A DNA stretch of 64,000 nt. Source: a bacterium (GTDB lineage Bacteria; Zhuqueibacterota; Zhuqueibacteria; Residuimicrobiales; Krinioviventaceae). Below are positions 1 through 64,000 of the stretch, in pieces. A program made the position numbers and the translations under genes. How positions within the stretch are numbered: position 1 is the stretch's first letter; every line of letters begins with the position of its first letter. Where the stretch lies: contig CAXXFV010000010.1 of assembly GCA_963674595.2 (NCBI GenBank), positions 13,777 to 77,776 of the forward strand. Direction: 5' to 3'. The notes under the pieces were generated by a model. The model made no database searches and was not told the origin of the DNA. It saw nothing but the letters and a program-made list of their open reading frames with translations.

Positions 1-3000
1 CAGGTGATTTGAGTCGTACAAGCGTTGAAATTCACTTTGGATAATAGCCAGTTTTTTTTCCGAGCTCATCTCATCAGTTATCGGTTTTAAATTGCCCAAA
101 TTTTTTAAGATTTGTTTGTTGGCGGCTTTGAGTTCTTCGGGGAAAACAATTTCATAAACAAGCCCATCAACAACAGATTCAAAGTAATTTGATAATGGCT
201 GTTCTTTTGATTTATCCCTGTACTCTCCCTTATAAAAACTTATGTAGTCAACAAGTTTCTCAATTTGTGAGTTAAAAAATTCTATCGGTTCAGGAATTGG
301 TAAATGTTCCAAAAAGGATTTCTTGTATCGATACTTGCCAACCAATTCTCCTCCAGCATAAAAAATTCGGAACAAAACCGTTATAAGTTCAGAGTTCAAC
401 AATGCTGTAAGCCATTTCAAGTTTTCACCGGTAATTAAGAAAGCTGTTGCTTCCGGATAATATCTTTGAGTGTCGTAATAGAATTGGGGTTCGGAAACTA
501 TTTCTGAAAAAACAATTTTCTCCTTCTCTACCTCTTCAAGAAACGCACAGTTTCTTAAATTAGTCCAATGGTCGCCTTTATCTGCTCTAGTTCTAATATT
601 TTTGGGGAAATTTTCTAAATACGAATACAATTCTGGAAATTCATATTGAACATCAATTCGCTTGATACCTCTTTTTTTATCACCATTATGCGTATTGACC
701 AAATAAAGATTGTGATAATTGCAATAATAACGCCTAGTATCCCTTCCTCTTAGTATTGGTTTTATAATAGTTCTAATTTTTTGATTTAATAATACAAGTT
801 CCTTTTTCTTATCTTCATTTATAATAAAAGCGTCATTGTAACCTGTTAAAATGCCTCTGTAAAAGCTTAAGTTCCATTTTTTAAGCTTGACACCCACTTT
901 TTCTAATTTCAACTTAATTTCAATCATTTCAGGACATGATATTGCCCATACTTCTTCATTAAAATAATCTAAATCAATAGAATTATCTCTAAAATATTTA
1001 ACCATTGAATTTAGTTTGGACTTGGAAAGTTGACATCCTCTGAATTCATTTTTAAAATTATCTCTTTGAAACAAAAGAATGCTGGAGTGAACAATAGCTG
1101 ATGAAAAAACCATTTCTTGGCCAAAATCAAAAAGTAGCTTAGGATTAGTTTTAGCTAAGAAGTACTTACGTGTTGAAGTCCCGTAATTTGCTCTAAGCCA
1201 TTTATTTGATGTAATGTAACATAAGTGTCCTCCTTTAGCTAATATTTTATTTCCAGTCTCATAAAACAATTCATAAATATCTCCGGATGAAGAAAATGTT
1301 TCAAAATTAATTTTAGATAAATTTTTCTTCAATTTTTCATCAAGCTTTGAAATTTGAATATATGGCGGATTTCCAATCACGATATCAAAACCTTCCCTTC
1401 GAGTCCGCTCAGGGTGGGCCTTCTGCGAAAAGACCTCCGCAAAGTAAACATTCCACAAAAAGAAATCTTTTGGCTTTCTGCCTTCGGTGTAGGCAGTTAA
1501 ATCTTTTTCAATTTGTTCAATATCAAAGCCAAGTTTTTTAGTAAGATTTTGTTTCTCTTCGGCAATATATTTTTCGCGTTGTTCTTCTTTTGGAAATTGT
1601 TTGGCCTTTTCTTCAATATTTTTTACCTGCTGAATATTGTCACTTATTTTTTCTTCAAATATTTTAATAATTGCTTTATCAATTTTATCTCGCAGTACTT
1701 TTTTAGTTTCGTTATCCGGCTCGTTTTGGTATTGGTGTTTCAACTCTTCAAATTCTTGAATCAATTTTTTGTGCTCTTCACTAACAGCACTATCTTTATT
1801 ATTTTGTATTTTTTTTAATTCGTTCTCTAATTTATTTATTGTTTTAGACAGTTTCTCTAACTCTTTTTTTAATTTTTGATCTTGTCTGTTTTCTGCATTT
1901 AATATTTTTATAAATTCAGATTGAACTTCTTTTTGTTTAATTTTTATATCATTTAGTTGTTCTTTTATTTCTTCTCTTTGAGACTTTATAGCCTCATTCT
2001 CATTCTTTTTATCATTAAAATCAATTCCGGCATAAGTAGAAATTAAGCTGTTGCCCTGCATCAGTTTAAAATCGAGATTGGGAAGCGGTTCAATTCCATA
2101 ATTGCTATCCGGCTTATCCCAGTCAATTTTTTCATCCACAAGTAGCGAAATAAAGAAACGGAGTTTTGCAATTTCAACTGCAATCTGCTGAATATCTACG
2201 CCGTAAATACATTTTTCAATTAAGTATAGTTTTCTGCCGTAGTCGGCATTTTTTTCTTTAAACTGCCTCTTAATCTGTTCAACAAGTTTACGCTGCACAA
2301 CAGAATCGCTGACAGATTTTTTAACTCCCTCAATTTGCGATTGCTTCCAGTATTCGTTTTTGAGATCGAGTTTACCCAAAATAAAAACAAGTTTATTCAG
2401 CATAGCCATCGGGAAAGCGCCCGAGCCGACTGCGGGATCAACAACTCTTAAATTGTTTATTAAATCGATTATTTTTTTTGTTGTTCCTTCATCAAACGGA
2501 TTTTCAGAGTTGCCAGCATTTATTAGGGATTCTAAATTTTCATCAATATTAGAACTGGTTTCCAAGTTTGTTTTAAAATATTGTTTCAGACTTTCATTAG
2601 TCATATAATTAACAATTTCGCGGGGAGTATAAAAACTGCCGGTAGCTTTTCGTGCGGTGGTGGAAGTCTCTGGGTTGTAGCTTGCAAGTAGATTTTCAAA
2701 AATAGAACCGAGCAGTTCGGGGTCAAGGGCAACTTCAACATCATCTGGTTCATTTTCATCAATCGTAAAGTTGTAACCGTTAAGTAAATTTATTAAACCT
2801 TCTACTTCATAAGTTTTGTTCTCATTCCCAAAGAAACTGCTGATGTCAACTTTTTCCGTTTCTGAAAAGAAAAGGAAATTTGGAACTTTTGGTTGTTGCT
2901 CTTTTGTTGCAGTAAAACCGTCAATATATTTTCTTTCATTTTTATCTTTGGTTTTATAATCCAAACATTCGAATAACCCACCGTTTAGAAATGGAATATT

Positions 3001-3924
3001 TCCAAACAACTTTTCAAGTATTGCCGAATCACTAAATAAATTTTGATAACGAAATACATTATGGTTACCATAATCCGGGTTGTAGCCTTTTGCTCCTCTA
3101 TCTTCGCTTCGGAATTTTCTCTCTTTTTGCTCTGTGTTCAGTGTTGCAAAAAAGAGATTTTGCAACACTGCTTTATAATATGTCGATTCTTCTTTTGAAA
3201 AATCTTTTAGCATTTTACTGATATTTTTTTCATCAAAAAGATCGGTTGGAATAAGATTACGTACTTTCATAAACCAGATAAACATAAGCCTGGTGATAAG
3301 CCTTATAATTGCAACTTCTCGGCCATTGGTTTCTTGTTCGGCATCTCTGGGAAATTCCACATTTTTAATAGCCCAAAAATACCAGCGCTGAAGTTTCTCG
3401 TAGAATTGTTTAGTAATTGGCTCAACACTAAAAGCCTCTTGTATACTATCTAAGCTATTAAAATCACATTTGGAAATTTGGTTAATGAAAGTTTTGTTTG
3501 TCTGCTTTGAGCTTACAAAATAGGTGTATCTTTTAAAATCTGTAAAATCTCTTTTTGCACCAAGAAAATTAACCCGAATTAAACTAAATCGGAAGTTTCC
3601 TCCATCATCATAAAATATAAAAAAGGCAGCGTCTTTATTTTCTTTTTTAAGAATTTTCTTTGCAATTTCATACTGTCCTTTTTTCCCGGTTTTCCCGGTT
3701 AGCGGCGTTAAAGTTTTTGCAGTAAAAACAAGAATGTCGTCTGTATTAGTTAAATCAGCTTCACCAATTTTTACAATGTCTTTGTAATTATCAGTTATAT
3801 ACTCATTTTCATCAAACAGATATTCATAATTTTCCACATCCAGTTTGAAAGTCTTAATTTCTTCTCGGAAAAAATATTTTAGATTGGTTACAGAAAAATT
3901 TTCAATTAAGGTACTTATTGTCAT
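1..3924 (-). CDS. Type IIG (Eco57I/TaqI-like) fused restriction-modification enzyme, N6-adenine MTase; 3' end runs off window
   Basis: Manual translation from ATG at 3924 (MTISTLIENF...). Motif X RKATGSFYTPREIV, motif I VVDPAVGSGAF (~2410-2445) and motif IV GFDIVIGNPPY (~1360-1392) are all in the same frame, which is still open at position 1. Absent from the ORF track, presumably because it has no stop in the window. Confidence 0.9.
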   Translation of the reverse strand, partial: MTISTLIENFSVTNLKYFFREEIKTFKLDVENYEYLFDENEYITDNYKDIVKIGEADLTNTDDILVFTAKTLTPLTGKTGKKGQYEIAKKILKKENKDAAFFIFYDDGGNFRFSLIRVNFLGAKRDFTDFKRYTYFVSSKQTNKTFINQISKCDFNSLDSIQEAFSVEPITKQFYEKLQRWYFWAIKNVEFPRDAEQETNGREVAIIRLITRLMFIWFMKVRNLIPTDLFDEKNISKMLKDFSKEESTYYKAVLQNLFFATLNTEQKERKFRSEDRGAKGYNPDYGNHNVFRYQNLFSDSAILEKLFGNIPFLNGGLFECLDYKTKDKNERKYIDGFTATKEQQPKVPNFLFFSETEKVDISSFFGNENKTYEVEGLINLLNGYNFTIDENEPDDVEVALDPELLGSIFENLLASYNPETSTTARKATGSFYTPREIVNYMTNESLKQYFKTNLETSSNIDENLESLINAGNSENPFDEGTTKKIIDLINNLRVVDPAVGSGAFPMAMLNKLVFILGKLDLKNEYWKQSQIEGVKKSVSDSVVQRKLVEQIKRQFKEKNADYGRKLYLIEKCIYGVDIQQIAVEIAKLRFFISLLVDEKIDWDKPDSNYGIEPLPNLDFKLMQGNSLISTYAGIDFNDKKNENEAIKSQREEIKEQLNDIKIKQKEVQSEFIKILNAENRQDQKLKKELEKLSKTINKLENELKKIQNNKDSAVSEEHKKLIQEFEELKHQYQNEPDNETKKVLRDKIDKAIIKIFEEKISDNIQQVKNIEEKAKQFPKEEQREKYIAEEKQNLTKKLGFDIEQIEKDLTAYTEGRKPKDFFLWNVYFAEVFSQKAHPERTRREGFDIVIGNPPYIQISKLDEKLKKNLSKINFETFSSSGDIYELFYETGNKILAKGGHLCYITSNKWLRANYGTSTRKYFLAKTNPKLLFDFGQEMVFSSAIVHSSILLFQRDNFKNEFRGCQLSKSKLNSMVKYFRDNSIDLDYFNEEVWAISCPEMIEIKLKLEKVGVKLKKWNLSFYRGILTGYNDAFIINEDKKKELVLLNQKIRTIIKPILRGRDTRRYYCNYHNLYLVNTHNGDKKRGIKRIDVQYEFPELYSYLENFPKNIRTRADKGDHWTNLRNCAFLEEVEKEKIVFSEIVSEPQFYYDTQRYYPEATAFLITGENLKWLTALLNSELITVLFRIFYAGGELVGKYRYKKSFLEHLPIPEPIEFFNSQIEKLVDYISFYKGEYRDKSKEQPLSNYFESVVDGLVYEIVFPEELKAANKQILKNLGNLKPITDEMSSEKKLAIIQSEFQRLYDSNHL
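1395..1414. repeat. REP-like palindromic unit embedded in-frame in the R-M gene
   Basis: GC-rich CCCTTCGAGTCCGCTCAGGG in AT-rich context, read as AHPERTRRE just before GFDIVIGNPPY. It resembles the widespread CCCTTCGAC...GCTCAGGG repeat family. Confidence 0.5.
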
Positions 3925-3991
3925 GAGTAATTTCCAAATATGTTAGTTTTAATACAATTTTTGATATTACGTTTTTTTCTTTTAATATTGT

Positions 3992-4124
3992 GCATAACGG
4001 TTCGGCTATGGCAAGTCGCGATTTACAGAGCACGTTCTTGTCGGCCGAGACAAGAACGCCTACGAGAACCGGAACGCCCAAAACCCAACTTCACCCGCCA
4101 TTGGCTATAGCTTTGTTACCAGCC
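3992..4124 (-). other. attC-like integron recombination site
   Basis: Minus strand: GGCTGGTAAC starts 4 nt after the stop of 4129-4767; arms GCTATAGCCAA / TTGCCATAGC; internal hairpin CGTTCTTGTC..GACAAGAACG; ends in GTTATGC (3992-3998). Confidence 0.8.
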
Positions 4125-4128
4125 GTAT

Positions 4129-4767
4129 TTATTCTTTATTTGAATCTGACTTCCATTTTTCAAGTGATTTAATAAACCTTTTTGTCAATAGATCATTTGA
4201 GTCAGAAAGTGCTTTAATTATATCGTCAAATGAAATTATTGATTTTTTATTTTCCTTATTCAATGGTTGTATGTAAATTATTGTTGGCTCAGTCTCTATG
4301 TCTAGATTCTTAATAATTTCTTTGTCCCTTTCAATCCAACCAATTTTTTCAATCTTGTCAAGTAAGTTATTGTATTTAACTTTATGATTTGTTGCGCTAT
4401 AAATTTTCAGTAGTCCGCTTACAAGTCCTTTTACTTTAATTTTTGAAGCACTTTCTAAATACCAGTCTTGTTTTTCTCTACGTGACCTTTGGTCCGTTTT
4501 AAGTTCAATTAAATATACTTTGTTCTCGTTTTTTGAATAAGTCAGATAGTCAATTTTGAATGACTTATTCAATTCAGGATGTGTTGCAGAAATTTCTCCA
4601 ACCCTTACCGAAAATTCAGGTATTATAAAATCAATTTTTACCTTGATTACTTTTTCAATGATTTTGTCAAGATGAATTGCGAAAAAGATGTCTGCTCTTC
4701 TTTCTAGTTGATACGCTGGTAAATTTCTCCAATCGTCAAGTAAGTCAAAAAGTCTATTTATGGTCAT
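4129..4767 (-). CDS. PD-(D/E)XK-like nuclease, gene cassette
   Basis: E...KIDYL...YLIELKTD motif. Flanked by GTTACCAGCC (4785-4794) upstream and its exact complement GGCTGGTAAC (4115-4124) downstream. Confidence 0.7.
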   Translation of the reverse strand: MTINRLFDLLDDWRNLPAYQLERRADIFFAIHLDKIIEKVIKVKIDFIIPEFSVRVGEISATHPELNKSFKIDYLTYSKNENKVYLIELKTDQRSRREKQDWYLESASKIKVKGLVSGLLKIYSATNHKVKYNNLLDKIEKIGWIERDKEIIKNLDIETEPTIIYIQPLNKENKKSIISFDDIIKALSDSNDLLTKRFIKSLEKWKSDSNKE

Positions 4768-4787
4768 TTTCTCTTTTTTTATATGGC

Positions 4788-5022
4788 TGGTAACGGTTGT
4801 GTATAATCATTGTTCTTATTCCTCCGATTCAGGAGCATAAAGACAATTGTTTATGTCTATTTCTTAAAATTAATTATAGTACCTTTCACTCCCACCACTA
4901 AAAAATCCTCAAATTTTCAAATAAGTATTTTTTATTGTAATGGATAATTTTAAAAAAGTCAAGTGTCGATTAAAAAATTTTTAAAACATTGATTTATTCA
5001 ATAAATAATACAACGGTTATTT
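4788..5022 (-). other. Long, degenerate attC-like site
   Basis: AAATAAC overlaps the stop of 5022-5855; CGTTGTATTATTTATTG is imperfectly complementary to CAATGATTATACACAACC; ends in GTTACCA. Confidence 0.5.
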
Positions 5023-5855
5023 TATTTATGCTTTTCAAGTTCACTAATTATTTCTGAACAATCAATTTTGCTCTTCTCCATTTTCTTTACAATTTCCCAC
5101 GCTTCGTCATATTTTTTTTGTTCTAAATAAACAAGTGCAAGATTATAATTAGCTTCTTTCGAATCTTTATTTCTTAGTAAAGCAATTTTAAACTTTTCTT
5201 CAGCTTCATCGAATTTTTTTTGTTCATATAATTCTACACCTTTATTAAGCAAGTCATTAACACGAACAAGCGGATCAAAACCATATTTATTTAAACCGTT
5301 TGTACCTTTTTTAAAAAGTAATAAAAGTTGCAAATAGAAATTATAAATAGGTATAAAAAGTAACCAAAATTGTCTCCCTGGTCGTTCAATATCATGGAGT
5401 CGTTTAATTACAGTAATTGATTGTAGAAACAACATTATAATAAAACTAGTTATATAAATAGGTAATAATATAATATTATCCAAGTCTCCTATTAACCACA
5501 TAGATATAAAAATTACAATGAACAATGCAATCCCAATAATTGCGTTCAACATATAATATTCTGACCGGCTAATTCGGCCGTTAAACAATGATTTCTTTTT
5601 ATTATTTAGTATATCATCAAGGCTATAGGGAATTTGTACGTTCTCATCTACTTCATTATTTGAGAGTTCAGTAACTGTTTCATTTTTTTCCTTTTTCTGT
5701 ATATCTTCTTCAAAGAATTTACCATTACATTTTTTTGTAAACACTTTTGGATTACTTGGAATGTTTTCATGAATTTCACTGCAAACACCAAGTGTTGAGT
5801 TATAGTTGATACATAGAGGACAAAAATCACTAAAAGATTTCATTTCTTCACTCAT
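5022..5855 (-). CDS. DUF805-type inner-membrane protein with N-terminal Cys motif and C-terminal TPR
   Basis: FNGRISRSEY...IKRLHDIERPG...GTNGLNKYG is the DUF805 pattern; EANYNLALVYLEQKKYDEA is TPR-like; RBS AGGAGAGG. Confidence 0.8.
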   Translation of the reverse strand: MSEEMKSFSDFCPLCINYNSTLGVCSEIHENIPSNPKVFTKKCNGKFFEEDIQKKEKNETVTELSNNEVDENVQIPYSLDDILNNKKKSLFNGRISRSEYYMLNAIIGIALFIVIFISMWLIGDLDNIILLPIYITSFIIMLFLQSITVIKRLHDIERPGRQFWLLFIPIYNFYLQLLLLFKKGTNGLNKYGFDPLVRVNDLLNKGVELYEQKKFDEAEEKFKIALLRNKDSKEANYNLALVYLEQKKYDEAWEIVKKMEKSKIDCSEIISELEKHK

Positions 5856-6041
5856 TTTACCTCTCCTATTCGATGTTAATTATCGTTGACATAGTTTATC
5901 TTCCATATTACCGCGCATTCCTTTGTCCATATATAGAAAAAACGGCTGCATTTATAACCTTGCTTGTTTTCCTATATCTGGGCATTTTTTAATTCCCTTC
6001 CAAATCAGATAAACAAATCCGAATTTACGATAAACCAGTGC

Positions 6042-6272
6042 ACCCAACCCAAAAATTTTGACTGTGAAATAACAGGAATGTGATTTTGTGAGCAACTCAA
6101 TCTCTTCCTCGTGTGTTTTTTTTTGAATTCCATTTATATGTGTAGAAAATCAGCTAAAGGGCATCAGGAGTTCCCATGCTCGACCAAATCATCCTAAAAA
6201 ACAGTCCTTTATGACTAATAAAATTATTATACAAATTTTGTTGACCCCGTGCAAGTGGTTTCTAAAGAATTT
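6042..6272 (-). promoter_or_regulatory. Array leader copy 1: sigma70 promoter, uORF, candidate attI-like GTT site
   Basis: TTGCAC(6254-6249)-17bp-TATAAT(6231-6226); uORF MIWSSMGTPDAL* 6192-6154; GTTATTT 6073-6067; GTTGGGT 6048-6042. Homologous to 38139-38370. Confidence 0.7.
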
Positions 6273-6350
6273 CACAATTTTTTCTCGCACGAAATGTGCT
6301 GTTTATAGTTATGAAGCTAAAAATTATAGATAAAAAAACTCAGTTTCCTC

Positions 6351-6470
6351 TTGCGTTTTTTCCGTTTTTAGCATATAATTAATAAACATATCTATCGGAG
6401 GGAATTCAATGTTGAAAGCATTTTAGAAAAGGCGTTTTTACTGCAAGTCAGGTGAATGCCTTTTTGCGTT
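6351..6470 (+). promoter_or_regulatory. sigma70 promoter with possible attenuator leader for the Roc-COR gene
   Basis: TTGCGT(6351)-17bp-TATAAT(6374-6379); GGAGG then mini-ORF MLKAF* (6409-6426); hairpin AAAAGGCGTT...AATGCCTTTTT. Confidence 0.5.
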
Positions 6471-6564
6471 TTGGGTGGGATAAATTTATAAATAATTGCA
6501 TTAATAAGGTAATTAGGTCGAAAAATAATAGGTAGATTGCCACTTTAGAAAAAGGTAAAATGTA

Positions 6565-9207
6565 ATGAAAGATGAAGAGTTTAAGAAAAAATTAAATGAA
6601 GAAACAAGAAAACTTTCTAAAATGCAAACGACGGATTTCGCATGGCGTTGTGCTGTGCGTGCTTTGCCATTTCTCGCGATTAATGGTAATTTCAACTTTT
6701 GGGATGAACAAAATAGAAAAAATCATATCTATAGTATATTCTATGCATTAGATATAAGTGTCTCCAGTGTCGCCGCCAACACCGCCTATGACGCTGCTAA
6801 CGCCGCTAACGCCGCCGCCCACGACGTCGTCCATTTTGTCGACTACAATGCCGCCAACGACGCCACCTACGTCGTCGCCTACGCCGTCGCCAACGCCGCC
6901 AACGTCGCCGCCAACACCGCCAACACCGCCGACTTCGCCGCCGCCAACGCCGCCTACGCCGCCGCCAATGCCGCCAACCACACCACCAACGCCGCCAACA
7001 TCGCCGACTTGGTCATCGGCAAAGCCTCTGACTACGCCCCAAAAAGAATAAAAATAGAATCAATAATTTTACAGGATTTGAAATACTTGCAGGGTGGAAA
7101 AGAACAATTCACATCAATAGAATGGTATGGCGTTATATGGTATAATTTTCAAAAAGCTCTTGAAGCCGAAGGATGTGCATATTGGGGTAAATTATATAAA
7201 AATATTTTCGACAATCAATTTATAATGGACAAAGAAGCCCTTAAAAGGCGTCTGAGCGTCCCTAAAGAAATACAAGCACAGGGCGCTGCAGCGGTCGCTA
7301 GTTATTTAGAAGAAATCGAAAAAAAAGGTGCCGAACAACTTAACGAGGCCCGTATTATCATACTCGGAGATAAAGGGTCCGGTAAGACCTGCATAGCGCG
7401 AAGATTAGTTAATCCTAATGCTCCAATGACGAAAGAAAATGAAAGTACACCTGGTGTTGAAACTACTTTCTGGAAATTGGAAAAAGATAATATAAATGTA
7501 CGTATCTGGGATTTTGCCGGGCATGTTGTTACTCACGCTGTTCATCAATTTTTTCTTTCAGAACGCTGTTTATATATTATTGTTTACAACGGGCGTACCG
7601 ACAATCAAAACCAGAATGGAAATGAATTGCAATATTGGTTAGATCACATGAAAAACTATGGCGGAGATTCTAAAGCAATAATTCTTGTTAATAAACGAGA
7701 CCAACATCGTGTTGAAATTCCAATTAATTTTCTCAAGGAACAATATCCTATCATAAATCATTATACATTTTCTATTAAAAAAGATAAAAAGGAATTAGAA
7801 ACTTTTCGAACAGATGTTGCTCAATATATAAAAAACAATCTTTCCTGGGAAAATCAAATAATACCGAAAAGCTATTTTGAAGTCAAAGAGAGATTAGAAG
7901 AACTTTTTAAAGGTATAAACAGAGAATCAACAGATTTTATTACCAAAGAAAAATTCATAAAGATAGCAGAAAATATTGATAAAAGTAAACAAGATGAATT
8001 ATTAAAAGACCTGCATTTTCTGGGCGTTGGATTATGGTATGAAAACATGGAGGATTATAATACTCTGGTACTTAATCCGGAATGGATCAGTCACGGTGTT
8101 TATAAAATCATCAATTGGGTACATAATGAAAAACAACATTCTCTGGGTTTGGCTGATTTTGAACAGGTCTTTAAGAATGAAGCCAACCGCTATCCCAAAG
8201 ACAAACATGAATTTCTATACAAGTTGATGATACACTATGAACTTGCCTATGAAACAGACGGCAAAGACTGTTTAATCATTCCCCATTTGTTAAAAGAAGA
8301 CCGTCCTGAAAATCTGCCTGATTTCCCTGTTGGTGAAAGTTTAATGTTACGCTATAAAGCGGACCAACCTTTGCCCCCGAATACCATTTCCCGTTTTATT
8401 GTTCGTCATAATCATGAGATCAAAAAAGAAAAATCCTGCTATTGTGTTTGGCGATATGGAGTTGTACTAGAAGATAGTAAAGGAACAACTGCATTAGTAC
8501 GGGAAGAAGATCGAACTATTAACGTTTCCGTAAAAGGTAAGAACAAGACAAACTATATCAGCACATTAAGAGATACTTTGAATGACATTTTTAAAAGTTA
8601 TAAGAGTAAAATACCTGACCTTCAATATCGCATAGTACGTTTTGGGGAAATTCCGAAAGAAATAGAGAAAGAGAATCCTTTATGGTTATCAGAAAAAAAC
8701 ATTTTTTATCATTTTCTCAGAAGAACCCCTTTTTATGATGCCGTAACAGGACAATATATTGATCTAAAATCCATAATTGATAAATTAGAAATCAACATTA
8801 AAAATTTGACTTTAGGGAGTGGCGATATTATAGATAATTCAATACATAATACTTTTAATTTTCAAAATTGCAATATCAACTTACAGAGTAATTTAAATGA
8901 ATTAGCCCGATTATTTAAAAAAACGGGTAATTTGGAAGAAGCGGAAGAACTCGAATATACTGCAGAAGTATTAGATGAGGCTAAACAACTTCAAAAAGAT
9001 GAAATCAAGAAAAAAGGTGTTTTTAATAACGTGAGACGCTTTTTAGAAGATTTAGGCGACGATAAATCCAAACTGCATAAAACAGTTAAAGGACTAAAGC
9101 GAGGAATTAGTATTGCCCAAGATATAGCAAAAACATATAACGATATTGCACAATGGGCTGGGTTACCTCAAGTACCAAAACCATTTTTAAAGAAGGAAGA
9201 TAAATAA
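6565..9207 (+). CDS. Roc-COR GTPase protein lacking LRRs, with Ala/Asn-rich N-terminal repeat
   Basis: G1 GDKGSGKT, G3 WDFAGH, G4 NKRD; COR-like LKDLHFLGVGLWY...LVLNPEWISHGVY and IIPHLL motifs. Confidence 0.85.
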   Translation: MKDEEFKKKLNEETRKLSKMQTTDFAWRCAVRALPFLAINGNFNFWDEQNRKNHIYSIFYALDISVSSVAANTAYDAANAANAAAHDVVHFVDYNAANDATYVVAYAVANAANVAANTANTADFAAANAAYAAANAANHTTNAANIADLVIGKASDYAPKRIKIESIILQDLKYLQGGKEQFTSIEWYGVIWYNFQKALEAEGCAYWGKLYKNIFDNQFIMDKEALKRRLSVPKEIQAQGAAAVASYLEEIEKKGAEQLNEARIIILGDKGSGKTCIARRLVNPNAPMTKENESTPGVETTFWKLEKDNINVRIWDFAGHVVTHAVHQFFLSERCLYIIVYNGRTDNQNQNGNELQYWLDHMKNYGGDSKAIILVNKRDQHRVEIPINFLKEQYPIINHYTFSIKKDKKELETFRTDVAQYIKNNLSWENQIIPKSYFEVKERLEELFKGINRESTDFITKEKFIKIAENIDKSKQDELLKDLHFLGVGLWYENMEDYNTLVLNPEWISHGVYKIINWVHNEKQHSLGLADFEQVFKNEANRYPKDKHEFLYKLMIHYELAYETDGKDCLIIPHLLKEDRPENLPDFPVGESLMLRYKADQPLPPNTISRFIVRHNHEIKKEKSCYCVWRYGVVLEDSKGTTALVREEDRTINVSVKGKNKTNYISTLRDTLNDIFKSYKSKIPDLQYRIVRFGEIPKEIEKENPLWLSEKNIFYHFLRRTPFYDAVTGQYIDLKSIIDKLEINIKNLTLGSGDIIDNSIHNTFNFQNCNINLQSNLNELARLFKKTGNLEEAEELEYTAEVLDEAKQLQKDEIKKKGVFNNVRRFLEDLGDDKSKLHKTVKGLKRGISIAQDIAKTYNDIAQWAGLPQVPKPFLKKEDK
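6767..7020 (+). repeat. Degenerate (GCC/NNC)n trinucleotide tract within the Roc-COR gene
   Basis: ~85 codons almost all ending in C/T (GCC, AAC, TAC, GAC, GTC, ACC); a GC-rich island in an AT-rich gene. Confidence 0.85.
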
Positions 9208-9270
9208 CAACATCTTATTATATAAAAAATGAATTATAACCATTTGATTTATTTAAATATATGGCAAATC

Positions 9271-9299
9271 AAAAGCCCCATTTTCACAGGGCTTTTTTT
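9271..9299. terminator. Bidirectional intrinsic terminator between Roc-COR and the phage late operon
   Basis: AAAAGCCC-cattttcaca-GGGCTTTTTTT between convergent genes. Confidence 0.75.
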
Positions 9300-9309
9300 A
9301 TAAAAGATT

Positions 9310-9651
9310 TTATTCGGCCAGTACATCTTCAACAGTTTCAACCGCTTCCTCAACAGGCCGCTCCCAATCCGCTAATTCAGGCAATGGCCAACCGCCTTCC
9401 TGCGCTGTATCTTCACACAACGCCATAAAGGTTTTGTAGCCTTTGTCATCTGTGGTTGTTTTACTCTGCTCGACCAAATCCTTAAGCCAAATCCTGGCCG
9501 AGATATAACCTTCCTGAACGATTTTGATCTCACGATCATTCAACTTTTCACCTTTGACATATTTATCAAGAATGGTTTGAGCAATATCAATAGAATAGTT
9601 GATTAGCCACTCTGTTGGTAGGGCCGATACTGCTGATGTTAAAATAGACAT
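9310..9651 (-). CDS. Hypothetical phage protein (lysis module)
   Basis: 113-aa ORF with RBS AGAAAGGA, last gene before the terminator. Confidence 0.65.
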   Translation of the reverse strand: MSILTSAVSALPTEWLINYSIDIAQTILDKYVKGEKLNDREIKIVQEGYISARIWLKDLVEQSKTTTDDKGYKTFMALCEDTAQEGGWPLPELADWERPVEEAVETVEDVLAE

Positions 9652-9703
9652 GTAATTGATCCTTTCTGTGTTTGTTTATTGTGAATTAATAAAGAGATAA
9701 TGT

Positions 9704-9946
9704 TTATTTTTTCTTTAACGAATTGACAACACTGATCTCATTTTTAAATAATGTTTCCGGTTTGACAGATTTTTCCTTTACAATCCTTGCTCCTTTGGCC
9801 ACTCCCCCGGCAACGGCAATAGCTGAACCCACTTTGCAAATCCATGGACTTGCTACAGGTCCAATACCGGGAATGAGTGAAACAGCGCCTCCAAGTAAAA
9901 TCACACCCAATCCGGTTAATGTTTTAGGTATTTTTGGAATTTTCAT
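9704..9946 (-). CDS. Small membrane protein, holin candidate
   Basis: Two hydrophobic stretches, basic C-terminus, adjacent to the endolysin. Confidence 0.5.
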   Translation of the reverse strand: MKIPKIPKTLTGLGVILLGGAVSLIPGIGPVASPWICKVGSAIAVAGGVAKGARIVKEKSVKPETLFKNEISVVNSLKKK

Positions 9947-9967
9947 ATTTAAAATTTCCTTTCTAGT

Positions 9968-10369
9968 TTAATCAACTTTCTCAAAATGAACCAAATCCTG
10001 AAAATCCTGGTCCGTCATAACCTCCGCATCCATATCCCAGTTGCCTCCCCATCTTAGCCTGACACCTTCCAGTTCGGCAACAGCCATCACGACACCCGCA
10101 AAATATATACAGTGTGGAATTTGATAAGAAGCCTTTCCGTTTACCCAGGGTGCAACATCAACAGCCTTGCTTGGTTTTCCGTTGTGTTTACCTTTAGGAT
10201 ATTGTACACGGGATTTGTTTTCTTTATAATATTGATTCTGTTTGTTTTCGTCTCTGTAGCCCTCTAAAACAGCGTGGTCAACTATTTGTAGTACTTTTCT
10301 AAAGACCCTTTGTAAATCCGGATCTGCTGTCGATAAACGTTGTTCCGATATAGGTGAATAAAAATACAT
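9968..10369 (-). CDS. Endolysin, M15 family (L-Ala-D-Glu peptidase-like)
   Basis: EGYR...KH...SKAVDVAP...RWGGNWD...DLVHFE motifs. Confidence 0.88.
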   Translation of the reverse strand: MYFYSPISEQRLSTADPDLQRVFRKVLQIVDHAVLEGYRDENKQNQYYKENKSRVQYPKGKHNGKPSKAVDVAPWVNGKASYQIPHCIYFAGVVMAVAELEGVRLRWGGNWDMDAEVMTDQDFQDLVHFEKVD

Positions 10370-10381
10370 TAAGCCTCCATT

Positions 10382-10702
10382 TTACCAGGTGTTTTTTTCA
10401 AAAATAATGGAATCGATATCCTCGTCATCCGGTGTTGAAACCGGTTCTGTTTCATCCTTTAATTTGATTTTAGCTTCTTCATATTGTGAGAGCATTTTAT
10501 CACAAAAATCTCTCATCCTCCTGATGGCTGTATAACCTTTTATATCAATCGTCCGGGTCGGATCGTCTTTGATGCCCTCTTTGGTATCGATTTTAATTCC
10601 GATCTGGATTCTTAAATCATCGGGATTATTCGTGACAATACCGGTAACAACCGGGTAGACATAATACCCATCAAGCTTTAAACCGAGTTTTTTATAATCC
10701 AT
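10382..10702 (-). CDS. Hypothetical phage protein
   Basis: 106-aa ORF in operon, RBS AAGGGAAG. Confidence 0.6.
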   Translation of the reverse strand: MDYKKLGLKLDGYYVYPVVTGIVTNNPDDLRIQIGIKIDTKEGIKDDPTRTIDIKGYTAIRRMRDFCDKMLSQYEEAKIKLKDETEPVSTPDDEDIDSIIFEKNTW

Positions 10703-10725
10703 TATCTTCCCTTTTCAGATAACAC

Positions 10726-11901
10726 TTAATACATTCTCCCGGAGGTCATAATCCGGTTATTAGAGCCTGAAGTCGCCGCAGCAACAAAAATCCCATTACC
10801 ATAAGCAACGGCCCGCCAGGCGTTATCGGCGGCACTGGCGCGGGACGTCCATGTGATACCATCCGTGGAAGTCATAACGCGGTCACCCGTGCCGCTATTG
10901 GCAACGGCAACGAACAGCCCGTTTCCATAGGTAACGGCCCGCCAGGCATTATCGGAAGCACTGGCGCGATATGTCCAGTAAAGACCCTCCGGGGACGTCA
11001 TAACACGGTCACCGGTGCCGGAAGCGGCAACAGCAACAAACATCCCATTACCATAGGTAACAGCGTACCACTGGTTATCAGAAGCACCCATGCGGGAGGT
11101 CCAGGTAATACCGTCCGTAGAAGTCATAACACAGTAAACAGTACCATTGGAAGCAACGGCAACAAACCGCCCGTTACCATAGGCAACAGAACTCCAGTAC
11201 TCATTATCGGCAGCACTGGCGCGGGACGTCCAGGTAATACCATCCGGCGATGTCATAATTTGGTGGCCTGTACCGGTAGTACTCGCAACAGCAACAAACA
11301 ACCCATTACCGTAGGTAACAGAATTCCAGGAAATATCTGCGGCGCTGGTACGGGACGTCCAAGTAATGCCATCGGGGGACGTCATAACACGGTTACCGGT
11401 ACCACTAGCCGCAACAGCAACAAACAGCCCGTTCCCGTAAGCCACAGAGGTCCAGGAATTATCGGCAGCGCTGGTGCGGGACGTCCAGTAAACACCATCC
11501 GTAGATGTCATGACGCGGTTACCAATCCCGGAAGCAGAAACAGCAACAAATATTCCGTTGCCATAGGCTACAGACCGCCAGGTATTATTCTCCGGGTTAT
11601 TACGTGATTCCCATATAATACCCCGGTCAATGAGATAGCCGGTGAGTTCTAAATTTCCTTGCGGGTCTAAATAAAACGTTTGTGCGCCGGTCGAGTTGTA
11701 GACCATAATGGCCCAAACACCATCCATATTTTTTAATACGATCGAACTTGTATCATAGTCTGCGATAGTCGAATGACTTTTTTCATAATTAGAATCAAAC
11801 CACACCTGACCGTATATTCCCCGGTTATGGGTATAGGTAATCTGGCAAAAAGCCGAAACGCTCATCATGACCAAAATCAACAACATTAACCATTTTTTCA
11901 T
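10726..11901 (-). CDS. Beta-propeller repeat protein with signal peptide (tail/receptor-binding module position)
   Basis: ~7 repeats of WTSRxSAADNxWxSVAYGNGxFVAVAxSGTGxRVMTSxDG (Asp-box-like); N-terminus MKKWLMLLILVMMSVSAFC/Q. Confidence 0.8.
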   Translation of the reverse strand: MKKWLMLLILVMMSVSAFCQITYTHNRGIYGQVWFDSNYEKSHSTIADYDTSSIVLKNMDGVWAIMVYNSTGAQTFYLDPQGNLELTGYLIDRGIIWESRNNPENNTWRSVAYGNGIFVAVSASGIGNRVMTSTDGVYWTSRTSAADNSWTSVAYGNGLFVAVAASGTGNRVMTSPDGITWTSRTSAADISWNSVTYGNGLFVAVASTTGTGHQIMTSPDGITWTSRASAADNEYWSSVAYGNGRFVAVASNGTVYCVMTSTDGITWTSRMGASDNQWYAVTYGNGMFVAVAASGTGDRVMTSPEGLYWTYRASASDNAWRAVTYGNGLFVAVANSGTGDRVMTSTDGITWTSRASAADNAWRAVAYGNGIFVAAATSGSNNRIMTSGRMY

Positions 11902-11930
11902 ACTGTATTCCTTCCTGTTAAATAAAAAAG

Positions 11931-12197
11931 TTATGCTCCAACAAAACCAATTAAATCCGGTCCCTGTATTCGACCGATTTTTATTCCATCTTTATATATA
12001 TCATAAGCCAGTTCGGTATCACCATCCGAGTCCGGTTTATATTCCGACAGGCTGGCCAACTGATTGGCATTTATAGCTCCGGTCGGATAAGCCTGATCTG
12101 CCGGCTGATATTGTATTGTGTGAGTTGTGGTGTCCGGTTTCCCGGTTGTTCCGTGTTTCATGCTTATTATCATGTATTCAGCAGCCCATGTGCTCAT
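11931..12197 (-). CDS. Hypothetical tail-module protein
   Basis: 88-aa ORF tightly packed in operon. Confidence 0.6.
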   Translation of the reverse strand: MSTWAAEYMIISMKHGTTGKPDTTTHTIQYQPADQAYPTGAINANQLASLSEYKPDSDGDTELAYDIYKDGIKIGRIQGPDLIGFVGA

Positions 12198-12199
12198 TT

Positions 12200-12628
12200 T
12201 TAAAATCTCCCTAACGGCATAAAATCAAATGTAAATGTGGCCTGGTCCCCGATTGTTTCGTAAAAAGTGACAATAACCGGTTCTACGGCATTGTATTTCC
12301 CCTCTATCATCGGGATTTTAATATTCGGGTCAACCCGGACAATAACGGATTCCTTTGGACGGTCCTTATAGTCCCGGAACAGATTGATGTAATCCGTGAC
12401 GCCTCGTAAGGTTTCAGCGCTCTGGATATAGGAGGAATCATCCGGGTTGAAAAGATACAACGTGTATTTTTTCCACATGGTCCCGGTCAGATAGATTATT
12501 GGCCGTCTGTTTTGTAGTATCTGAATATCATAGGCCTGGTTCTTTTCAATTTCTAATCTCATGGCCGTCTGATCATCGAATAAAAGCGTACCGCCCGGCC
12601 AGGTTAATTTCATCACGTCATAAATCAT
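12200..12628 (-). CDS. Hypothetical tail protein, probable paralogue of 15754-16140
   Basis: DIQILQNRRPIIYLTGTMW...VIVTFYET resembles EIQRNQQGGPVLFFKGQSW...HVLTFLES. Confidence 0.6.
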   Translation of the reverse strand: MIYDVMKLTWPGGTLLFDDQTAMRLEIEKNQAYDIQILQNRRPIIYLTGTMWKKYTLYLFNPDDSSYIQSAETLRGVTDYINLFRDYKDRPKESVIVRVDPNIKIPMIEGKYNAVEPVIVTFYETIGDQATFTFDFMPLGRF

Positions 12629-15600
12629 TTAATCAAATATCCCGTTTTTAACATATCCCAATAATTCGACGTTAAAACCGTCTGACAATTTAAATCCGGA
12701 TAGTCCGATCAGCTCGACATCAAGTTCAAAACCCGGCTGGTCACTGACCACATGTTGCCGGTCACCCAGTCTGGCCAGAGCACCCAAAAGCGTCAGGTTG
12801 TAACGGACCAGTTTTACTCCCCCTTCCCAAAACCTGTATTTGTTTTGAGCGATAAATTGGGCCGGAGTAGATGAATAGAATCCGGGTAAATAAAGTTCTT
12901 TGGTGCGTTTATAACCGTTGCGGATAAATGACGTGTTCTCAGCATTGGTAGCCGGATAGGTCAAGGTGTATAAAAAAGACTCCTTCGCATAATCAAAGCC
13001 ATAATAGACAATGATCTCATTAACAAAATCCAGCTCCTCAATCTGCGGGTCCGGTATTTTTAAGGCATTGTTTGAATTGATTTCCGGCAAGGTTTCTCCG
13101 GCAGGTGAGGCTTTAAAAATGTGGATATGATGAACGCCCCAGTTATCCTGAAACTCAAACCCGTCAAAATGGGCCGAAATCACTTCAAGGGCCTGTAACA
13201 CGTTCATGGCCGTATCAAGCGTCAGGGAAATATTCAAATTGTTGTCATCACAATAGGAGAACTCGTTATCAAAAGTATATTCGAGTTCATTCCCGGTATC
13301 AACGGCAGCACTTTGTTTGAGCTCAACCTGCGCGGCCATGGAATAAGAGTTTGTCAGGGCTGATACACCGATCTGAACATACGGCGGGTAGCTGCTCAGG
13401 GTATCATTGCCCGTACTGATGACAAGGTCCTCTGTTGTAGTCCCTTCGGTAATAGTAAGAGTCGCTCCGGTCTTTAGCAATGTGGGAACATTAACTTTGA
13501 TCTTGATGGCCGTAGCCCCGGAACCGGCCTTCTCATATAAGGTGCCAACGGCTTTATTTCCGAAATAAGAAGATGACCCGATTAAACCGGTTCCTATCTG
13601 ATTGGCTGTTAATAAATCATAAATGGCCTGTACCGGATTTTCATCAACCCATGAAATCCCGGTTAAAAAGGACAGCTTGTAGCCTTCCAGAATCAAACCG
13701 CCCCAGGCAGAAGATGGTATCTGAATAAATCCGGGTAATGTTAAATTTGAGCCTATATTTCCTGTCGAGCTGATACCCGGACCGGAAATGGTATAATCCG
13801 TATCACTGGTAAATTCGATATTCCATCTTCCGACTTTGCAGCCGTCATAAACCGTTACCAAAGTTCGATCCAGTTCACCGGCTCCGAGAACATTAAACGC
13901 CTGTGAATAGGAACCGTTCTCAACAGCCACGGCAGCCACATTGGGAAGAACACTAATATCACTGGATTGAAAGCTCAATACCTGAAACTCAAAACTCTGT
14001 GAGGCTGTGTCACTGTTCGAGTCCGTCACCTGTACGGTAAAATTAAAGGTCCCTGCCTGTGTCGGTGTGCCGGATAAAATGCCGGCAGTGCTCAATGTCA
14101 AACCGTCCGGCAGAATACCACTGATCACCTGAAAGGTGTAACCGCCCTGACCGCCGGATGCTTTTATGGTTGCCGAATAAGCAGCCCCTTTAACGCCGTT
14201 GGTGACAACGCTTGTGGCAATATCCAGAGCGCCTTCATAAAATCTCATGTAATCGAATTTGCATTGAAAATTGGTAATATTCACGGTACAGGCAAAGATA
14301 CCGACATAATCAATGGTCCCGCTTTGCGTTGAGTTACCCATGTGTATCCATGCGTCACCCTCATTGGCCTTGTAATTAAAAGAGAATGTGCCGGAGCTGT
14401 ACCTGATCTTTAAATAAACTGTGTTGCCGCCCGCATAAGTGGTGATATAATCCAAATTTCCGACAGTCGTTCTTTTGGCAAAAATCCGGGTGCTTAAATT
14501 ATCAAAACCAAAAAGCACATAATCTTTTGATGTTGAAAATTTAACCGCAAGCCCGGCCATGATGCCGGTCCAGTCCGTGTAGGAAATCAAATCCACTCTA
14601 CATTCAAGCACCCAATTTGATGTTGTAATCGGGTCGGCAGGTTCGGTAAAATAGACTCTCGGCCCCTGTTCATAACTGGAATCCAGTTTAAAACTGCCGT
14701 CCAACTCAAAGGTCAAATAACCGTCATTCTCACTAAAAGAAACGTCTGCGCTGTTCGGATTAACAAGGTCCAGACCGGTATACCCCTGACTCTCAACCAG
14801 TTCCGTGTTGGCCGGTTCCGGTTCGACCTCAAGGGTGATGAGCTGGTTTTTTGATTCACCATCATCATTGGTCACTTTTAACGTAAACTCGAATGTCCCG
14901 TCCTCAAGCGGTGTGCCGGATATGATCCCGGTTGCTGTGTTTAAGGTGATACCGGAAGGCAATGCACCGGATTCAATCTCCCATTCGTATGGTGGTAAGC
15001 CCCAGCCACCTTCCCATTCAACAGAGTTTTCCAGGGTGCCGTTTGCGCCGACCCGCATGAGTTTTTTATCGGAATCCCTGTCGGCCCCGGCCACATCCAC
15101 ATCAAGGGCCAGTTTGTTTGTATTTGCCAAAATAAGCGTTGTTCTGCCGTCCTGACAAACCGGCGGCGCGATGATCCGGCCACGGTAACAGGAAATCCAT
15201 GTTTCACAACCCACAAACTGCAGTTTGATCAAAAAGTCTTTTTTGGAATAACTCTGCGTATAAACCGGCGTTCCGGCATCATAGGAGTTTACTAAAGTAT
15301 CGATGGGAAGGATTGTCCGGGATAAGGCCGTTCCACTGAAATCATTGACAATGACAACCTCTTGATTTGTGCCGTCATTTATGATTAAAGTTTCTCTCAC
15401 CTGCGGGCTGAATCCTTTTTTAGATGTTACGGTAAAAGAAGACGCCCCGGAACTTACGCCACTGCCCAGCTCACCATATCCCTGGTAAAACAAACCGTTC
15501 GGGTTCAACGGATTTAAAAATCCGTCCGGATCATTTAAAACCATCGTGATCTCCTGTATCATGGTCTGGTCCGAATAGGCGATATCCAGCTCCCGTTCAT

Positions 15601-15754
15601 TAGAGATCGGCGTAACAGACACCACATCATAACGCCCGGACAACTCGACGGCATAACCGTCAGGATCGTATATGACCTTGACACGGGGTTTGGCGCCAGT
15701 CTTTTTTTCAAGAACAGTCTGCAGTTCGGTCGGAAGTTTGGTATACCAGGGCAT
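12629..15754 (-). CDS. Tail tip/hub protein with inserted Ig-like (He_PIG) and lectin-like domains
   Basis: SGALPSGITLNTATGIISGTP and GILPDGLTLSTAGILSGTPTQAGTFNFTVQVTD are He_PIG-type; located downstream of the TMP. Confidence 0.8.
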   Translation of the reverse strand: MPWYTKLPTELQTVLEKKTGAKPRVKVIYDPDGYAVELSGRYDVVSVTPISNERELDIAYSDQTMIQEITMVLNDPDGFLNPLNPNGLFYQGYGELGSGVSSGASSFTVTSKKGFSPQVRETLIINDGTNQEVVIVNDFSGTALSRTILPIDTLVNSYDAGTPVYTQSYSKKDFLIKLQFVGCETWISCYRGRIIAPPVCQDGRTTLILANTNKLALDVDVAGADRDSDKKLMRVGANGTLENSVEWEGGWGLPPYEWEIESGALPSGITLNTATGIISGTPLEDGTFEFTLKVTNDDGESKNQLITLEVEPEPANTELVESQGYTGLDLVNPNSADVSFSENDGYLTFELDGSFKLDSSYEQGPRVYFTEPADPITTSNWVLECRVDLISYTDWTGIMAGLAVKFSTSKDYVLFGFDNLSTRIFAKRTTVGNLDYITTYAGGNTVYLKIRYSSGTFSFNYKANEGDAWIHMGNSTQSGTIDYVGIFACTVNITNFQCKFDYMRFYEGALDIATSVVTNGVKGAAYSATIKASGGQGGYTFQVISGILPDGLTLSTAGILSGTPTQAGTFNFTVQVTDSNSDTASQSFEFQVLSFQSSDISVLPNVAAVAVENGSYSQAFNVLGAGELDRTLVTVYDGCKVGRWNIEFTSDTDYTISGPGISSTGNIGSNLTLPGFIQIPSSAWGGLILEGYKLSFLTGISWVDENPVQAIYDLLTANQIGTGLIGSSSYFGNKAVGTLYEKAGSGATAIKIKVNVPTLLKTGATLTITEGTTTEDLVISTGNDTLSSYPPYVQIGVSALTNSYSMAAQVELKQSAAVDTGNELEYTFDNEFSYCDDNNLNISLTLDTAMNVLQALEVISAHFDGFEFQDNWGVHHIHIFKASPAGETLPEINSNNALKIPDPQIEELDFVNEIIVYYGFDYAKESFLYTLTYPATNAENTSFIRNGYKRTKELYLPGFYSSTPAQFIAQNKYRFWEGGVKLVRYNLTLLGALARLGDRQHVVSDQPGFELDVELIGLSGFKLSDGFNVELLGYVKNGIFD

Positions 15755-16140
15755 TACTTGCTGCTCTCCAGAAAAGTCAATACATGCCGGTTTTTAGCTT
15801 CCCGGTCCCCGTAAAATCTGACCTCTTTAATGCCGCTTGGAATTAATATGACGTTTAGAGATTTTTCCACACCGGCAGAAGCATAGGCATAATAAAGCGT
15901 CATTTCATCTTCTTCATCAATCAGCCGTTGTATTTTGTCCCGTGTAGAGGCCCACTCTTCAATAAAGATTATCGGCATGACGTTCCAGGATTGCCCTTTG
16001 AAAAACAAAACAGGTCCGCCCTGCTGGTTTCTCTGTATCTCAATTTCCTGTTGCGGCTGGTCATCGTGGTTCAGGATTTCTTCTTTGTAAAAATCAACAT
16101 CACCGGATGTTAAGGTAAATTTTATGGCTGTTTCGCTCAT
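15754..16140 (-). CDS. Putative distal tail protein
   Basis: Immediately follows the TMP with overlapping start/stop. Confidence 0.55.
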   Translation of the reverse strand: MSETAIKFTLTSGDVDFYKEEILNHDDQPQQEIEIQRNQQGGPVLFFKGQSWNVMPIIFIEEWASTRDKIQRLIDEEDEMTLYYAYASAGVEKSLNVILIPSGIKEVRFYGDREAKNRHVLTFLESSK

Positions 16141-19100
16141 CGTTTATACGGACTGCTCCCTGCTTTAAAATTTCTGTCTCGTGTTTGAATTCTCGGGTGA
16201 ATGTATTTATCCGTTATTTCAACATAGGTCTGCGGTCCGGCCTCATGGACGATGACATTAACCGGATCGGATTGCCCGATATATTGTACAGGGTCGTTTT
16301 GTTTTTTATCATTAAAAACATCAGGATCAAGAGATGCATTAAACGTTTTTAAACGTTCCGGCCCGAACCGGTCGGTCACTTCCGGCCTTAATACAAACTC
16401 TCTTTTATCTATTTTAGCAAGGGTCTCATTGGGGAACAACAATCCGGTATGTGCGGTCGGATACCCGCCGACATGCAACGTATCACCGCCGCCGCCTTTT
16501 TTATCTCCTCCTATTTGAAGTTGCGGATTTTGTAAATCTTTCAACTGCCTTTTTAAAATTTCTATCTGATCAAGCGCCGCCTGAATGTCAATATCAAGCT
16601 GGAGGTTGATGGCATTCAGATCATTAATATCCTGATTTAAAACGTCAATCTGGTCTTTTGCATCCTGAATATCAGTCGTTATTTTTAAATGTTCCTCTGC
16701 ATATTTCGAATAGAGTTCCTGAATTTTTAAATTAACCGCTTCGACATTGTCCATGGCCGCCTGAACATCAATATTAAATTGCAGGTCATTTTGGGTTATC
16801 TGGTCATATAAATCCTGAATTTCCTGATCTATATTATCAATCCCGTCACCAGCCAGGTCAATATTTAAATCAAGTGCCTTTTCCCTGTCAAGTTCGCCGC
16901 CCATGCTCTCAAACTTTTTAATCAGTTCATCAAGCCCTTTTTTCGCTTCCCTGTAGGCGTCAGAATCCGGATTTAATGTTTTCAAATAATCCTGCATTCT
17001 GAAAATAGCCGCGTTTATCTGCTCGTCCGCCTCTGTGGTATCCAAATCCAGATTAAAATAAAGAATCTGGTCAATGGCTTCGGTTGCCGTTTTTAAATCG
17101 TTTTCAAAGCCTGAATACTCTGAAAACATTTCGTCAACCATTTCACCCCAGGCAATCGTCAACTCGGTTGTTTTTCCGGTCAAATTTTCAATAGCTTTGG
17201 AAATCTCGTAAAAATCCATTTCTTCCATAGCTTTTTTAAATCCGCCCTTGCCGTAATCCATATTTAAGGCAGATTTATACTTTTCTAACTGACCTATTAT
17301 ATCAGACAGACTTTTTTTATCGGCTTCTTTAAGCTGAATATCAAGCGTCAATGCAGAATTTTTGTCATTATGCTCCTGTGATATTCTCGCGACCTCGTTT
17401 TGTGCGTCCTGTAATTCCTGCCGCAGACTTATCAGGTCAGCACTAAACTTGATCGGCAAATCAGCCAACTCTTTTGCTTTTTCTAAAATAAAAGCATTCA
17501 AACCCTTGACCGCATCTTTTTTAGCGGTTATCTGAACTTCAATTTCAGTTTTTTGCTGCTGCATGGCGGCAACAGCCCCGGTATAAGATGCGATCTTTAT
17601 ATTTATGGCATCAATTGTCGCTTTCAAATCATCAGCGGTATTGTTCACCGATGTACTGAGCTGATCCGTTCCATAGGTCATATCATAGATACGCAGTGTC
17701 AAATCATCGATGATTTTTTTCAAATCAGCCCATGCCTGGCTGTTCGGGTCCAGCTCAGACAACTGTTGATTCAATTCACCCATGAACTTTGAAATATCGT
17801 CCTGGTAATCTGAGCCGATTAAATCGATATTAAAATATTCAAGCTGGTCTAACAGTTTGTTGACTGAATTGGCATCTTTGGTCCATTGGTTAAAATCACC
17901 GTTTAATCCGTCAATTGCTTCGGTCCATATTTCCGACCAGGTTTTAACCTTGTCAATATTCTCTTCGAGTTCGTCATTATTCTGGTTTAACTGGTCATTG
18001 ACCCCGGCAATCACGATTCCATGCTGCTCATAATATTGTGTTGCCGTCTCCACTTCGCCACGCATAACCGCCATGGCCGCCTCAGCTTTCCAGATGGATT
18101 CCTGCATGTCAATATAGGCCTGTGTAGTCGGGTCAAGTGTCGCTAAAATCTCTTTGTTTGCCGTTATCGATTCATTTAATAATTCCTGCAATCCGGCGTT
18201 ATCAAAAGCGCTGCCAAAATAATCGGTCATTTCCAAAGCTTTTGAACTCAAATAATCAAGCCCCTCTTTGGCGTTTGAAAAATCAGTATCAAACTGAAAA
18301 GCTTTTGTCAGCCGTTCAATATCTTCAAGCAACTTGTTTATAGCGACGTTCGTTTCATAATACCATTTATTTATCTGGTCTTTTTGTCCTTGAGTAACGG
18401 CATGGTCATACATCGTAGTTAATTCAGCCGCATGTTCCATTAACCCTTTTAAAGCCTTTTGTTTGCCTTCAATCAAAGAGCTTTCAAATTCATTTCCAAA
18501 ATTATCAAGGGCTGCTTGCGCTTCTGTAATTCTGTCTCCGAGTTCCCCCATACGTTCCTTTAATTCATCTGTCGAAATTACTGCAACTTTAGTGGTATTA
18601 TTAAACGCTCCCATTATAAAAGAAAAGGCAGTTGTCGCAATAGTCAATGGGTCAAATCCGGATGTAACAACATTGACCAGGCTTGTAGTAAATTTTTTCA
18701 ATCCGTCATCAACACCAGGGATTTCATTTATAATATCACCTATAAATTTTGCGTAATCAGCAAAGTCTTTACCGCCTTTGTCAGTTTCTTCACTTAATTT
18801 TTTTATGGCTTTTTCTATTTTTGCAGCCTGTGCAGGTGTATGTTCATAATTCATTAAAACAAGTTCAAGCTGTTCGATTTGTTTTTCCCGGGGATCTTCT
18901 AAAAGTTTTTCAGCCGCGGCAACAGCTTCATTCGCATCTCTGTATCCAATAACGGCAAAAGTGGCGTCGTTTGTTGAAAGAGTTATCTTTTTATTACCTT
19001 CATCTATTGTATCCTGATAACCACGAACATCAAACATCATTCCCATTACCGTACTTAATTCAGAACCATAAGCAAAAGTTGAATCTTTTAACGGTATATT

Positions 19101-21065
19101 TGAAGCGGTAACTTTATCCGTTGATGGTGACAAAACATCCATCTGCCCTTTTAATGCACTTATTTTATCCAACAAATCTGCATGTGCAAAATAATTATCC
19201 TTCGTACCTGGCAGTAAAGCAGCATATTTATCTATCTGAGCCTGAATTGACCCGACAGTTGCCTGGGTTGAGGTATTTAAACTGTTTGTTGCCGGTATAT
19301 TTTTTTGCTCAAGCTGTGTTTGTAATTTAACTAGTTGCGTTTCATAGGCCCCAACTTCGCCGTTAAGCGTTTTACTCTCCTCGTGCAGTGTTTTCGTTAC
19401 GGAAGCATACATGCCGTATTCGGCAAACAAACTTTTAGAGTTGGCATCTGTTATCGCTATGGATGTTGCATTATGATCAACGGTTGTGTTTAACTCTGAA
19501 ATTTTTCCATTTACTTCTTCAATCCGTTTATTAATAACCTCTCCGCCCAAATTACCCATCTTAGTTGCGGCATCGCCTGCATTAATACCCACGTCGGCAT
19601 ATAATAATTTTAACCCCTCCGTGATGGTGGATAATGTTTTTTCCTGTTCAGCTGTTTTATTTTCTTGTTCTGCAAGCGTTCTGTATTGCTCTTCCAGTTT
19701 TAATAAATTACCCGTCTGAACGGAAATATTGTCAATATCAGATAATCTTTTGCTTTCCAAATAATCATTTACCGTATTAAGAGCCACGATGGCAGTGACA
19801 ACAGAACCTATGGCAATAGCAAAAACACCTAATGGCGTGGCAATTAAAGTTGAAAGCGCACCGGACACTTTGGTTATGGCTAAATAAGTGCCGCCAAGCG
19901 TTCCCAAAGATAAAGCTAAATTGGAAATTCCTGTTACCGTTGCTGTTACAGCCTCTTTATGCTCATTCAGCCCTTTTAAAAAATCCGTTAAAATCGGCAA
20001 AAAGGATGATTCACCCATATCAATAAAAGCAACCTGAACGGTATTTTTAAACAGTTCAGCCTGACTCAAAAATGTATTCATCTGAATATCAAAAGCGGCT
20101 TTAGCGGCTCCGGCAGCATTGTACATGGCTTCCGTTTTTGTTCTAAAATCCTCAGCCTGCTGCCCGGTCAATGCAAAATAAGCAAGCAGCCCCTCTTTTC
20201 TGCCAAGCAAATCACCAATGGCGACGTTGTATTTTTCCGTATATCCCTTGATTGCTTCCAAAGCCCCTGAAAGCCCGCCCATAGACTCGATCAATTCTTT
20301 GCCGGAGGCAACCTTTAGAGCTTCAAAAAGCCCCTGCATTTGTTCGGTCGGTTTAATCAAGGCCGTCAACAGCGATTCGATTTGTGTGGTGACTTCCGAC
20401 GTATTACCGGTCACACCGGTTAAAGTCGCCACGGCCCCGGACAGTTCTTCAAGCGGGACTTTCATTTCAGCGGTAAGCGGAATAGCGCCCTGTAATGATG
20501 AGGCTAACTGCTGAATAGTCGTAACACCCAAAGCTACGGTCTGAAAAGCAATATCTGAAACCCTGTCAACTTCCGTCCATTCAAGCCCGTACCCCTTAAT
20601 CGTCGCGCTGAACAAATCAAAGGTATCTGCCGTGTTGGCAACTCCGCCGATGGCTGCTTGCGCTGAGGTTCCCAAAACGTTCATGGCATCTTTGGCCGGA
20701 ACAGTGGCAGAAATAACCTGGTATAATGCATCGCTCAAAGCTCCGGGTCCCTGCGGTATTCTGGTTGACATTTCCAGAATATCCGCGTTCATATTATCAA
20801 AAGCTTTTGACGCCTCGGATGATGGACCTAATAATGTATGGACATTCGCCATTTTTGATTCAAACAGCGCCGATGCCGTGACAGCCGTACCAAATGCGGC
20901 AGTGGCAGCGCCGACAGCAACTACAAGAGACTGGTTGATCAATTTTGTCGTATCATCAACCTGCCCGTTTGCTGTTTTAAGGGCATTTGCAAATTCTGTC
21001 GTGCCTGCTATTCCAAGATAGGCGACAATGTCGCCGCTTCCGAACGACCCGGAGAATAAAGACAT
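16137..21065 (-). CDS. Tail tape measure protein (TP901 core)
   Basis: 1642 aa; FESKMANV...ALYQVISA...GVTTIQQLASSL core; long coiled coils; C-terminal HxGG/AHTG motif. Confidence 0.93.
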   Translation of the reverse strand: MSLFSGSFGSGDIVAYLGIAGTTEFANALKTANGQVDDTTKLINQSLVVAVGAATAAFGTAVTASALFESKMANVHTLLGPSSEASKAFDNMNADILEMSTRIPQGPGALSDALYQVISATVPAKDAMNVLGTSAQAAIGGVANTADTFDLFSATIKGYGLEWTEVDRVSDIAFQTVALGVTTIQQLASSLQGAIPLTAEMKVPLEELSGAVATLTGVTGNTSEVTTQIESLLTALIKPTEQMQGLFEALKVASGKELIESMGGLSGALEAIKGYTEKYNVAIGDLLGRKEGLLAYFALTGQQAEDFRTKTEAMYNAAGAAKAAFDIQMNTFLSQAELFKNTVQVAFIDMGESSFLPILTDFLKGLNEHKEAVTATVTGISNLALSLGTLGGTYLAITKVSGALSTLIATPLGVFAIAIGSVVTAIVALNTVNDYLESKRLSDIDNISVQTGNLLKLEEQYRTLAEQENKTAEQEKTLSTITEGLKLLYADVGINAGDAATKMGNLGGEVINKRIEEVNGKISELNTTVDHNATSIAITDANSKSLFAEYGMYASVTKTLHEESKTLNGEVGAYETQLVKLQTQLEQKNIPATNSLNTSTQATVGSIQAQIDKYAALLPGTKDNYFAHADLLDKISALKGQMDVLSPSTDKVTASNIPLKDSTFAYGSELSTVMGMMFDVRGYQDTIDEGNKKITLSTNDATFAVIGYRDANEAVAAAEKLLEDPREKQIEQLELVLMNYEHTPAQAAKIEKAIKKLSEETDKGGKDFADYAKFIGDIINEIPGVDDGLKKFTTSLVNVVTSGFDPLTIATTAFSFIMGAFNNTTKVAVISTDELKERMGELGDRITEAQAALDNFGNEFESSLIEGKQKALKGLMEHAAELTTMYDHAVTQGQKDQINKWYYETNVAINKLLEDIERLTKAFQFDTDFSNAKEGLDYLSSKALEMTDYFGSAFDNAGLQELLNESITANKEILATLDPTTQAYIDMQESIWKAEAAMAVMRGEVETATQYYEQHGIVIAGVNDQLNQNNDELEENIDKVKTWSEIWTEAIDGLNGDFNQWTKDANSVNKLLDQLEYFNIDLIGSDYQDDISKFMGELNQQLSELDPNSQAWADLKKIIDDLTLRIYDMTYGTDQLSTSVNNTADDLKATIDAINIKIASYTGAVAAMQQQKTEIEVQITAKKDAVKGLNAFILEKAKELADLPIKFSADLISLRQELQDAQNEVARISQEHNDKNSALTLDIQLKEADKKSLSDIIGQLEKYKSALNMDYGKGGFKKAMEEMDFYEISKAIENLTGKTTELTIAWGEMVDEMFSEYSGFENDLKTATEAIDQILYFNLDLDTTEADEQINAAIFRMQDYLKTLNPDSDAYREAKKGLDELIKKFESMGGELDREKALDLNIDLAGDGIDNIDQEIQDLYDQITQNDLQFNIDVQAAMDNVEAVNLKIQELYSKYAEEHLKITTDIQDAKDQIDVLNQDINDLNAINLQLDIDIQAALDQIEILKRQLKDLQNPQLQIGGDKKGGGGDTLHVGGYPTAHTGLLFPNETLAKIDKREFVLRPEVTDRFGPERLKTFNASLDPDVFNDKKQNDPVQYIGQSDPVNVIVHEAGPQTYVEITDKYIHPRIQTRDRNFKAGSSPYKR

Positions 21066-21073
21066 TTATACCT

Positions 21074-21430
21074 TTATGTTTTATTTAAAAACTTGCTCAC
21101 CATACTTTTGACCTTCTTTTTTTCATTTTCACTTTTCACGTCCCGAAAGACACTTTTTATATTTTTCTCTTTTGTGAAAATCCGTATGATGACAACGATC
21201 AACGCATCAAACAGATTTTCCAATATTCCCGGTAACTGCCTGGTTAAAAACTCTAAAATTACATCTGATGAGGTTTTAAAGTTTAAGGATTCAATCAGTA
21301 ATAGACGCCGGTCAGTGTGGTTCAAATCTTTCAAAAGCTCAGGATCAAAGGGTCCTCTGTATCCGAACTTTTCGGCAAGAGCTACCTGGAGTCTGTACTC
21401 TGTCCACTCTCCGACGTCCCTGAGTTTTTT
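21074..21430 (-). CDS. Tail assembly chaperone GT extension (-1 frameshift product)
   Basis: The -1 frame is open from slippery A AAA AAC (21430-21424) through LRDVGEWTEYRLQVALAEKFGYRGPFDPELL into the 21074-21334 ORF. Confidence 0.75.
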   Translation of the reverse strand, partial: KKLRDVGEWTEYRLQVALAEKFGYRGPFDPELLKDLNHTDRRLLLIESLNFKTSSDVILEFLTRQLPGILENLFDALIVVIIRIFTKEKNIKSVFRDVKSENEKKKVKSMVSKFLNKT

Positions 21431-21993
21431 TCCGTACCGCCGGTCTCATCAGGTTTGATTAATTTTGACAACTTTATCCAGTTTTCGGTAATTAACGTTA
21501 TAAGCTTGGTATTGCTTTTCATAATCTGTTTGAGGTATTCTATATCAGCGGTGTTTTTACAAAAGAGCTCACCGGTATCCGCCTCTTTTAACATTTTCGG
21601 GATTAATTCAAATATGGTCCGGGTCCGGCTGGAATCATTGGCAAGATAATGCGCCAGAGTTTCCGGTTTTGCCTTATCAAATTCCGCCAGTAATGCTTTC
21701 TGAATGTCTTCCGGGTTATTCGCAATTGCTTTTAAATAATCAGCCCTGTCTTTTTGCCATTCATTTTCATCAACCGGAAATTTGTCCAGACCTTCCAGTT
21801 TTAATTCGGCAAGACGCGTTTTATAAATTTTGTTTTGTTCATCCCGGATCGACCAGGCGTCAGGGGCCGATAACAACACCTGAATACCGTCGCTGCCGTT
21901 TACCGGTATGGTAAATTCAACGGTATGAATTTTATACTCGTTGGCATTTTTTAATAGTTCAATGGCTCCCATGGTGTCAATTCTCCTTTTCAT
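21382..21993 (-). CDS. Tail assembly chaperone G
   Basis: Between major tail and TMP; ends ...TEKN at the slippery heptamer. Confidence 0.75.
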   Translation of the reverse strand: MKRRIDTMGAIELLKNANEYKIHTVEFTIPVNGSDGIQVLLSAPDAWSIRDEQNKIYKTRLAELKLEGLDKFPVDENEWQKDRADYLKAIANNPEDIQKALLAEFDKAKPETLAHYLANDSSRTRTIFELIPKMLKEADTGELFCKNTADIEYLKQIMKSNTKLITLITENWIKLSKLIKPDETGGTEKNSGTSESGQSTDSR

Positions 21994-22267
21994 ATTTTTG
22001 TAATACCGGAAAAATCATTTTTTTCAACTTTAATATCGTTTGTTTGAATTTAAGGGGGTCCACTTTGAGGCGGCCCCCTTCAAGGTCTTTAATCACATTG
22101 TAATCAACGTTTTTAAAGTGAACGGTGGCCCGTGGACCGTATTCTGTTGTCATGGGTTCGATTTTTTCAGGTTCCAAACCGGTGACAATCATAAGGGCGC
22201 TGGCCCGATAAAAACAATCTGTTGTATAGTTTTTCATTTTTTTCTCACATTTTAAATAATAGGACAA
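21977..22267 (-). CDS. DUF5659-like small phage protein
   Basis: TTDCFYRASAL...VHF...KVDPLKFKQTILKLK pattern. Confidence 0.5.
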   Translation of the reverse strand: MSYYLKCEKKMKNYTTDCFYRASALMIVTGLEPEKIEPMTTEYGPRATVHFKNVDYNVIKDLEGGRLKVDPLKFKQTILKLKKMIFPVLQKYEKEN

Positions 22268-22284
22268 GCCGCCTGGGTAAAATA

Positions 22285-23079
22285 TTAAGCGGCGGCTTTT
22301 GCATATAAAACTTCGATAACAGTGCCGTTGGCCGGAGGGGTTGCAAATACAATTTTACCTGTGGAAAAAGAAACGCCTGACTTTTGCCGCGCACCCTGGG
22401 CCGTCGCCGATGACCGGACCTTGACATAAACGATATTATCAAGCAGCCAGTCTTCACGACCTCTGTCCGTGACCGTGACCAGGTTCAATGGTGTGCCGGA
22501 CAGGGTAAATTCCGTAGCCGCCCCGGTGCCGGTGAATTTGTCAAGACAGAGCATAGCCCCGGATGCCAGCAAAAACCAGTCATGACGGCCATAAAAATTT
22601 AAGGTCGCTTCGGCATTGAGCATGGGCTGGTTCCAGTTAAAGGGTTTTATGATCACATCCTGTAAACAAACACTGGCAATATGGGTATTGTCCGGTGTTC
22701 TTAAAACAGCTTCAAAAGCGGCAATCGGGGTCTGGGGAATGCGGCTCGGCAGGGCATACTCGCCGGTCGCACCCCATGTTTTACCGAGTAATCCGGCGAT
22801 AACCTGGCCGAGATAACCGGCTTTGATTTTCATATTCCCGGTAAATCTAAAATTTCTCTCGGATATTAAAGAGTCTTCACCGGCTCCCTGGTGAAAAACT
22901 TCATTGGATTGCTGGGGGGCCATTTCTCCTATTGAAGCATCCTGAATACCGGAAATGTTTACCGGCTGAATATCCGTGGCAACAGCCGCCCCGATATTAA
23001 ACATTCTCGTTAATGCATATTGACCGTCAACCATCAGGTCATCATTCAACGCCTCTAAAATTTCATAGATTGAGGCCAT
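22285..23079 (-). CDS. Major tail (tube) protein
   Basis: Position, size (264 aa), strong RBS AAGGAG. Confidence 0.65.
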   Translation of the reverse strand: MASIYEILEALNDDLMVDGQYALTRMFNIGAAVATDIQPVNISGIQDASIGEMAPQQSNEVFHQGAGEDSLISERNFRFTGNMKIKAGYLGQVIAGLLGKTWGATGEYALPSRIPQTPIAAFEAVLRTPDNTHIASVCLQDVIIKPFNWNQPMLNAEATLNFYGRHDWFLLASGAMLCLDKFTGTGAATEFTLSGTPLNLVTVTDRGREDWLLDNIVYVKVRSSATAQGARQKSGVSFSTGKIVFATPPANGTVIEVLYAKAAA

Positions 23080-23104
23080 AGTTACTCCTTTGTTAAATTA
23101 AATG

Positions 23105-23596
23105 TCACGTTTTGATATATAAATCGAATTCATACCGAAATTCGTCTTTGTCCTTTGTAAATACCTCTCGCGGGCCTTGAAGTTCAAGCAGCTTGATACC
23201 CATATCAGACATTTTTTTGCCTGTATAGTTTGTAAGCCCAAGCGTGATATTAAAAGCCACGTCGTTGATTTCTTCTTTTTTCTCCACGATCTTGAATAGC
23301 TGGGAGGAAATAATATTGATCTCCTCAGTCCCGCCGGTTTTACGGTCATCCCAGGCACCGATGGTACAGCGCCAGATTCTATTGGCCCTGCCGCCCTGGT
23401 GCGCGATCTTATCAACAAGCACCGGCTTTTCAAAATAAATCACCGGTTTTTCAAATTGATCAAGGACCTCCTGCAGGGGATAGGCTTCTACATATTCCCA
23501 GGCATCCCAGGGTGAAGCATCTGACAATTTCCGAAAAAACGTCAAAAGCGTTTTTTGGATATCGTCCAGTAAATGGGTTTCACGTATCAGGCTCAT
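23105..23596 (-). CDS. Putative tail terminator/completion protein
   Basis: Synteny: last neck gene before the major tail gene. Confidence 0.55.
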   Translation of the reverse strand: MSLIRETHLLDDIQKTLLTFFRKLSDASPWDAWEYVEAYPLQEVLDQFEKPVIYFEKPVLVDKIAHQGGRANRIWRCTIGAWDDRKTGGTEEINIISSQLFKIVEKKEEINDVAFNITLGLTNYTGKKMSDMGIKLLELQGPREVFTKDKDEFRYEFDLYIKT

Positions 23597-24024
23597 TGTC
23601 CCGCGTTCCTTATTTCGCTCATAACTTCATTCTCAAAATAGTTTCTAATTTCTTTCGATTTGCTGTCAACAGCGTCCTTGATAAAACGCCTCGGCTTTTG
23701 AGAGTTTGCTCCGTCATGCACAAACACATTATGCGGCGCTTTTTTGTTTGAGCTGTAAATGGCTCCCATTTCCGGGTTCCGCTTGTCATAAGACATTTGA
23801 ACGGAACCGGCCAGATCAGCCGTAACTCTCGGCACCGGCATTTCTCCTGTGCCCGGCCCACGCGTACCCGGTTTGTAATGCGGACCGGATACGTTTTGAA
23901 TGACTTCCTGATGCAGCACATCCAGACCGTATTCCACAACCCTGGGAACGACTTTTAACAGTACGGCATTTACATCGTTTGATTTTTTAAACCAGCCGCT
24001 TGTATCGACATATCTCTCAGGCAT
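23593..24024 (-). CDS. HK97 gp10-like neck protein
   Basis: PVPRVTADLAGSV...APHNVFVHDG...PRRFIKDA pattern. Confidence 0.7.
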   Translation of the reverse strand: MPERYVDTSGWFKKSNDVNAVLLKVVPRVVEYGLDVLHQEVIQNVSGPHYKPGTRGPGTGEMPVPRVTADLAGSVQMSYDKRNPEMGAIYSSNKKAPHNVFVHDGANSQKPRRFIKDAVDSKSKEIRNYFENEVMSEIRNAGQ

Positions 24025-24497
24025 TATTCGGATCTCCGTAAAAAAGCCAGTTGCCCGATGAGTCCGTCGGTCGTTAAATCATAAAAGTGTTTGATATAAC
24101 AGGCATAGTTGTAAACGGACGGGGTCACTTTAAAAAGCTCAAGGTTGATAATGTTTAAGTTAAAAAATGAACAATCAGCCAGGTTCACCGCTCCGATCAT
24201 GGCCAGGTCATCTTTTTTAATGTCACCGATGATACTTTTCAGGTCTTTGGATTCCAGCAATGTGTTGACAGCCGCCTTTAAAGGCATAAACCGGGCTTTA
24301 ATATGAAAAGTGACGGGTGTTGTATTTATCAATTTTGTCCCGTTACAGTTTGCAGCAGACGGATACAACCGGTGCCATTCCGCACTGTAGGTGCCGCGTT
24401 CAACGGTACAGGGGCATGTTGTCCCTGTTGTGCCGGTAACGACTGCAGCCTGGCCGCTCATAAAAAGATCACTGATAAAAACATCCTGGTCCGTCAT
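24024..24497 (-). CDS. Putative head closure protein
   Basis: Synteny; CPC...C motif seen in such proteins. Confidence 0.5.
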   Translation of the reverse strand: MTDQDVFISDLFMSGQAAVVTGTTGTTCPCTVERGTYSAEWHRLYPSAANCNGTKLINTTPVTFHIKARFMPLKAAVNTLLESKDLKSIIGDIKKDDLAMIGAVNLADCSFFNLNIINLELFKVTPSVYNYACYIKHFYDLTTDGLIGQLAFLRRSE

Positions 24498-24499
24498 TG

Positions 24500-24955
24500 T
24501 TACAACTCGAAAACTGTTTTGTTATTGGTTAAAACCTGACCTGTTAAACTGTAATCATCCCCGCCCGCAGATGTAAAATACATCTGTTGCAACGGGATAC
24601 CCAGCTCGGACAGACAGTCTTTCCACTCCTGTTCCAAAAGCAATGCAATCCGTTCCAAATCAGAAGCTTTGACATTTTTGATCTTGATGGGTCCGGTCTC
24701 AGAGTCCCCTCTTGGAGGAGCGGCGACAATCTTTTGAGCGACAAAAGCAATCTCTGCCGTTTTGGCAATGATTTGATCGCCTGCGTTTAATCCGCTGAAT
24801 GTCTGTGATTTTCTGCCCAGCATCTTGTCGATCCACTGATCGGCAAAGGGAATAAAAGCAACCGAATTCAGCAAAGCGTCTGAAACCTCAATAACGGCCA
24901 TTGTCCGCAACCGGAACCGAACTTCATCGGGAGTTATGTTATAACTGTCAGCCAT
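24500..24955 (-). CDS. Putative head-tail adaptor
   Basis: ITPDEVR N-terminus, position after the capsid gene. Confidence 0.55.
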   Translation of the reverse strand: MADSYNITPDEVRFRLRTMAVIEVSDALLNSVAFIPFADQWIDKMLGRKSQTFSGLNAGDQIIAKTAEIAFVAQKIVAAPPRGDSETGPIKIKNVKASDLERIALLLEQEWKDCLSELGIPLQQMYFTSAGGDDYSLTGQVLTNNKTVFEL

Positions 24956-24957
24956 TG

Positions 24958-25287
24958 TTATTTTTTAGTGTTTGCCGTTGGTGTGGTTTTTGGCTGATTA
25001 GAATTTGCGTTTGGACCGGGCGCTGTCTTTGGCTGATTAGAATTCGCATTTGGACCGGGTGCTGTCTTTGGCTGAACAGGATTTTCAACCTTATCTTTTT
25101 CCGGGTCACCGGCAGCCGTCAGCTTGCCGTCAATAATCAGTTTCATCCAGAACCCGGTCTCCGGGACTTTGTAAACCTTGTCAGGCTCTTTTTTAAAAGC
25201 GGTCCTGGAAACATCGAGCGTAAAACCGTTCTCATCTGTTCGCCAGATAGGTTCCTTCACTCTGACAGGTATCATTTTATTTGCCAT
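24958..25287 (-). CDS. Small capsid-adjacent protein with 39-bp tandem repeat
   Basis: QPKTAPGPNANSN repeated twice (~24990-25075). Confidence 0.65.
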   Translation of the reverse strand: MANKMIPVRVKEPIWRTDENGFTLDVSRTAFKKEPDKVYKVPETGFWMKLIIDGKLTAAGDPEKDKVENPVQPKTAPGPNANSNQPKTAPGPNANSNQPKTTPTANTKK

Positions 25288-25332
25288 GTTTTATTACTCC
25301 AATTAAGCAGTTACTTACTCGTAAAAAGTTTC

Positions 25333-25350
25333 ACCCGCTTCATGAGAAGC
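25333..25350 (-). terminator. Hairpin/terminator after the capsid gene
   Basis: CCGCTTC-atga-GAAGCGG with a T-run shortly downstream on the minus strand. Confidence 0.55.
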
Positions 25351-25362
25351 GGGGTTTATAAA

Positions 25363-26484
25363 TTAATGTTCAATATCAAGACAGCCGATTCCGTCGGAAT
25401 CGTTGATATTAAAATGAGATCGTTTCGAGACTGTAGACAAAACTTTTTGTTTGGTGATGATCTTGTCCATTTCGGTCATGTTCATGGTATCATTGGTGAT
25501 ATAGGAAACAGTAGATGAGGAATCCACACCGATAAAACGGTCTGCGGTCACAACATCTTCATCCCAGTCCTTACCAACCGGCAGTTTCATTCCGGTCATG
25601 CCCCATTGAGCAGACGGGTTCTGCATATTTGAAAGGGTGTCCCAAAATTCCTGCATATAGGCTTTACGGCCTACAAAGACATCGAGTTCATATCCGGATG
25701 GCAGCACAGATGCCAGTTTGATAATATCTTTCTTTTCAATCGAACCGGATGTTACAGTCGTGTCGGTATTTGCCGCTTTTAATCCGTTTCCGTTGCCGTC
25801 ACCATTCTGTAAGATGTAAATGAGGTCGTTGGTCTCATCGACGCCGATCTGTCGGCCAATCCGGTCCAGAGTCATTCCATACAAATTCAAAGGACTCAGG
25901 TAATAGACTTCATAGTCAAACTCGATACCGATGGCATATTTGTCCAGGGAAACGTTTTGTTTACCGGCTTTAACACGTTTGATCGGAATGTCCTCATCCC
26001 GGTTGACTCTTGATGTCCGGCGGTCCCCTTCGGTATCTTCAAGGTAAATGGACTTGTAATCCAACGCATCAATGGATACCATATTGGCGACAAAATCCGG
26101 ATAAAGAGCATTTCGGATGGACCCGGCAAAGATGGTATTGGCAACAAATTCCAGAAACAGAATACTGTTGCTGCTTACTTCAAAAAACTTGCCGACCAGG
26201 TCTGTTTTATCACCATAGGCCCGAATACCCGACATCTCAAGCGCCATTTCAAAAGCATTTTTTGGAATCGGCTGGTTGCTTTTTACAAGCTGCCGTCTGT
26301 ATTTGATCATCTCAAACTTTGACATGCCCTTGTAAATGGTTGGTTCAATGCCCTTTTCTTCAAAATAATCTTCAAGCCAGGCTGTAAAGGATTTTCCTTT
26401 ATTAGCGGCTTCATCAAACATCCCTTTCTCAAATTTTAGTTTGACATCAGGAAGTTTTTGTTTTTGTGTATTTATAAAAATCAT
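25363..26484 (-). CDS. Major capsid protein (HK97 fold)
   Basis: 373 aa; LDKYAIGIEFDYE, RIGRQIGVDE...ILQNGDGN pattern; synteny. Confidence 0.85.
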   Translation of the reverse strand: MIFINTQKQKLPDVKLKFEKGMFDEAANKGKSFTAWLEDYFEEKGIEPTIYKGMSKFEMIKYRRQLVKSNQPIPKNAFEMALEMSGIRAYGDKTDLVGKFFEVSSNSILFLEFVANTIFAGSIRNALYPDFVANMVSIDALDYKSIYLEDTEGDRRTSRVNRDEDIPIKRVKAGKQNVSLDKYAIGIEFDYEVYYLSPLNLYGMTLDRIGRQIGVDETNDLIYILQNGDGNGNGLKAANTDTTVTSGSIEKKDIIKLASVLPSGYELDVFVGRKAYMQEFWDTLSNMQNPSAQWGMTGMKLPVGKDWDEDVVTADRFIGVDSSSTVSYITNDTMNMTEMDKIITKQKVLSTVSKRSHFNINDSDGIGCLDIEH

Positions 26485-26538
26485 TGTGTCCTCATGTTAA
26501 TGAATGAATTGTGTACATGTATTTATCACACAGAGCGA

Positions 26539-26994
26539 TCAAAGTAAAATGTCGGCGTACCCTGAAGCCGGTACATCAACAGCCAGCACTTTACCGAATC
26601 CGCCAGTTGTGCCGTCATCAACCGCTTTCGCTGTTGAACCGTTGATAATGACCGTGTCACCAAGAGCAATGGTGCCGCTATAGGGTTTGTTTCGGATGCG
26701 TGTGGCCGGGTAACGGTTGCCGTTCTGATCGGCAAAGGTCTCCAGGTCAATGGTTAAATGATAGGTGTTGTAATTATCATTCTCATAGGCTACGATCTGA
26801 CCGTCCGGTATAGCATCATTGGCTGCCAGTCCGACCGTGTAAGCGGCTGAGGTGTCTATGCTGACATGAGTGCCCTCAACCTTTGAACCTGCATTGATCA
26901 GAGAAGTAATATGTGTAATCAAAGCGGAGTTTGGTTTAAAACCGATTCGCAACGAGTGTCCCCGGTCACCACCTCCGTAACTTCTGCGTCCCAT
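26539..26994 (-). CDS. Putative capsid decoration protein
   Basis: Between protease/scaffold and MCP; Gly-rich beta pattern; RBS AGGAGA. Confidence 0.55.
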   Translation of the reverse strand: MGRRSYGGGDRGHSLRIGFKPNSALITHITSLINAGSKVEGTHVSIDTSAAYTVGLAANDAIPDGQIVAYENDNYNTYHLTIDLETFADQNGNRYPATRIRNKPYSGTIALGDTVIINGSTAKAVDDGTTGGFGKVLAVDVPASGYADILL

Positions 26995-27044
26995 TTAAAT
27001 ATCTCCTAAAAAATTAATCGTTAATAAATTCTCACTTGGTCCGG

Positions 27045-28337
27045 TTATATGACCGGGGCCATATATCTGTCTATGGCTTCTTTTTTCGGCTCTTTTTCAT
27101 CACCGTTCTTAGTATCGGTATTGTCCGGCAATTGACCCGAGTTCGGATGTTTTTCGTTAAAGACCTTTAAATAGTCGGTAATCCGGTCGTTCAGCTCATC
27201 GATGCTGAATTTCTGGAACATGGCTTTCCGCTCTTCCAGTTTATCATCCTCGATCATCCCGGACAACTTGCCGATCTTTAAAGCATCCTGTACTTTTTCA
27301 GCATGGTAATCTTCAGCTTGCTTTTTTAAAGTTTTAGTTTGTTCAACTGATATATTTTCATTGCCCAAAGCTTCTTTAAAAGCTTTCAGGTTATTTTCAA
27401 CGGTTTCTTTGGCTGTTGCGGCATCTGATACATCTTGAGAAAGATCAGATATTTTCTTCTCAACAGCCGTCTCAATTTCTTTTATTACACTTTCTATGTT
27501 TTCCTCGGACACTTGTTTTGCAAGGCCCAGTGATTTGATTTGAATCAGTGCCATTCTGGTCTCCTGTTTTATGTGTGAATCATGTCTGACATCCTGTATA
27601 TCTTTCATAAAGGGCGAGTCGAAAATCTCTTTTCGTTTATCTTCAGGTAACTGCCCTACAAATTTTAAAAATGAGGGGTCTGTCTTTTTAACGGCTTCAG
27701 CTCCATATTGTGCACCCAGGAATACAAAAGACCCCTCTAACGCTTCTGCTTCCCATTCGTCCGTATTTTGATATTCGGCCCAGAGAAGCTTTTCGTTCAT
27801 GTCGCGTATTGCCATGCGTGCCGGAGCATTAAAGCCGATGGAAACGTGTTTAATAATGCCTGCATCTATCTTGTCAATGTCCTCATGACTGGAAAGGAAA
27901 TAACAGGTCGGTACGAGAAAATATAAACCGCCATCCATTTCCTGAACTTTTTCCAGCATTTGTTTGAATTTCCTGTATGGAACATTGCCGACTAACGCCA
28001 GTACCTCGTCGACGGTCAATTTTTCCAAACGGGATTTATAAAAAGTACCTTCACCCGGAGGTCCCCACCAGTGGCCATAAAGAACCGATTTGCCGGAGAT
28101 GGTATTGTTAAAACTCTTTAAAACCGGAAGTGAAAACCGCTCACCATCCCGGTCACGAAAGTTATTGGCCAGCCACAGGTCATAGGTTTTAAAATTCTCT
28201 TTTTGCCACCGATCAGGATTGGGCATGCCTTTTTTCATCAAATCAAAATCATTGTCAATCAACTCAACGGATTTGATGGATATGTCCCGCAGGACCTTTT
28301 CCAGTTTTTCACCTTCTTTAAAATGTGTATCTTGCAT
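27045..28337 (-). CDS. Prohead protease-scaffold fusion
   Basis: RDRDGERFS, VLYGH, IKHVSIGF, EGSFVFLGAQ motifs plus coiled-coil C-terminus; start likely MQDTH at 28337 after GAGGG. Confidence 0.8.
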   Translation of the reverse strand: MQDTHFKEGEKLEKVLRDISIKSVELIDNDFDLMKKGMPNPDRWQKENFKTYDLWLANNFRDRDGERFSLPVLKSFNNTISGKSVLYGHWWGPPGEGTFYKSRLEKLTVDEVLALVGNVPYRKFKQMLEKVQEMDGGLYFLVPTCYFLSSHEDIDKIDAGIIKHVSIGFNAPARMAIRDMNEKLLWAEYQNTDEWEAEALEGSFVFLGAQYGAEAVKKTDPSFLKFVGQLPEDKRKEIFDSPFMKDIQDVRHDSHIKQETRMALIQIKSLGLAKQVSEENIESVIKEIETAVEKKISDLSQDVSDAATAKETVENNLKAFKEALGNENISVEQTKTLKKQAEDYHAEKVQDALKIGKLSGMIEDDKLEERKAMFQKFSIDELNDRITDYLKVFNEKHPNSGQLPDNTDTKNGDEKEPKKEAIDRYMAPVI

Positions 28338-28359
28338 AATGCCCTCAATACCTGATGAA

Positions 28360-28656
28360 TTATTTACCAAAAATGCTGTCAACAAAAGCATTCAACCGGC
28401 GCACCCATTTGACACGGGAATAGACCAGACCATAAAGCCGGTGTAACGGACTCTTGTAATCGGGATGTGATCTGCCTTTGATGTGCTGGTAAAAATCATC
28501 GGCAAAAATAAACAAGCCGGCAGTTCCGATCAAAACCGGACAAAACCAGTGATCAGCAAACCAGATCATGACAAAACCGATATAAAGAATCAAAAGGCCC
28601 AAATACCCGTGATGAAAACCTTTCATGGAATGATTGTAATGGTCTTTATCTGTCAT
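28360..28656 (-). CDS. Small membrane protein
   Basis: HHGYLGL...two TM segments...ADDFYQH. Confidence 0.6.
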   Translation of the reverse strand: MTDKDHYNHSMKGFHHGYLGLLILYIGFVMIWFADHWFCPVLIGTAGLFIFADDFYQHIKGRSHPDYKSPLHRLYGLVYSRVKWVRRLNAFVDSIFGK

Positions 28657-28935
28657 TTACTTTTTTCCCTGATATTTTTGGCCCTTAAAATGGGAATCCT
28701 GCGATTCACTTTCCCTGACATCTCCAATATTCCCGGTGAACTTGCCGCCAGCCGCTTTTGATTCTGGCCAGATATGCGTTTTTTGGCCAGATTCTTTATT
28801 TACTGATTTTTCAGTGTTTAAATCGTTCTCTGCTTTTTTTCTTTGCTTTTGAAGCTGTTTGAAAATCTTTTGCGGATCATCACGTCTCCCGTATACAAAA
28901 GAGATCCCGGTTTCTTTATCGTAATATGTCGGCAT
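28657..28935 (-). CDS. Hypothetical protein
   Basis: 92-aa ORF with RBS GGAG. Confidence 0.55.
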   Translation of the reverse strand: MPTYYDKETGISFVYGRRDDPQKIFKQLQKQRKKAENDLNTEKSVNKESGQKTHIWPESKAAGGKFTGNIGDVRESESQDSHFKGQKYQGKK

Positions 28936-28961
28936 ATCTAAACTCCATATTTAAATTATTT

Positions 28962-29351
28962 CTATTTGGCCAGTTCCGCCTTGATCTCATCCAAAGCTTT
29001 AAAAATACTTTCCAGTTGATTGTTAATGACCGGTATGGACTCGATCACGGTATCATGTTTTTCAAGCTCTTTCATCAAACTCTGAAAACGGTTGTCCGTG
29101 ATCTTTTGCCTCAATTCAAGCTTGGTTGACTTTATGTGTAAATTCTGAATCTTATCCTTGTTCTCATCAACGTCTTTTCTCAATGAAGCCTGGTCGGCAA
29201 CGATGGTGTTGTGAAGTGTGCATGGATCACCTGGTTTTTGCCCTTTTTGATTGAGAAAAATATCTGAAAAAACCTTGATCGCATACAAAACCACAAGCGC
29301 TCCAATCAAAAAGCCATTACCACCGGAAGCAATTTTCAACAGTTCATCCAT
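28962..29351 (-). CDS. TM-anchored coiled-coil protein
   Basis: N-terminal TM followed by heptad repeats. Confidence 0.6.
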   Translation of the reverse strand: MDELLKIASGGNGFLIGALVVLYAIKVFSDIFLNQKGQKPGDPCTLHNTIVADQASLRKDVDENKDKIQNLHIKSTKLELRQKITDNRFQSLMKELEKHDTVIESIPVINNQLESIFKALDEIKAELAK

Positions 29352-30454
29352 CAGGCAGCCCGCCTCAGGTTTTCCCGGATTCGTAAAACATCATCAGCCG
29401 TATATCGTTGTTCATAGGGGCTCGGTTCTGCCCAGGCTGGTTGAACAGGTTTTTCCGTATTGAATTTCGGTACCCTGACACACAGACAATGAGGGTGTGT
29501 ACTGGAAACCGGTTGTGGTCCTTCACCCAGTATCCACACATGACCATTTAAAGCGGAACATATCGGACAGGCATTCGCCGCAGAACTCCATTGTTCATAT
29601 CGAACACCCGATGCTCTGCTCTGAATATCAAAAGCTGAATTCATGGACAAGACACTCTCGGACCGGGAGAACCTGAGCCAGTACCAGGATTGCCCTTCAC
29701 CGACAGCCTTATGTAAAAACCGACCGGCCCTTAGGGAACTGACGCCCTCTTTTGTCATGGTGCGCAGTTCTTTTAAAACCTCATCAAGATAAGGCCCGCT
29801 TAAACGGTCAAAAACTCGTTTTTCCAGTCGTTTGTAAAATCCCTGGGAATACATATCATCAAAAGAGGGTACGATTTTATATTTTGCAAAATCCTCAGGA
29901 TCAACAGCATCCGGCAGTTCATCCAGAATATCAGACCAGGTTTTGTCCATGCCGATGTTAAAAGACTGGTAAGCAAAGGTTGAACAGATCGCTACATCTT
30001 CCGGACTGGCCTCTTTGATGGAAGCTTCACCACCGATCAGGTCTTTTTTCCATTCGCCTAAAATTCTTTTATATCCCTTAACCTTTGCCGGGGTCAGTTC
30101 AAAGGGTCTGCCCGCAATAACCTCTTCACCCTGCAAAGACCGTCGAATTTCTTCTATATCCGGTAATCCGAACAGTTCAATTATATCTTTTTCGTATTCA
30201 GTCGTTTTATGAATCAGGTTGGTGAAAAAGTCTTTCTGGACCGTCCGCATGGATCGCAAGCGATGTTCACGGGCAGAAAGATCAAGTTCAATCAGGGATG
30301 GTGTTTCAACTTTTACAGCCGGATAATAGCCGAAACAACTGGAACACTCTTTTTCAGGGGGAACGGTACCAAGTAATAAGGAACGGGCGTGGTAATCGCT
30401 TTCGATTTTAAAATCTTTTAAAGAGATAATATTACTGACACCGGAATAGGCCAT
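29351..30454 (-). CDS. Minor head protein (SPP1 gp7 / Mu gpF-like)
   Basis: RSE...CPICSALNG...THPHCLC motif, after the portal. Confidence 0.8.
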   Translation of the reverse strand: MAYSGVSNIISLKDFKIESDYHARSLLLGTVPPEKECSSCFGYYPAVKVETPSLIELDLSAREHRLRSMRTVQKDFFTNLIHKTTEYEKDIIELFGLPDIEEIRRSLQGEEVIAGRPFELTPAKVKGYKRILGEWKKDLIGGEASIKEASPEDVAICSTFAYQSFNIGMDKTWSDILDELPDAVDPEDFAKYKIVPSFDDMYSQGFYKRLEKRVFDRLSGPYLDEVLKELRTMTKEGVSSLRAGRFLHKAVGEGQSWYWLRFSRSESVLSMNSAFDIQSRASGVRYEQWSSAANACPICSALNGHVWILGEGPQPVSSTHPHCLCVRVPKFNTEKPVQPAWAEPSPYEQRYTADDVLRIRENLRRAA

Positions 30455-31858
30455 CTATAAACCCCTCGTATCTATATCAGCATAAGAAACAGATACTTTT
30501 TCACCCAACAGGAAATCGATGGATTGTTTGGCCAGATGTCGCTTTTTCCGGTTGACGAAATTTTGAGCTACCCGTTTAATAGAGGCATCTTTATTGATCT
30601 TGGATACAAATCCCAAACCAGCCACATATTCAACAGCTTCCTGTTCTTCCATCAGTTCATGGTCCAGTAGCCATTCCAGGGCCTTTAATTCCTTTTCCAA
30701 TGCAGAAGCATTTAAGTGTCTGGCTCGTGCCATTTCGGTCTCATCAAACAGTCCCACCGGGTTCCATTCATGGTACCATTTTGCACCGGTATACCCCTCA
30801 AACATTAAAAAGGTGTTGGTGACTTTTTCTATGACAGAATCAACAGAATCCCGTCTCTCTTCAATACTGGAAATCAAAAGGTCTTTCTGGTCTTCACTCA
30901 TTTTGAAATTAGAGTTCCAGTTGTACAATCCGAAACTAAAAGGAGGTAATTCTGTCCGGGCGATGATCTGCTCTATAATGATCCTGGAAGGGATTTCCAT
31001 ATCCATTAATTGAGCACCTTCACCCAAAACTTTAACACTCACTTTGGATTCACTGGGAACAGCTCCGCCAATATCCCGGACCTGACCGCGTTTGCGGTCT
31101 TTGTTCACATCTTCCAATTGGGTCAACAGCTTATCAGCAGAATCTTTCAGGTCAGTATAATTTGTACCTCTCCCTCCTTCAATCAGTAATACAAAAGTCG
31201 GATCACCGATCCTGACAACAGCGTTCTTGATGGATTGCTGTATTCTTAACAGTATCTCGGCAACAAAAGGCATGGAATTAAACAGACTCACACCCTGAGG
31301 ATGGCCGTCTCTTAAATCAAATGTCAAATACTGAACAAATTCCGGGTGTTCTAATATAACAGGTTTTGCAGCATCATGAGGTAAGGAAGCCAGCCATAGT
31401 CTACCGTCTTTCCGGATAAAACGAACCTTGGAAGCATCACCGACTTTTAACCGGTCCACACCATTCAAACCGGCAAAAGGAACGGTCTCAAAGACACCAT
31501 AACCATTGGCCAGAGCAGAATCATAGACTTGTTGTAAACACCCATGTAATCCCTTGTGAAAATATCCGACCCTGATCTCTTTTTTGAAGTTGTTCAAGGC
31601 TTTTAAGACATTCGGATTATCGCAACGGTATTCAAAATCACCGATCAGTCTCCGGAGCTTTAATACAGCTACATCTAAAATCGGGATGGCTTCACGAAGA
31701 ATATTATAAATCTTTAGATTGTACCTTAACGGCTCATATCCGTTTAAATATGTCTGAAATGGGCTGTCACTTGCAGAATAAAGCTGGGATTTAACAATAA
31801 CGTTGTTGGATTGTTTCGGTGGGAAATATTTATTAAGATTGAATTTTGGAAGGTTCAT
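30455..31858 (-). CDS. Portal protein
   Basis: 467 aa; LREAIPILDVAVLKLRRLIG, HPQGVSLF, LPPFSFGL; synteny. Confidence 0.85.
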   Translation of the reverse strand: MNLPKFNLNKYFPPKQSNNVIVKSQLYSASDSPFQTYLNGYEPLRYNLKIYNILREAIPILDVAVLKLRRLIGDFEYRCDNPNVLKALNNFKKEIRVGYFHKGLHGCLQQVYDSALANGYGVFETVPFAGLNGVDRLKVGDASKVRFIRKDGRLWLASLPHDAAKPVILEHPEFVQYLTFDLRDGHPQGVSLFNSMPFVAEILLRIQQSIKNAVVRIGDPTFVLLIEGGRGTNYTDLKDSADKLLTQLEDVNKDRKRGQVRDIGGAVPSESKVSVKVLGEGAQLMDMEIPSRIIIEQIIARTELPPFSFGLYNWNSNFKMSEDQKDLLISSIEERRDSVDSVIEKVTNTFLMFEGYTGAKWYHEWNPVGLFDETEMARARHLNASALEKELKALEWLLDHELMEEQEAVEYVAGLGFVSKINKDASIKRVAQNFVNRKKRHLAKQSIDFLLGEKVSVSYADIDTRGL

Positions 31859-31867
31859 TAACTGCCC

Positions 31868-31904
31868 ATATATAGAACGTACTCAAACAACACGTTCTAT
31901 ATAT
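31868..31904. promoter_or_regulatory. Perfect 13-bp inverted repeat upstream of the portal gene
   Basis: ATATATAGAACGT-11bp-ACGTTCTATATAT, 10 bp before the ATG. Confidence 0.6.
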
Positions 31905-31990
31905 AGCAGAATAGGGGTAATTAATCAATATTTTGTGGGTAATTAACCCATAGCTAGTGATAAGGCAGTTTCTCTTGGATGGAATTGCAA

Positions 31991-32116
31991 TAAAAAAACG
32001 GACCCATGAGAGACAATGCACTATGGAAGGTAGGTTCGGGATACTCCCTAGTCTTCGGTTAGTACAATGCAGTCATGTAGTCCGTTAATTCATAATCCCT
32101 CTCTGGTGATTAAGTT
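31991..32116 (-). ncRNA. Candidate structured small RNA / attenuator
   Basis: Starts after promoter 32151-32123; closing stem AACGGAC..CATGA / TCATG..GTCCGTT followed by a T-run. Confidence 0.4.
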
Positions 32117-32122
32117 AATTAA

Positions 32123-32169
32123 ATAATACAAACTTTATTAAACCCGTGCAAGCAGATTTTAAAGAATTT
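32123..32169 (-). promoter_or_regulatory. sigma70 promoter, third copy of the array promoter motif
   Basis: AAATTCTTTA..TTGCAC-17bp-TATTAT, sharing the upstream AAATTCTTTA and pre -10 TTTG with the promoters at 6226-6272 and 38324-38370. Confidence 0.7.
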
Positions 32170-32262
32170 ATCAAAGTATATTCGATTCAGACTATTATAA
32201 ATGTATCACCTTTATAAAAATTCTTAATATCCTGGTATGTGAATTGTTTATACAACAAAATA

Positions 32263-32718
32263 TTAAGTTATCATTAATGATTTATCATCAATAATTAATT
32301 TACCATTTTTACATGCTGGACAATTAAATTTTTCAATGTATCCCGGATAATAAATCATTTCATTCTTGCAGGTTGGACATTTGATAGCAGAGAAACTAAA
32401 ACATTCAGTAGGTAATTTTGTCTTTTCAGGATTATCTTTTTTATAATCTTTGTAATTTTCTCGATATTCTTTTTTAATATTTTCCAAATTCATTTCCCAT
32501 GGATTATAATTCGCTTCAATAAACTCGACAATTATCAACTTTTTGTATTCAACACAATGCGGACAATAAGCATTTATATACAATCCATCTGCTTTCTGAT
32601 TACCAACCGGATGTGGTAAAGCTATCATATTACCAAATTGGAATTTGAATTCATGGGGACCAGAGACGGAAATTTTAAAATTGCAGTCGACACAGATGAA
32701 GCTTATGTAAGTTGCCAT
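32263..32718 (-). CDS. Zn-ribbon (4x CxxC) accessory protein
   Basis: CVDC, CPHC, CPTC, CPAC; AT-rich; GTTATAA upstream at 32821-32827. Confidence 0.7.
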   Translation of the reverse strand: MATYISFICVDCNFKISVSGPHEFKFQFGNMIALPHPVGNQKADGLYINAYCPHCVEYKKLIIVEFIEANYNPWEMNLENIKKEYRENYKDYKKDNPEKTKLPTECFSFSAIKCPTCKNEMIYYPGYIEKFNCPACKNGKLIIDDKSLMIT

Positions 32719-33117
32719 ATTTTATCCTATCTTTTCAAATGTTTTCATTGACAGTATAAAAAGGTTAATTGAAAGGAGGATAAATAAATACCCAAATATA
32801 AATAAAAAAATCTTCTCAATTTATAACGAGGTGCATAATGCTTTTCACCAAATAGACACAATGCCATTCCAGTTAACTTGAATGTTTTCTTAAACCAATT
32901 CCAACAATTAGGAGTATTGCACCTAATAAAATTTTTAACACGTTAATTAGTACTTCCATTACTTTATAATTCCAAATCTAAATAATTTTATTTACTATAC
33001 AAATTCTGCAATATTGATTAAGGTCAAAAGTAGTGTAAAAATCTAAAGTCTTAAAACACAATAAGGTTTTACGAATATGAATTAACATGCATGAAATGGT
33101 ATTTTGCTTCATTAACT

Positions 33118-33381
33118 TTAATCATTGTTTTCTTCATCTTCATCCAGTACATGCCTTCTAAAAATGCTAACAGAATCTTGAGAATCTATATTGGGATCAT
33201 TAACTAATTTATCAATTTCTGAATCAGAAGCTTTTAAACCTACCTTGAAAGAAATAGTAGACCAAATTAATAATAAAACACATATTGTCTTTGCAACAAT
33301 ATTGTCAAATATTAATAAAATTTAAGTAGCAATTAAAACTTTAATTATTCCTACAGCTATTGGCACATATCTTGGTTTCAT
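33118..33381 (-). pseudogene. Small membrane-protein pseudogene
   Basis: MKPRYVPIAVGIIKVLIAT*ILLIFDNIVAKTICVLLLIWSTISFKVGLKASDSEIDKLV...; in-frame TAA at 33324-33322; RBS AAGGA. Confidence 0.55.
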
Positions 33382-33521
33382 TTTATATACAATCCTTTGG
33401 TTAAAGATAAATTATCTTGAGAAATCAAGTTTTATTGATTCCTATATTATTTTACATAAAGCCATATAATAACAAGCTATTTCATCAAATGATTCGAATA
33501 ATAATAATTTCATAAAATATA

Positions 33522-33962
33522 TTACGTGGAGAATTGTGTTGCAATTTCAGAAGAATAGCTAGCTATCTTAGTCCAGTAAACAATCCAGCAGATTAATCCA
33601 ATTATAAATATAACAGTACCAATTGTTGGGATAATACTGCACAAACCTAAAACACACCACGCTATGCCAAGTGATTTTCCTGGATTTGGTTCTTTTATAA
33701 TGTTTCTACGCTTAAATTCGTTATCTAAGGAAGTAGCAATTCTTGAGACAACTATAAACTGCCAGATAAGATTGAAAAACGGAATCAACATTAACCATAC
33801 CTGGCTTGGATTCATAGCTCGACTCAATGGATCACATCTCTCGAGGCATTTCTGCAAAGTTAGTAGAAAAAAAATTAATGGTATTAAACTAATTAGTAGA
33901 AAAAATATAATAATTAATTCAGGTCCACTTGGGGACATCATTGCGAAGATAGATGCTATCAT
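33522..33962 (-). CDS. Membrane protein (DUF4328-like)
   Basis: MNPSQVWLMLIPFFNLIWQF motif, 4 TM segments, RBS AAGGAG. Confidence 0.7.
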   Translation of the reverse strand: MIASIFAMMSPSGPELIIIFFLLISLIPLIFFLLTLQKCLERCDPLSRAMNPSQVWLMLIPFFNLIWQFIVVSRIATSLDNEFKRRNIIKEPNPGKSLGIAWCVLGLCSIIPTIGTVIFIIGLICWIVYWTKIASYSSEIATQFST

Positions 33963-34068
33963 TTATATTCTCCTTTTTTTGAAAATTATAATTGCCAATT
34001 AATTTCATTTCCAGCGAATTTCTATATTTTTTGATTTAGTAAATCACTTTGCTAAGCGGTCAAAAAAA

Positions 34069-34221
34069 ACATAACGTTTCATTGCTTTTTCCTTATTGAT
34101 CATACAAAGGTGCAGTAGAACCGCACCGTACAACTTGAGAAGTAAGCAAAATTAGATGCTGACATTAAAATTTCTTGATTTCATCGTCCGCCCTGCGGTC
34201 AGCTGCATTAAAAGTTAGCAC
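34069..34221 (-). other. attC-like site (3' arm degenerate)
   Basis: GTGCTAAC-ttttaATGCAGCTGACCGC... to GTTATGT. GTGCTAAC is complementary to GTTAGCAC (35162-35169) upstream of the same gene. Confidence 0.7.
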
Positions 34222-34267
34222 AATATACTATAGTTAATGTTTTATTATTATATTAAAAAACTATATA

Positions 34268-35152
34268 TTAAACAGGATCTTGCTTTTCCCAATACTTGCA
34301 GGATTGAGGAAACAAAGACCGCTTAATAATTTGAGTTGAAAATTGTTTTTCCCAAACGGCTTTAGTTTTTTTATGAATTTTGCAAGGGATATATTCAATA
34401 AAAAGCATGACTGGGTACATCCATAATTCACTTTCATACTTTTCAATTTTACGATAATGTTTGCAAGTCTTACACCACATTAACTTGTCTAAATCCGTTT
34501 GATGTGCAAGGCCGGGATTATAGTCAGCTCCAATAATATTACCAAGCTTTTGCATCGATTTAATATACTCTTTTGCATCATTAAATTTTTGATTTATCTC
34601 GATTGAACTGTAAGTCTCTTCAGTGTTTACTCTACTAACACTATTCTCATTTTTTATTTTCAACAAAAAATAAGCGGCTAATATCAATCCAATTACAATG
34701 AATATGCTTAATATTGCTGCTCTAAAATTATATTTGCTTGCCGAATTATTTATTTGATTTAATTCATTCTTTGCTTCTTTTAATAGTTTTCGATGATTTG
34801 CTAAGCTTTGCGAGTACAAATTCAAAACATCTTTTTCAGCTTGTTTTTCAGCTTCGCAAATTTCAAAAGCTAATTTTCTTGATGAGTCCGGTGAAATTCC
34901 TTGCTTCGAAAATTCAAAAGTCATTTCCTTTATTTTTCTATTATAATCTTTTGTTGCTATCTTCATATTAAAATCGTCTATAGATTTTTCGAAATAATTA
35001 ATATTTTTACTCAATGCTTCAACTCTTTCAGACCAATATTTTTTGGGATTAATTGATTTTTTTATAAAATCATCAGGGACAAATAAATTATACACAATAA
35101 TTAATATTATTGAACTTATAATTATATGTTTTAACGATATTTTTATTTTCAT
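34268..35152 (-). CDS. Two-TM coiled-coil protein with C-terminal Cys cluster, gene cassette
   Basis: TM-coiled coil-TM-WCKTCKHY..PC..C; starts 9 nt after GTTAGCAC. Confidence 0.7.
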   Translation of the reverse strand: MKIKISLKHIIISSIILIIVYNLFVPDDFIKKSINPKKYWSERVEALSKNINYFEKSIDDFNMKIATKDYNRKIKEMTFEFSKQGISPDSSRKLAFEICEAEKQAEKDVLNLYSQSLANHRKLLKEAKNELNQINNSASKYNFRAAILSIFIVIGLILAAYFLLKIKNENSVSRVNTEETYSSIEINQKFNDAKEYIKSMQKLGNIIGADYNPGLAHQTDLDKLMWCKTCKHYRKIEKYESELWMYPVMLFIEYIPCKIHKKTKAVWEKQFSTQIIKRSLFPQSCKYWEKQDPV

Positions 35153-35318
35153 ATTAATTCCGTGCTAACATAGTTTTAATATATTCAGACAGTCATATTT
35201 ACAGTGAAAACATTTAGTTTCATGGTGTAGTTTTACTGCATTTTTTAATTGTATTTTTATTTAGATTTAAGAATGGGGCGGTAGAACTGGCACCCTATTT
35301 CTGAGCAAAAAATATTAT

Positions 35319-35924
35319 TCATTTCAATGAACTTCTTGATGAAATTACCTCAATACGTTTATAATATTCTTCTTCTGTCTTTAATGATAGCAACAGAAAT
35401 ACAAAGAAACCTAAAAAATTAATAGCAAAAACAATAACAACCTGATAACAACATTTGTTAAATATCAAATAAATCAAATTAATTAAAAACATTAAAAAAT
35501 TTGCACCGCTTAAATTCCATCGCATATGATTTAAAATATTATAGCGTTCAATATACTCGTAATATGCATTCGTATTTTCATTAAATATAGCAACTTCTTT
35601 ATTTAAAATATCTTCTATTTTATTATCAATTGAATATTTCAGTATTTTTTTAATTTTGCTTTCAACTTTTGTTTTTTCAAAAACAACATACATTAATGCG
35701 TATGTCAAATGACCAAATGTATATGAAAATAGTAAAAGTATAATAAAAAGATATGGAAATTCTTTCCAATAATTAAATATAGATTGTTCATAGTAAAAAT
35801 AATCGATGAAAAATAACTCAAACAGGATAAGGGAGCCGCTTAAAATATAAACTTGTATTTCACGAGCTATATGTTTGAATGCCTTTATTAGTTGTTCCGT
35901 GATATTTGTCATTGCTTCTTCCAA
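35319..35924 (-). CDS. Four-TM accessory membrane protein
   Basis: Hydrophobic segments; AT-rich; GTTGGGT upstream (35953-35959). Confidence 0.7.
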   Translation of the reverse strand: MEEAMTNITEQLIKAFKHIAREIQVYILSGSLILFELFFIDYFYYEQSIFNYWKEFPYLFIILLLFSYTFGHLTYALMYVVFEKTKVESKIKKILKYSIDNKIEDILNKEVAIFNENTNAYYEYIERYNILNHMRWNLSGANFLMFLINLIYLIFNKCCYQVVIVFAINFLGFFVFLLLSLKTEEEYYKRIEVISSRSSLK

Positions 35925-36015
35925 TTCACTCTAGGTTGATTTATATTTTTGAACCCAACATTGTCACCAGGGTTTTGTTAAATGGTGGTTTATAAACACA
36001 TATCAAGCCTACTAT

Positions 36016-36294
36016 TTACCTACTTTTATCTTTTAAAATTACGACCAATCCAATTGTAATAAGGCATATTGAAATAAGTTGAGCATAAAAAGTTGGAGTA
36101 TGCAAAAAAACAATATTTGTAACTCCACTTGCTGTGCTTTTAACTTTGAAGATAGCAAATGGTTTGTACCCCATAGGTACATTTTTATCACCATAATCTA
36201 CATAACATGGTGGCACCAAAAATGAGAGTATAATCAGTAGTATGCCCATGAGAATTACTATCTTCTGTTTGGAATTCAAATTCATATGTTTCAC
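36016..36294 (-). CDS. Small two-TM protein
   Basis: LNSKQKIVI...LVPP...; followed by collapsed attC-like ATTTAAC-17bp-GTTGGGT. Confidence 0.65.
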   Translation of the reverse strand: MKHMNLNSKQKIVILMGILLIILSFLVPPCYVDYGDKNVPMGYKPFAIFKVKSTASGVTNIVFLHTPTFYAQLISICLITIGLVVILKDKSR

Positions 36295-36414
36295 CTTTTT
36301 AAATACCTGCTTACATAGTTCATTATATTTATATATCCGTATTTACTGTGGCGAGATATTGTCATTTGTTCCAAAAGTAAATCGCTTCCACCTCAATTAT
36401 ATCTTATTGAAGTG

Positions 36415-36538
36415 GTCTAACATTTGGCATAATCGGTCGCTAACAAACCGATATTTTATTTGTATTTTGTTTTTTACCAACTTTTAAACTGCTCAAAATG
36501 GACCGCTGAAGCGGTCCGCGTTCAGCCCGTTGTTAGCC
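36415..36538 (-). other. attC integron recombination site
   Basis: GGCTAAC-aacgggCTGAACGCGGACCGC...GCGACCGATTATGCC-aaat-GTTAGAC, starting 4 nt after the stop of 36543-37505; near-canonical RYYYAAC/GTTRRRY architecture, 124 bp. Confidence 0.85.
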
Positions 36539-36542
36539 ACTA

Positions 36543-37505
36543 TTACTCACCAATTATCGTTTCGAAAGGTAATGTAGCTCTTATAGTTGCCTTTAACTCA
36601 TTTAATGCTAAATAAATATTATCGAGATCCCAAATAATAGTTGTATGGTGATTTGTATCAAAATGTGGTTTTGTTTTAATATCATCAAAAGCTTTCTTTT
36701 CACATAAATATATTACTGGTTTTCCAAGACCCTCAGCATATCCTGCTTCCCAATATGCACCATTATTATTATGGGAAAGGTCTGCAAGTAAAATTCTTGA
36801 TTTCCTGATTTCTACTCTTAACTGATTATCAATTAATCCTGCTTGTAACACATCTTTTAGTATTCGTAATTCAAAGCCTGTTTCTTCAACTGCTGGGACG
36901 AAATATTCTCTAAATATTTTTATCATCTTCTCATCATATTGCATTGCCATAAAGGATATTTTACTATCAGACCCTTTTATTAATATTTCATGATACTTTT
37001 CCCAACCATTAAAAGTCAGACCAAACTTGCATATAGGACCATCCTCACGTGCATCACCACATTTTTTGAAATATATTAACCCTCTATTTGAGAGTTCTGA
37101 AGAAATATAATCTACATCTGAAGGAAACTTAGCACCAATTATTGAGGTAACATGTCTACCAATCCTTTCAATGTTTTCAGCATAATGTGTTAATGTCGAA
37201 CCTAAAAATAAAATCAGATTTTCTGATTGCTCATGTAATGTAGGTAAATTAATCTCATATGGTATTTTACTGAAAATATTAACAGTAACTTTTACAGGTT
37301 TATTTTCTGATTGATTATTCCTTATCCAATAACTTAATACCCACCTCCAGTCTTCGTGTGGATCATCAGGATCTATCATTGCTTTAATTTTTTTTTCTAA
37401 TTGAAATTTCCCGCATCTTGGGCAATCGATGGACAAAACATTATTTACAATATCATCGTAAATTTTATTAAGAAGTGTTGATTTACATATAAGGCATTTC
37501 TGCAT
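36543..37505 (-). CDS. Zn-finger / wHTH / nucleoside 2-deoxyribosyltransferase(TIR)-like protein, putative defence effector
   Basis: CLIC..CPRC; SFMAMQY...IRKSRILLADLSHNNNGAYWEAGYAEGLGKPVIYLC...PHFD. Confidence 0.8.
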   Translation of the reverse strand: MQKCLICKSTLLNKIYDDIVNNVLSIDCPRCGKFQLEKKIKAMIDPDDPHEDWRWVLSYWIRNNQSENKPVKVTVNIFSKIPYEINLPTLHEQSENLILFLGSTLTHYAENIERIGRHVTSIIGAKFPSDVDYISSELSNRGLIYFKKCGDAREDGPICKFGLTFNGWEKYHEILIKGSDSKISFMAMQYDEKMIKIFREYFVPAVEETGFELRILKDVLQAGLIDNQLRVEIRKSRILLADLSHNNNGAYWEAGYAEGLGKPVIYLCEKKAFDDIKTKPHFDTNHHTTIIWDLDNIYLALNELKATIRATLPFETIIGE

Positions 37506-37700
37506 TCAACTTCTCCTATTATAACAATGTTAATTAATTATATGAACCAATTGCCCCTATAATGCTAATTACCAGACATACAGAATTGGTATTGAATTAT
37601 CATAACAGCTAAGCCAGAATTTGATCGCTTATGAGCTATGCCATATTTTGCGGTACAACGGCAAGCAAAAATAGCATTAAGAAATAAAACACTTAAATAT

Positions 37701-37925
37701 TTATGAACAAGCTCGAATAATCAATATTACAATAAGTATTGTAAATGCAAATTTTGCGAAACTCCAAATTCCCATTAACAAATTTAGACCTGCTGCCATT
37801 ATTGCACCAACTAATCCATCTTCTTGATATGATTCTAAAACCATCATAATTGCAATAAATATACGCCATAATACTACAATACCAATGTAAACAAGAGCTA
37901 ACCAAAATAATATTTGACCGATCAT
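37701..37925 (-). CDS. Small hydrophobic membrane protein
   Basis: 74 aa, two TM segments, RBS AAGGA. Confidence 0.6.
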   Translation of the reverse strand: MIGQILFWLALVYIGIVVLWRIFIAIMMVLESYQEDGLVGAIMAAGLNLLMGIWSFAKFAFTILIVILIIRACS

Positions 37926-38138
37926 TTTAGATTCCTTTTTAAATCAGTAAATAAGGATAGTTATTGAAATAAATATTAGTGCAATAACACATAGTCAAGC
38001 TACCTTTATCAAGCAGCAAGTATTTTCTAATATTGGAAGATTTTGTTTATATGTGCTTTCCACAGATTTATAAAGAAACAATTTCAAATACATACATTTT
38101 GCTAGGAAAATATCTTGATTAATATTGAACATAAACTG

Positions 38139-38370
38139 AACCAACCCAATAATTTTGACCGGGAAATAACAGGAATATGACTATCTAACCGACGCAATTC
38201 TTTCCTCGTAACTGTTTTTACTTCCCATATATTAATTTTATGTGGTAATTCAGTTAAAGGCTTTCAGGACTCCCATTTCCGACCATATTGTCCTAAAAAA
38301 TCTTCCTTTTACCTGACAAAATAATGATACAAATTTATAATTTTTCCCGCAAGTTGTTTTTAAAGAATTT
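38139..38370 (-). promoter_or_regulatory. Array leader copy 2: sigma70 promoter, uORF, candidate attI-like GTT site
   Basis: TTGCGG(38352-38347)-17bp-TATCAT(38329-38324); uORF MVGNGSPESL* 38286-38254; GTTATTT 38170-38164; GTTGGTT 38145-38139. Confidence 0.7.
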
Positions 38371-38396
38371 AATTTTTTTTTCTCTTCAAAAATATA

Positions 38397-38422
38397 AAAG
38401 CCCCGCATCACTACGAGGCTTG
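38397..38422 (-). terminator. Intrinsic terminator after the terminase operon
   Basis: AAGCCTCG-tagtgatg-CGGGGCTTTT on the minus strand. Confidence 0.6.
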
Positions 38423-38452
38423 ACAAACGATTAAGTCCCCCCTTCTAAACCC

Positions 38453-38647
38453 TCAATACTTGTAATAAACATCTCTTAAATAACTCACAGAAAACCCGCT
38501 CTTTCTAGAGACCTCCCGGATTGCATCACTTGCCGGACTTTTAGAGCCACTCTTTTCAAATACTTTACTCATTTCGTAAATATGGTTTTTTAATATCGTC
38601 AATCGTTTCTTTGTCGACTTTAACTTTGGATTTATTTGTACTGGCAT
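38453..38647 (-). CDS. Small HTH-like protein (possible late regulator)
   Basis: AIREVSRKSGFSVSYLRDVYY helix-turn-helix pattern. Confidence 0.55.
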   Translation of the reverse strand: MPVQINPKLKSTKKRLTILKNHIYEMSKVFEKSGSKSPASDAIREVSRKSGFSVSYLRDVYYKY

Positions 38648-38668
38648 ATTATTCCTTTCTATTAAAAT

Positions 38669-40348
38669 TTATCTGGCCTTTCCAGCTCTGCTCCACACCA
38701 TCGATCCCCCGATAGTTCCACCAATTTCTTCACTGATTAAAGAATATGCTGCTGCATGAAGTAAGTGGTCTCCACTGATGGGCTTGCTCCAAACCTGACG
38801 ATTTGTGTTTGGGTCAAAATACCTAACTGGTAATGTAAAATGGTCCAATAACTCACCGTCAGATACTTTTCTCCAGTTTCTCGGAAAGATAAATCCATCC
38901 TGTTCACTTTTTAAAATATTCTTTAAAACACGATCAAGCGCTTGTGTCCGGTCAAGAGCGATAATTTTATTATCAATGTCAACTGTCTGATCTTGCAAGC
39001 TCCCCCCTTTTTTATACCAACACAGCCATACTTTACCAGGTCGGGATGCTTGCAGTTCTTTGGCTTTTGTGGTATCATATTCACCATCGATTGTACATAC
39101 TTCGACATTATATTGATCAATTAAAAAATCCAGTGTGTCCCAATCATAAGCTGCGCCACAAGCAACCAGTCGTTTTCTTCCATTATATCGTTCCCAAATG
39201 AAATAGTGATGCCGTCCACCCGGATCAACTCCCATAAAAGTATTGTTTCCTGTCGATGGCATGAGATAATCATCTTTACATTTTTCCATCAAAGCTTCAG
39301 TTATTTTACTTCCCTTTGGAGCAAAAGCACGGCCCAGGTTTGAGTTGTGAAACAATTGTGTCTTTGTGGTATCTCCCAGTGCTTCCTGAAATTCATTCCA
39401 CAATTCCAAAAGATCAGTATCAAAACTGATCAACCTTGAAAATCGGTAACCGACTCTTGGTTTATCCGGATATTTAGCAACCCATTCACCGACCCAGGGT
39501 TCATATATAATCTTTTCACATTTATCACAGATGATTTGAGGCTTTCCCTTTTCTTCTTTAATGACTTTATAAATCAAACCTTCAGAATCAACCTGACGAA
39601 CAACATGTTTAAACCAATCCAGTTCAATGTATTTATTACAATGCTGACACCGGGTCAGGTATCGGGATTGATTTGTAGACCGGTATAAACCATCCACACC
39701 ACAATTTTCAACAGTGGGTCGTGATGAATAGCGGAGCATTTTATATTCAGATGCTTTCAACCTGTCTTTTAACTGGTCCAGGTTGTCCATGTCTGATTCA
39801 TCATATTCATCAACAAAAGCGATATCTACAGGATTTTCTACAAACTCTGTCCTTGAATTCGATCCCACAAACCGCATGGTCCCTTTACCATAATGTTTCT
39901 GTAAAACACTGTCACTTTCACCGCCTTCATCCAAATGACTTTTGTACAGGGGAACATAACTAAGAAGTTTGTCAATCCGGTCATGTACAAAGTTTGATCT
40001 CAGGGTTTGGTTCGGCATGACATACAGACCACGTAATCCACTGGAAACATAGTGGAGCAATTCAACTAAAAGACGCTCCGTAATTCCGACCTGTACCGGC
40101 TTGATAAACACCATAAACTGAGGCATTTCTGTTTTGGGTTTTATTCCTTTGGCGATGTCATTGAAAAAGCCTGGCGGAGCATATAAATCCTGCAGCCAGT
40201 CCCGATTGATAAAAGACATGCGCTTGAAATGCCGGTTTAAATGATGTTCTCTGGCCAACCCGAACACCGGAGCCAGGGTATTAATACTCTCTCTGAATTT
40301 TACTAACTGAGTTAATGTCAATGATGTTAAATACTCAGGAGTGACCAT
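38669..40348 (-). CDS. terL: Terminase large subunit (lambda GpA-like)
   Basis: Walker A-like KPVQVGITE, Walker B AFVDEYD, SSRPT, CQHC/CDKC, nuclease GVDPG...DHLLHA; start MVTPEY. Confidence 0.9.
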   Translation of the reverse strand: MVTPEYLTSLTLTQLVKFRESINTLAPVFGLAREHHLNRHFKRMSFINRDWLQDLYAPPGFFNDIAKGIKPKTEMPQFMVFIKPVQVGITERLLVELLHYVSSGLRGLYVMPNQTLRSNFVHDRIDKLLSYVPLYKSHLDEGGESDSVLQKHYGKGTMRFVGSNSRTEFVENPVDIAFVDEYDESDMDNLDQLKDRLKASEYKMLRYSSRPTVENCGVDGLYRSTNQSRYLTRCQHCNKYIELDWFKHVVRQVDSEGLIYKVIKEEKGKPQIICDKCEKIIYEPWVGEWVAKYPDKPRVGYRFSRLISFDTDLLELWNEFQEALGDTTKTQLFHNSNLGRAFAPKGSKITEALMEKCKDDYLMPSTGNNTFMGVDPGGRHHYFIWERYNGRKRLVACGAAYDWDTLDFLIDQYNVEVCTIDGEYDTTKAKELQASRPGKVWLCWYKKGGSLQDQTVDIDNKIIALDRTQALDRVLKNILKSEQDGFIFPRNWRKVSDGELLDHFTLPVRYFDPNTNRQVWSKPISGDHLLHAAAYSLISEEIGGTIGGSMVWSRAGKAR

Positions 40349-40739
40349 TTTCACCCCTGTTTTTAAAAATAGCCAGCTCCTCAGTAAGAATATCAAGAGC
40401 CTTGTCTTTGGTCATCTCTTTCGTTTCTACAGGACCACCATCAGCACCGGTAATTTCCTGTCTCCGGGAATATCCCCGGTCCTTACCCTTTGTCGACAGG
40501 ATAAACTTAATGGCCCACGGCTGAGCATTCAGAGCAGCATCTTCAAGTTTCAATTCAACTTTGTCAAGGGTTCGTTCTTTTTCTTCCTCGAAGACAGCTT
40601 TTACTGTTGCATACTTTTGTATATAGTTATATATAGTTTTACGTTCACAACCTAAGGCCATAGCTGCATAAGTAGCGTTGCCCCGCGTTTTCCTTAAAGC
40701 TTCAATAACCTGTTTTGTCGTAAAAATATTTTCTGCCAT
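40335..40739 (-). CDS. terS: Terminase small subunit
   Basis: N-terminal HTH; AIKFILSTKGKDRGY..RQEITGADGGPV. Confidence 0.85.
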   Translation of the reverse strand: MAENIFTTKQVIEALRKTRGNATYAAMALGCERKTIYNYIQKYATVKAVFEEEKERTLDKVELKLEDAALNAQPWAIKFILSTKGKDRGYSRRQEITGADGGPVETKEMTKDKALDILTEELAIFKNRGENGHS

Positions 40740-40791
40740 AAAAAAAAGCCTACCAGTGTGTAAAATGTGTAAAATGTTTAAAGCACAACTT

Positions 40792-41478
40792 TTAATAACT
40801 ATTCTTTGAGGTTACATATTGAAAGCCATCTCCCCCGCTTCCGATCATTGTCAAATCCGGTCTAAACAGCGGAGGCCTCTCGATCGACGGTTCCCAGGTT
40901 GACAACTCTTGCTCCTGCGGAATCATTACAATCTTTCCGTTTTGAATATCAGATAAAACTTTTCTAAATAACCTGACACCCATAGGTTGTAATTCACGCC
41001 GCCATAGTGAAGAAGCCGTATCATCTGACCTTATAAAACAAAAGTCATGTGCCGCAATTGGTCCGGCATCGACATTATCTGTTAACCAATACACTGTGCC
41101 ACCCGTTACTTTTTCATTCATCCTGATGGACCAATATATAGCATCACGACCTCTATGAAGCGGCAGCAATGAAGGGTGGAAACCGATCGCTCCAAATTTT
41201 GTTTTCAACCTGGTCTTTTTACTTATGAAATCATGAGAATGGGCAGCAATAATCAAATCCACATTTTCCGGTAATGATTCAGCATTTAACTTTCCAGCTT
41301 CAACAAGAATGACTTTATCCCTGAGTGCAGTATGATAGAGCCTGTCATATTTTCCCGTGTAATTCGACGGGGCACTGACACCGACAATATTATATCCCTG
41401 TTCTTTGACCATGTCATAGACCAGTTTTCCAAAATACTTTTGACCTGTAATAAATATATTAATATCCTGTGGATTCAA
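40792..41478 (-). CDS. Methionyl-tRNA formyltransferase-like formyltransferase (phage)
   Basis: IGFHPSLLPLHRGRDAIYW...GGTVYWLTDNVDAGPI. Confidence 0.9.
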   Translation of the reverse strand: MNPQDINIFITGQKYFGKLVYDMVKEQGYNIVGVSAPSNYTGKYDRLYHTALRDKVILVEAGKLNAESLPENVDLIIAAHSHDFISKKTRLKTKFGAIGFHPSLLPLHRGRDAIYWSIRMNEKVTGGTVYWLTDNVDAGPIAAHDFCFIRSDDTASSLWRRELQPMGVRLFRKVLSDIQNGKIVMIPQEQELSTWEPSIERPPLFRPDLTMIGSGGDGFQYVTSKNSY

Positions 41479-42623
41479 TTTTCACCTCGGGTTGATGTTT
41501 TTGTTTGATTGCCAATGTATTTAAAACTTTGAACCGCACGAAAATGCCCACCATATCCGGCACCACGTATGTTCCCTTTCCCGGTTCGTAAAATACTTTT
41601 GATTGAAGAAAGTTTGTTATCACCATATAAGGATGCTTTTTTATGAATCCATAACGGAGATCTTCTTAAATAACCACACAGTTGCGGGTGACTGGTATGA
41701 AAAAAAGTTGAATACTTTTTGAAACATCTGCCAAAGCCTTCCAGGTGATATTGTGCAATCCAATTTAAAAAGGTTGTTCCGACACCAGCCCCTTGCCATT
41801 CCGGCATAACGACCAACCGGGTTGCCCGATAAGCATGAGCAGTAAAAAGCGGACTGACCATGACATGTGAAACAAGCTCACCATCGACAGTGCCCACAAA
41901 AGCTTCTGCAGCCGGGGGAATCGGTAAATCTAAATAATAATGCGGTTTAAAATATTTCCAGTAACTATAGTCTGTCTTCCTGATTTCGAGTTCAAATTTG
42001 GGACGTCGCCGAAGACGCCCCCGTTCAAAATTTTTACTTTTCGTATCAAATACCCAATCAGGCTCGAGCCAATCCAAAACATCATAATGCGGTGTTAATA
42101 AGACACATTTGCCATTCGGATTTGAGCGACGCCAGGACTTTTGAAAAGCTTGAGCACCTATTTTAGCGATTTGTCTGTCAACCACACTGGTGAACTCATC
42201 AATAACGACTTGTTCAGGTTTTTCACAAATAATTCGGGCCAAACCAGCCCGGAATTTTTCACCATTACTCAAAACATGAAAAGGTCTTAACCATGAAGGC
42301 ACATCTCCAAGTCCAACTGCCGCCAAAGCACCCGTGACATTATCAAATGAACCATCAGGGATGATACAATCGATAATCGGTTTATCTGCCGGCCAACCTT
42401 CTTCATAATTATGTATCAAATTTTCTTTAAAAATCAATTTACCGATGGAGGTTTTGCCGCTTCCGGACGGACCGACTACAACTCCTATATTCCAACTGTC
42501 TTCAATATCAATATCAGCAATCAAATCAAAGTTACAACCACTCTCAGCATTAAATAGACTCTTAACACGAGCAGCCCTGTAACTGGTAAAATCAGAACAT
42601 TTATTATGTACTTTTATTTTCAT
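41475..42623 (-). CDS. ABC-type ATPase fused to GNAT (Mom-like) acyltransferase
   Basis: GPSGSGKT, LSNGEKFR, VVIDEFTS; C-terminal RLVVMPEWQGAGVG acetyl-CoA motif. Confidence 0.88.
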   Translation of the reverse strand: MKIKVHNKCSDFTSYRAARVKSLFNAESGCNFDLIADIDIEDSWNIGVVVGPSGSGKTSIGKLIFKENLIHNYEEGWPADKPIIDCIIPDGSFDNVTGALAAVGLGDVPSWLRPFHVLSNGEKFRAGLARIICEKPEQVVIDEFTSVVDRQIAKIGAQAFQKSWRRSNPNGKCVLLTPHYDVLDWLEPDWVFDTKSKNFERGRLRRRPKFELEIRKTDYSYWKYFKPHYYLDLPIPPAAEAFVGTVDGELVSHVMVSPLFTAHAYRATRLVVMPEWQGAGVGTTFLNWIAQYHLEGFGRCFKKYSTFFHTSHPQLCGYLRRSPLWIHKKASLYGDNKLSSIKSILRTGKGNIRGAGYGGHFRAVQSFKYIGNQTKTSTRGEN

Positions 42624-43183
42624 ACAGTCACCACCTTACAGGTATATCCTTGTTCCATTAATTCATCATAGACTTGCTTTTGTTGCTCTTCACTGTCACA
42701 CATCACAATGACGCCAAACTGCTGTTTGTAGTGAATGCCTTCCTCACTGTTTGAATCCGGGGCATCATCTGAAATTTCTTCCTGATTATTAGACAGTTCT
42801 TTTAAAAGTTTATTGATATCTTCATCCTCAGACTGAACTTTATCCAACAAATCAGTTAAAAGTTTTTCATCTGTTTCCGCTAAAGCAGATATCGGGTCAA
42901 AAACTGAAAGAGCAAGCATTTCCTCCTCTTGAGTAAGGTCTACATATTTTACTGGAACCTGTGTCTCTTTGTTTTTCATAGCAAGTGTGACTCGCAAATG
43001 ACCATCTATTAAATGTCCTGTTTGTTTATTTATAATAACGTCCTGAATCCAACCTATCTCTTTTAATAAACCCTGTAAAACATCCTGTTGAAACTTGGGA
43101 TGAATACGATAATTAAAAGGATTTGATAAAATGTTAATCGGGTTTTCCTCTCCGCTTCCGATTATTCTGTTCTGCCACTTCAT
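42620..43183 (-). CDS. ParB-N-like domain protein
   Basis: NPFNYRIH...IGWIQDVIINKQTGHLIDGHLR. Confidence 0.85.
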   Translation of the reverse strand: MKWQNRIIGSGEENPINILSNPFNYRIHPKFQQDVLQGLLKEIGWIQDVIINKQTGHLIDGHLRVTLAMKNKETQVPVKYVDLTQEEEMLALSVFDPISALAETDEKLLTDLLDKVQSEDEDINKLLKELSNNQEEISDDAPDSNSEEGIHYKQQFGVIVMCDSEEQQKQVYDELMEQGYTCKVVTV

Positions 43184-43296
43184 AGCACCTCCAGGCTTTC
43201 AGAGATTTAGTAATATTGTTAGTTATCGTCTATCTCTGCGCCCTCCCGATCCATTGGTTTATTTTCTCCGTCAGTAATGCATGTCCGTTTTCCTCA

Positions 43297-43866
43297 TTAA
43301 AGATTAATGGTTAATTGCTCAGAATACGATTTTATCAAATCATACCAGGGCTGTTTTTGAGACAACAAAGGCCATTTATGAATTGTGGCCGCCAACTGAT
43401 GCAACGCTTCAAATGTCAAATTCCCGACAAAACGATTGGCAAATTGAAAAACATACCGTCCGATCAAGGCACTGTTGATCTCCGGGATATTTCTCAAATT
43501 CAACCGGAGAGTTTGTAAAACGACCTGACGTTTCATATAGTCCTGATGCCTGACCCGGTTCCATTGTGACGGGCTGATAAGGATATGAGAATCAAATATC
43601 TCTTTACAGATCGTCAGTTGTGTTTGAACGGCATGGGCATTCACCGCCCATGTCATTCTCCCGTTTGTTTGCCGGTCATGGTCCTCAATGACAGCAAAAG
43701 CAATATTGTGATGTTGTTTTGTTTTCTGTAACCTTTCACTAAAATCAAGATGTCTAAAATATTTTATCGTCCCGGTATTTATATGTTTGCCATACTGGTC
43801 CCAGACGGTTAACCCGGTAAAACTACCAGGGGAAATACTCACAAAAGTCACATTCTTCATAATCAC
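43297..43866 (-). CDS. RuvC/RNase H-fold protein, probably inactive paralogue
   Basis: SISPG (D>S), VIED, EINSALIG (D>N). Confidence 0.6.
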   Translation of the reverse strand: MIMKNVTFVSISPGSFTGLTVWDQYGKHINTGTIKYFRHLDFSERLQKTKQHHNIAFAVIEDHDRQTNGRMTWAVNAHAVQTQLTICKEIFDSHILISPSQWNRVRHQDYMKRQVVLQTLRLNLRNIPEINSALIGRYVFQFANRFVGNLTFEALHQLAATIHKWPLLSQKQPWYDLIKSYSEQLTINL

Positions 43867-43869
43867 ACC

Positions 43870-44496
43870 TTAATTGTTTTGGTTGGCAAGCCATGGTTTT
43901 AATTGATTGACGGTCGGATATTGCAGTTGTTTGGAAGCCATCCACTTCATAGCTGTAAACCCGCCACCATTTGTGTCGAAATCTATAATTCCAAAAATCA
44001 GTTTACCCATCAGCGCCGAATCGGTTTGATGAGGATTTGGCAGTTGTTCACCAAACATACTCCTGGCCCATTGTCGTTTAAAAGTATCATTTTTCCCTTG
44101 CCGGTTCCATTGGATGTGAAGGATTAAGATGTGGTCCGAAAACACTTCTTTACATATCTGGATTTGGACAGAGACTTTATAAGCGTTTTTTCTTTTCATA
44201 CCGATAAATGGCTTATAGTCTTCAAGAAGAATAAATTCAATTTTATATTCTTTTTTAATCTGTTCCAGTAAAAGCTTGTATTGCTGAGTATCCTTAAAAG
44301 GTAAATTTTTTGAACAAACCTTTGATCCGATACCGTCAAAAATACTGATACCGCCGGGATTGCCCGGATCAATAGCTCCCCAAAATCTGTTTAAATTCGA
44401 CATCGCCTTTTGTTTTTGAGGCTCCAACAAAGCTGCTATAGAACTATTCTGCAATCGAATCATGTCATACTCCTGTTTTCTTTCCCAAATCATCAC
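43870..44496 (-). CDS. RuvC-like resolvase
   Basis: AIDPG, ILLED, HQTDSALMG. Confidence 0.7.
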   Translation of the reverse strand: MMIWERKQEYDMIRLQNSSIAALLEPQKQKAMSNLNRFWGAIDPGNPGGISIFDGIGSKVCSKNLPFKDTQQYKLLLEQIKKEYKIEFILLEDYKPFIGMKRKNAYKVSVQIQICKEVFSDHILILHIQWNRQGKNDTFKRQWARSMFGEQLPNPHQTDSALMGKLIFGIIDFDTNGGGFTAMKWMASKQLQYPTVNQLKPWLANQNN

Positions 44497-45170
44497 CTTT
44501 GAGATTCGCCTTGAATCTCTACATATTTAAACAACTTTTTATCCGACCAGCGGTCAACTACACGGGTGTATATTTCTATCTCTCTCAGTTGTTTACTGTC
44601 AAGATTTGTAGTGATGATAGTCGGTAATAAATTCGCGTACCGGTACTCCACAAAATCCTCAAACGAGGATACCGGAAATTCATGTTGATATTCTCTGCCA
44701 AAATCATCAAGCAATAACAGCCTGCATTTTTTAAATTCATCAACCACCCTGTTTTTTTCAAAAAATAGACTGAAAATATGGTTGATAGATGCAAACTTGA
44801 CAGTACAAAACGGCTTGTATTTAACGGGATACCAGCCATCATTAAACTCGGATTTTGTAATTTCACCCAAACCAAAAACAGATTTGGCGATATAACACAG
44901 GGCCGTTGTTTTACCGACTCCGACACTTCCACTAAAAACGATCCCTTGACCGGTACGAATATTTTCTGCTAAATTTTTAACATAATTGAAAACAACAGAA
45001 CTACCGGCAAGCCTTTTTTTGTCAGTGTCCCAATACATTCGACCGATACCAATTTCCAGCAAAAACGCTCGCAATTTTTCAGAGCGAAATGACTCGAACC
45101 GTTTGTTCTCCAAATCCTCGCGTTGCTGTCGGTCGAGTTGTTTGTTTCTTATAATTTCCGGTATTGCCAT
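44493..45170 (-). CDS. DnaC/IstB-like helicase loader ATPase
   Basis: GSVGVGKT, LLLLDDFG, PTIITTNL. Confidence 0.88.
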   Translation of the reverse strand: MAIPEIIRNKQLDRQQREDLENKRFESFRSEKLRAFLLEIGIGRMYWDTDKKRLAGSSVVFNYVKNLAENIRTGQGIVFSGSVGVGKTTALCYIAKSVFGLGEITKSEFNDGWYPVKYKPFCTVKFASINHIFSLFFEKNRVVDEFKKCRLLLLDDFGREYQHEFPVSSFEDFVEYRYANLLPTIITTNLDSKQLREIEIYTRVVDRWSDKKLFKYVEIQGESQR

Positions 45171-45987
45171 TTTTTAATTTCCTCATGTATTTAGCAATGT
45201 TTGTTTTTGCAAAACCGATTGGTTTTGAAGGATTTATCAACATGAATAATCCTCCATTATTGACAAACCAGTCTTCTGCCTTGATGTTATCCACAGCAGT
45301 TTTCAATGCCTGAAAACCTGTCACGCCCCCTATCATATCCCCTGTACAAATAAGCTTTAACATTTTGTAAAGCAAATAGTATGGGTCATCTTCTGTAAAC
45401 TGATTTTTTTCAAGCATTGCTTTGTATTCAGGGTGAACATTTAAAAAAGATTCGATAATTTGGAAATCCTGAAGAGGAATCGTATTATAATTTCCTTTAC
45501 TTTCCTTTTCTTTTCTTTCCTTTCCTTTCCTTTGTGAATTAATGTTTACATTTTCGCGATTAATGTTGACATCAATTCTATTTATGTTGACATTTTGATC
45601 ACCTAGTAAATAGTAATCTTCTTTCATATCAACATCCTTTCGTCTCTTTGTCGCTTCGATATATCTTTTTTGGATCCCCCGACTTGTAAGAATCTGGAAC
45701 CTATCAAAAATAGTTTTATCAAAAAAACCACGTCGGATCAATTCACTAACCACGCTACTCACTAACGCATCTGTGACTCCATCACCCACACGTTTCGCAA
45801 ATAACAAGCTTTCATCTTTTCCCCATTTAATATAGTATCCATTTCTATATATACGACAAAGCAACTTTACAGCTATAATTTCACCCTTAATACCAAACTT
45901 TGCACTTATAAACTCTATCTTTTCATCGTCGAAAAAATCAACATCAAATGAAAAATAATCTAATCCAGACTTTAGAACGTTCGCCAT
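45079..45987 (-). CDS. Phage replication initiator (DUF4373 / Lin1244-like)
   Basis: GLDYFSFDVDFFDDEKI...LLCRIY..GYY...ILTSRGIQKRY; basic linker. Confidence 0.85.
   Translation of the reverse strand: MANVLKSGLDYFSFDVDFFDDEKIEFISAKFGIKGEIIAVKLLCRIYRNGYYIKWGKDESLLFAKRVGDGVTDALVSSVVSELIRRGFFDKTIFDRFQILTSRGIQKRYIEATKRRKDVDMKEDYYLLGDQNVNINRIDVNINRENVNINSQRKGKERKEKESKGNYNTIPLQDFQIIESFLNVHPEYKAMLEKNQFTEDDPYYLLYKMLKLICTGDMIGGVTGFQALKTAVDNIKAEDWFVNNGGLFMLINPSKPIGFAKTNIAKYMRKLKNGNTGNYKKQTTRPTATRGFGEQTVRVISL
45539..45595. repeat. Probable origin iterons (21-bp period) inside the initiator gene
   Basis: TTAATGTTTACAT / TTAATGTTGACAT / TTTATGTTGACAT. Confidence 0.6.
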
Positions 45988-46031
45988 TCAGATATTCCTT
46001 TTCCATTTGTTTGTGTCTGTCAGACGGATCA

Positions 46032-46520
46032 TTAATTATTGTCCTCGTCCGCTTCGATCTGCTCGACCGGTTCCTCCGGCACGTCCAATTCATCCTGGTC
46101 GGTAAAATCATTAACGCCAATATCTATAGTTTCATTGTCGTTTTCCTGATCATCATCAACTATGTAAAAATCCGGATCGTCGTTTTCTTCATTTACTTCA
46201 CTGAATTCAGCATCCTCAATTTCGCCGTTGTTTTCGGAAAGCATCAAAGGTTCCTGAGGTTCCGGCTCCGGCTCGGCTTCGGGCTGTTCAGAATCAAAAT
46301 CAAACTCTGTTTGTTCTTTGTCTTTGTATTGTTTAAATAAATCCAACTGAGGGTCTTGAATAAGAACTTCGACAGTAACATTTTGCATTTCCGATAGCTG
46401 TGAAAACTTTTCAAAGTCTCTTACGGTCCATTTGATAACCAACTTTCCTTCTATACCTTCACCTTTTCTGGCACTAATGACCTGCTCGATGGTCCCTTTT
46501 AATTTTACTTCGCCTTGCAT
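46032..46520 (-). CDS. Hypothetical protein with very acidic C-terminal half
   Basis: D/E-rich ~95-aa tail. Confidence 0.7.
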   Translation of the reverse strand: MQGEVKLKGTIEQVISARKGEGIEGKLVIKWTVRDFEKFSQLSEMQNVTVEVLIQDPQLDLFKQYKDKEQTEFDFDSEQPEAEPEPEPQEPLMLSENNGEIEDAEFSEVNEENDDPDFYIVDDDQENDNETIDIGVNDFTDQDELDVPEEPVEQIEADEDNN

Positions 46521-46554
46521 TTTTTCCTCACTTTCGTATTATTACATTTTTTCT

Positions 46555-46872
46555 TCAAACTATTCTTTTACGAGCGAACGGCCCGCCGCGTCTTGGTAAC
46601 GGTTTCCAACCGGCAGCACGATCACTTTTAATCATCCTCACAACATCATCAATGTGTTTCTTTTTCAAAGCAAGAAAAGCTGTAACGGAATCCCTGCCGA
46701 TGAACCACCAGCCTTCACCTTTCTCCGGAGGATTATACTCCCAGGTTTTCAGCTTTTTAACTTCCCGGTGTAATCCGTTAGTATCACCTTGCCAGTCACC
46801 AACCTGACCGCGTTTTGCTTTTTCCAATTTCCAGAAAATACCGCCGCATGGAGCTTTTTCTATAATCATCAC
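46555..46872 (-). CDS. Hypothetical phage protein
   Basis: 105 aa, RBS AAGGA. Confidence 0.55.
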   Translation of the reverse strand: MMIIEKAPCGGIFWKLEKAKRGQVGDWQGDTNGLHREVKKLKTWEYNPPEKGEGWWFIGRDSVTAFLALKKKHIDDVVRMIKSDRAAGWKPLPRRGGPFARKRIV

Positions 46873-46931
46873 GATTCCTTCATTTTAATCCGGGCCGCCG
46901 TAGTTAAACAACGACCCGGGCGGGTGAAAAC

Positions 46932-48119
46932 CTACAATAACGATCCCTGTTTGCTCCACTCTTCACGGACCTTTGTGAAAACAAGAATGGTATTTTGTTT
47001 GACTTGATCGTTCATCTGAGTACTAAGAAGCTCATCGATTGATGAGTAACCAAGAGTACCAATTGTGTCACTAATGACATTGGCCGGTAATCCCCTTACT
47101 AATTCTCTAACTTTGTCAGAAAAGGTAACTTTTTTATCAGGCTGACTCGGTTTTTCTTCCTGAGTATTTTGGCTGCCGGCAGGTTCGGATGGTTGTTGAG
47201 TCTTGCCGTTCTGTTTTTTCTGTTCCTCGACAACTTCTTCATAGTCGGCATCTTCAACCTGGTCAGCTTCCTTATTATCCCAATCAAATTCTATTTTATT
47301 GAGATCGACTTCTTTGGTTTGTTTATCAAAACTATCAGGAGTGATCACAGCCTCATCAGCAGCGACTTTACGATAATCATCAACCTGTAAAGGCTGTCGT
47401 TTTAAAAGTCTCTTTAACACTGTTTTTCGCCACATTTCCGGCTCATCCGTGTTCCAGGGTGAATAAGTTGAATCTTTTGCCTGGGATTTGGCTTTTACAT
47501 GCAGAATATCTTCACGATTCATCACCTCAAAATCATAAGCCTGATCTTTATATTTGATAATCGCATAAGCATACTTTAAATCCCCCCGGTTTTCCAACGT
47601 CGGTTTATGTTGGACATCCGGATAAAGTCCGTATTGAAAAGCGAACTTGTCACTCTCATAGACAACATGGGCATATATCGAAGCGACATCCCCGGTACGT
47701 CGGATCAGTTGAATAAGGCCCTTGTAACCTATTTGAAATTGAACTTCTTTAGATTTTATGTTCTTATTATAATAAGGAACGAAATAGCATTGCCCCAAAT
47801 GCGGCGTAGGGTCTAAATTAAGAATGGATGATTGAAGGACAGCACCGATAATACTTTGAGCGGTGCAATTTTTAATATCAAGATTTGCACTGATAACCGT
47901 CGTACAAACCTGCAAAATACGCTCAGGAGTAACATGATTCGGAAGAACCTGGGCAATCTGTAATTTATAAGAATCTAGAATATCTCTTATATTGTTTGCT
48001 TTAAGCCCGGACATCGTTCTGGGGACCGGTTTATCGTTTCCATTTTCACCGTTCGCATTATTACCATTCGTTTTTAAAACATTTTTAGCTTTATCAGCAA
48101 CAGCCATATTCATAACCAT
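46932..48119 (-). CDS. recT: RecT-family single-strand annealing protein
   Basis: LPNHVTPER, LGQCYFVPY, QFQIGYKGLIQL, PWNTDEPEMWRKTVLKRL. Confidence 0.92.
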   Translation of the reverse strand: MVMNMAVADKAKNVLKTNGNNANGENGNDKPVPRTMSGLKANNIRDILDSYKLQIAQVLPNHVTPERILQVCTTVISANLDIKNCTAQSIIGAVLQSSILNLDPTPHLGQCYFVPYYNKNIKSKEVQFQIGYKGLIQLIRRTGDVASIYAHVVYESDKFAFQYGLYPDVQHKPTLENRGDLKYAYAIIKYKDQAYDFEVMNREDILHVKAKSQAKDSTYSPWNTDEPEMWRKTVLKRLLKRQPLQVDDYRKVAADEAVITPDSFDKQTKEVDLNKIEFDWDNKEADQVEDADYEEVVEEQKKQNGKTQQPSEPAGSQNTQEEKPSQPDKKVTFSDKVRELVRGLPANVISDTIGTLGYSSIDELLSTQMNDQVKQNTILVFTKVREEWSKQGSLL

Positions 48120-48126
48120 GTCCCTC

Positions 48127-49065
48127 CTATCTTAAGCACAGTCTAAAAGTTCTATACCCGTCTTTGGGCTCAACATACTGATTATAGATATCCGGGTTCT
48201 CTGACTGGAATTTGTCTTTATTAAATTGGTTACCGTCTTTATTCTTTTTAAAAGTCGCTACTTTTTGACCATGAAATACGATGGTCTCGGCATCAGCCAT
48301 CATGATCTTGAAAGATTCTTTTAATTTGCTTTCACGGTCATCAAGTAATTTCTTTGCGGCCTGGATACGTTTTAACTTGAGTGCCAAATTGAATGTATTT
48401 TCTGTTGCTTCGATAATTTTCCCGGCTTCTTCTTTCGGATAAAGATATTTGATATCGCTTTCATTTCTCGGTTCCGGGGGATTTTGTTTGACAATATGAT
48501 CTTTCCAAAAACCTACAAGCTGGTCGGTCATCAAATCAACAAACTCTTTATCATATTCAACAGGGATAACCTGAAAGTCACGACCGTCAACAAGGACGGC
48601 AAACTCGCCCCATTTATGACCGGTAACACTGAAATAATGCTGTATCTGTGAATAATATTGTAATGGGAGTCCGTCATCTGCCCAGCTTTTAAATGCCCAG
48701 CCCGAAGCGGTTTTAACTTCCAAAACGCCGGTCCCTTTGCCATTGCCGTTGGCCGTAATCAACCGGTCAATGTTTGCAATTAAAAATTCATGTTTTGAAT
48801 GGATTCGGATTTTATTGTCCTTTTGGATTTTATGACCGGTCTCCTCGGAATACCATCGGGCGACCGTATCTTCCAACATGCGCCCGGCTTTCATCGCGTC
48901 ATTATCCTCAACTCTCTGGCCTTCAATCTTTTCACGATAAACATCAAGGGGCGTTTTCCAGGGATTTAATCCGAGAACAGCGCCAACATCTGATCCGCCT
49001 AATCCTTTACGGTGCAGGTCCTGCCAATCTTCATAGCTCATTGCTCTTTTATCTATACTTTTCAT
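48127..49065 (-). CDS. YqaJ-like viral exonuclease
   Basis: GLGGSDVGAVLGLNPWKTP, ANIDR, LEVKT, QIQHY. Confidence 0.92.
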   Translation of the reverse strand: MKSIDKRAMSYEDWQDLHRKGLGGSDVGAVLGLNPWKTPLDVYREKIEGQRVEDNDAMKAGRMLEDTVARWYSEETGHKIQKDNKIRIHSKHEFLIANIDRLITANGNGKGTGVLEVKTASGWAFKSWADDGLPLQYYSQIQHYFSVTGHKWGEFAVLVDGRDFQVIPVEYDKEFVDLMTDQLVGFWKDHIVKQNPPEPRNESDIKYLYPKEEAGKIIEATENTFNLALKLKRIQAAKKLLDDRESKLKESFKIMMADAETIVFHGQKVATFKKNKDGNQFNKDKFQSENPDIYNQYVEPKDGYRTFRLCLR

Positions 49066-49098
49066 CTTGTCACCTTTTCAGTTAAATTCTGTCGCATC

Positions 49099-49425
49099 TT
49101 AAAAATTTGTTTCAAAAAGACCGGTTTCCTGATCATACTCTACATCAAACCTTCTTTTGCAGCAGCCGACAGGACACTTTATGGATTTCGTTTTTCCGGA
49201 TTTAACACGGTCCTCAATTCCCGAATCCAAAAAACCATCCACAACAGCGCCGCAATGCGGACAAATGATATTATAAGCCTTTGTGTCGATTTCTTCTACT
49301 TCAGGAACATCAAACGGCGCGACGAATAAAGGATTTGTCCAACCGCCATCATAATTATTATACATCTTTAGATCCTCCATCCTGTTCACGTTCTCCGGTA
49401 CGATCATACAGGTACAAATCTTCAC
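49099..49425 (-). CDS. Small Zn-finger protein
   Basis: CPHC...CPVGCC; true start probably downstream (MYNNY). Confidence 0.55.
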   Translation of the reverse strand: MKICTCMIVPENVNRMEDLKMYNNYDGGWTNPLFVAPFDVPEVEEIDTKAYNIICPHCGAVVDGFLDSGIEDRVKSGKTKSIKCPVGCCKRRFDVEYDQETGLFETNF

Positions 49426-49717
49426 AACCCATAATGTTTCTGGCCATGCGAAGCCACCTTAACCGATTAGCACGTCTGATCAAATTTGAAATAATCCGAA
49501 AGTCACCGGCGTCTATCGGCGTCCGTCCGCCTTTACATAAATTGTTCAACCGCCCAATCGTCATCTTTGCCTCCTGAGCGAACCATTCCCTGGTCAATTG
49601 TCTGTTCTGTGAGATGCAATCTTCAATAGCGTTATCAATTTCTGATGCAATAAATCGGAACAATTTCTCCTCCACGGTTGAGATTGTGTCTATATTTTCA
49701 AATTGTTGTTCTTTCAT
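49358..49717 (-). CDS. HTH-like early protein (CII-like position)
   Basis: TREWFAQEAKMTIGRLNNLCKG. Confidence 0.55.
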   Translation of the reverse strand: MKEQQFENIDTISTVEEKLFRFIASEIDNAIEDCISQNRQLTREWFAQEAKMTIGRLNNLCKGGRTPIDAGDFRIISNLIRRANRLRWLRMARNIMGCEDLYLYDRTGEREQDGGSKDV

Positions 49718-49859
49718 TTCTCTACCCGCTCTTTCAATTGGTTTTTATGCTTGACCGTTAATTTTTGCAAATTCTTGTAAAAATTAATTGCACTGCCCAT
49801 TGTAAAAACCATTCACCCGTTGTATATTTAATTGTTTATTTTAAAAATTGAGGTCAATT

Positions 49860-50132
49860 ATGAATGCAAATAGAAAAGAACCCGTTAAATACAATCAGAA
49901 CTTGTCCTGTGAAATCAATTTCGATTTATTGGAAATTTTAGAGACGGCAAGTATTTTAGAGAAAGCTTATATTTCTTCATTGTTAAAAAATGAGAATTTT
50001 ACTACTTTAAAATACAAAGGCTGCTCTGGTGTTTATGTTGATGTTCAACAGGCTCTTTGCAGTTCTTTGTTATCATCGCCCTCTGGTCTCGATAGTCGCC
50101 AAACTTTGCAGACCAGGGGGTTTTTATTTTAA
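49860..50132 (+). CDS. Hypothetical counter-oriented gene with own promoter and terminator
   Basis: TTGTAA(49800)-17bp-TATATT, RBS GAGGT, hairpin plus T-run at 50079-50130. Confidence 0.45.
   Translation: MNANRKEPVKYNQNLSCEINFDLLEILETASILEKAYISSLLKNENFTTLKYKGCSGVYVDVQQALCSSLLSSPSGLDSRQTLQTRGFLF
50079..50120. promoter_or_regulatory. Hairpin with GTCGCCAAACTTT loop (copy 2)
   Basis: CCCTCTGGTCT / AGACCAGGGGG stem; 13-mer in the loop identical to 51001-51013. Confidence 0.6.
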
Positions 50133-50258
50133 TTGACCTGAAAATACTATTTTAACAGGGATCACGGATTTTCAGGCATGAGCACCGTAATTCCATTAAA
50201 ATGAAATGTTCTTTGGCATTATACACTTAAAGCCCTTTCCAATCTACGGCAGTTTAAA

Positions 50259-50474
50259 TTAAGGTTCCAGACTAGCGTAGGTCATAATATCCGATCTGCT
50301 AATACGCATGGAACCGTCTTTCATGGTTGATATATTTAACAGCCCTTCGTCAACTTTACGCAAAAGGGTTGTCCTGCTCATTGACAATAATTTCATGGCA
50401 TCGGGTAATGTGATGTAAAAACATCTGGCTCCGAACTCTCTTTTCCATTCATCAATAAACTGGTTTCGGCTCAT
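50259..50474 (-). CDS. Excisionase-like HTH protein
   Basis: ITLPDAMKLLSMSRTTLLRKVDEG...RISRSDI (HTH_17-like). Confidence 0.75.
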   Translation of the reverse strand: MSRNQFIDEWKREFGARCFYITLPDAMKLLSMSRTTLLRKVDEGLLNISTMKDGSMRISRSDIMTYASLEP

Positions 50475-50686
50475 TACATTGCACCCTCAATACACAGTGA
50501 GCAATAGGTTGTTTCGCCGTCAGGACCTTCTTCAATGCCGATTAAACCGGCGTTTTTAAGCTCATTTAAATGACGATCGATATAAGACTCTGTCCGTCTA
50601 ACAACAAGCGTAAAGTCGTAAATTTTAACCGATCCGTATTCATTGATCAGTTTTAAAATTTTTTCATGGTCTTCATTAAGATGCAT
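50474..50686 (-). CDS. Small winged-helix protein
   Basis: KILKLI...YIDRHLNELKNAGLI. Confidence 0.6.
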   Translation of the reverse strand: MHLNEDHEKILKLINEYGSVKIYDFTLVVRRTESYIDRHLNELKNAGLIGIEEGPDGETTYCSLCIEGAM

Positions 50687-50882
50687 GGTTCAACTCCTCA
50701 AGCTGCTCGATCATTTTAATTACTCTTTCATCACGAGTAAAAAGACCATTTAAAACACCGGAAACATAACCGCGCGTAAATCCTAATTCGTCTGCAATTT
50801 GTCGTTGATTAATATTTCTATTGAAAAGGATTGCTTTTAATCGTGCGGACTCTTGAACAGATAATACATTGTTTCTTTTCAT
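50676..50882 (-). CDS. Cro-like HTH regulator
   Basis: INQRQIADELGFTRGYVSGVLNG; divergent from the repressor. Confidence 0.8.
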   Translation of the reverse strand: MKRNNVLSVQESARLKAILFNRNINQRQIADELGFTRGYVSGVLNGLFTRDERVIKMIEQLEELNHAS

Positions 50883-50985
50883 GATCTCAGCCTTTAACTA
50901 TGATTTATATTGATTTTAAAAATTTTTTTCATTACAATAAAAAACGGGCATAGCCATTAAAAAATGGTCTTGCTTTGTCTGTTTG

Positions 50986-51025
50986 TTCCCGGTCCTGCGG
51001 GTCGCCAAACTTTTAGGACCGGGAA
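50986..51025. promoter_or_regulatory. Hairpin with GTCGCCAAACTTT loop (copy 1) in the cro leader
   Basis: Perfect 11-bp stem TTCCCGGTCCT / AGGACCGGGAA. Confidence 0.6.
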
Positions 51026-51095
51026 ACTGTTTTGAAATGAAAACACTGCTTTTTTTAATTGCTAACCACAATTAGTATAAAGATAAAAAATTAAA

Positions 51096-51494
51096 ATGTC
51101 AAGTGAAAAATACAATTATAAGATTTTTTTTAAAAATATTACAAAGCTTCGTGATGAAAAAGGCTGGTCACAAAACAGGCTTGCCATGAAATGCGAAGTG
51201 TCGTCTCCGTATATGACACAAATTAAAAACGGGGCATATCCATCGACCAAGTTTTTAATTAATTTGTTTGATATTTTTTCTGACGAAAACAAAACTTTAA
51301 ATTTCCATTGGCTTTTTCACAATGAAGGACCACAGTATTTATATTTAACAAAAGAAAACATTTTAAAAGATGATCTGTTTCAAAACGAGCCAGAAAAAAT
51401 AATGCAGACCGTGAAAAATATTCGAGCTATACCTAAAGACAAACAAGACGCTTTTTTGGATTTAGTTAATGCTATTTTAAAATTTAACATATAA
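51096..51494 (+). CDS. CI-like XRE repressor (no S24 peptidase domain)
   Basis: LRDEKGWSQNRLAMKCEVSSPYMTQIKNG..PS...NFHWLFHNEG. Confidence 0.82.
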   Translation: MSSEKYNYKIFFKNITKLRDEKGWSQNRLAMKCEVSSPYMTQIKNGAYPSTKFLINLFDIFSDENKTLNFHWLFHNEGPQYLYLTKENILKDDLFQNEPEKIMQTVKNIRAIPKDKQDAFLDLVNAILKFNI

Positions 51495-51813
51495 TGTTTT
51501 ATATAATAAACATCCGAAATGTGGAGATTTTATTACAAATAAAAAAAACTGTACCAAACTATCACCAAGGCTTGTTTGTAATATATTCAAAGTTTATTCA
51601 ATAGAGGAAAAATTTTAAATCCCCTCAAGCGGTTCTCAGATATAAACCACAGATATATATACCTCAAAAAAAAAATTCTAAAAAATGATCAGGTCGGTTA
51701 TGGGGAAAAAGAAGTCCGGTATAAAAGGTAACGGCACGGATTGAAGATTTGGAACAAAAAAGGCAGTAAAACATTTTATCTGTTAAAAATGGTCTACTGC
51801 CTATTTATACGGA

Positions 51814-51990
51814 TTAATAGAATTTTTTCAATTTGCTTCTGATTTTCTTACACTTGCCATACATACAATCTTCGTAATCCAAATTTGAAAAGTATTTCAA
51901 TTTTGCACAAAGCCCCAGGCACATTAATTCCAAATGTTCCAGCTCCGTAATAATCGACTCGCATATCATAGCACGCTCGGACTTACTCAT
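51814..51990 (-). CDS. 58-aa Cys-containing small protein (below ORF-track cutoff)
   Basis: MSKSERAMICESIITELEHLELMCLGLCAKLKYFSNLDYEDCMYGKCKKIRSKLKKFY*; RBS AAGGGA; hairpin AGGCAGTA..TACTGCCT downstream. Confidence 0.45.
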   Translation of the reverse strand: MSKSERAMICESIITELEHLELMCLGLCAKLKYFSNLDYEDCMYGKCKKIRSKLKKFY

Positions 51991-52152
51991 ACAAATATTC
52001 CCTTCTTTTATTATTTGAATAATTTAAATAGACTTCAAAAAATACAAAAAATATGCCAAAACTACAGGGGTAGATACGGATAAGTTATTTATCTAACTTT
52101 TGTAGTTCACATCACTATTTGCACAAAATTTTAAAATCCATTTTATTGATTT

Positions 52153-52359
52153 ATGCGGGGAGATGATATTTTAATTCAAAATGAAAATAATGCTTTTGTA
52201 AAGGGGCGAGAGACAGACACAAAAACAAACAGTTATGGTTACAAAGATGAAATTGTCCCAGGTGAAATAGAATACAAAATTGTACAAATCGAACATGATA
52301 ACGCTACAACCGAGTATGGCACAGTCGTTGTTGCAAACGAATATAAACTTAAACATTAA
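52153..52359 (+). CDS. Small protein resembling an isolated Fn3-like module of secreted proteins
   Basis: FVKGRETDTKTNSYGYKDE...EYKIVQIEHDNATTEYGTVVV resembles the FVxGxGT...YSFxD...YYRLKQIDxDG module. Confidence 0.4.
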   Translation: MRGDDILIQNENNAFVKGRETDTKTNSYGYKDEIVPGEIEYKIVQIEHDNATTEYGTVVVANEYKLKH

Positions 52360-52384
52360 CTTAAAAAATAATCTAGGTAAAATA

Positions 52385-53431
52385 ATGGCATTTATAAGAC
52401 AGCGAAAAGGTAAAAAAGGAACGTCATATTACATAGAATATTACATTGACGGCAAAAAGTACACCCATACTATAAGCTATAAAGAAAATAAAACACTAAA
52501 AGAAGTTAAACGAATAGCTGCGGAACTGGAACTAAAAGCCCAACCGCCGGATTTTGATAATTTGACCATAAAACAGTTTTTTGATATTTGCCTTCAAAAC
52601 ATGGAAAGTAATATTGATGAAAATACTTCAAAAAATTTGAAAAAAATAATACAAATGTTTCTATTATTTTCAGGGGAATCAATTAAAGTAAATTTAATTA
52701 ATCATAATTATATAGATGAATATAAAGACTGGCTTTATAAAAAAAGAAAAGAAAACTCTATTGATATTGAAAAAACAAAAAGAGGTATCAATACAGACCT
52801 TTCTTTTATTAGATGGATTTTTAATTACGGATACAGAAAAGATTTTATCAAAAACAAAATATTTGAAAAAGTTGATTTTTTTAAAACGCAAGAATATGTC
52901 CCCGATTTTTTAACAAAAAATGAATCAAGGAAACTTTACAAAAATTTACCAAAAACGAAAATCAGACTTTATTTTATCATATTAAAATATACCGGAATGC
53001 GTAGAATCGAAGTTTTGAGGCTTCAAGGAAAAAATATTGATTTAGAAAATGGTTTGATCCTTTTGGAAAAACATAAAAATAGACGACCCACAATGAAGCC
53101 GATACACCCGACATTAAAAAGAATATTTATATCATGGAAAGTTTTATCTGGCGATCAAGAACAAAAACTATTTGATTATCATAAAAATACTATTACTTTG
53201 ATGTTCAGAAGGGCACTAGTAAAAGCAGGACTGGGACATAAAAAAGCGTCCGTCCACATAATGAGACACACATACGCAACAAGAATTATAGAGCACCACC
53301 AAGATGATTTTGATAAAGGGGAAAGACTGGCCCAGGAATTACTTGACCATACAAACAGAAAATCAACAAAAATATATACGCATATTGTAAAAAAAGTTTT
53401 GCAGCAACAGCAAAGCAAAGTTAAATTTTAA
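52385..53431 (+). CDS. Phage tyrosine integrase
   Basis: TGMR, HIMRH, LDH, TKIY catalytic residues; arm-binding-like N-terminus MAFIRQRKGKKGTSYYIEY; no IntI-type insertion seen. Confidence 0.92.
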   Translation: MAFIRQRKGKKGTSYYIEYYIDGKKYTHTISYKENKTLKEVKRIAAELELKAQPPDFDNLTIKQFFDICLQNMESNIDENTSKNLKKIIQMFLLFSGESIKVNLINHNYIDEYKDWLYKKRKENSIDIEKTKRGINTDLSFIRWIFNYGYRKDFIKNKIFEKVDFFKTQEYVPDFLTKNESRKLYKNLPKTKIRLYFIILKYTGMRRIEVLRLQGKNIDLENGLILLEKHKNRRPTMKPIHPTLKRIFISWKVLSGDQEQKLFDYHKNTITLMFRRALVKAGLGHKKASVHIMRHTYATRIIEHHQDDFDKGERLAQELLDHTNRKSTKIYTHIVKKVLQQQQSKVKF

Positions 53432-53592
53432 TCGTAAAAAAATCGTAATGTTAAAAAAAATCTGTAATAAAAACATATAATTAAGGCGGTTATTTTCCAA
53501 ATTTATCATTTGCAAAACCGGATGTAAAGAGAAAAAAAATACTATAAAGAATGATATATCGGAGAAAGTTCATCTATATCCTGAAAGTTATT

Positions 53593-54396
53593 TCACGTTT
53601 TTTTAACCTGGATCAAACTCATAATTTCAGAGGCAATTTCTTCTATGGGTTTGTTGGTTACAATAACCTTTTGCCAGTTTGGTTGTCTGCTGTAAATATT
53701 TTTTGCGTACTGGAGTTCCCGTTTAACATGATTTAAATCCGCATAATGTCCGGTTGATTGTTTTAAATATTTTTCACGAGCCTTGCGAAGTTCGGCCAGA
53801 TGTATATAATTTGTAACAAGTGCAATGACCCGGCCTTTTGGAACAGAAAACAGTGAATCAGGCGGATCAATATCCAAAACAATCGGGACATTGGCGACAA
53901 ACCAACCTTTAAAAGCCAGGTAAATACTTAGCGGTGTTTTAAAAGTACGGGAGACTCCTACCAGCACAATTTCAGCACGGTCCAGTTCTTCGGCGCGCTG
54001 TCCGTCATCATGCCGGAAAGCAAACTCCATGGTTTCAATTCTGCGAAAATAGGTATCATCCAGACGATGAAAGAGGCCGGGTTTTTCGGACGGCATATTG
54101 GAAAACTTTTCAGATAATTGCTGTAAAAGGGGCCCCAATAAATCTATTGTTTCCACATTTTGCAGTTTTCCCATACGTGTAATCAACGTCCGCAGCTCAC
54201 GGGAAACAAGTGTGTGCACAATCAGACCATTCTGCTGCGCCGCTTCATGAATAACCGTTAATATATGTTGTTCGTTTCGAATCTCTCCCCGGATGATAAT
54301 GTTGGTTTCAACATTGGAAAACTGTGTCATTGCCGCCCGTAATGTTTGTTCGGCCAGCATACCGGTACCATCAGATACAACAAAAACTGAACTCAT
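53593..54396 (-). CDS. ppsR: PEP synthase/PPDK regulatory kinase-pyrophosphorylase
   Basis: VVSDGTG, YFRRIETMEFAFRHDDG, LVGVSRTFKTPLSIYLA, IEEIA. Confidence 0.92.
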   Translation of the reverse strand: MSSVFVVSDGTGMLAEQTLRAAMTQFSNVETNIIIRGEIRNEQHILTVIHEAAQQNGLIVHTLVSRELRTLITRMGKLQNVETIDLLGPLLQQLSEKFSNMPSEKPGLFHRLDDTYFRRIETMEFAFRHDDGQRAEELDRAEIVLVGVSRTFKTPLSIYLAFKGWFVANVPIVLDIDPPDSLFSVPKGRVIALVTNYIHLAELRKAREKYLKQSTGHYADLNHVKRELQYAKNIYSRQPNWQKVIVTNKPIEEIASEIMSLIQVKKT

Positions 54397-54452
54397 AATA
54401 TCAATCCTTAAAATTGAATTTAAAAAATTCAGTATAACAAAATTAAATCATT

Positions 54453-54836
54453 TTAATAAAACAAAATATTCATCCGTGCTGAAAGAGAAATAACAATAAC
54501 AGCAAAAAACATGACAAAAAACATCACGGCATAGTTTTTTATGCTTACCTCTTTTTTCAACAAGGACGGTAACAACTGAAAGGCAAATAACACCACAACC
54601 GGAATCAAACTGGCATAATGATGCAAGTTTTCTACGGACAAACGTGCATTCATGCTCATCAGTAATCCGGTAAGATAAACGAGCCAAAAGGGTATTCGGA
54701 TAAACTGTGCAACCGTCAATTCCAATGCATCAACGTTGCCGTTACGCTTGCGATAAAATTGTATTCCCAGATACAGATACAAAAGTAATAAAATTACAGC
54801 TAAAATAGGATGGGCTTTGGCGGCAATTTCAAACAT
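54453..54836 (-). CDS. Four-TM membrane protein
   Basis: Hydrophobic profile. Confidence 0.7.
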   Translation of the reverse strand: MFEIAAKAHPILAVILLLLYLYLGIQFYRKRNGNVDALELTVAQFIRIPFWLVYLTGLLMSMNARLSVENLHHYASLIPVVVLFAFQLLPSLLKKEVSIKNYAVMFFVMFFAVIVISLSARMNILFY

Positions 54837-54850
54837 AATTATACCTTATT

Positions 54851-55927
54851 TTATTTTTTAATACTTTTTTCAAAATCCAGTATGGCTTCAACCAACGGTT
54901 CCGGCCCAACGGATATTACATCGGTTACAGGCAATCCAAACTCTTTTTCATAACTTTTAATTTGAGACTGAATCTGGTCTTTGGGTAAACCATGTAAATT
55001 GAGAGAAATGCCGATAACTTTGGTCGGGAAATAGTGCTGCGTAACCTTTTCATACAAATCAATTAAAACCGGTATTGAAACAACCGGCACGTCCGGAGTA
55101 CCCCGCATAATGCTCCTGCTGACCTGGTGGCACAATATAAGTCCATGCGGTGCAAAACCGTGCAGCATACTTAAGGTAACACCCGAATATAATGGATGTG
55201 TTATGGCGCCCTGACCTTCTATCATCAAATAATCATAATCCTGGTTTTCAAGCACCAGTCTATCTGCGGCACCGGAGACAAAATCAGAAATCACCCGGTC
55301 CATGGCAATTCCCGCTCCTGATATTAAAATACCGCTTTGTCCGGATGCAACAAACCGGCTGTTTTTGCCCATTTTTTGCAAAGCTCTGTCCAGTTCCACA
55401 GCGGTCACTTTTTTACCGCAATTGCAATCCGTACCCACGGTATGAATTCTAAAACTTTTAACATTTCTACTCTTACATGTATTAACGGAAATATCTTTTG
55501 GCGGACATCTTAGATCAACAAGCTGCACCTGATATTGTTGCGCTAAAGCCACCAATTCGGGGTCGTCATTTAAAAAAGTATGCATCCCGCTATATATATC
55601 AAGACCGTTCTTTATTGCCGTAACAAGAATGCCCTTCCATTCAGCAGGAAGTGCACCACCCGGCGGTGTTATTCCAACAAGCAGGGTATCCGGTTTAAAC
55701 CGGAGTGCTGTTTCCACAGAATCAACAATAGGAATACCCCGACCAATTTCCATAAGCTCTGAAACGTCACGACCGGAGTTTTCAGAGTCAATTAAAGCAA
55801 GAACTTTATCCGGGTGATATCGTAATAATGCAGCAGCCATTTTTGCGGGTGTGGGATGCGTGTTTCCTTCTGTAAGTATAATAAATTTCTTTTCCATTTC
55901 AGCTCCGTTAATCGATTTTATACTCAT
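54851..55927 (-). CDS. DUF1611 family P-loop protein (DgcN-like)
   Basis: GTDCNCGKK, ASGQSG, DFVSGA, IEGQGAITHPLYSGVTL. Confidence 0.88.
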   Translation of the reverse strand: MSIKSINGAEMEKKFIILTEGNTHPTPAKMAAALLRYHPDKVLALIDSENSGRDVSELMEIGRGIPIVDSVETALRFKPDTLLVGITPPGGALPAEWKGILVTAIKNGLDIYSGMHTFLNDDPELVALAQQYQVQLVDLRCPPKDISVNTCKSRNVKSFRIHTVGTDCNCGKKVTAVELDRALQKMGKNSRFVASGQSGILISGAGIAMDRVISDFVSGAADRLVLENQDYDYLMIEGQGAITHPLYSGVTLSMLHGFAPHGLILCHQVSRSIMRGTPDVPVVSIPVLIDLYEKVTQHYFPTKVIGISLNLHGLPKDQIQSQIKSYEKEFGLPVTDVISVGPEPLVEAILDFEKSIKK

Positions 55928-55950
55928 CTAATGACTGTTAAAAGCTATAA

Positions 55951-56769
55951 CTAAATCTCGACCTTGAGCGGTCCTTTGAGTGCAAATGCAAACACTAATG
56001 AAAGAACAAAAAAAGCAATCAGCCAGTGCATCTTGATACCAAGGATAGAATTTTCTTTTGCCGGATAGGTAATTTCCAGACTTTTTATAGGAGAACCTGC
56101 TGGCAATGGTTTTTCTGCCGGATTCATTAAAACCGTCATAAAATCATCACCGGATCGTATGGTGGACAATAGTTCGTTTGTAGGCTTGGCAATAACCGTT
56201 TTTTGAAATGCTCTGTCCAAAAATCGAAATGTTATAGTATATTCGCCCGGTTTTTTTACTCTGGCCTTCCAATTGATCTCATTTTCCGTAATCATATGGA
56301 CGGCAGGTGTTAAAATTTCAATTTCATCCGGTACTTCTATTTCCAGAGAACGTAAATCCACATCCGGCACCACGTTCGCTTTGATAAGAAACGGTTCGTT
56401 TGCCGATAACGCACGATAATTGTAACGTGCATTCAAATTAAACAAAACAAGAATAACCGGAATAAAAACAAACAACAAGGGAACAATAGCGTAGCGCATG
56501 TATATTGCATTTTTTATCAGAATTTGACGAAACGCCTTCATGATAATCCAAGGGCTGTCTTTGTACAAACGAATTTCCAGAATATAGGCTTTGATAATAT
56601 CCTTAACGGATTTTATTTTCTGCTGGTTTGAGGTATACCGAAAAATAATCAGCATGATAATTCCGGTTACGGCAGAACTGATAAACAAACCCCAGCTCGC
56701 GCTGATGTAATTCAGAGGGGAAAACAGAAAATTAAAAAAAAGATTTATAATATGTGCAGCATGGACCAT
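55951..56769 (-). CDS. Membrane protein (DUF106/TMCO1-like N-terminus)
   Basis: TM-FRYTSNQQKIK-coiled coil-TM; C-terminal HWLIAFFVLS. Confidence 0.65.
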   Translation of the reverse strand: MVHAAHIINLFFNFLFSPLNYISASWGLFISSAVTGIIMLIIFRYTSNQQKIKSVKDIIKAYILEIRLYKDSPWIIMKAFRQILIKNAIYMRYAIVPLLFVFIPVILVLFNLNARYNYRALSANEPFLIKANVVPDVDLRSLEIEVPDEIEILTPAVHMITENEINWKARVKKPGEYTITFRFLDRAFQKTVIAKPTNELLSTIRSGDDFMTVLMNPAEKPLPAGSPIKSLEITYPAKENSILGIKMHWLIAFFVLSLVFAFALKGPLKVEI

Positions 56770-56786
56770 TTTTTACTCCAAAACGC

Positions 56787-56978
56787 TCAGGCAATATAAC
56801 CGAGTCCCTTTAATTTTTCTTTCAAATCTTCAGAATCTGACGCTTCTTCCAATTGTAAAATAGCAGATTCCAACGTATGGGAAATAAACTCTTCCACAGA
56901 AGAATAACCAGCCACTTGAGCATAATGTTTTGCCCGTTCTACCAGGTCTTTATCAAGTTTTACTTTTGATGTTGCCAT
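56787..56978 (-). CDS. Small conserved RHH-like protein
   Basis: VKLDKDLV...AGYSSVEEFI...LKGLGYI. Confidence 0.65.
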   Translation of the reverse strand: MATSKVKLDKDLVERAKHYAQVAGYSSVEEFISHTLESAILQLEEASDSEDLKEKLKGLGYIA

Positions 56979-59087
56979 TATTTCTCCTTCAAGGTTACGG
57001 ATAAAACTTTACCGTCCATGTATGCTGGAGGTTTCAACCCAAACATGTCCAACACAGTCGGAGCGATATCCATAATTGATAAATATTCATCACTAACTTT
57101 TTTATTGCTAAAGAATACACCCGGTACGGTCCGCGGATCCATACAATGGTCGCCGCTCCAGGCTTTTGTATTGTCTGTAAAAATATCTTCCATAACCGTT
57201 CCGGTCACCGATGCCCAGGAAGCCCGGTATCCGGGTTTATAGCCAACGATAAGGTCCGGCGCGTTTTTCAAGTAAGGCCCGGACATAACCTGCCCGGAAT
57301 CAAACACCTGGTTGATTGCAATTTCATTGCGCTCCGGATCACGATATTCATGTAATTTTTCAATAATTTCGGCTTTGATTTGTAACGCTTCAGCAGAACC
57401 GACAGTTCCTTTGCCCTCACGGCCTTTACGGTTCAAATATATACCGGCCAAACCCAAAGCATAGGCTTTTGTTTTTTCCCAGTCAACACCGTCAAACCAT
57501 TCACCACCTTTTCCATCCTCTTTTAAAACCAGGTAACCGTTATCATAAAGCCATCGGTTTATGTTAATACCTCGTTTAAAAGGTTTAAATCCGTGGTCGG
57601 ACATAACAATAAAAAGCGTATCGTCATCCAGTTTATTTGTAATTTTTTCAATCAACTTGTCACACTCTGTATATAAATGCTCAATGGCATTTTTGTGTAT
57701 TTCGCGGTCTCTTCCTTCGTTTGCCGGATGGTCGTCGTGCAGGTAGCGCATAAAAGTATGTTGAATTCGGTCGGTCGAATCAAACACCAGGGCCAGCACA
57801 CCTCTGTCCAGATTTTCCAGTGCGTCAAAAAACATACGTTCACGTTCGTCATGTATGTCCCAGGCCTGTTTTAAAAACTGCTCTTCGTTGATAACATTTT
57901 CATTCAAGGCCCAGGTATCTTCCGCAAGCCCCAATGTGGCAAAAGGACCGAGCTTTTTCGCCAGATAGGTTGAATAAACAGCCGGTGAAGATATTGGCAA
58001 GGCCGGTTTATCCGGATCAATATTAATAGGTGTTATATACAGCTCCACATAGGGTTCCCAGCTTTTTAAAAGGAATCGGCAGATTCCGTTAATGTTAATA
58101 CCCGTTCCGGTTTTAAAAACGAGACGCACCCAATCCGTATATTCACCCACTTGCAAATCGATTTTTTTGCCGTTCAAATTCATAACCACACCTTTGGAAT
58201 TTTTGCTCAATTCAAAAGGCAGGTCAATGGTTTTGTGGACTTTTTTAACCGGATTCGGAGGGCCCCGGAATGTGAGATGTGTATTTGCCGTTATTGTTTT
58301 CAAAAACCAGCCGGGTACCGCCGGTGTAATTTTTTTGTTCTTTCTGAGAAGTGTAAAAAGTAAAGGAACCCTGGGTCCCGCGAATATCGGGAATACACAT
58401 GGCGCCAAGCAGCAACCCACTGCCTTTTTCAGGCGGAAAGGTTATGGGTACACGAATAATATTGGTAAAAATTCCTTTATCTCCCAAAATATTCCAAAAA
58501 GGAACACTTTTTCGTAAAAGCCTTAAAACAGGTTTTCCCAGAGGAATCTGAAAACCTGCTATATTCAGGTTTTTTTTCACATTTCCAATTAATGTAGATG
58601 ACAATACCGGCAAATAGGATTTCCAGTCAGGAGAAAGAAAATCGAAAATATTATGTTTTGCCGGGTTGACTCCCGTTTGGAAAGAAGACCAGGCAACCGG
58701 CGATATGGATGGAAACGTGGTTTGTAAAGGTGCAAACCGTCCCTCTTGCTCAAGTTTTTTAAAAGAAGGAAGCTTGCCCTGTTTTATAAATTTGTCCGTT
58801 AATTCCCAATCCAATCCGTCCAAGCCTAAAACAACAACCTTTTTAACTTTGGCGGTTTTGTATGCATTTTTACCGCGAATTTGTTTCCACACATAGCGTA
58901 AAGGCCAGGAAATCAAATTGACCGCTGCGAGGAAAAAAGCGATAAAAATCATAAAAAATGAACTGAGTACGGCGAATCCGGCTCCGGGACCGATATAGGC
59001 AAATGCCGCATCACTAATTGGGAAATATAAAAGGGAAAAGAAAAAAACTAAAATTAAATATCTGGTCATTCTGTTTGATCTAATCAT
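56978..59087 (-). pseudogene. Alkaline phosphatase-superfamily phosphodiesterase split by a 1-nt frameshift (~58265)
   Basis: GLDGLD and SPVAWSSFQTG in the 5' ORF; DRIQH, VMSDHGF, WSGDH in the 3' ORF. Removing one base from GGGGCCC joins ...SHIPG to PPNPVKK; may be an assembly error. Confidence 0.8.
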
Positions 59088-59226
59088 AAATATCCGACAT
59101 TCTTAATTTTTCACCTGATTCTGGAATAATAACAGAATATTTTTCAGGTTTTTTGCTTGTTATATTTATAAAATTTAAAAGATAAACAATAATACAATTA
59201 TGTTTATTCACAATTTTTATACTTTT

Positions 59227-60183
59227 TTAAATACGTGGCCTGAATCCTTCTCCAAGGACTTCATGAACATTATTGACAATGACAAAGGCCTTGGGATCAA
59301 TTTCTTTAACCATCGTCACAAGTTTACTTATTTCTTTACGACTGAGAACCGTATATAATACCTCTCTTCGACGATCCGTATAGAGACCACGCGCCTCAAG
59401 CGCTGTAGCGCCACGGCTCAGATCCACAGTTATCAGCTTGGCGACTTTTTCTGTTTCATCCGTAATAATAAGGGCAGAACGGGCATAGTCAAATCCATCA
59501 AGGATTACATCAATAATTCTGCTGGAAACAAACAACAATAAAAAGGCATATAATGTCAGCGTCAGCACGGGTCTGTCAAAAGATAAATTTTTAAAATGAA
59601 TAATAAAACCAGCCAACGATATAACAAAAAAATCAACCACCATAAACGCTACTCCGGGTTTTACTCCCCAGCGTTTTTGAGCAATGGCAGCCAAAATATC
59701 CGAACCGGCTGTTGAGCCGCGAAACTTGAAGATTATACCCAATCCAATTCCCAGTAAAACACCACCAGTCAATACCATCAACAAAAAATCACGTTGATAC
59801 AAATCGAGAATGGCGCTATGTTGATTCAGTTGCATAAAAGACAAACCCGGGATCCGGCCTCTTAACATATCTATAAAAAAGGCATTTGAAAAAAAGCCGA
59901 TAAAAGTCCGCATTCCAAACTGGCTGCCCAATACTTTGACTCCCCAAATAAAAAGCGGGATATTAAACACCAGCATCATAAACCCAACAGGAATTTTACC
60001 ACCGGATAAATAGTGAATAGCCATAGACAAACCACTCACACCTCCTGGAACAACTTTGGCATCTACCAGGAAAACACCAATTCCGACAGACATGATAAAG
60101 GAACCGATAAGAATGATAAAAATGTCTTTTAAAATCCCTTTTTCATCCAATCCCAATTTTCGTTTTAATCCTGCCGAGTTCAT
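59227..60183 (-). CDS. YitT family membrane protein
   Basis: PGGVSG, NIPLF, GSTAGSDI, IDPKAFV...EVLGEGF. Confidence 0.92.
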   Translation of the reverse strand: MNSAGLKRKLGLDEKGILKDIFIILIGSFIMSVGIGVFLVDAKVVPGGVSGLSMAIHYLSGGKIPVGFMMLVFNIPLFIWGVKVLGSQFGMRTFIGFFSNAFFIDMLRGRIPGLSFMQLNQHSAILDLYQRDFLLMVLTGGVLLGIGLGIIFKFRGSTAGSDILAAIAQKRWGVKPGVAFMVVDFFVISLAGFIIHFKNLSFDRPVLTLTLYAFLLLFVSSRIIDVILDGFDYARSALIITDETEKVAKLITVDLSRGATALEARGLYTDRRREVLYTVLSRKEISKLVTMVKEIDPKAFVIVNNVHEVLGEGFRPRI

Positions 60184-60406
60184 AAATCCTTCATTATAAA
60201 AATAATCTCATAATCTTTTTGGCCCATATTTTACGAAAATTCAACTCTAATTGCAAGTAAATCATCAAACAAGAACAAATTTAAAACCAACAAATAGTGA
60301 CATTTCTAACAAAATTAAGAACATCTTGATGAAAATCTCCTTGAAACTCCGATATACATGTTTTATATTTTAAAAAACCCGAATACTGATTGTATATGGA
60401 GCACGA

Positions 60407-63400
60407 ATGAAACGCTATCTCAGAACACTGCACCTCTTATTATGGCTTCTCCCCTGTTCATCAACATTTGCTTTATCCGAAAACAGTATGATAAGTGAAT
60501 GGTTGATATTAGGCTCTTTTCAAAGCGACACCATCCACACAGCGCTGGATACGCCATACCTGAGTGACGAAATCAGCATTATGCCGGAAAAAGGAATGTC
60601 TTCGGGGCCTTACACATGGCAGTCTGCTGAAACCAACAAGAACGGAGAACTTAATTTTATTCAACAAAACCTGCCCTACACGGCCTATTGTGTGGCCTAT
60701 GCGGCTGCCTATATCTTTTCACCTGAGGAAAGAAATGTTCTATTGTTAACAGGCAGCAATGATGCCGTTGCTCTGTGGTTGAACGACAAACAGGTGCACC
60801 ATAACCTTACCTATCGATTGTTAAAAAGAGGTGAAGATAAAGTACCGGTTCGGTTGGCAAAAGGCTGGAACCGGCTGCTGGCCAAAGTAGTCAACACAGA
60901 GGGAGGGTTTGGCCTCAGTGTCGACATTGTTGATATGGATAAAAACGAACTTGATGATATTATCACCTCGGTCCGCAAACCGGAAGAGATGGTTATAACA
61001 TCATCCTCTCCCTATGCCTATATTGATAAAATTTATCTTGCTCCCGGAAAAGCAAAAGGTTCTCAAAGGATCTATCCCCTTGTCATTTCTGTTAAAAATC
61101 TCGGCAAAAAAGGAAAATACGATACAAAAGCCCTTTTAGACATTCGTGGACTCGCAACCCGCACAGAACGTTTTAACCTTGACCAAACCGGCAAAGCTGT
61201 ATTTTCATTGGCATCTCACAATGTGGAAAGATTATTAAATCGCGGCGGCGGTGTTCGTATTCTTTTAAATGGCCGGATGCATGATTTCCAAATTATTAAT
61301 TTATCACCGGAAATGGTTTTAAAAAGTATCTTTGAATCAGATCAGCTTCCAACCGAAGCTAAAGTTGTGCATAAAATGTATATGGACCTGAATGAAAACA
61401 TGTACTGGTATCAAAAATTTACCGATAAAACCCTGGACACAAAGGATAAAACACTTTCCCAAATTGTTCAATACGGCTTACGGAATGAATGGGATAATTT
61501 TTTCAAAGCTCTGGAAACATCGTTTATTGAATTGAAAGAATTTTCCACAATCATAAAACAAGACACACTCCACATGATCGGACAGTCACACATCGACATG
61601 GCCTGGCTGTGGCCCTGGAAAGAAACAATTGATGTGTGCCGCCGCACCTTTCAATCCGCTATCAACTTTTTTGAAACAGAACCGGATTTTAAATATATTC
61701 AAAGTCAGGCCGCCGCTTTTGAGTGGATGGAACAATATGAACCTGAGCTGTTCAAAGCCATTCAAAAAGCTGTTCAGGACAAAAGATTTTTTCTTGTCGG
61801 CGGCATGTGGGTGGAACCGGACCTTAATCTTATCGGCGGCGAAGCGCTGATAAGACAATTTCTGTATGGGAAACGTTATTTTAAAGAAAAATTTGGTGTA
61901 GACTGTATTACCGGCTATACACCGGACACATTCGGTTATGCCTGGTCATTGCCGCAAATTTTAAAAAAATCGGGATTCAAATATTTTGTAACTACCAAAA
62001 TTCGCTGGAACGACACCACTGATTTCCCCTACAGTTTATTTCATTGGGTATCACCGGATGGTTCGGATATTCTCACCTGTTTTCCCATGGCCCTCAATTC
62101 CAAATGCGAACTGGATAACATTGCCAATCATATAAAAACTTTTAAAAAGGAAAAACTTGTTGATTTGCCTGTTTTATACGGCGTTGGTGATCATGGCGGC
62201 GGCCCGACCCGGGAACATTTTAAAAATATAAAAAAAATGCAATCCCTGGCAGCTTATCCGACTGCATACTATGACGACCTGGACAGTTATATGAATCGCG
62301 TGGCGGTTAAATATCCGGACGTTCCAACATACAAGGACGAACTTTACCTGGAATTCCATCGAGGTACATTAACGACTCAAGGTAAAGTCAAAAAACAAAA
62401 CCGGCAAAGTGAAATTGCATTGGAAACAGCGGAAAAGTTTACAGTTTTTTCCGACATGGAATATCCCAAAGCCAAGCTGGACAGCGCCTGGAAACTGACA
62501 CTTTTCAACCAGTTCCATGATATTTTGCCCGGGTCCAGTATTCCGAGGGTATATCTGGATGCGGACAAGGATTACGCAAAAATTTCTGAATTAACACAAT
62601 ATATAACCTCATCAGCCCTGCAAAAAATAGCCTCGGAAATAAATTTAAAAGATAAAGACATTCCGGTTGTTGTGTTTAACACGCTAAGCTGGGAACGTTC
62701 AGGTATCGTGAACGTCAAATTAAAAAACACGAACATCAAAGAAATTAAAGACTGTAACGGCGAAAAAACAGACTTTCAGCAGCAGGACTCTGTTTTATGT
62801 TTTTATGCATCAGACATTCCGGCATGCGGATACAAAACCTTCTGGCTGAAAACCGGTAAAACCAAAGAACAAAAAAATTCTCTGCAAGTTACAGAAACAG
62901 CCTTAGAAAACTCTTTTTACAAAATTGAAATAAATCCCGGCAATGGCAACATTCGTCATTTCTACGATAAAATAAACAAACGCGATGTTCTCGAGGCCGG
63001 CAAAGAAGGTAATGTTCTTGAATTTTTGCAGGACATACCGGATAAATATGATGCCTGGAACATTGGGTACACCGGCAAAAGCTGGATCTGCGAACAGGTA
63101 GAACGCGTTGAAATTGTTGAACAGGGCCCGGTTAAAGCGGTTCTGCGATATGTACGTTTATTTGGAAAATCCAAATTTACCCAGGATTATATTTTATACG
63201 CAGACATCCCAAGACTTGATATTCGTACCACTGCCGACTGGCATGAAGAACATATTTTACTCAAAGCTTCTTTTCCTGTAAATGTGAATGCGGATTATGC
63301 AACCTATGATATGGCCTATGGGAGTATTCAACGTACGACCCATCCTCAAACACCGGCGGAAAAAGCAAAATTTGAAGTCCCGGCCCATAAATATGCAGAC

Positions 63401-63955
63401 CTTTCTGAAGAACAATACGGCGTCACGTTGATGAATGACTGTAAATATGGACATGATGTGAATGACAATGTTATGCGTCTGACATTATTACGGTCACCAC
63501 AAACACCCATGCCGCACAAACGTCCTGACAATTATGTTGCCCCTTTTGCCGACCAGGGAAAACATGAATTCAACTATTCGATATATCCTCATGCCGGAGA
63601 TATGAAAAAAGCGGCCTCAATTCGCCAAAGCTTTCAGTTTAACTATCCACTATTAAGCGTAGCAACCGACCGACACAAAGGAGAGCGAAAACAAAGCAAT
63701 TCTTTTCTTAAAGTTTCAGCCGAAAATGTTGTCGTAACGGCGGTTAAAAAAGCGGAAGATTCGCAAGCATCCATCGTCAGACTTTACGAAACCTTTGGTG
63801 ACTCTTCACAGGTAACACTTGAGTGGATGCAGCCGGTCAAACAAGCCTGGTTAACAGACATGCAGGAAAACCGGATCAGCGAAATCCAAACAAAAGGTAA
63901 AAACCTGACGTTTGCTATAAAACCCAATGAAATCATCACGTTAATGATCGAATAA
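60407..63955 (+). CDS. Alpha-mannosidase, GH38, with signal peptide and N-terminal extension
   Basis: SHIDMAWLW, GGMWVEPD, PDTFGY, GDHGGGP, ELYLEFHRG, NQFHDILPGS. Confidence 0.95.
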   Translation: MKRYLRTLHLLLWLLPCSSTFALSENSMISEWLILGSFQSDTIHTALDTPYLSDEISIMPEKGMSSGPYTWQSAETNKNGELNFIQQNLPYTAYCVAYAAAYIFSPEERNVLLLTGSNDAVALWLNDKQVHHNLTYRLLKRGEDKVPVRLAKGWNRLLAKVVNTEGGFGLSVDIVDMDKNELDDIITSVRKPEEMVITSSSPYAYIDKIYLAPGKAKGSQRIYPLVISVKNLGKKGKYDTKALLDIRGLATRTERFNLDQTGKAVFSLASHNVERLLNRGGGVRILLNGRMHDFQIINLSPEMVLKSIFESDQLPTEAKVVHKMYMDLNENMYWYQKFTDKTLDTKDKTLSQIVQYGLRNEWDNFFKALETSFIELKEFSTIIKQDTLHMIGQSHIDMAWLWPWKETIDVCRRTFQSAINFFETEPDFKYIQSQAAAFEWMEQYEPELFKAIQKAVQDKRFFLVGGMWVEPDLNLIGGEALIRQFLYGKRYFKEKFGVDCITGYTPDTFGYAWSLPQILKKSGFKYFVTTKIRWNDTTDFPYSLFHWVSPDGSDILTCFPMALNSKCELDNIANHIKTFKKEKLVDLPVLYGVGDHGGGPTREHFKNIKKMQSLAAYPTAYYDDLDSYMNRVAVKYPDVPTYKDELYLEFHRGTLTTQGKVKKQNRQSEIALETAEKFTVFSDMEYPKAKLDSAWKLTLFNQFHDILPGSSIPRVYLDADKDYAKISELTQYITSSALQKIASEINLKDKDIPVVVFNTLSWERSGIVNVKLKNTNIKEIKDCNGEKTDFQQQDSVLCFYASDIPACGYKTFWLKTGKTKEQKNSLQVTETALENSFYKIEINPGNGNIRHFYDKINKRDVLEAGKEGNVLEFLQDIPDKYDAWNIGYTGKSWICEQVERVEIVEQGPVKAVLRYVRLFGKSKFTQDYILYADIPRLDIRTTADWHEEHILLKASFPVNVNADYATYDMAYGSIQRTTHPQTPAEKAKFEVPAHKYADLSEEQYGVTLMNDCKYGHDVNDNVMRLTLLRSPQTPMPHKRPDNYVAPFADQGKHEFNYSIYPHAGDMKKAASIRQSFQFNYPLLSVATDRHKGERKQSNSFLKVSAENVVVTAVKKAEDSQASIVRLYETFGDSSQVTLEWMQPVKQAWLTDMQENRISEIQTKGKNLTFAIKPNEIITLMIE

Positions 63956-64000
63956 AGTGTAAAACCATAGTGTTTAAAAATCCCAAAGGTAAAATTGCCT

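What the first reader, a model, noticed from the sequence alone, without database searches (positions are those of the whole stretch)
6042..6272. Same promoter-uORF-GTT leader heads both cassette arrays (candidate phage-borne Pc/attI platform without intI)
Seen: 6042-6272 and 38139-38370 align in blocks, e.g. CCAACCCAAwAATTTTGAC..GAAATAACAGGAAT, TTCCTCGT, CAGyTAAAGG..TCAGGA..TCCCAT..CGACCA, TCCTAAAAAA, ATACAAATTT, GCAAGT..TAAAGAATTT. Each has a 17-bp-spaced sigma70 promoter pointing into its array. Similarity stops right after GGGTTGG (GTTGGGT vs GTTGGTT), as expected if this were the insertion point. A second conserved box, GTTATTT (6067-6073), is complementary to the AAATAAC at the end of the first left gene. 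Inference: a duplicated expression-plus-capture platform, i.e. an integrase-less integron head carried by a phage.
Basis: partly seen in the sequence, partly recalled or inferred. Interest (0 to 1): 0.85.

Follow-up and report, generated by a model that had tools for sequence, protein, structure and literature searches.

The report
Genome-wide promoter-leader module heading prophage cargo
The two look-alike 230-base stretches are real, but they are two of about 134 copies of a portable promoter-plus-leader that sits in front of unrelated accessory genes all over this bacterium's genome, and it is not an integron capture site.

Summary
Observation confirmed. Window 6042-6272 and 38141-38371 are homologous, about 70% identical in blocks.

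The functional strand is minus. It carries an A-tract, a -35 TTGC, a 17-nt spacer and an extended -10 (TGTATAAT / TGTATCAT). A ~170-nt leader follows, then minus-strand genes.

The pair is not special to the phage. An iterated nhmmer search finds 134 copies in this 6.6-Mb genome.
- 117 of 134 point at a same-strand ORF of at least 100 aa that starts within 500 nt.
- The downstream proteins are unrelated: 126 proteins fall into 112 clusters.
- Nothing similar turned up in 40 relatives, or in the phage, plasmid, GTDB, IMG/VR and metagenome scans.

In at least five sibling prophages the module sits where conserved backbone meets variable cargo.

In one sibling, the module at copy B's position drives a genuine integron integrase (TIGR02249, 454 bits). 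Other copies are followed by intI deletion remnants.

The attI reading fails. There is no fixed breakpoint, GTT is present in only 13 of 47 full copies, and a crude scan found no attC. No RNA structure is supported.

Best reading: a lineage-specific propagated promoter-leader whose 3' end probably derives from intI.

The parts
6042..6272 (-). Module copy A (family HMM positions 4-232): promoter plus ~170-nt leader heading cargo region A
   Evidence: nhmmer 195 bits; alignments
6249..6254 (-). -35 hexamer TTGCAC of copy A. TTG is invariant in 47 aligned copies
6226..6231 (-). -10 hexamer TATAAT of copy A, with TG one base upstream (extended -10). T, A and final T are invariant in the family
6005..6100 (-). 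Leader ORF of copy A: TTG start 6 nt after GAGGAAG, 31 codons plus stop. The first ~17 codons are colinear with the start of intI in the C3 sibling
38141..38371 (-). Module copy B (HMM 3-230), directly after the terminase operon terminator, heading cargo region B
   Evidence: nhmmer 162 bits
38347..38352 (-). -35 hexamer TTGCGG of copy B
38324..38329 (-). -10 hexamer TATCAT of copy B, with TG one base upstream
38102..38197 (-). Leader ORF of copy B: TTG start, 31 codons plus stop
38398..38421 (-). Intrinsic terminator-like hairpin (10 pairs, then a T-run) ending the terminase operon just upstream of copy B
32114..32170 (-). Promoter-only copy (HMM 3-59) in front of the portal gene. Sibling-prophage similarity resumes here (32175 or 32115)
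32176..38140 (-). Cargo region B: six minus-strand ORFs (74, 320, 201, 294, 146 and 151 aa). It has no counterpart at this position in the sibling prophages
1..6041 (-). Cargo region A: DUF805-TPR protein (5022-5855), a 212-aa ORF, and an Eco57I/MmeI-like type IIG restriction-modification enzyme (1-3924, runs off the window). No similarity elsewhere in the genome
38669..40396 (-). Terminase large subunit (GpA_ATPase): backbone gene upstream of copy B, shared at 85-91% with sibling prophages
30455..31858 (-). Portal protein: backbone gene downstream of cargo B

Best explanation
The two stretches are copies, read on the minus strand, of a ~232-245-bp promoter-leader module. The module has spread to at least 134 places in this one genome and was found nowhere else.

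Each full copy has these parts, in order:
- an A-tract;
- a -35 TTGC, a 17-nt spacer and an extended -10 (TG-n-TAnnAT);
- a ~170-nt transcribed leader.

The best-kept block of the leader is a ribosome-binding site (GAGGAAG) plus a TTG start. About 17 codons follow, colinear with the start of the genome's integron-integrase gene.

The module works as a portable, outward-reading promoter with a 5' leader that expresses whatever lies downstream. In this prophage it drives two variable cargo regions: one between terminase and portal, and one after the tail genes. A promoter-only copy drives the portal gene.

Because the module is shared by sibling prophages and by gene islands, it probably also serves as a stretch of homology at which cargo is swapped. 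It is not an attI site.

Shown: homology, copy number, orientation, unrelated downstream genes, position at backbone/cargo borders, and the intI link. Inferred: promoter activity, transcription of the leader, origin from intI, and cargo exchange by homologous recombination.
For: Family and orientation:
- Copy number: 44 BLAST matches; 134 nhmmer hits after iteration.
- 133 of 134 begin within the first 20 HMM positions. 3' ends vary: 30 copies end before position 100, 32 end at 100-199, and 72 reach 200 or more.
- The invariant or nearly invariant columns in 47 aligned copies are the ones that define a sigma-70 promoter: TTG of the -35, G of the extended -10, and TA...T of the -10.
- Orientation: 117 of 134 have a same-strand ORF of at least 100 aa starting within 500 nt downstream. 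Only 17 of 134 have a convergent ORF of that size.
- Downstream genes are unrelated: 126 proteins fall into 112 clusters, the largest with 6 members. Pfam finds 144 families in 121 proteins, led by Por_Secre_tail in 12.

Position in sibling prophages:
- Window 46000->38168 matches C3 at 91-96%. Similarity then breaks and resumes at 32115.
- The C9 and C25 siblings break at 38141 and resume at 32175.
- The tail end 9267-13886 matches C22:4611-1 at 92%, and C22 has a module 125 nt further on.
- The first cargo gene differs between siblings: hybrid histidine kinase, TIR protein, SNF2 helicase, or IntI.

Link to intI:
- The C3 copy's SD-TTG starts a 330-aa ORF that scores 454 bits on TIGR02249 (cut-off 265).
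- A decayed module-intI pair lies at C6:1535-1945.
- A 165-nt post-intI segment lies 64-83 nt after three other modules. One of these also keeps the intI 3' end.
- The module's K-L-L codons sit where IntI relatives have their conserved KLL(D/E)Q.

Age: pairwise identity has a median of 61% and a maximum of 89%, so this is not a recent burst.
Against: - There is no expression data. No RNA run is listed for this organism, so promoter activity and the transcription start are inferred from sequence only.
- The generic promoter scanner did not call the minus-strand sites, because the -35 matches TTGACA in only 3 of 6 positions.
- The 30 promoter-only hits could be convergent strong promoters rather than homologues.
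- Nothing explains why the ~170-nt leader stays recognisable at a median 61% identity. It has no supported RNA fold and no codon periodicity (0.86/1.02/0.94 bits).
- The leader ORF ends a median of roughly 130 nt before the cargo gene (my estimate from the distances printed), so translational coupling is unlikely.
- The mechanism of spread is unknown. Only 14 of 55 full copies have their closest relative within 20 kb.
- The intI-origin argument rests on three residues (KLL) and on four loci.
Confidence: 0.6

Rival explanations
1. Integron-type platform. The module is a Pc-plus-attI-like head at which an integron integrase inserts cassettes at G|TT of GTTGGGT. The window prophage would be an integron that has lost intI.
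For: - An intact integron integrase sits at exactly this backbone position in a sibling prophage, headed by the module.
- intI fragments and post-intI segments lie next to other modules.
- Cargo differs between siblings from the module's 3' end onward.
- GTTGGGT fits GTTRRRY (consensus recalled) in 9 of 47 copies.
- Integron parts in phages are in print (PMC9892861, abstract read).
Against: - GTT is present at the aligned boundary in only 13 of 47 full copies.
- Breakpoints differ between near-identical pairs and can lie 25-35 nt beyond GGGTTGGGT.
- 3' ends of copies scatter from HMM position 53 to 232.
- The module is sense to intI and includes its start codon, so insertion there would destroy intI.
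- No attC candidates turned up in four cargo regions with a strict RYYYAAC...GTTRRRY plus folding filter, and cargo B has no recurring repeat.
- Only 4 copies keep the post-intI segment, where an inverted-type attI would be expected.
Confidence: 0.12
2. A miniature transposable element (MITE or Correia-like) that carries an outward promoter and inserted itself upstream of genes.
For: - High copy number.
- Some pairs are 90-93% identical over a discrete ~241-nt unit with unrelated flanks.
- Promoter-bearing repeats of this kind are known (Correia, ERIC and REPIN, named in PMC3575422).
Against: - No terminal inverted repeats. The best 5'/3' inverted match averages 8.58 nt against 8.35 in shuffles. 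Matches of 11 nt or more occur in 4 of 55 copies, against 2.6 expected and 4 with mismatched partners.
- I saw no target-site duplication in the junction alignments.
- 87% of copies point at a downstream gene, where roughly half would be expected for random insertion.
- Median identity of 61% argues against recent bursts.
- 3' ends vary while the 5' end is constant.
- No transposase is linked to the family. I did not search for one systematically.
Confidence: 0.08
3. The leader is a structured cis-regulatory RNA (riboswitch, antiterminator or thermometer) shared by a regulon.
For: - Blocks of conservation are separated by variable stretches.
- The consensus can form hairpins: ATCAG/CTGAT, AAAGG/CCTTT, CAGGA/TCCTG and AGGAA/TTCCT. 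The last would sequester the SD and start codon.
- 84.1% of cells are paired, against 82.4% in shuffles (0 of 500 shuffles reach it).
Against: - No Rfam hit at gathering score, and only chance-level matches at E up to 10.
- RNAalifold on 47 copies predicts 0 pairs.
- Cells with changes on both sides: 31 in the proposed structure, against 33 and 36 when partners are slid by -1 and +1.
- The folds are no more stable than shuffles: z = +2.02 for copy A and -0.11 for copy B.
Confidence: 0.08
4. The SD-TTG leader ORF is translated and regulates the cargo, either as a leader peptide or by keeping ribosomes on the transcript to block premature termination. This would resemble the short ORF across attI1 in class 1 integrons (recalled, not checked).
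For: - ACGAGGAAGAGATTG is the most conserved leader block.
- Among 45 copies with this anchor, the frame stays open for a median of 32 codons, against 18 and 17 in the other two frames. It reaches 25 codons or more in 30 of 45, against 15 and 15.
- CAT/CAC alternate at the His codon.
Against: - Conservation shows no third-position relaxation: 0.86/1.02/0.94 bits per codon position, against 0.96-1.00 in the upstream control.
- 23 of the 68 copies examined (HMM end at 215 or beyond) lack the anchor, and 9 of the 45 with it stop before codon 19.
- The peptide tail and stop position vary from 4 to 151 codons.
- The stop lies a median of roughly 130 nt before the cargo start (my estimate).
- The ORF can be explained as a leftover of intI.
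Confidence: 0.12

Closest known systems
Putative mobile promoters (PMPs; Matus-Garcia, Nijveen and van Passel 2012; commentary PMC3575422, part 1 of 2 read)
   Same: Homologous upstream, non-coding sequence sits in front of non-homologous genes within one genome. The way it moves is unknown. It is not a known IS or Rfam family.
   Different: According to the paper, most PMP families are pairs with about 92% identity over 50-100 nt. This family has 134 members, is ~232 nt long, includes a long leader with an SD and start codon, has a median identity of 61%, and is tied to prophage cargo borders and to intI.
Integron platform (intI, Pc, attI) and phage-borne integrons (PMC9892861, abstract and outline read)
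   Same: A promoter reads into variable, exchangeable genes. A genuine IntI lies at the same prophage position in a sibling. intI remnants sit next to other copies.
   Different: There is no conserved crossover core and no attC sites were found. The module is the intI promoter, 5' UTR and first codons in sense orientation, not a divergent Pc/attI. Copies are scattered over the whole genome rather than heading one array.
Phage morons and mosaic boundary ('linker') sequences of lambdoid phages (recalled, no paper read)
   Same: Extra genes with their own promoter are inserted between conserved backbone genes. A short conserved sequence lies at the border between backbone and variable DNA.
   Different: The same promoter-leader is reused at several borders of one phage and about 100 times outside recognisable prophage backbone.
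Promoter-bearing dispersed repeats such as Correia elements, ERIC and REPIN (named in PMC3575422)
   Same: A high-copy intergenic repeat that can supply a promoter.
   Different: There are no terminal inverted repeats, there is a strong orientation bias toward genes, and the 3' extent varies.

Membership tests
Integron attI/Pc platform | An integron integrase gene adjacent to the site | tested here: not met
   No IntI match in the window's contig C10 (tblastn). The window's only tyrosine recombinase is an ordinary phage integrase at 52280-53431. A sibling prophage on C3 does have an intact IntI at this position.
Integron attI/Pc platform | A conserved core site GTTRRRY (consensus recalled) at a fixed crossover, with similarity between copies ending at G|TT | tested here: not met
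   GTTRRRY in 9 of 47 and GTT in 13 of 47 full copies. Breakpoints vary by up to ~35 nt.
Integron attI/Pc platform | Downstream genes organised as cassettes bounded by attC hairpin sites | tested here: inconclusive
   A strict motif-plus-fold scan found 0 candidates in four cargo regions. No recurring repeat in cargo B. IntegronFinder's covariance model was not available.
Integron attI/Pc platform | A promoter reading into the variable genes | tested here: met
   The promoter-defining positions are conserved. 117 of 134 copies point at a downstream ORF. Sequence evidence only.
Putative mobile promoter (PMP) | Similar upstream sequence in front of genes that are not paralogues | tested here: met
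   126 downstream proteins fall into 112 clusters; 144 Pfam families in 121 proteins.
Putative mobile promoter (PMP) | At least 80% identity over at least 50 nt between members (the paper's criterion) | tested here: inconclusive
   Met by many pairs (up to 89-96%), but the median for full copies is 61%.
MITE / Correia-like element | Terminal inverted repeats | tested here: not met
   Best inverted match averages 8.58 nt against 8.35 in shuffles. Matches of 11 nt or more: 4 of 55, against 2.6 expected. The 11-nt A/T-only arms seen in copy A are not a family feature.
MITE / Correia-like element | Target-site duplication flanking each copy | tested here: inconclusive
   None seen by eye in the junction alignments. 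The element ends are fuzzy, and I ran no formal test.
Structured cis-regulatory RNA (Rfam-type family) | A conserved secondary structure supported by covariation, or a match to a curated model | tested here: not met
   No Rfam hit. RNAalifold predicts 0 pairs. Slid controls equal the proposed structure in double changes. z-scores are +2.02 and -0.11.
Integron integrase (the C3 sibling ORF, not in the window) | Full-length match to the IntI-specific model | tested here: met
   TIGR02249: 454 bits against a cut-off of 265, profile positions 1-315 on residues 16-330. From recall, the IntI-specific extra segment is visible in the translation (ALPFALDKKYPNA...RRHH).

The most novel reading that the evidence does not exclude
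The module is what is left of an integron: the intI promoter, leader and first ~17 codons. It was freed by deletion of intI and then amplified more than 100-fold. It now acts as a common 'head' that both expresses accessory genes and marks where they are exchanged, in prophages and gene islands. This would be a cassette-like system that runs on homology (or on IntI acting at non-canonical sites) without attC sites, carried and spread by a family of temperate phages that encode a RecT-like annealing protein.
Probability: 0.2. Interest if true: 0.8.

Novelty: new variant of a known kind. Interest (0 to 1): 0.55.

Why it matters
If the module is an active promoter, about 130 transcription units in this genome share one expression signal. 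They include prophage cargo with defence-like genes (a type IIG restriction enzyme, a TIR protein, an SNF2 helicase), secreted T9SS proteins, and the integron integrase. That would make them one regulon of accessory genes.

It would be one of the largest propagated-promoter families described. According to the commentary I read, most such families are pairs.

It would also give a concrete case for asking two questions. How do horizontally acquired genes get expressed? How do sibling prophages swap cargo at fixed borders? The apparent descent of the module from the 5' end of intI would be an unusual fate for an integron part.

Tried and rejected
- Rfam: gathering threshold on the whole window, and E up to 10 on 5900-6560. 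Nothing real.
- tRNA/tmRNA scan: none.
- Six-frame reading of both copies: stops in every frame across the whole element. Only the short TTG ORF is shared.
- BLAST of copy A against the phage and plasmid collections: no match.
- Megablast of the structural region against phages: no match. The portal protein finds only distant hits.
- Exact-pattern scans with a 20-base leader motif:
  - 53 loci in GTDB species genomes, 3 in IMG/VR and 67 in metagenomes.
  - All but one locus hold a single match (one metagenome locus has two), and the GTDB hits come from unrelated taxa.
  - The family HMM matched these loci only over the pattern itself, so I treat them as chance.
  - Records of the window's own genome may be left out of those collections.
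- Terminase search in IMG/VR: no relative.
- RNA evidence: no RNA holder listed.
- attC search: a strict scan only, negative and not decisive.
- Bacteroidetes-type promoter (TTTG / TAnnTTTG, recalled): the spacing and the conserved columns do not fit, judged by eye.
- uORF-to-cargo coupling: rejected on distances.
- Homology of the general module tail to the intI 3' end:
  - Clear for C29:7138 (score 66).
  - For C9:142260 and C29:96736 (scores 36 and 32) it is only slightly above unrelated copies (22-30), so I do not claim it.
- Organism name: not established. LpxC is present. No SusD and no photosynthetic reaction centre were found. T9SS sorting domains point to the FCB group.
- Supplementary files of papers were not consulted.

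Full report
WHAT IS THERE

Reading both strands shows that the meaningful orientation is the minus strand.

On that strand each copy starts with an A-tract. A -35 follows (TTGCAC in copy A, TTGCGG in copy B), then exactly 17 nt, then an extended -10 (TGTATAAT in A, TGTATCAT in B). After that come about 170 nt of shared sequence ending in TTGGGTTGG, then 190-215 nt of unique sequence, then minus-strand genes starting at 5855 and 37925.

Copy B lies 27 nt downstream of a terminator-like hairpin that ends the terminase operon. The generic promoter scanner did not list these sites, because their -35 matches TTGACA in only 3 of 6 positions.

The window holds a siphovirus-like prophage:
- terminase large subunit, 38669-40396;
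- portal, 30455-31858; major head protein; tape measure; RecT-like protein;
- phage integrase, 52280-53431.

A GENOME-WIDE FAMILY, NOT A PAIR

BLAST of copy A against the window's own genome (6.6 Mb, 37 contigs) gave 44 matches. Iterated nhmmer gave 78, then 132, then 134 hits to a 232-position model.

133 of the 134 hits start within the first 20 model positions, at the promoter edge. The 3' ends vary: 30 hits end before position 100 (promoter only), 32 end at 100-199, and 72 reach 200 or more. A third, promoter-only copy lies in the window at 32114-32170, in front of the portal gene.

In an alignment of 47 full copies, the invariant and nearly invariant columns are the TTG of the -35, the G of the extended -10, and the T, A and final T of the -10. 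These are the positions that define a sigma-70-type promoter.

The copies point at genes. 117 of 134 have a same-strand ORF of at least 100 aa starting within 500 nt downstream, and only 17 of 134 face a convergent ORF of that size.

The genes are not paralogues. 126 downstream proteins of at least 60 aa fall into 112 clusters, the largest with 6 members. The 121 proteins of at least 80 aa hit 144 Pfam families: T9SS sorting domains in 12, histidine kinases in 4, and also helicases, a caspase and toxin-like Gp49.

The downstream ORFs are slightly AT-richer than the genome, 36.2% against 38.8% GC.

Copies are old. Pairwise identity of the 55 full copies has a median of 61% and a maximum of 89%. 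For 14 of 55 the closest relative lies within 20 kb, against 1.2 expected at random, so some spread or homogenisation is local.

WHERE ELSE IT OCCURS

- It was not found in 40 other genomes of the same family and order, apart from one 37-nt match at E = 8e-5.
- It was not found in the phage or plasmid collections.
- A 20-base leader pattern hit 53 loci in GTDB genomes, 3 in IMG/VR and 67 in metagenomes.
- All but one locus held a single match, and the GTDB hits came from unrelated taxa. The family HMM matched these loci only over the pattern, so they look like chance.
It has LpxC, no SusD and no photosynthetic reaction centre, and many T9SS sorting domains, so it is an FCB-group Gram-negative.

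WHAT THE LEADER IS NOT

- No Rfam family matches.
- RNAalifold on the 47 copies predicts no pairs.
- A hand-built 27-pair structure is paired in 84.1% of cells, against 82.4% in shuffles.
- That structure has no more double changes (31) than the same structure slid by one column (33 and 36).
- The two window leaders fold no better than dinucleotide shuffles: z = +2.02 for A and -0.11 for B.
- There are no terminal inverted repeats. The best 5'/3' inverted match averages 8.58 nt, against 8.35 in shuffles.

THE LEADER ORF AND THE INTEGRASE LINK

The best-kept leader block is ACGAGGAAGAGATTG, a ribosome-binding site followed by a TTG.

In the 45 copies that keep this anchor, the frame from the TTG stays open for a median of 32 codons, against 18 and 17 in the other two frames. 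Its consensus begins LRRLQNHIPVVSRSKLLGW. Conservation shows no codon periodicity, and the stop position varies widely, so I do not claim a conserved peptide.

The surprise came from one copy on contig C3. There the same SD-TTG starts a 330-aa ORF that is a genuine integron integrase: TIGR02249 at 454 bits against a cut-off of 265. It is the only intact intI in the genome.

A decayed module-plus-intI pair lies at C6:1535-1945.

IntI relatives occur in 32 of the 61 genomes searched (the count includes G000). In the 14 relatives' loci examined (L209-L222), none has the module upstream, and their N-termini share only the KLL(D/E)Q motif. That motif is exactly where the module's K-L-L codons sit.

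A 165-nt segment that follows the intI stop recurs 64-83 nt after three other modules. At one of these (C29:7138) the last ~70 nt of intI are still present.

Together this suggests that the module is the intI promoter, 5' UTR and first ~17 codons, and that copies arose from loci where intI was deleted. The inference rests on few loci.

SIBLING PROPHAGES

All-against-all comparison of the flanks, and comparison of the window with the rest of the genome, show at least five related prophages.

- The C3 prophage matches the window at 91-96% from 46000 down to 38168, then not at all, then again from 32115.
- The C9 and C25 siblings break at 38141 and resume at 32175, the edge of the promoter-only copy.
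- The tail end 9267-13886 matches C22:4611-1 at 92%, and C22 carries a module 125 nt beyond that.
- In the window, a Roc-COR GTPase gene lies between the tail end and copy A.

So both window copies sit at conserved backbone/cargo borders. The first gene after the terminase-side module differs in each sibling:
- window: a 74-aa ORF and a nucleoside-deoxyribosyltransferase-like protein;
- other siblings: a hybrid histidine kinase, a TIR protein, an SNF2 helicase;
- C3: IntI.

WHY IT IS NOT attI

GTT is at the aligned boundary in 13 of 47 full copies, and GTTRRRY in 9 of 47.
- Near-identical pairs lose similarity at different nucleotides, in some cases 25-35 nt past GGGTTGGGT.
- The C3 intI copy diverges about 25 nt earlier than the others.
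- A strict attC scan of four cargo regions found nothing, and cargo B has no recurring repeat.
- The module is sense to intI and contains its start.

MOST LIKELY MECHANISM

The module is a portable outward promoter with a leader that expresses accessory genes. This is a large, old member of what Nijveen and co-workers called putative mobile promoters (PMC3575422, part 1 of 2 read).

In the prophages it marks cargo borders. Cargo is probably exchanged there by homologous recombination between copies. The phage encodes a RecT-like protein, but this step is inference.

The function of the leader beyond the promoter is open.

No RNA data exist for this organism. Phage-borne integron parts have been reported (PMC9892861, abstract only). 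What I say about ORF-11 of attI1, inverted integrons and lambdoid linker sequences is recalled, not checked.

Noticed in passing
G000 contig C3:115823-116812 (locus L136:9821-10813, minus strand): An intact integron integrase (330 aa; TIGR02249 454 bits) lies inside a sibling prophage, between terminase and portal. It is followed by a T9SS-tail protein. A 165-nt segment after its stop is conserved at three other loci and might be an attI.
   Followed up: partly
window 6565-9207 (+): A Roc-COR GTPase gene (880 aa) on the opposite strand lies between the prophage tail end and module copy A. The sibling prophage end on C22 lacks it.
   Followed up: partly
window 1-3924 (-): A large Eco57I/MmeI-like type IIG restriction-modification enzyme (over 1308 aa, runs off the window) is the last gene of cargo region A. 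The region has no similarity elsewhere in the genome.
   Followed up: no
window 10741-11588: Internal repeats at about 73% identity, offset by multiples of ~126 nt, inside the 391-aa ORF 10726-11901 (probably a tail fibre or receptor-binding protein). The same repeats occur in the C22 sibling.
   Followed up: no
window 38313-38341 (+): Copy B alone has a near-consensus antisense promoter-like site, CTGACA-17-TATAAT (11 of 12 matches), reading back toward the terminase gene.
   Followed up: no
window 40792-42623 (-): A formyltransferase-like ORF and an ORF with ABC-ATPase and GNAT hits sit in the prophage region upstream of the terminase. They are conserved at 91% in the C3 sibling.
   Followed up: no
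G000 contig C29:44540-51171: A dense array. Two modules lie back to back (44766 minus, 44916 plus), followed by four co-oriented modules at 1.1-1.9 kb spacing. Each precedes 1-3 small ORFs, including a duplicated 112-aa plus 97-aa pair. C29 holds 27 of the 134 copies.
   Followed up: partly
window 52280-53431 (+) and 53593 onward: An ordinary phage integrase marks the right end of the prophage. Host-like genes follow: DUF1611, phosphodiesterase, a YitT membrane protein and a GH38 alpha-mannosidase.
   Followed up: no

Follow-up and report, generated by a model that had tools for sequence, protein, structure and literature searches.

The window, meaning the whole 64-kb stretch of DNA that was analysed, carries a tailed prophage in which PHROG matches identified an integrase, a replication initiator, a major head protein and a tape measure protein, together with RecE-like and RecT-like proteins. 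The phage encodes these RecE/RecT-like proteins itself. Between the genes for the terminase large subunit (TerL) and the portal protein lies a 6.3-kb island with a GC content of 0.23-0.33 per 500 nt, compared to 0.38-0.46 in the flanks. The initial annotation had placed the island within a prophage, between these two genes, and the PHROG and PF05876 matches upheld this placement. We counted seven intact minus-strand ORFs (74, 320, 92, 201, 294, 146 and 151 aa) and one broken gene in the island, in agreement with the eight co-oriented, AT-rich ORFs, one of them a pseudogene, that had been reported. The features are given below in the order from TerL to portal.

38669-40396 (-): TerL of 575 aa, bordering the slot upstream; PF05876, 83 bits; PHROG 675, E 2.6e-73
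38453-38647 (-): 64-aa ORF, kept in the sister copies including that on contig C3, then a terminator-like hairpin at 38398-38421 (terminator scan)
38136-38370 (-): promoter and conserved leader that open the island; 58 copies in the genome (nhmmer)
37701-37925 (-): 74-aa hydrophobic ORF; family searches without a match
36543-37505 (-): 320-aa ORF, the gene of the sole recognisable attC cassette in the window
36415-36538 (-): attC, R'' GGCTAAC and R' GTTAGAC, 5' arm near consensus and 3' arm eroded
36016-36294 (-): 92-aa membrane-like ORF; family searches without a match
35950-35990 (-): conserved 35-nt motif (the ‘collapsed attC’ of the initial annotation), three copies in the genome, the others at C13:65946 and C25:9147
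35319-35924 (-): 201-aa multi-pass membrane-like ORF; family searches without a match
34268-35152 (-): 294-aa ORF; the bracketed unit around it spans 34214-35169
33522-33962 (-): 146-aa membrane ORF; weak DUF4328 match, under the cut-off
33119-33381 (-): pseudogene; its 86-codon frame is interrupted by an in-frame TAA behind codon 19
32263-32718 (-): 151-aa Cys-rich (zinc-ribbon-like) ORF; ribbon families at sub-threshold level only
31990-32175 (-): conserved right border, with a promoter-like box, ~110 nt that close with a long hairpin, and a T run
30455-31858 (-): portal protein of 467 aa, bordering the slot downstream; PHROG 30703, E 1.3e-58

An alignment of 31 copies of the leader revealed TTG..TAnnTTTG-like boxes, an SD-like ACGAGGAAGAGA followed by TTG, and then ATTCCTGTT. 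The right border unit (31990-32175) aligned with sister copies on contigs C9, C25 and C3 and looks like a small RNA; neither this unit nor the leader (38136-38370) had an Rfam match. The 320-aa protein combines a Cys-rich ribbon at the N-terminus with a C-terminal nucleoside 2-deoxyribosyltransferase (NDT)/TIR-like domain, according to weak matches (PF05014 at 25 bits, under the 28.8 cut-off; PADLOC TIR effector at 18 bits), and it matched PHROG 16139 with an E of 3e-20 and has 4691 homologues. No known defence system was found above threshold among the window genes, the weak TIR/NDT-like matches being the only ones; six of the ORFs could be assigned to no family, and a defence role for these genes is conceivable.

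A canonical attC had been proposed at 36415-36538, and our covariance search of the window returned one significant match, at exactly these coordinates on the minus strand. With models R2 and R3, trained solely on attC sites from outside the window, the site scored 25.2 bits (E 1.1e-4; next best in the 64-kb window 14.5 bits) and 24.5 bits (E 1.1e-3; next best 10.8 bits), respectively, the models being home-made rather than IntegronFinder's standard one and their E-values coming from a shortened calibration. The score with model R1 was 13.6 bits, and noise reached at most 14.5 bits across ~116 kb of non-attC background of the same genome. The site shares its strand with the 320-aa ORF and begins 4 nt past the stop codon of that ORF. 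In a genome-wide pairing of attC arms by HMM (6.6 Mb), it ranked third of all pairs and first among the non-training sites. The attC model comprises 22 sites, with 92.8% of cells paired (63% when shuffled, 29-40% when slid) and both-side changes in 20 of 26 pairs, figures that are inflated because the alignment was fitted to structure.

At the base of the hairpin, GGCTAAC pairs with GTTAGAC over 6 bp in the MFE fold and likewise in the centroid fold, and the 5' arm fits the consensus at both bulge positions. The 3' arm contains five non-standard pairs, and part of the inner stem is missing, with a local hairpin in its place. The global fold has a z of -1.63 (15 of 200 shuffles fold as well). 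At ~25 bits, against 33-62 bits for the sister attCs, the window attC is weaker than its sisters and may be inactive. By the R'/R'' rule GGCTAAC expects an upstream GTTAGCC; only GTTATAA is present.

The other integron features that had been reported in the island fared differently. The second attC, at 34069-34221, had neither a covariance match at E<=10 with the island searched alone nor an arm-HMM match; its fold has a z of -0.72, 44 of 200 shuffles fold as well, and a terminator-like hairpin lies inside it (34109-34127). The ‘collapsed’ attC at 35953-35983 scored 7.8 bits (E 1.9, island alone), the level of random TAAC...GTTA pairs. The GTT boxes upstream of several starts are at chance level, with GTTA within 30 nt upstream of two of the seven starts (P(>=2) 0.33 under random placement). 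The bracket of the 294-aa gene is present, with GTTAGCAC (35169-35162) upstream and GTGCTAAC (34221-34214) downstream, each unique in the window, but as evidence for a cassette it is suggestive at most (P ~0.02; the null for a GTT-anchored 8-mer bracket is 0.0024 per ORF and 0.017 for seven ORFs). The 294-aa ORF is possibly a former cassette. With one attC for seven ORFs, the claim that the island is a cassette array was not sustained. A CALIN is defined as at least two attC sites without intI (10.1101/2024.07.02.601686), and we rejected the window island as a CALIN, since a single attC stood above noise at E<=10. A complete integron in the window was also rejected, as no TIGR02249 match exceeded the cut-off of 265; the window integrase (52280-53431) scored 55.8 bits. 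A tblastn search with IntI against the island gave noise only, and neither an attI nor an intI remnant was found in it. The decay of older attCs is conjecture, save for the one suggestive 8-mer bracket.

The genome's sole integron integrase is located at C3:115823-116767 (-), in the TerL-portal slot of a truncated sister prophage. It scored 453.7 bits on TIGR02249; the other 12 of the genome's 13 matches stayed under the cut-off, and no match exceeded it in any of 14 control genomes. The gene lies directly downstream of a 97%-identical TerL and reads in one direction with two cassettes; behind their ORFs of 419 and 322 aa stand attCs of 59.8 and 32.8 bits, respectively, the latter a non-training site. 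A GTTAGCG between intI and the first cassette pairs with the R'' of that cassette, CGCTAAC, at 7/7 positions, and by sequence reading the second pair, GTTAGGT/ACATAAC, matches at 6/7. The C3 slot has the parts of a complete integron: intI, an attI-like junction and two attC cassettes. Integrons of inverted orientation, with intI transcribed toward the cassettes, are described for Treponema denticola; the C3 slot and the relative G009 are alike in having attC cassettes downstream of intI on the same strand, whereas the relative G040 has the classical divergent layout. In the C3 sister the portal gene breaks off at codon 229, next to a CRISPR repeat; this sister is not an intact phage, and the prophage may thus already have been dead when the integron entered it. 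Among 80 public loci of IntI relatives, no TerL, portal or leader was found within the flanks examined. The initial annotation had invoked a host IntI acting in trans. A bona fide intI does exist in the genome; it does not belong to an unrelated host integron but sits in the slot of a sister phage.

We compared six TerL-portal intervals of this one genome, 4.7 to 16.9 kb in length, and found no cargo in common. Unrelated cargo between conserved phage genes marks the slot as a probable phage accessory hotspot. The C9 slot contains two attCs, each right behind an ORF, and the C25 slot contains HamA and a DEAD-box helicase (a Hachiman system) followed by an attC from outside the training set (36.4 bits); the sister-slot cargo further includes a TIR protein. 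Of the six slots, two were devoid of attCs, namely the C3a island (16.9 kb) and the distant copy on C26. attC sites of 33.3 and 21.0 bits occur outside phage slots as well, on contig C29. The proposed turnover of the TerL-portal interval was borne out in that content differs wholly between related copies, but the breakpoints lie elsewhere than at the GTT boxes that had been named: sister homology ends at the end of the promoter-leader (38141-38168) and at the small-RNA-like unit (32115-32175). With breakpoints at these two elements, exchange by flank homology explains the turnover at least as well as IntI. Pattern scans of genome contigs and viral contigs revealed no relative of the phage elsewhere, and 60 related genomes gave one weak match (27% identity); all comparisons therefore come from a single assembly of metagenome type, with 37 contigs and 5.06% contamination. 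A public short-read assembly, which may derive from the same sample as the genome assembly, contains one 6425-nt contig identical to 32058-38482 (0 differences), at a depth of 6.7 compared to 25-35 on the flanks.

The integron-linked prophage island proposed initially thus stands as to the AT-rich island, one attC and an intI in the genome, but not as to the array, the second and collapsed attCs and the GTT boxes. Our best explanation, which we hold with a probability of about two in three, is that the slot is an accessory hotspot of the phage and at the same time a docking site for integrons, the copy in the window being a single-attC remnant. The island would be the variable cargo of a fixed terL-portal accessory slot in a temperate tailed phage family; the slot starts with the conserved promoter-leader, which may drive expression of the cargo, and ends with the small-RNA-like unit and a terminator. 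The same slot would house an integron in this family: one sister copy has intI, the attI-like junction and two ORF-attC cassettes, whereas in others intI is absent and the ORF-attC cassettes number one or two. The window copy, without intI, has one recognisable attC cassette, that of the 320-aa NDT/TIR-like gene, and its other six ORFs are without a detectable attC. Since a sister slot holds a complete integron, the family probably trades genes by this means, although the route of each gene is our inference. Most likely, cargo turns over both by homologous exchange through the conserved flanks and by single cassettes inserted or lost by IntI catalysis, and the window attC could be served in trans by the single IntI of the genome. 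We regard as tentative, and rather doubtful, the further proposal that the phage family owns the integron. By this proposal the leader promoter, intI and attI would be native to the terL-portal slot and travel in virions, lysogens of sister phages would pool cassettes such as Hachiman via one IntI in trans, and the window copy would have lost intI and kept one cassette.

We also considered that the whole island is an integron array built cassette by cassette by IntI, all attCs but one having decayed past recognition. Spacers of 90-800 nt stand behind every ORF, and the ORFs share one orientation; GTTAGCAC/GTGCTAAC around the 294-aa gene have the R'/R'' complementarity seen in the sister cassettes (P ~0.017 for seven ORFs), and by eye the stretch past GTGCTAAC looks like the consensus 5' arm of the local attCs. 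Erosion does occur in this island, as the confirmed attC shows. However, three models and two arm HMMs found no other attC in the island, even at E<=10 with the island alone, and the spacers fold at the level of shuffles (z -0.72, +0.75, -0.41 and +0.14). The GTT boxes do not exceed chance, the R'/R'' rule fails at the confirmed cassette, and the island lacks both an attI and an intI remnant, which together make this origin unlikely. Still less probable is an ordinary moron or defence hotspot unlinked to integrons, in which 36415-36538 would be a chance attC-like terminator region or a dead fossil carried with the gene. The perfect local hairpin followed by ATTTT in this region is terminator-like, its global fold improves only marginally on shuffles, the reverse strands of strong attCs score similarly (23-29 bits), and distant homologues of the 320-aa gene (three loci, 35-36% identity) have no attC-like arms behind them. 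Yet independent models gave E-values of 1e-4 and 1e-3 across the whole window, the match is strand-specific and 4 nt behind a stop codon, and no other non-training arm pair in 6.6 Mb ranks above it. Three sister slots have much stronger attCs, one of them with intI, making a chance match in exactly this slot unlikely. A dead fossil attC is conceivable, and it is compatible with our best explanation.

An assembly artefact, with the sister copies being strain variants or mis-joins in a metagenome bin and intI and the island belonging to one polymorphic locus or to different organisms, appears very improbable. The 37 contigs, the 5.06% contamination, the flanks that are 91-98% identical repeats and the short-read contigs that end at these flanks would be in keeping with it. 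Against this, three copies lie within one 390-kb contig with unique sequence, CRISPR arrays and an IS between them, and the flank depth is ~4-5x that of the island, matching several copies; even as alleles of one locus, a slot with integron parts would stand.

P2 and P4 phages are known for variable defence hotspots. Such hotspots have been reported in phages (10.1101/2024.10.15.618418), and integron cassettes are described as stores of anti-phage defence (10.1101/2024.07.02.601686, 10.1101/2024.07.02.601719). The slots resemble both, judged by what these reports present, in the HamA and helicase genes as an attC cassette on C25, the TIR protein and the variable cargo between conserved phage genes; the window genes differ in being only weakly TIR/NDT-like and in lacking an above-threshold defence system. 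IntegronFinder distinguishes complete integrons, CALINs, In0 or loner integrases and single attCs (SALINs) (10.1101/2024.07.02.601686, PMC9024848), and in these classes, assigned here by home-made covariance models, C3 would be a complete integron, C9 a CALIN, and the window and C25 single attCs. Phage-borne integrons have already been published by Qi, Rajabal, Ghaly, Tetu and Gillings in 2023 (PMC9892861), who found three complete integrons, one In0 and 17 CALINs in 10,705 phage genomes. [quoted passage not shown] Common to those phages and ours are an integron integrase, attCs and cassettes in temperate phage or prophage DNA, as well as attC clusters without intI. Unlike the cases as outlined in that paper, ours involve one fixed terL-portal slot, repeated in several sisters with differing cargo, and an intI co-directional with the cassettes; the host lineage is uncultivated and T9SS-bearing, and the window copy has one attC.

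Taken alone, the window is a modest result, an ordinary accessory island with one eroded attC, most of it without an integron trace. The genome as a whole provides a natural series of the same packaging-module slot, with a complete integron, two attCs, one attC (twice) and none, and one copy of the slot has a Hachiman system as an attC cassette. Integron parts in phages have so far been a matter of rare, scattered reports, as far as the account in PMC9892861 goes. If the slot travels in virions, phages would carry cassettes together with the integrase between hosts, and lysogens would gain a shuffling of anti-phage genes. If the integron is indeed owned by the phage family, it would be a device encoded by phages to exchange defence and accessory genes, rather than a bacterial one that is occasionally picked up.

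TerL and the portal gene of the window were confirmed by Pfam and PHROG, and the window further encodes an integrase, RecT-like and RecE-like proteins, a replication initiator, a major head protein and a tape measure; these genes together identify a tailed temperate prophage. The description of the block between TerL and portal as an AT-rich island of co-oriented genes in the initial annotation was borne out. The GC content is 0.23-0.33 between the two genes and 0.38-0.46 in the flanks, and the island contains seven intact minus-strand ORFs (74, 320, 92, 201, 294, 146 and 151 aa) and one further frame interrupted by an in-frame TAA. Rfam gave no matches at the gathering threshold in the whole window and none at E<=1 in 31800-38700, and a sigma-70 promoter scan showed no excess (43 found, 46.6 expected).

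Main features of the TerL-portal interval in the window
38669-40396, minus strand: TerL gene
38136-38370, minus strand: leader unit
36415-36538, minus strand: attC
31990-32175, minus strand: right-border unit
30455-31858, minus strand: portal gene

Since Rfam has no attC family (0 matches), we made attC covariance models from independent sites. Beside the intI genes of three relatives, and at sister loci within the same genome, we saw textbook attC hairpins; they have a TAAC/GTTA stem at the base, an internal loop of 2-3 nt, and two stems whose 5' arms carry one bulge each. The two-site seed model (R1) found both of its own sites strand-specifically with filters off; R2 was made from fifteen sites, none of them from the window, and R3 from twenty-two. 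In the 22-site alignment 92.8% of the cells were paired, compared to 63% in shuffles and 29-40% in slid alignments, and 20 of the 26 pairs had changed on both sides, figures that are inflated because the alignment was fitted to structure. Whole-attC alignments by MAFFT (A1-A4) placed the 3' arms wrongly and were kept out of the models.

Scores of the attC at 36415-36538 (minus strand), E-values for the whole window
R1: 13.6 bits, E 0.16; next best 10.6 bits
R2: 25.2 bits, E 1.1e-4; next best 14.5 bits, outside the island
R3: 24.5 bits, E 1.1e-3; next best 10.8 bits

An attC had been claimed at this position, and all three models ranked it first with identical coordinates and strand. The stop codon of the 320-aa ORF lies 4 nt before its start. 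When 5'- and 3'-arm HMM matches were paired by sequence only over the whole 6.6-Mb genome, the site came third after two training sites and outranked every other non-training site. Its scores are below those of the sister attCs (33-62 bits), and it contains five non-standard pairs and a local hairpin in place of the inner stem. Its fold (z -1.63) was matched by 15 of 200 shuffles; three sister attCs had z -2.9 to -3.6. Simpler measures did not single it out: a scan for TAAC...GTTA pairs by duplex energy returned 289 genome-wide matches at -16 kcal/mol or better, with the window site inseparable from noise, and an anchored arm-alignment score gave it 6.75, when two sister attCs scored 11.5 and 14.75 and many noise matches 6-8. 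A genome-wide search with R2 scored 150 of 1630 candidates, returned three training sites and is uninformative on absence elsewhere. The window copy carries one cassette, the 320-aa gene, with an eroded attC.

The initial annotation had proposed a cassette array; beyond this cassette, the rest of the island is without integron signature, bar one possible former cassette. An island-only search found nothing else above 8.1 bits (E 1.6), and an intI remnant was absent from the island. The proposed second attC (34069-34221) had no model match and no arm match and folds as shuffled sequence does; it has a terminator-like hairpin. A 'collapsed' attC (~35953-35983) reached 7.8 bits from its TAAC/GTT ends alone, as did several random pairs. 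GTT boxes upstream of starts were at chance level, with GTTA within 30 nt upstream of two of the seven starts (P(>=2) = 0.33 by random placement). The bracket of the 294-aa gene fared better: GTTAGCAC/GTGCTAAC are present and mirror the R'/R'' rule, which reads 7/7 and 6/7 in the sister cassettes of contig C3 and 7/7 in C9, and which the confirmed window cassette disobeys. In pairs of segments drawn at random from the island, a GTT-anchored inverted 8-mer has a chance of 0.24%; over seven ORFs the chance is 1.7%, which is suggestive, not decisive. This second window gene may be a former cassette. Separately, a conserved 35-nt motif (TTAAC..AACCC..N13..GGGTT; 35950-35990, minus strand) in the 'collapsed' site has copies at C13:65946-65979 and C25:9147-9180. 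Two of its three genomic copies lie within phage slots, and by the model it is no attC.

Homologues of the two genes delimit six TerL-portal intervals in the genome, that of the window and five more; of a seventh element, on C3, only a portal fragment is left.

TerL-portal intervals, by contig
Window (C10): 6.8 kb, one attC
C3c: 4.7 kb, intI and two cassettes
C9: 6.9 kb, two attCs
C25: about 8.3 kb, one attC
C3a: 16.9 kb, no attC
C26 (TerL 63% identical): 6.1 kb, no attC

In C9 an attC follows a histidine kinase/response regulator and another follows a class-3 lipase; the cargo also includes a PAS histidine kinase. In the C25 slot (L059, an excerpt of that contig covering C25:5200-13700; positions 4074-8103 of the excerpt), HamA (282 aa) overlaps a 1048-aa DEAD/ResIII helicase that is directly followed by an attC (36.4 bits, a non-training site), with a 792-aa TIR protein upstream; the pair resembles a Hachiman-type system of two genes that a phage slot carries as a single integron cassette. 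Two further attC sites, C29:57747-57881 (33.3 bits) and C29:62258-62334 (21.0 bits), one of them preceded by a leader and a 135-aa ORF, lie outside TerL-portal slots, where leader copies abound, and attC units are therefore scattered beyond the phage copies. No TerL relatives were found in pattern scans of genome contigs and viral contigs, and 60 related genomes gave one weak match; by these searches no relative of the window phage was found outside its own genome.

Cassette capture had been attributed to a host IntI acting in trans, and our search for intI in the host and its relatives found it in both. The genome has one integron integrase (TIGR02249, 453.7 bits, cut-off 265; the rest of the 13 matches were below the cut-off). 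Of 61 related genomes, this one counted, 25 have an integrase above the cut-off; none of 14 control genomes does. The gene (330 aa) lies in the C3c slot, where one strand carries, in order, the conserved promoter-leader, intI, a GTTAGCG junction, a 419-aa T9SS-sorted CHAP-like protein with its attC and a 322-aa DUF5677 protein with its attC. We had considered whether 17 codons that follow the TTG of the leader in the island are an intI remnant and dropped this, as they belong to the leader with its 58 copies and IntI homology begins only at residue 16. Among 80 public loci with IntI relatives, the closest came from an unclassified MAG (72% identical) and a MAG of candidate division KSB1 (69%); none of the 80 had TerL, portal or the leader close by.

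The intI-bearing C3c copy is no intact prophage; its portal gene ends at codon 229, where a degenerate CRISPR repeat starts. In three sister elements with the portal cut at this codon, phage DNA starts right after a degenerate terminal CRISPR repeat (C3:111845-111925, C3:66393-66465 and C9:149577-149600) and therefore occupies a spacer position; arrays with 37-nt repeats adjoin cut portals at C3:108317-111845 and C3:65800-66300. Recombination of an anti-portal spacer with its protospacer in a resident prophage is a possible cause. A 1.27-kb element (C3:100132-101402), probably an active IS, sits between pieces of a CRISPR array and has near-identical copies (98.6-100%) on C3, C8, C18 and C29. 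Elsewhere in the window, 10741-11588 holds internal tandem repeats (~72-77% identity) within a 391-aa ORF (10726-11901), and C22 carries a 92%-identical copy of 9267-13886, this repeat stretch included.

A comparison of the interval across related prophages had been expected to place breakpoints at GTT boxes. Cargo is indeed unrelated between copies, but homology stops at 38141-38168, the leader end, and at 32115-32175, in the small-RNA-like unit. The leader unit is conserved, 230-290 nt long and present in 58 genome copies (for example, 17 on C29 and seven each on C13 and C26), a second window copy lying at 6041-6272. It contains a Bacteroidota-like promoter (TTG .. TAnnTTTG), an ATCAG...CTGAT stem, an SD-like ACGAGGAAGAGA, then TTG, then a possible anti-SD ATTCCTGTT. 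It had no Rfam match, and RNAalifold on 31 copies returned one 5-bp stem only. The genes behind it are very diverse (TIR, caspase-like, response regulators, secreted proteins, intI), and on C29 several consecutive small genes each have their own copy; the unit could be a regulatory leader that these genes share, or a modular promoter cassette. The right-border unit, just upstream of portal, resembles a small RNA: a promoter-like box is followed by about 110 nt with a long hairpin (GGACTACATGA...TCATGGGTCC) and by a T run. The slots of C9, C25 and C3 conserve this unit, and Rfam has no match for it. The slot is a variable accessory region between two conserved regulatory units.

Two routes of cargo turnover are plausible, homologous exchange mediated by the flanks and cassette movement that IntI would mediate; the phage encodes RecE/RecT-like proteins. 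For replacement of the whole cargo the breakpoints favour exchange through the flanks, while for single genes IntI is favoured by the ORF-attC units. In a short-read public assembly, possibly from the same sample, the island is one 6425-nt contig (32058-38482) without differences, at a depth of 6.7 versus 25-35 on the repeated flanks; the contigs of that assembly are unable to reveal rare excision joints. The genome assembly itself has 37 contigs and 5% contamination.

The family of the 320-aa cassette protein is large (4691 matches) and uncharacterised; the protein was matched in one of 124 other genomes of the class and at two metagenome loci (35-36% identity), and had no PDB relative in our search. 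A C-terminal nucleoside 2-deoxyribosyltransferase/TIR-like domain gave sub-threshold matches only, and a defence role is a guess. No attC-like arms were found downstream of its homologues at the two metagenome loci or at locus L148.

Published studies describe integron cassettes as stores of defence genes (10.1101/2024.07.02.601686, 10.1101/2024.07.02.601719), mention complete integrons in Chlorobi and Ignavibacteriae (PMC9024848), and report phage genomes with complete integrons, an In0 element and CALINs, attC clusters without integrase (Qi et al. 2023, PMC9892861). Among the papers listed by one literature search, none concerned an integron in a terminase-portal hotspot, judged by title or abstract, which is not proof of absence. 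Phage-borne integron parts are thus already known (PMC9892861), and of added interest here is the fixed slot in the packaging module, which in this phage family is also home to integron parts. Interest also comes from a single genome in which several sister copies range from a complete integron, with a co-oriented intI, to no attC.
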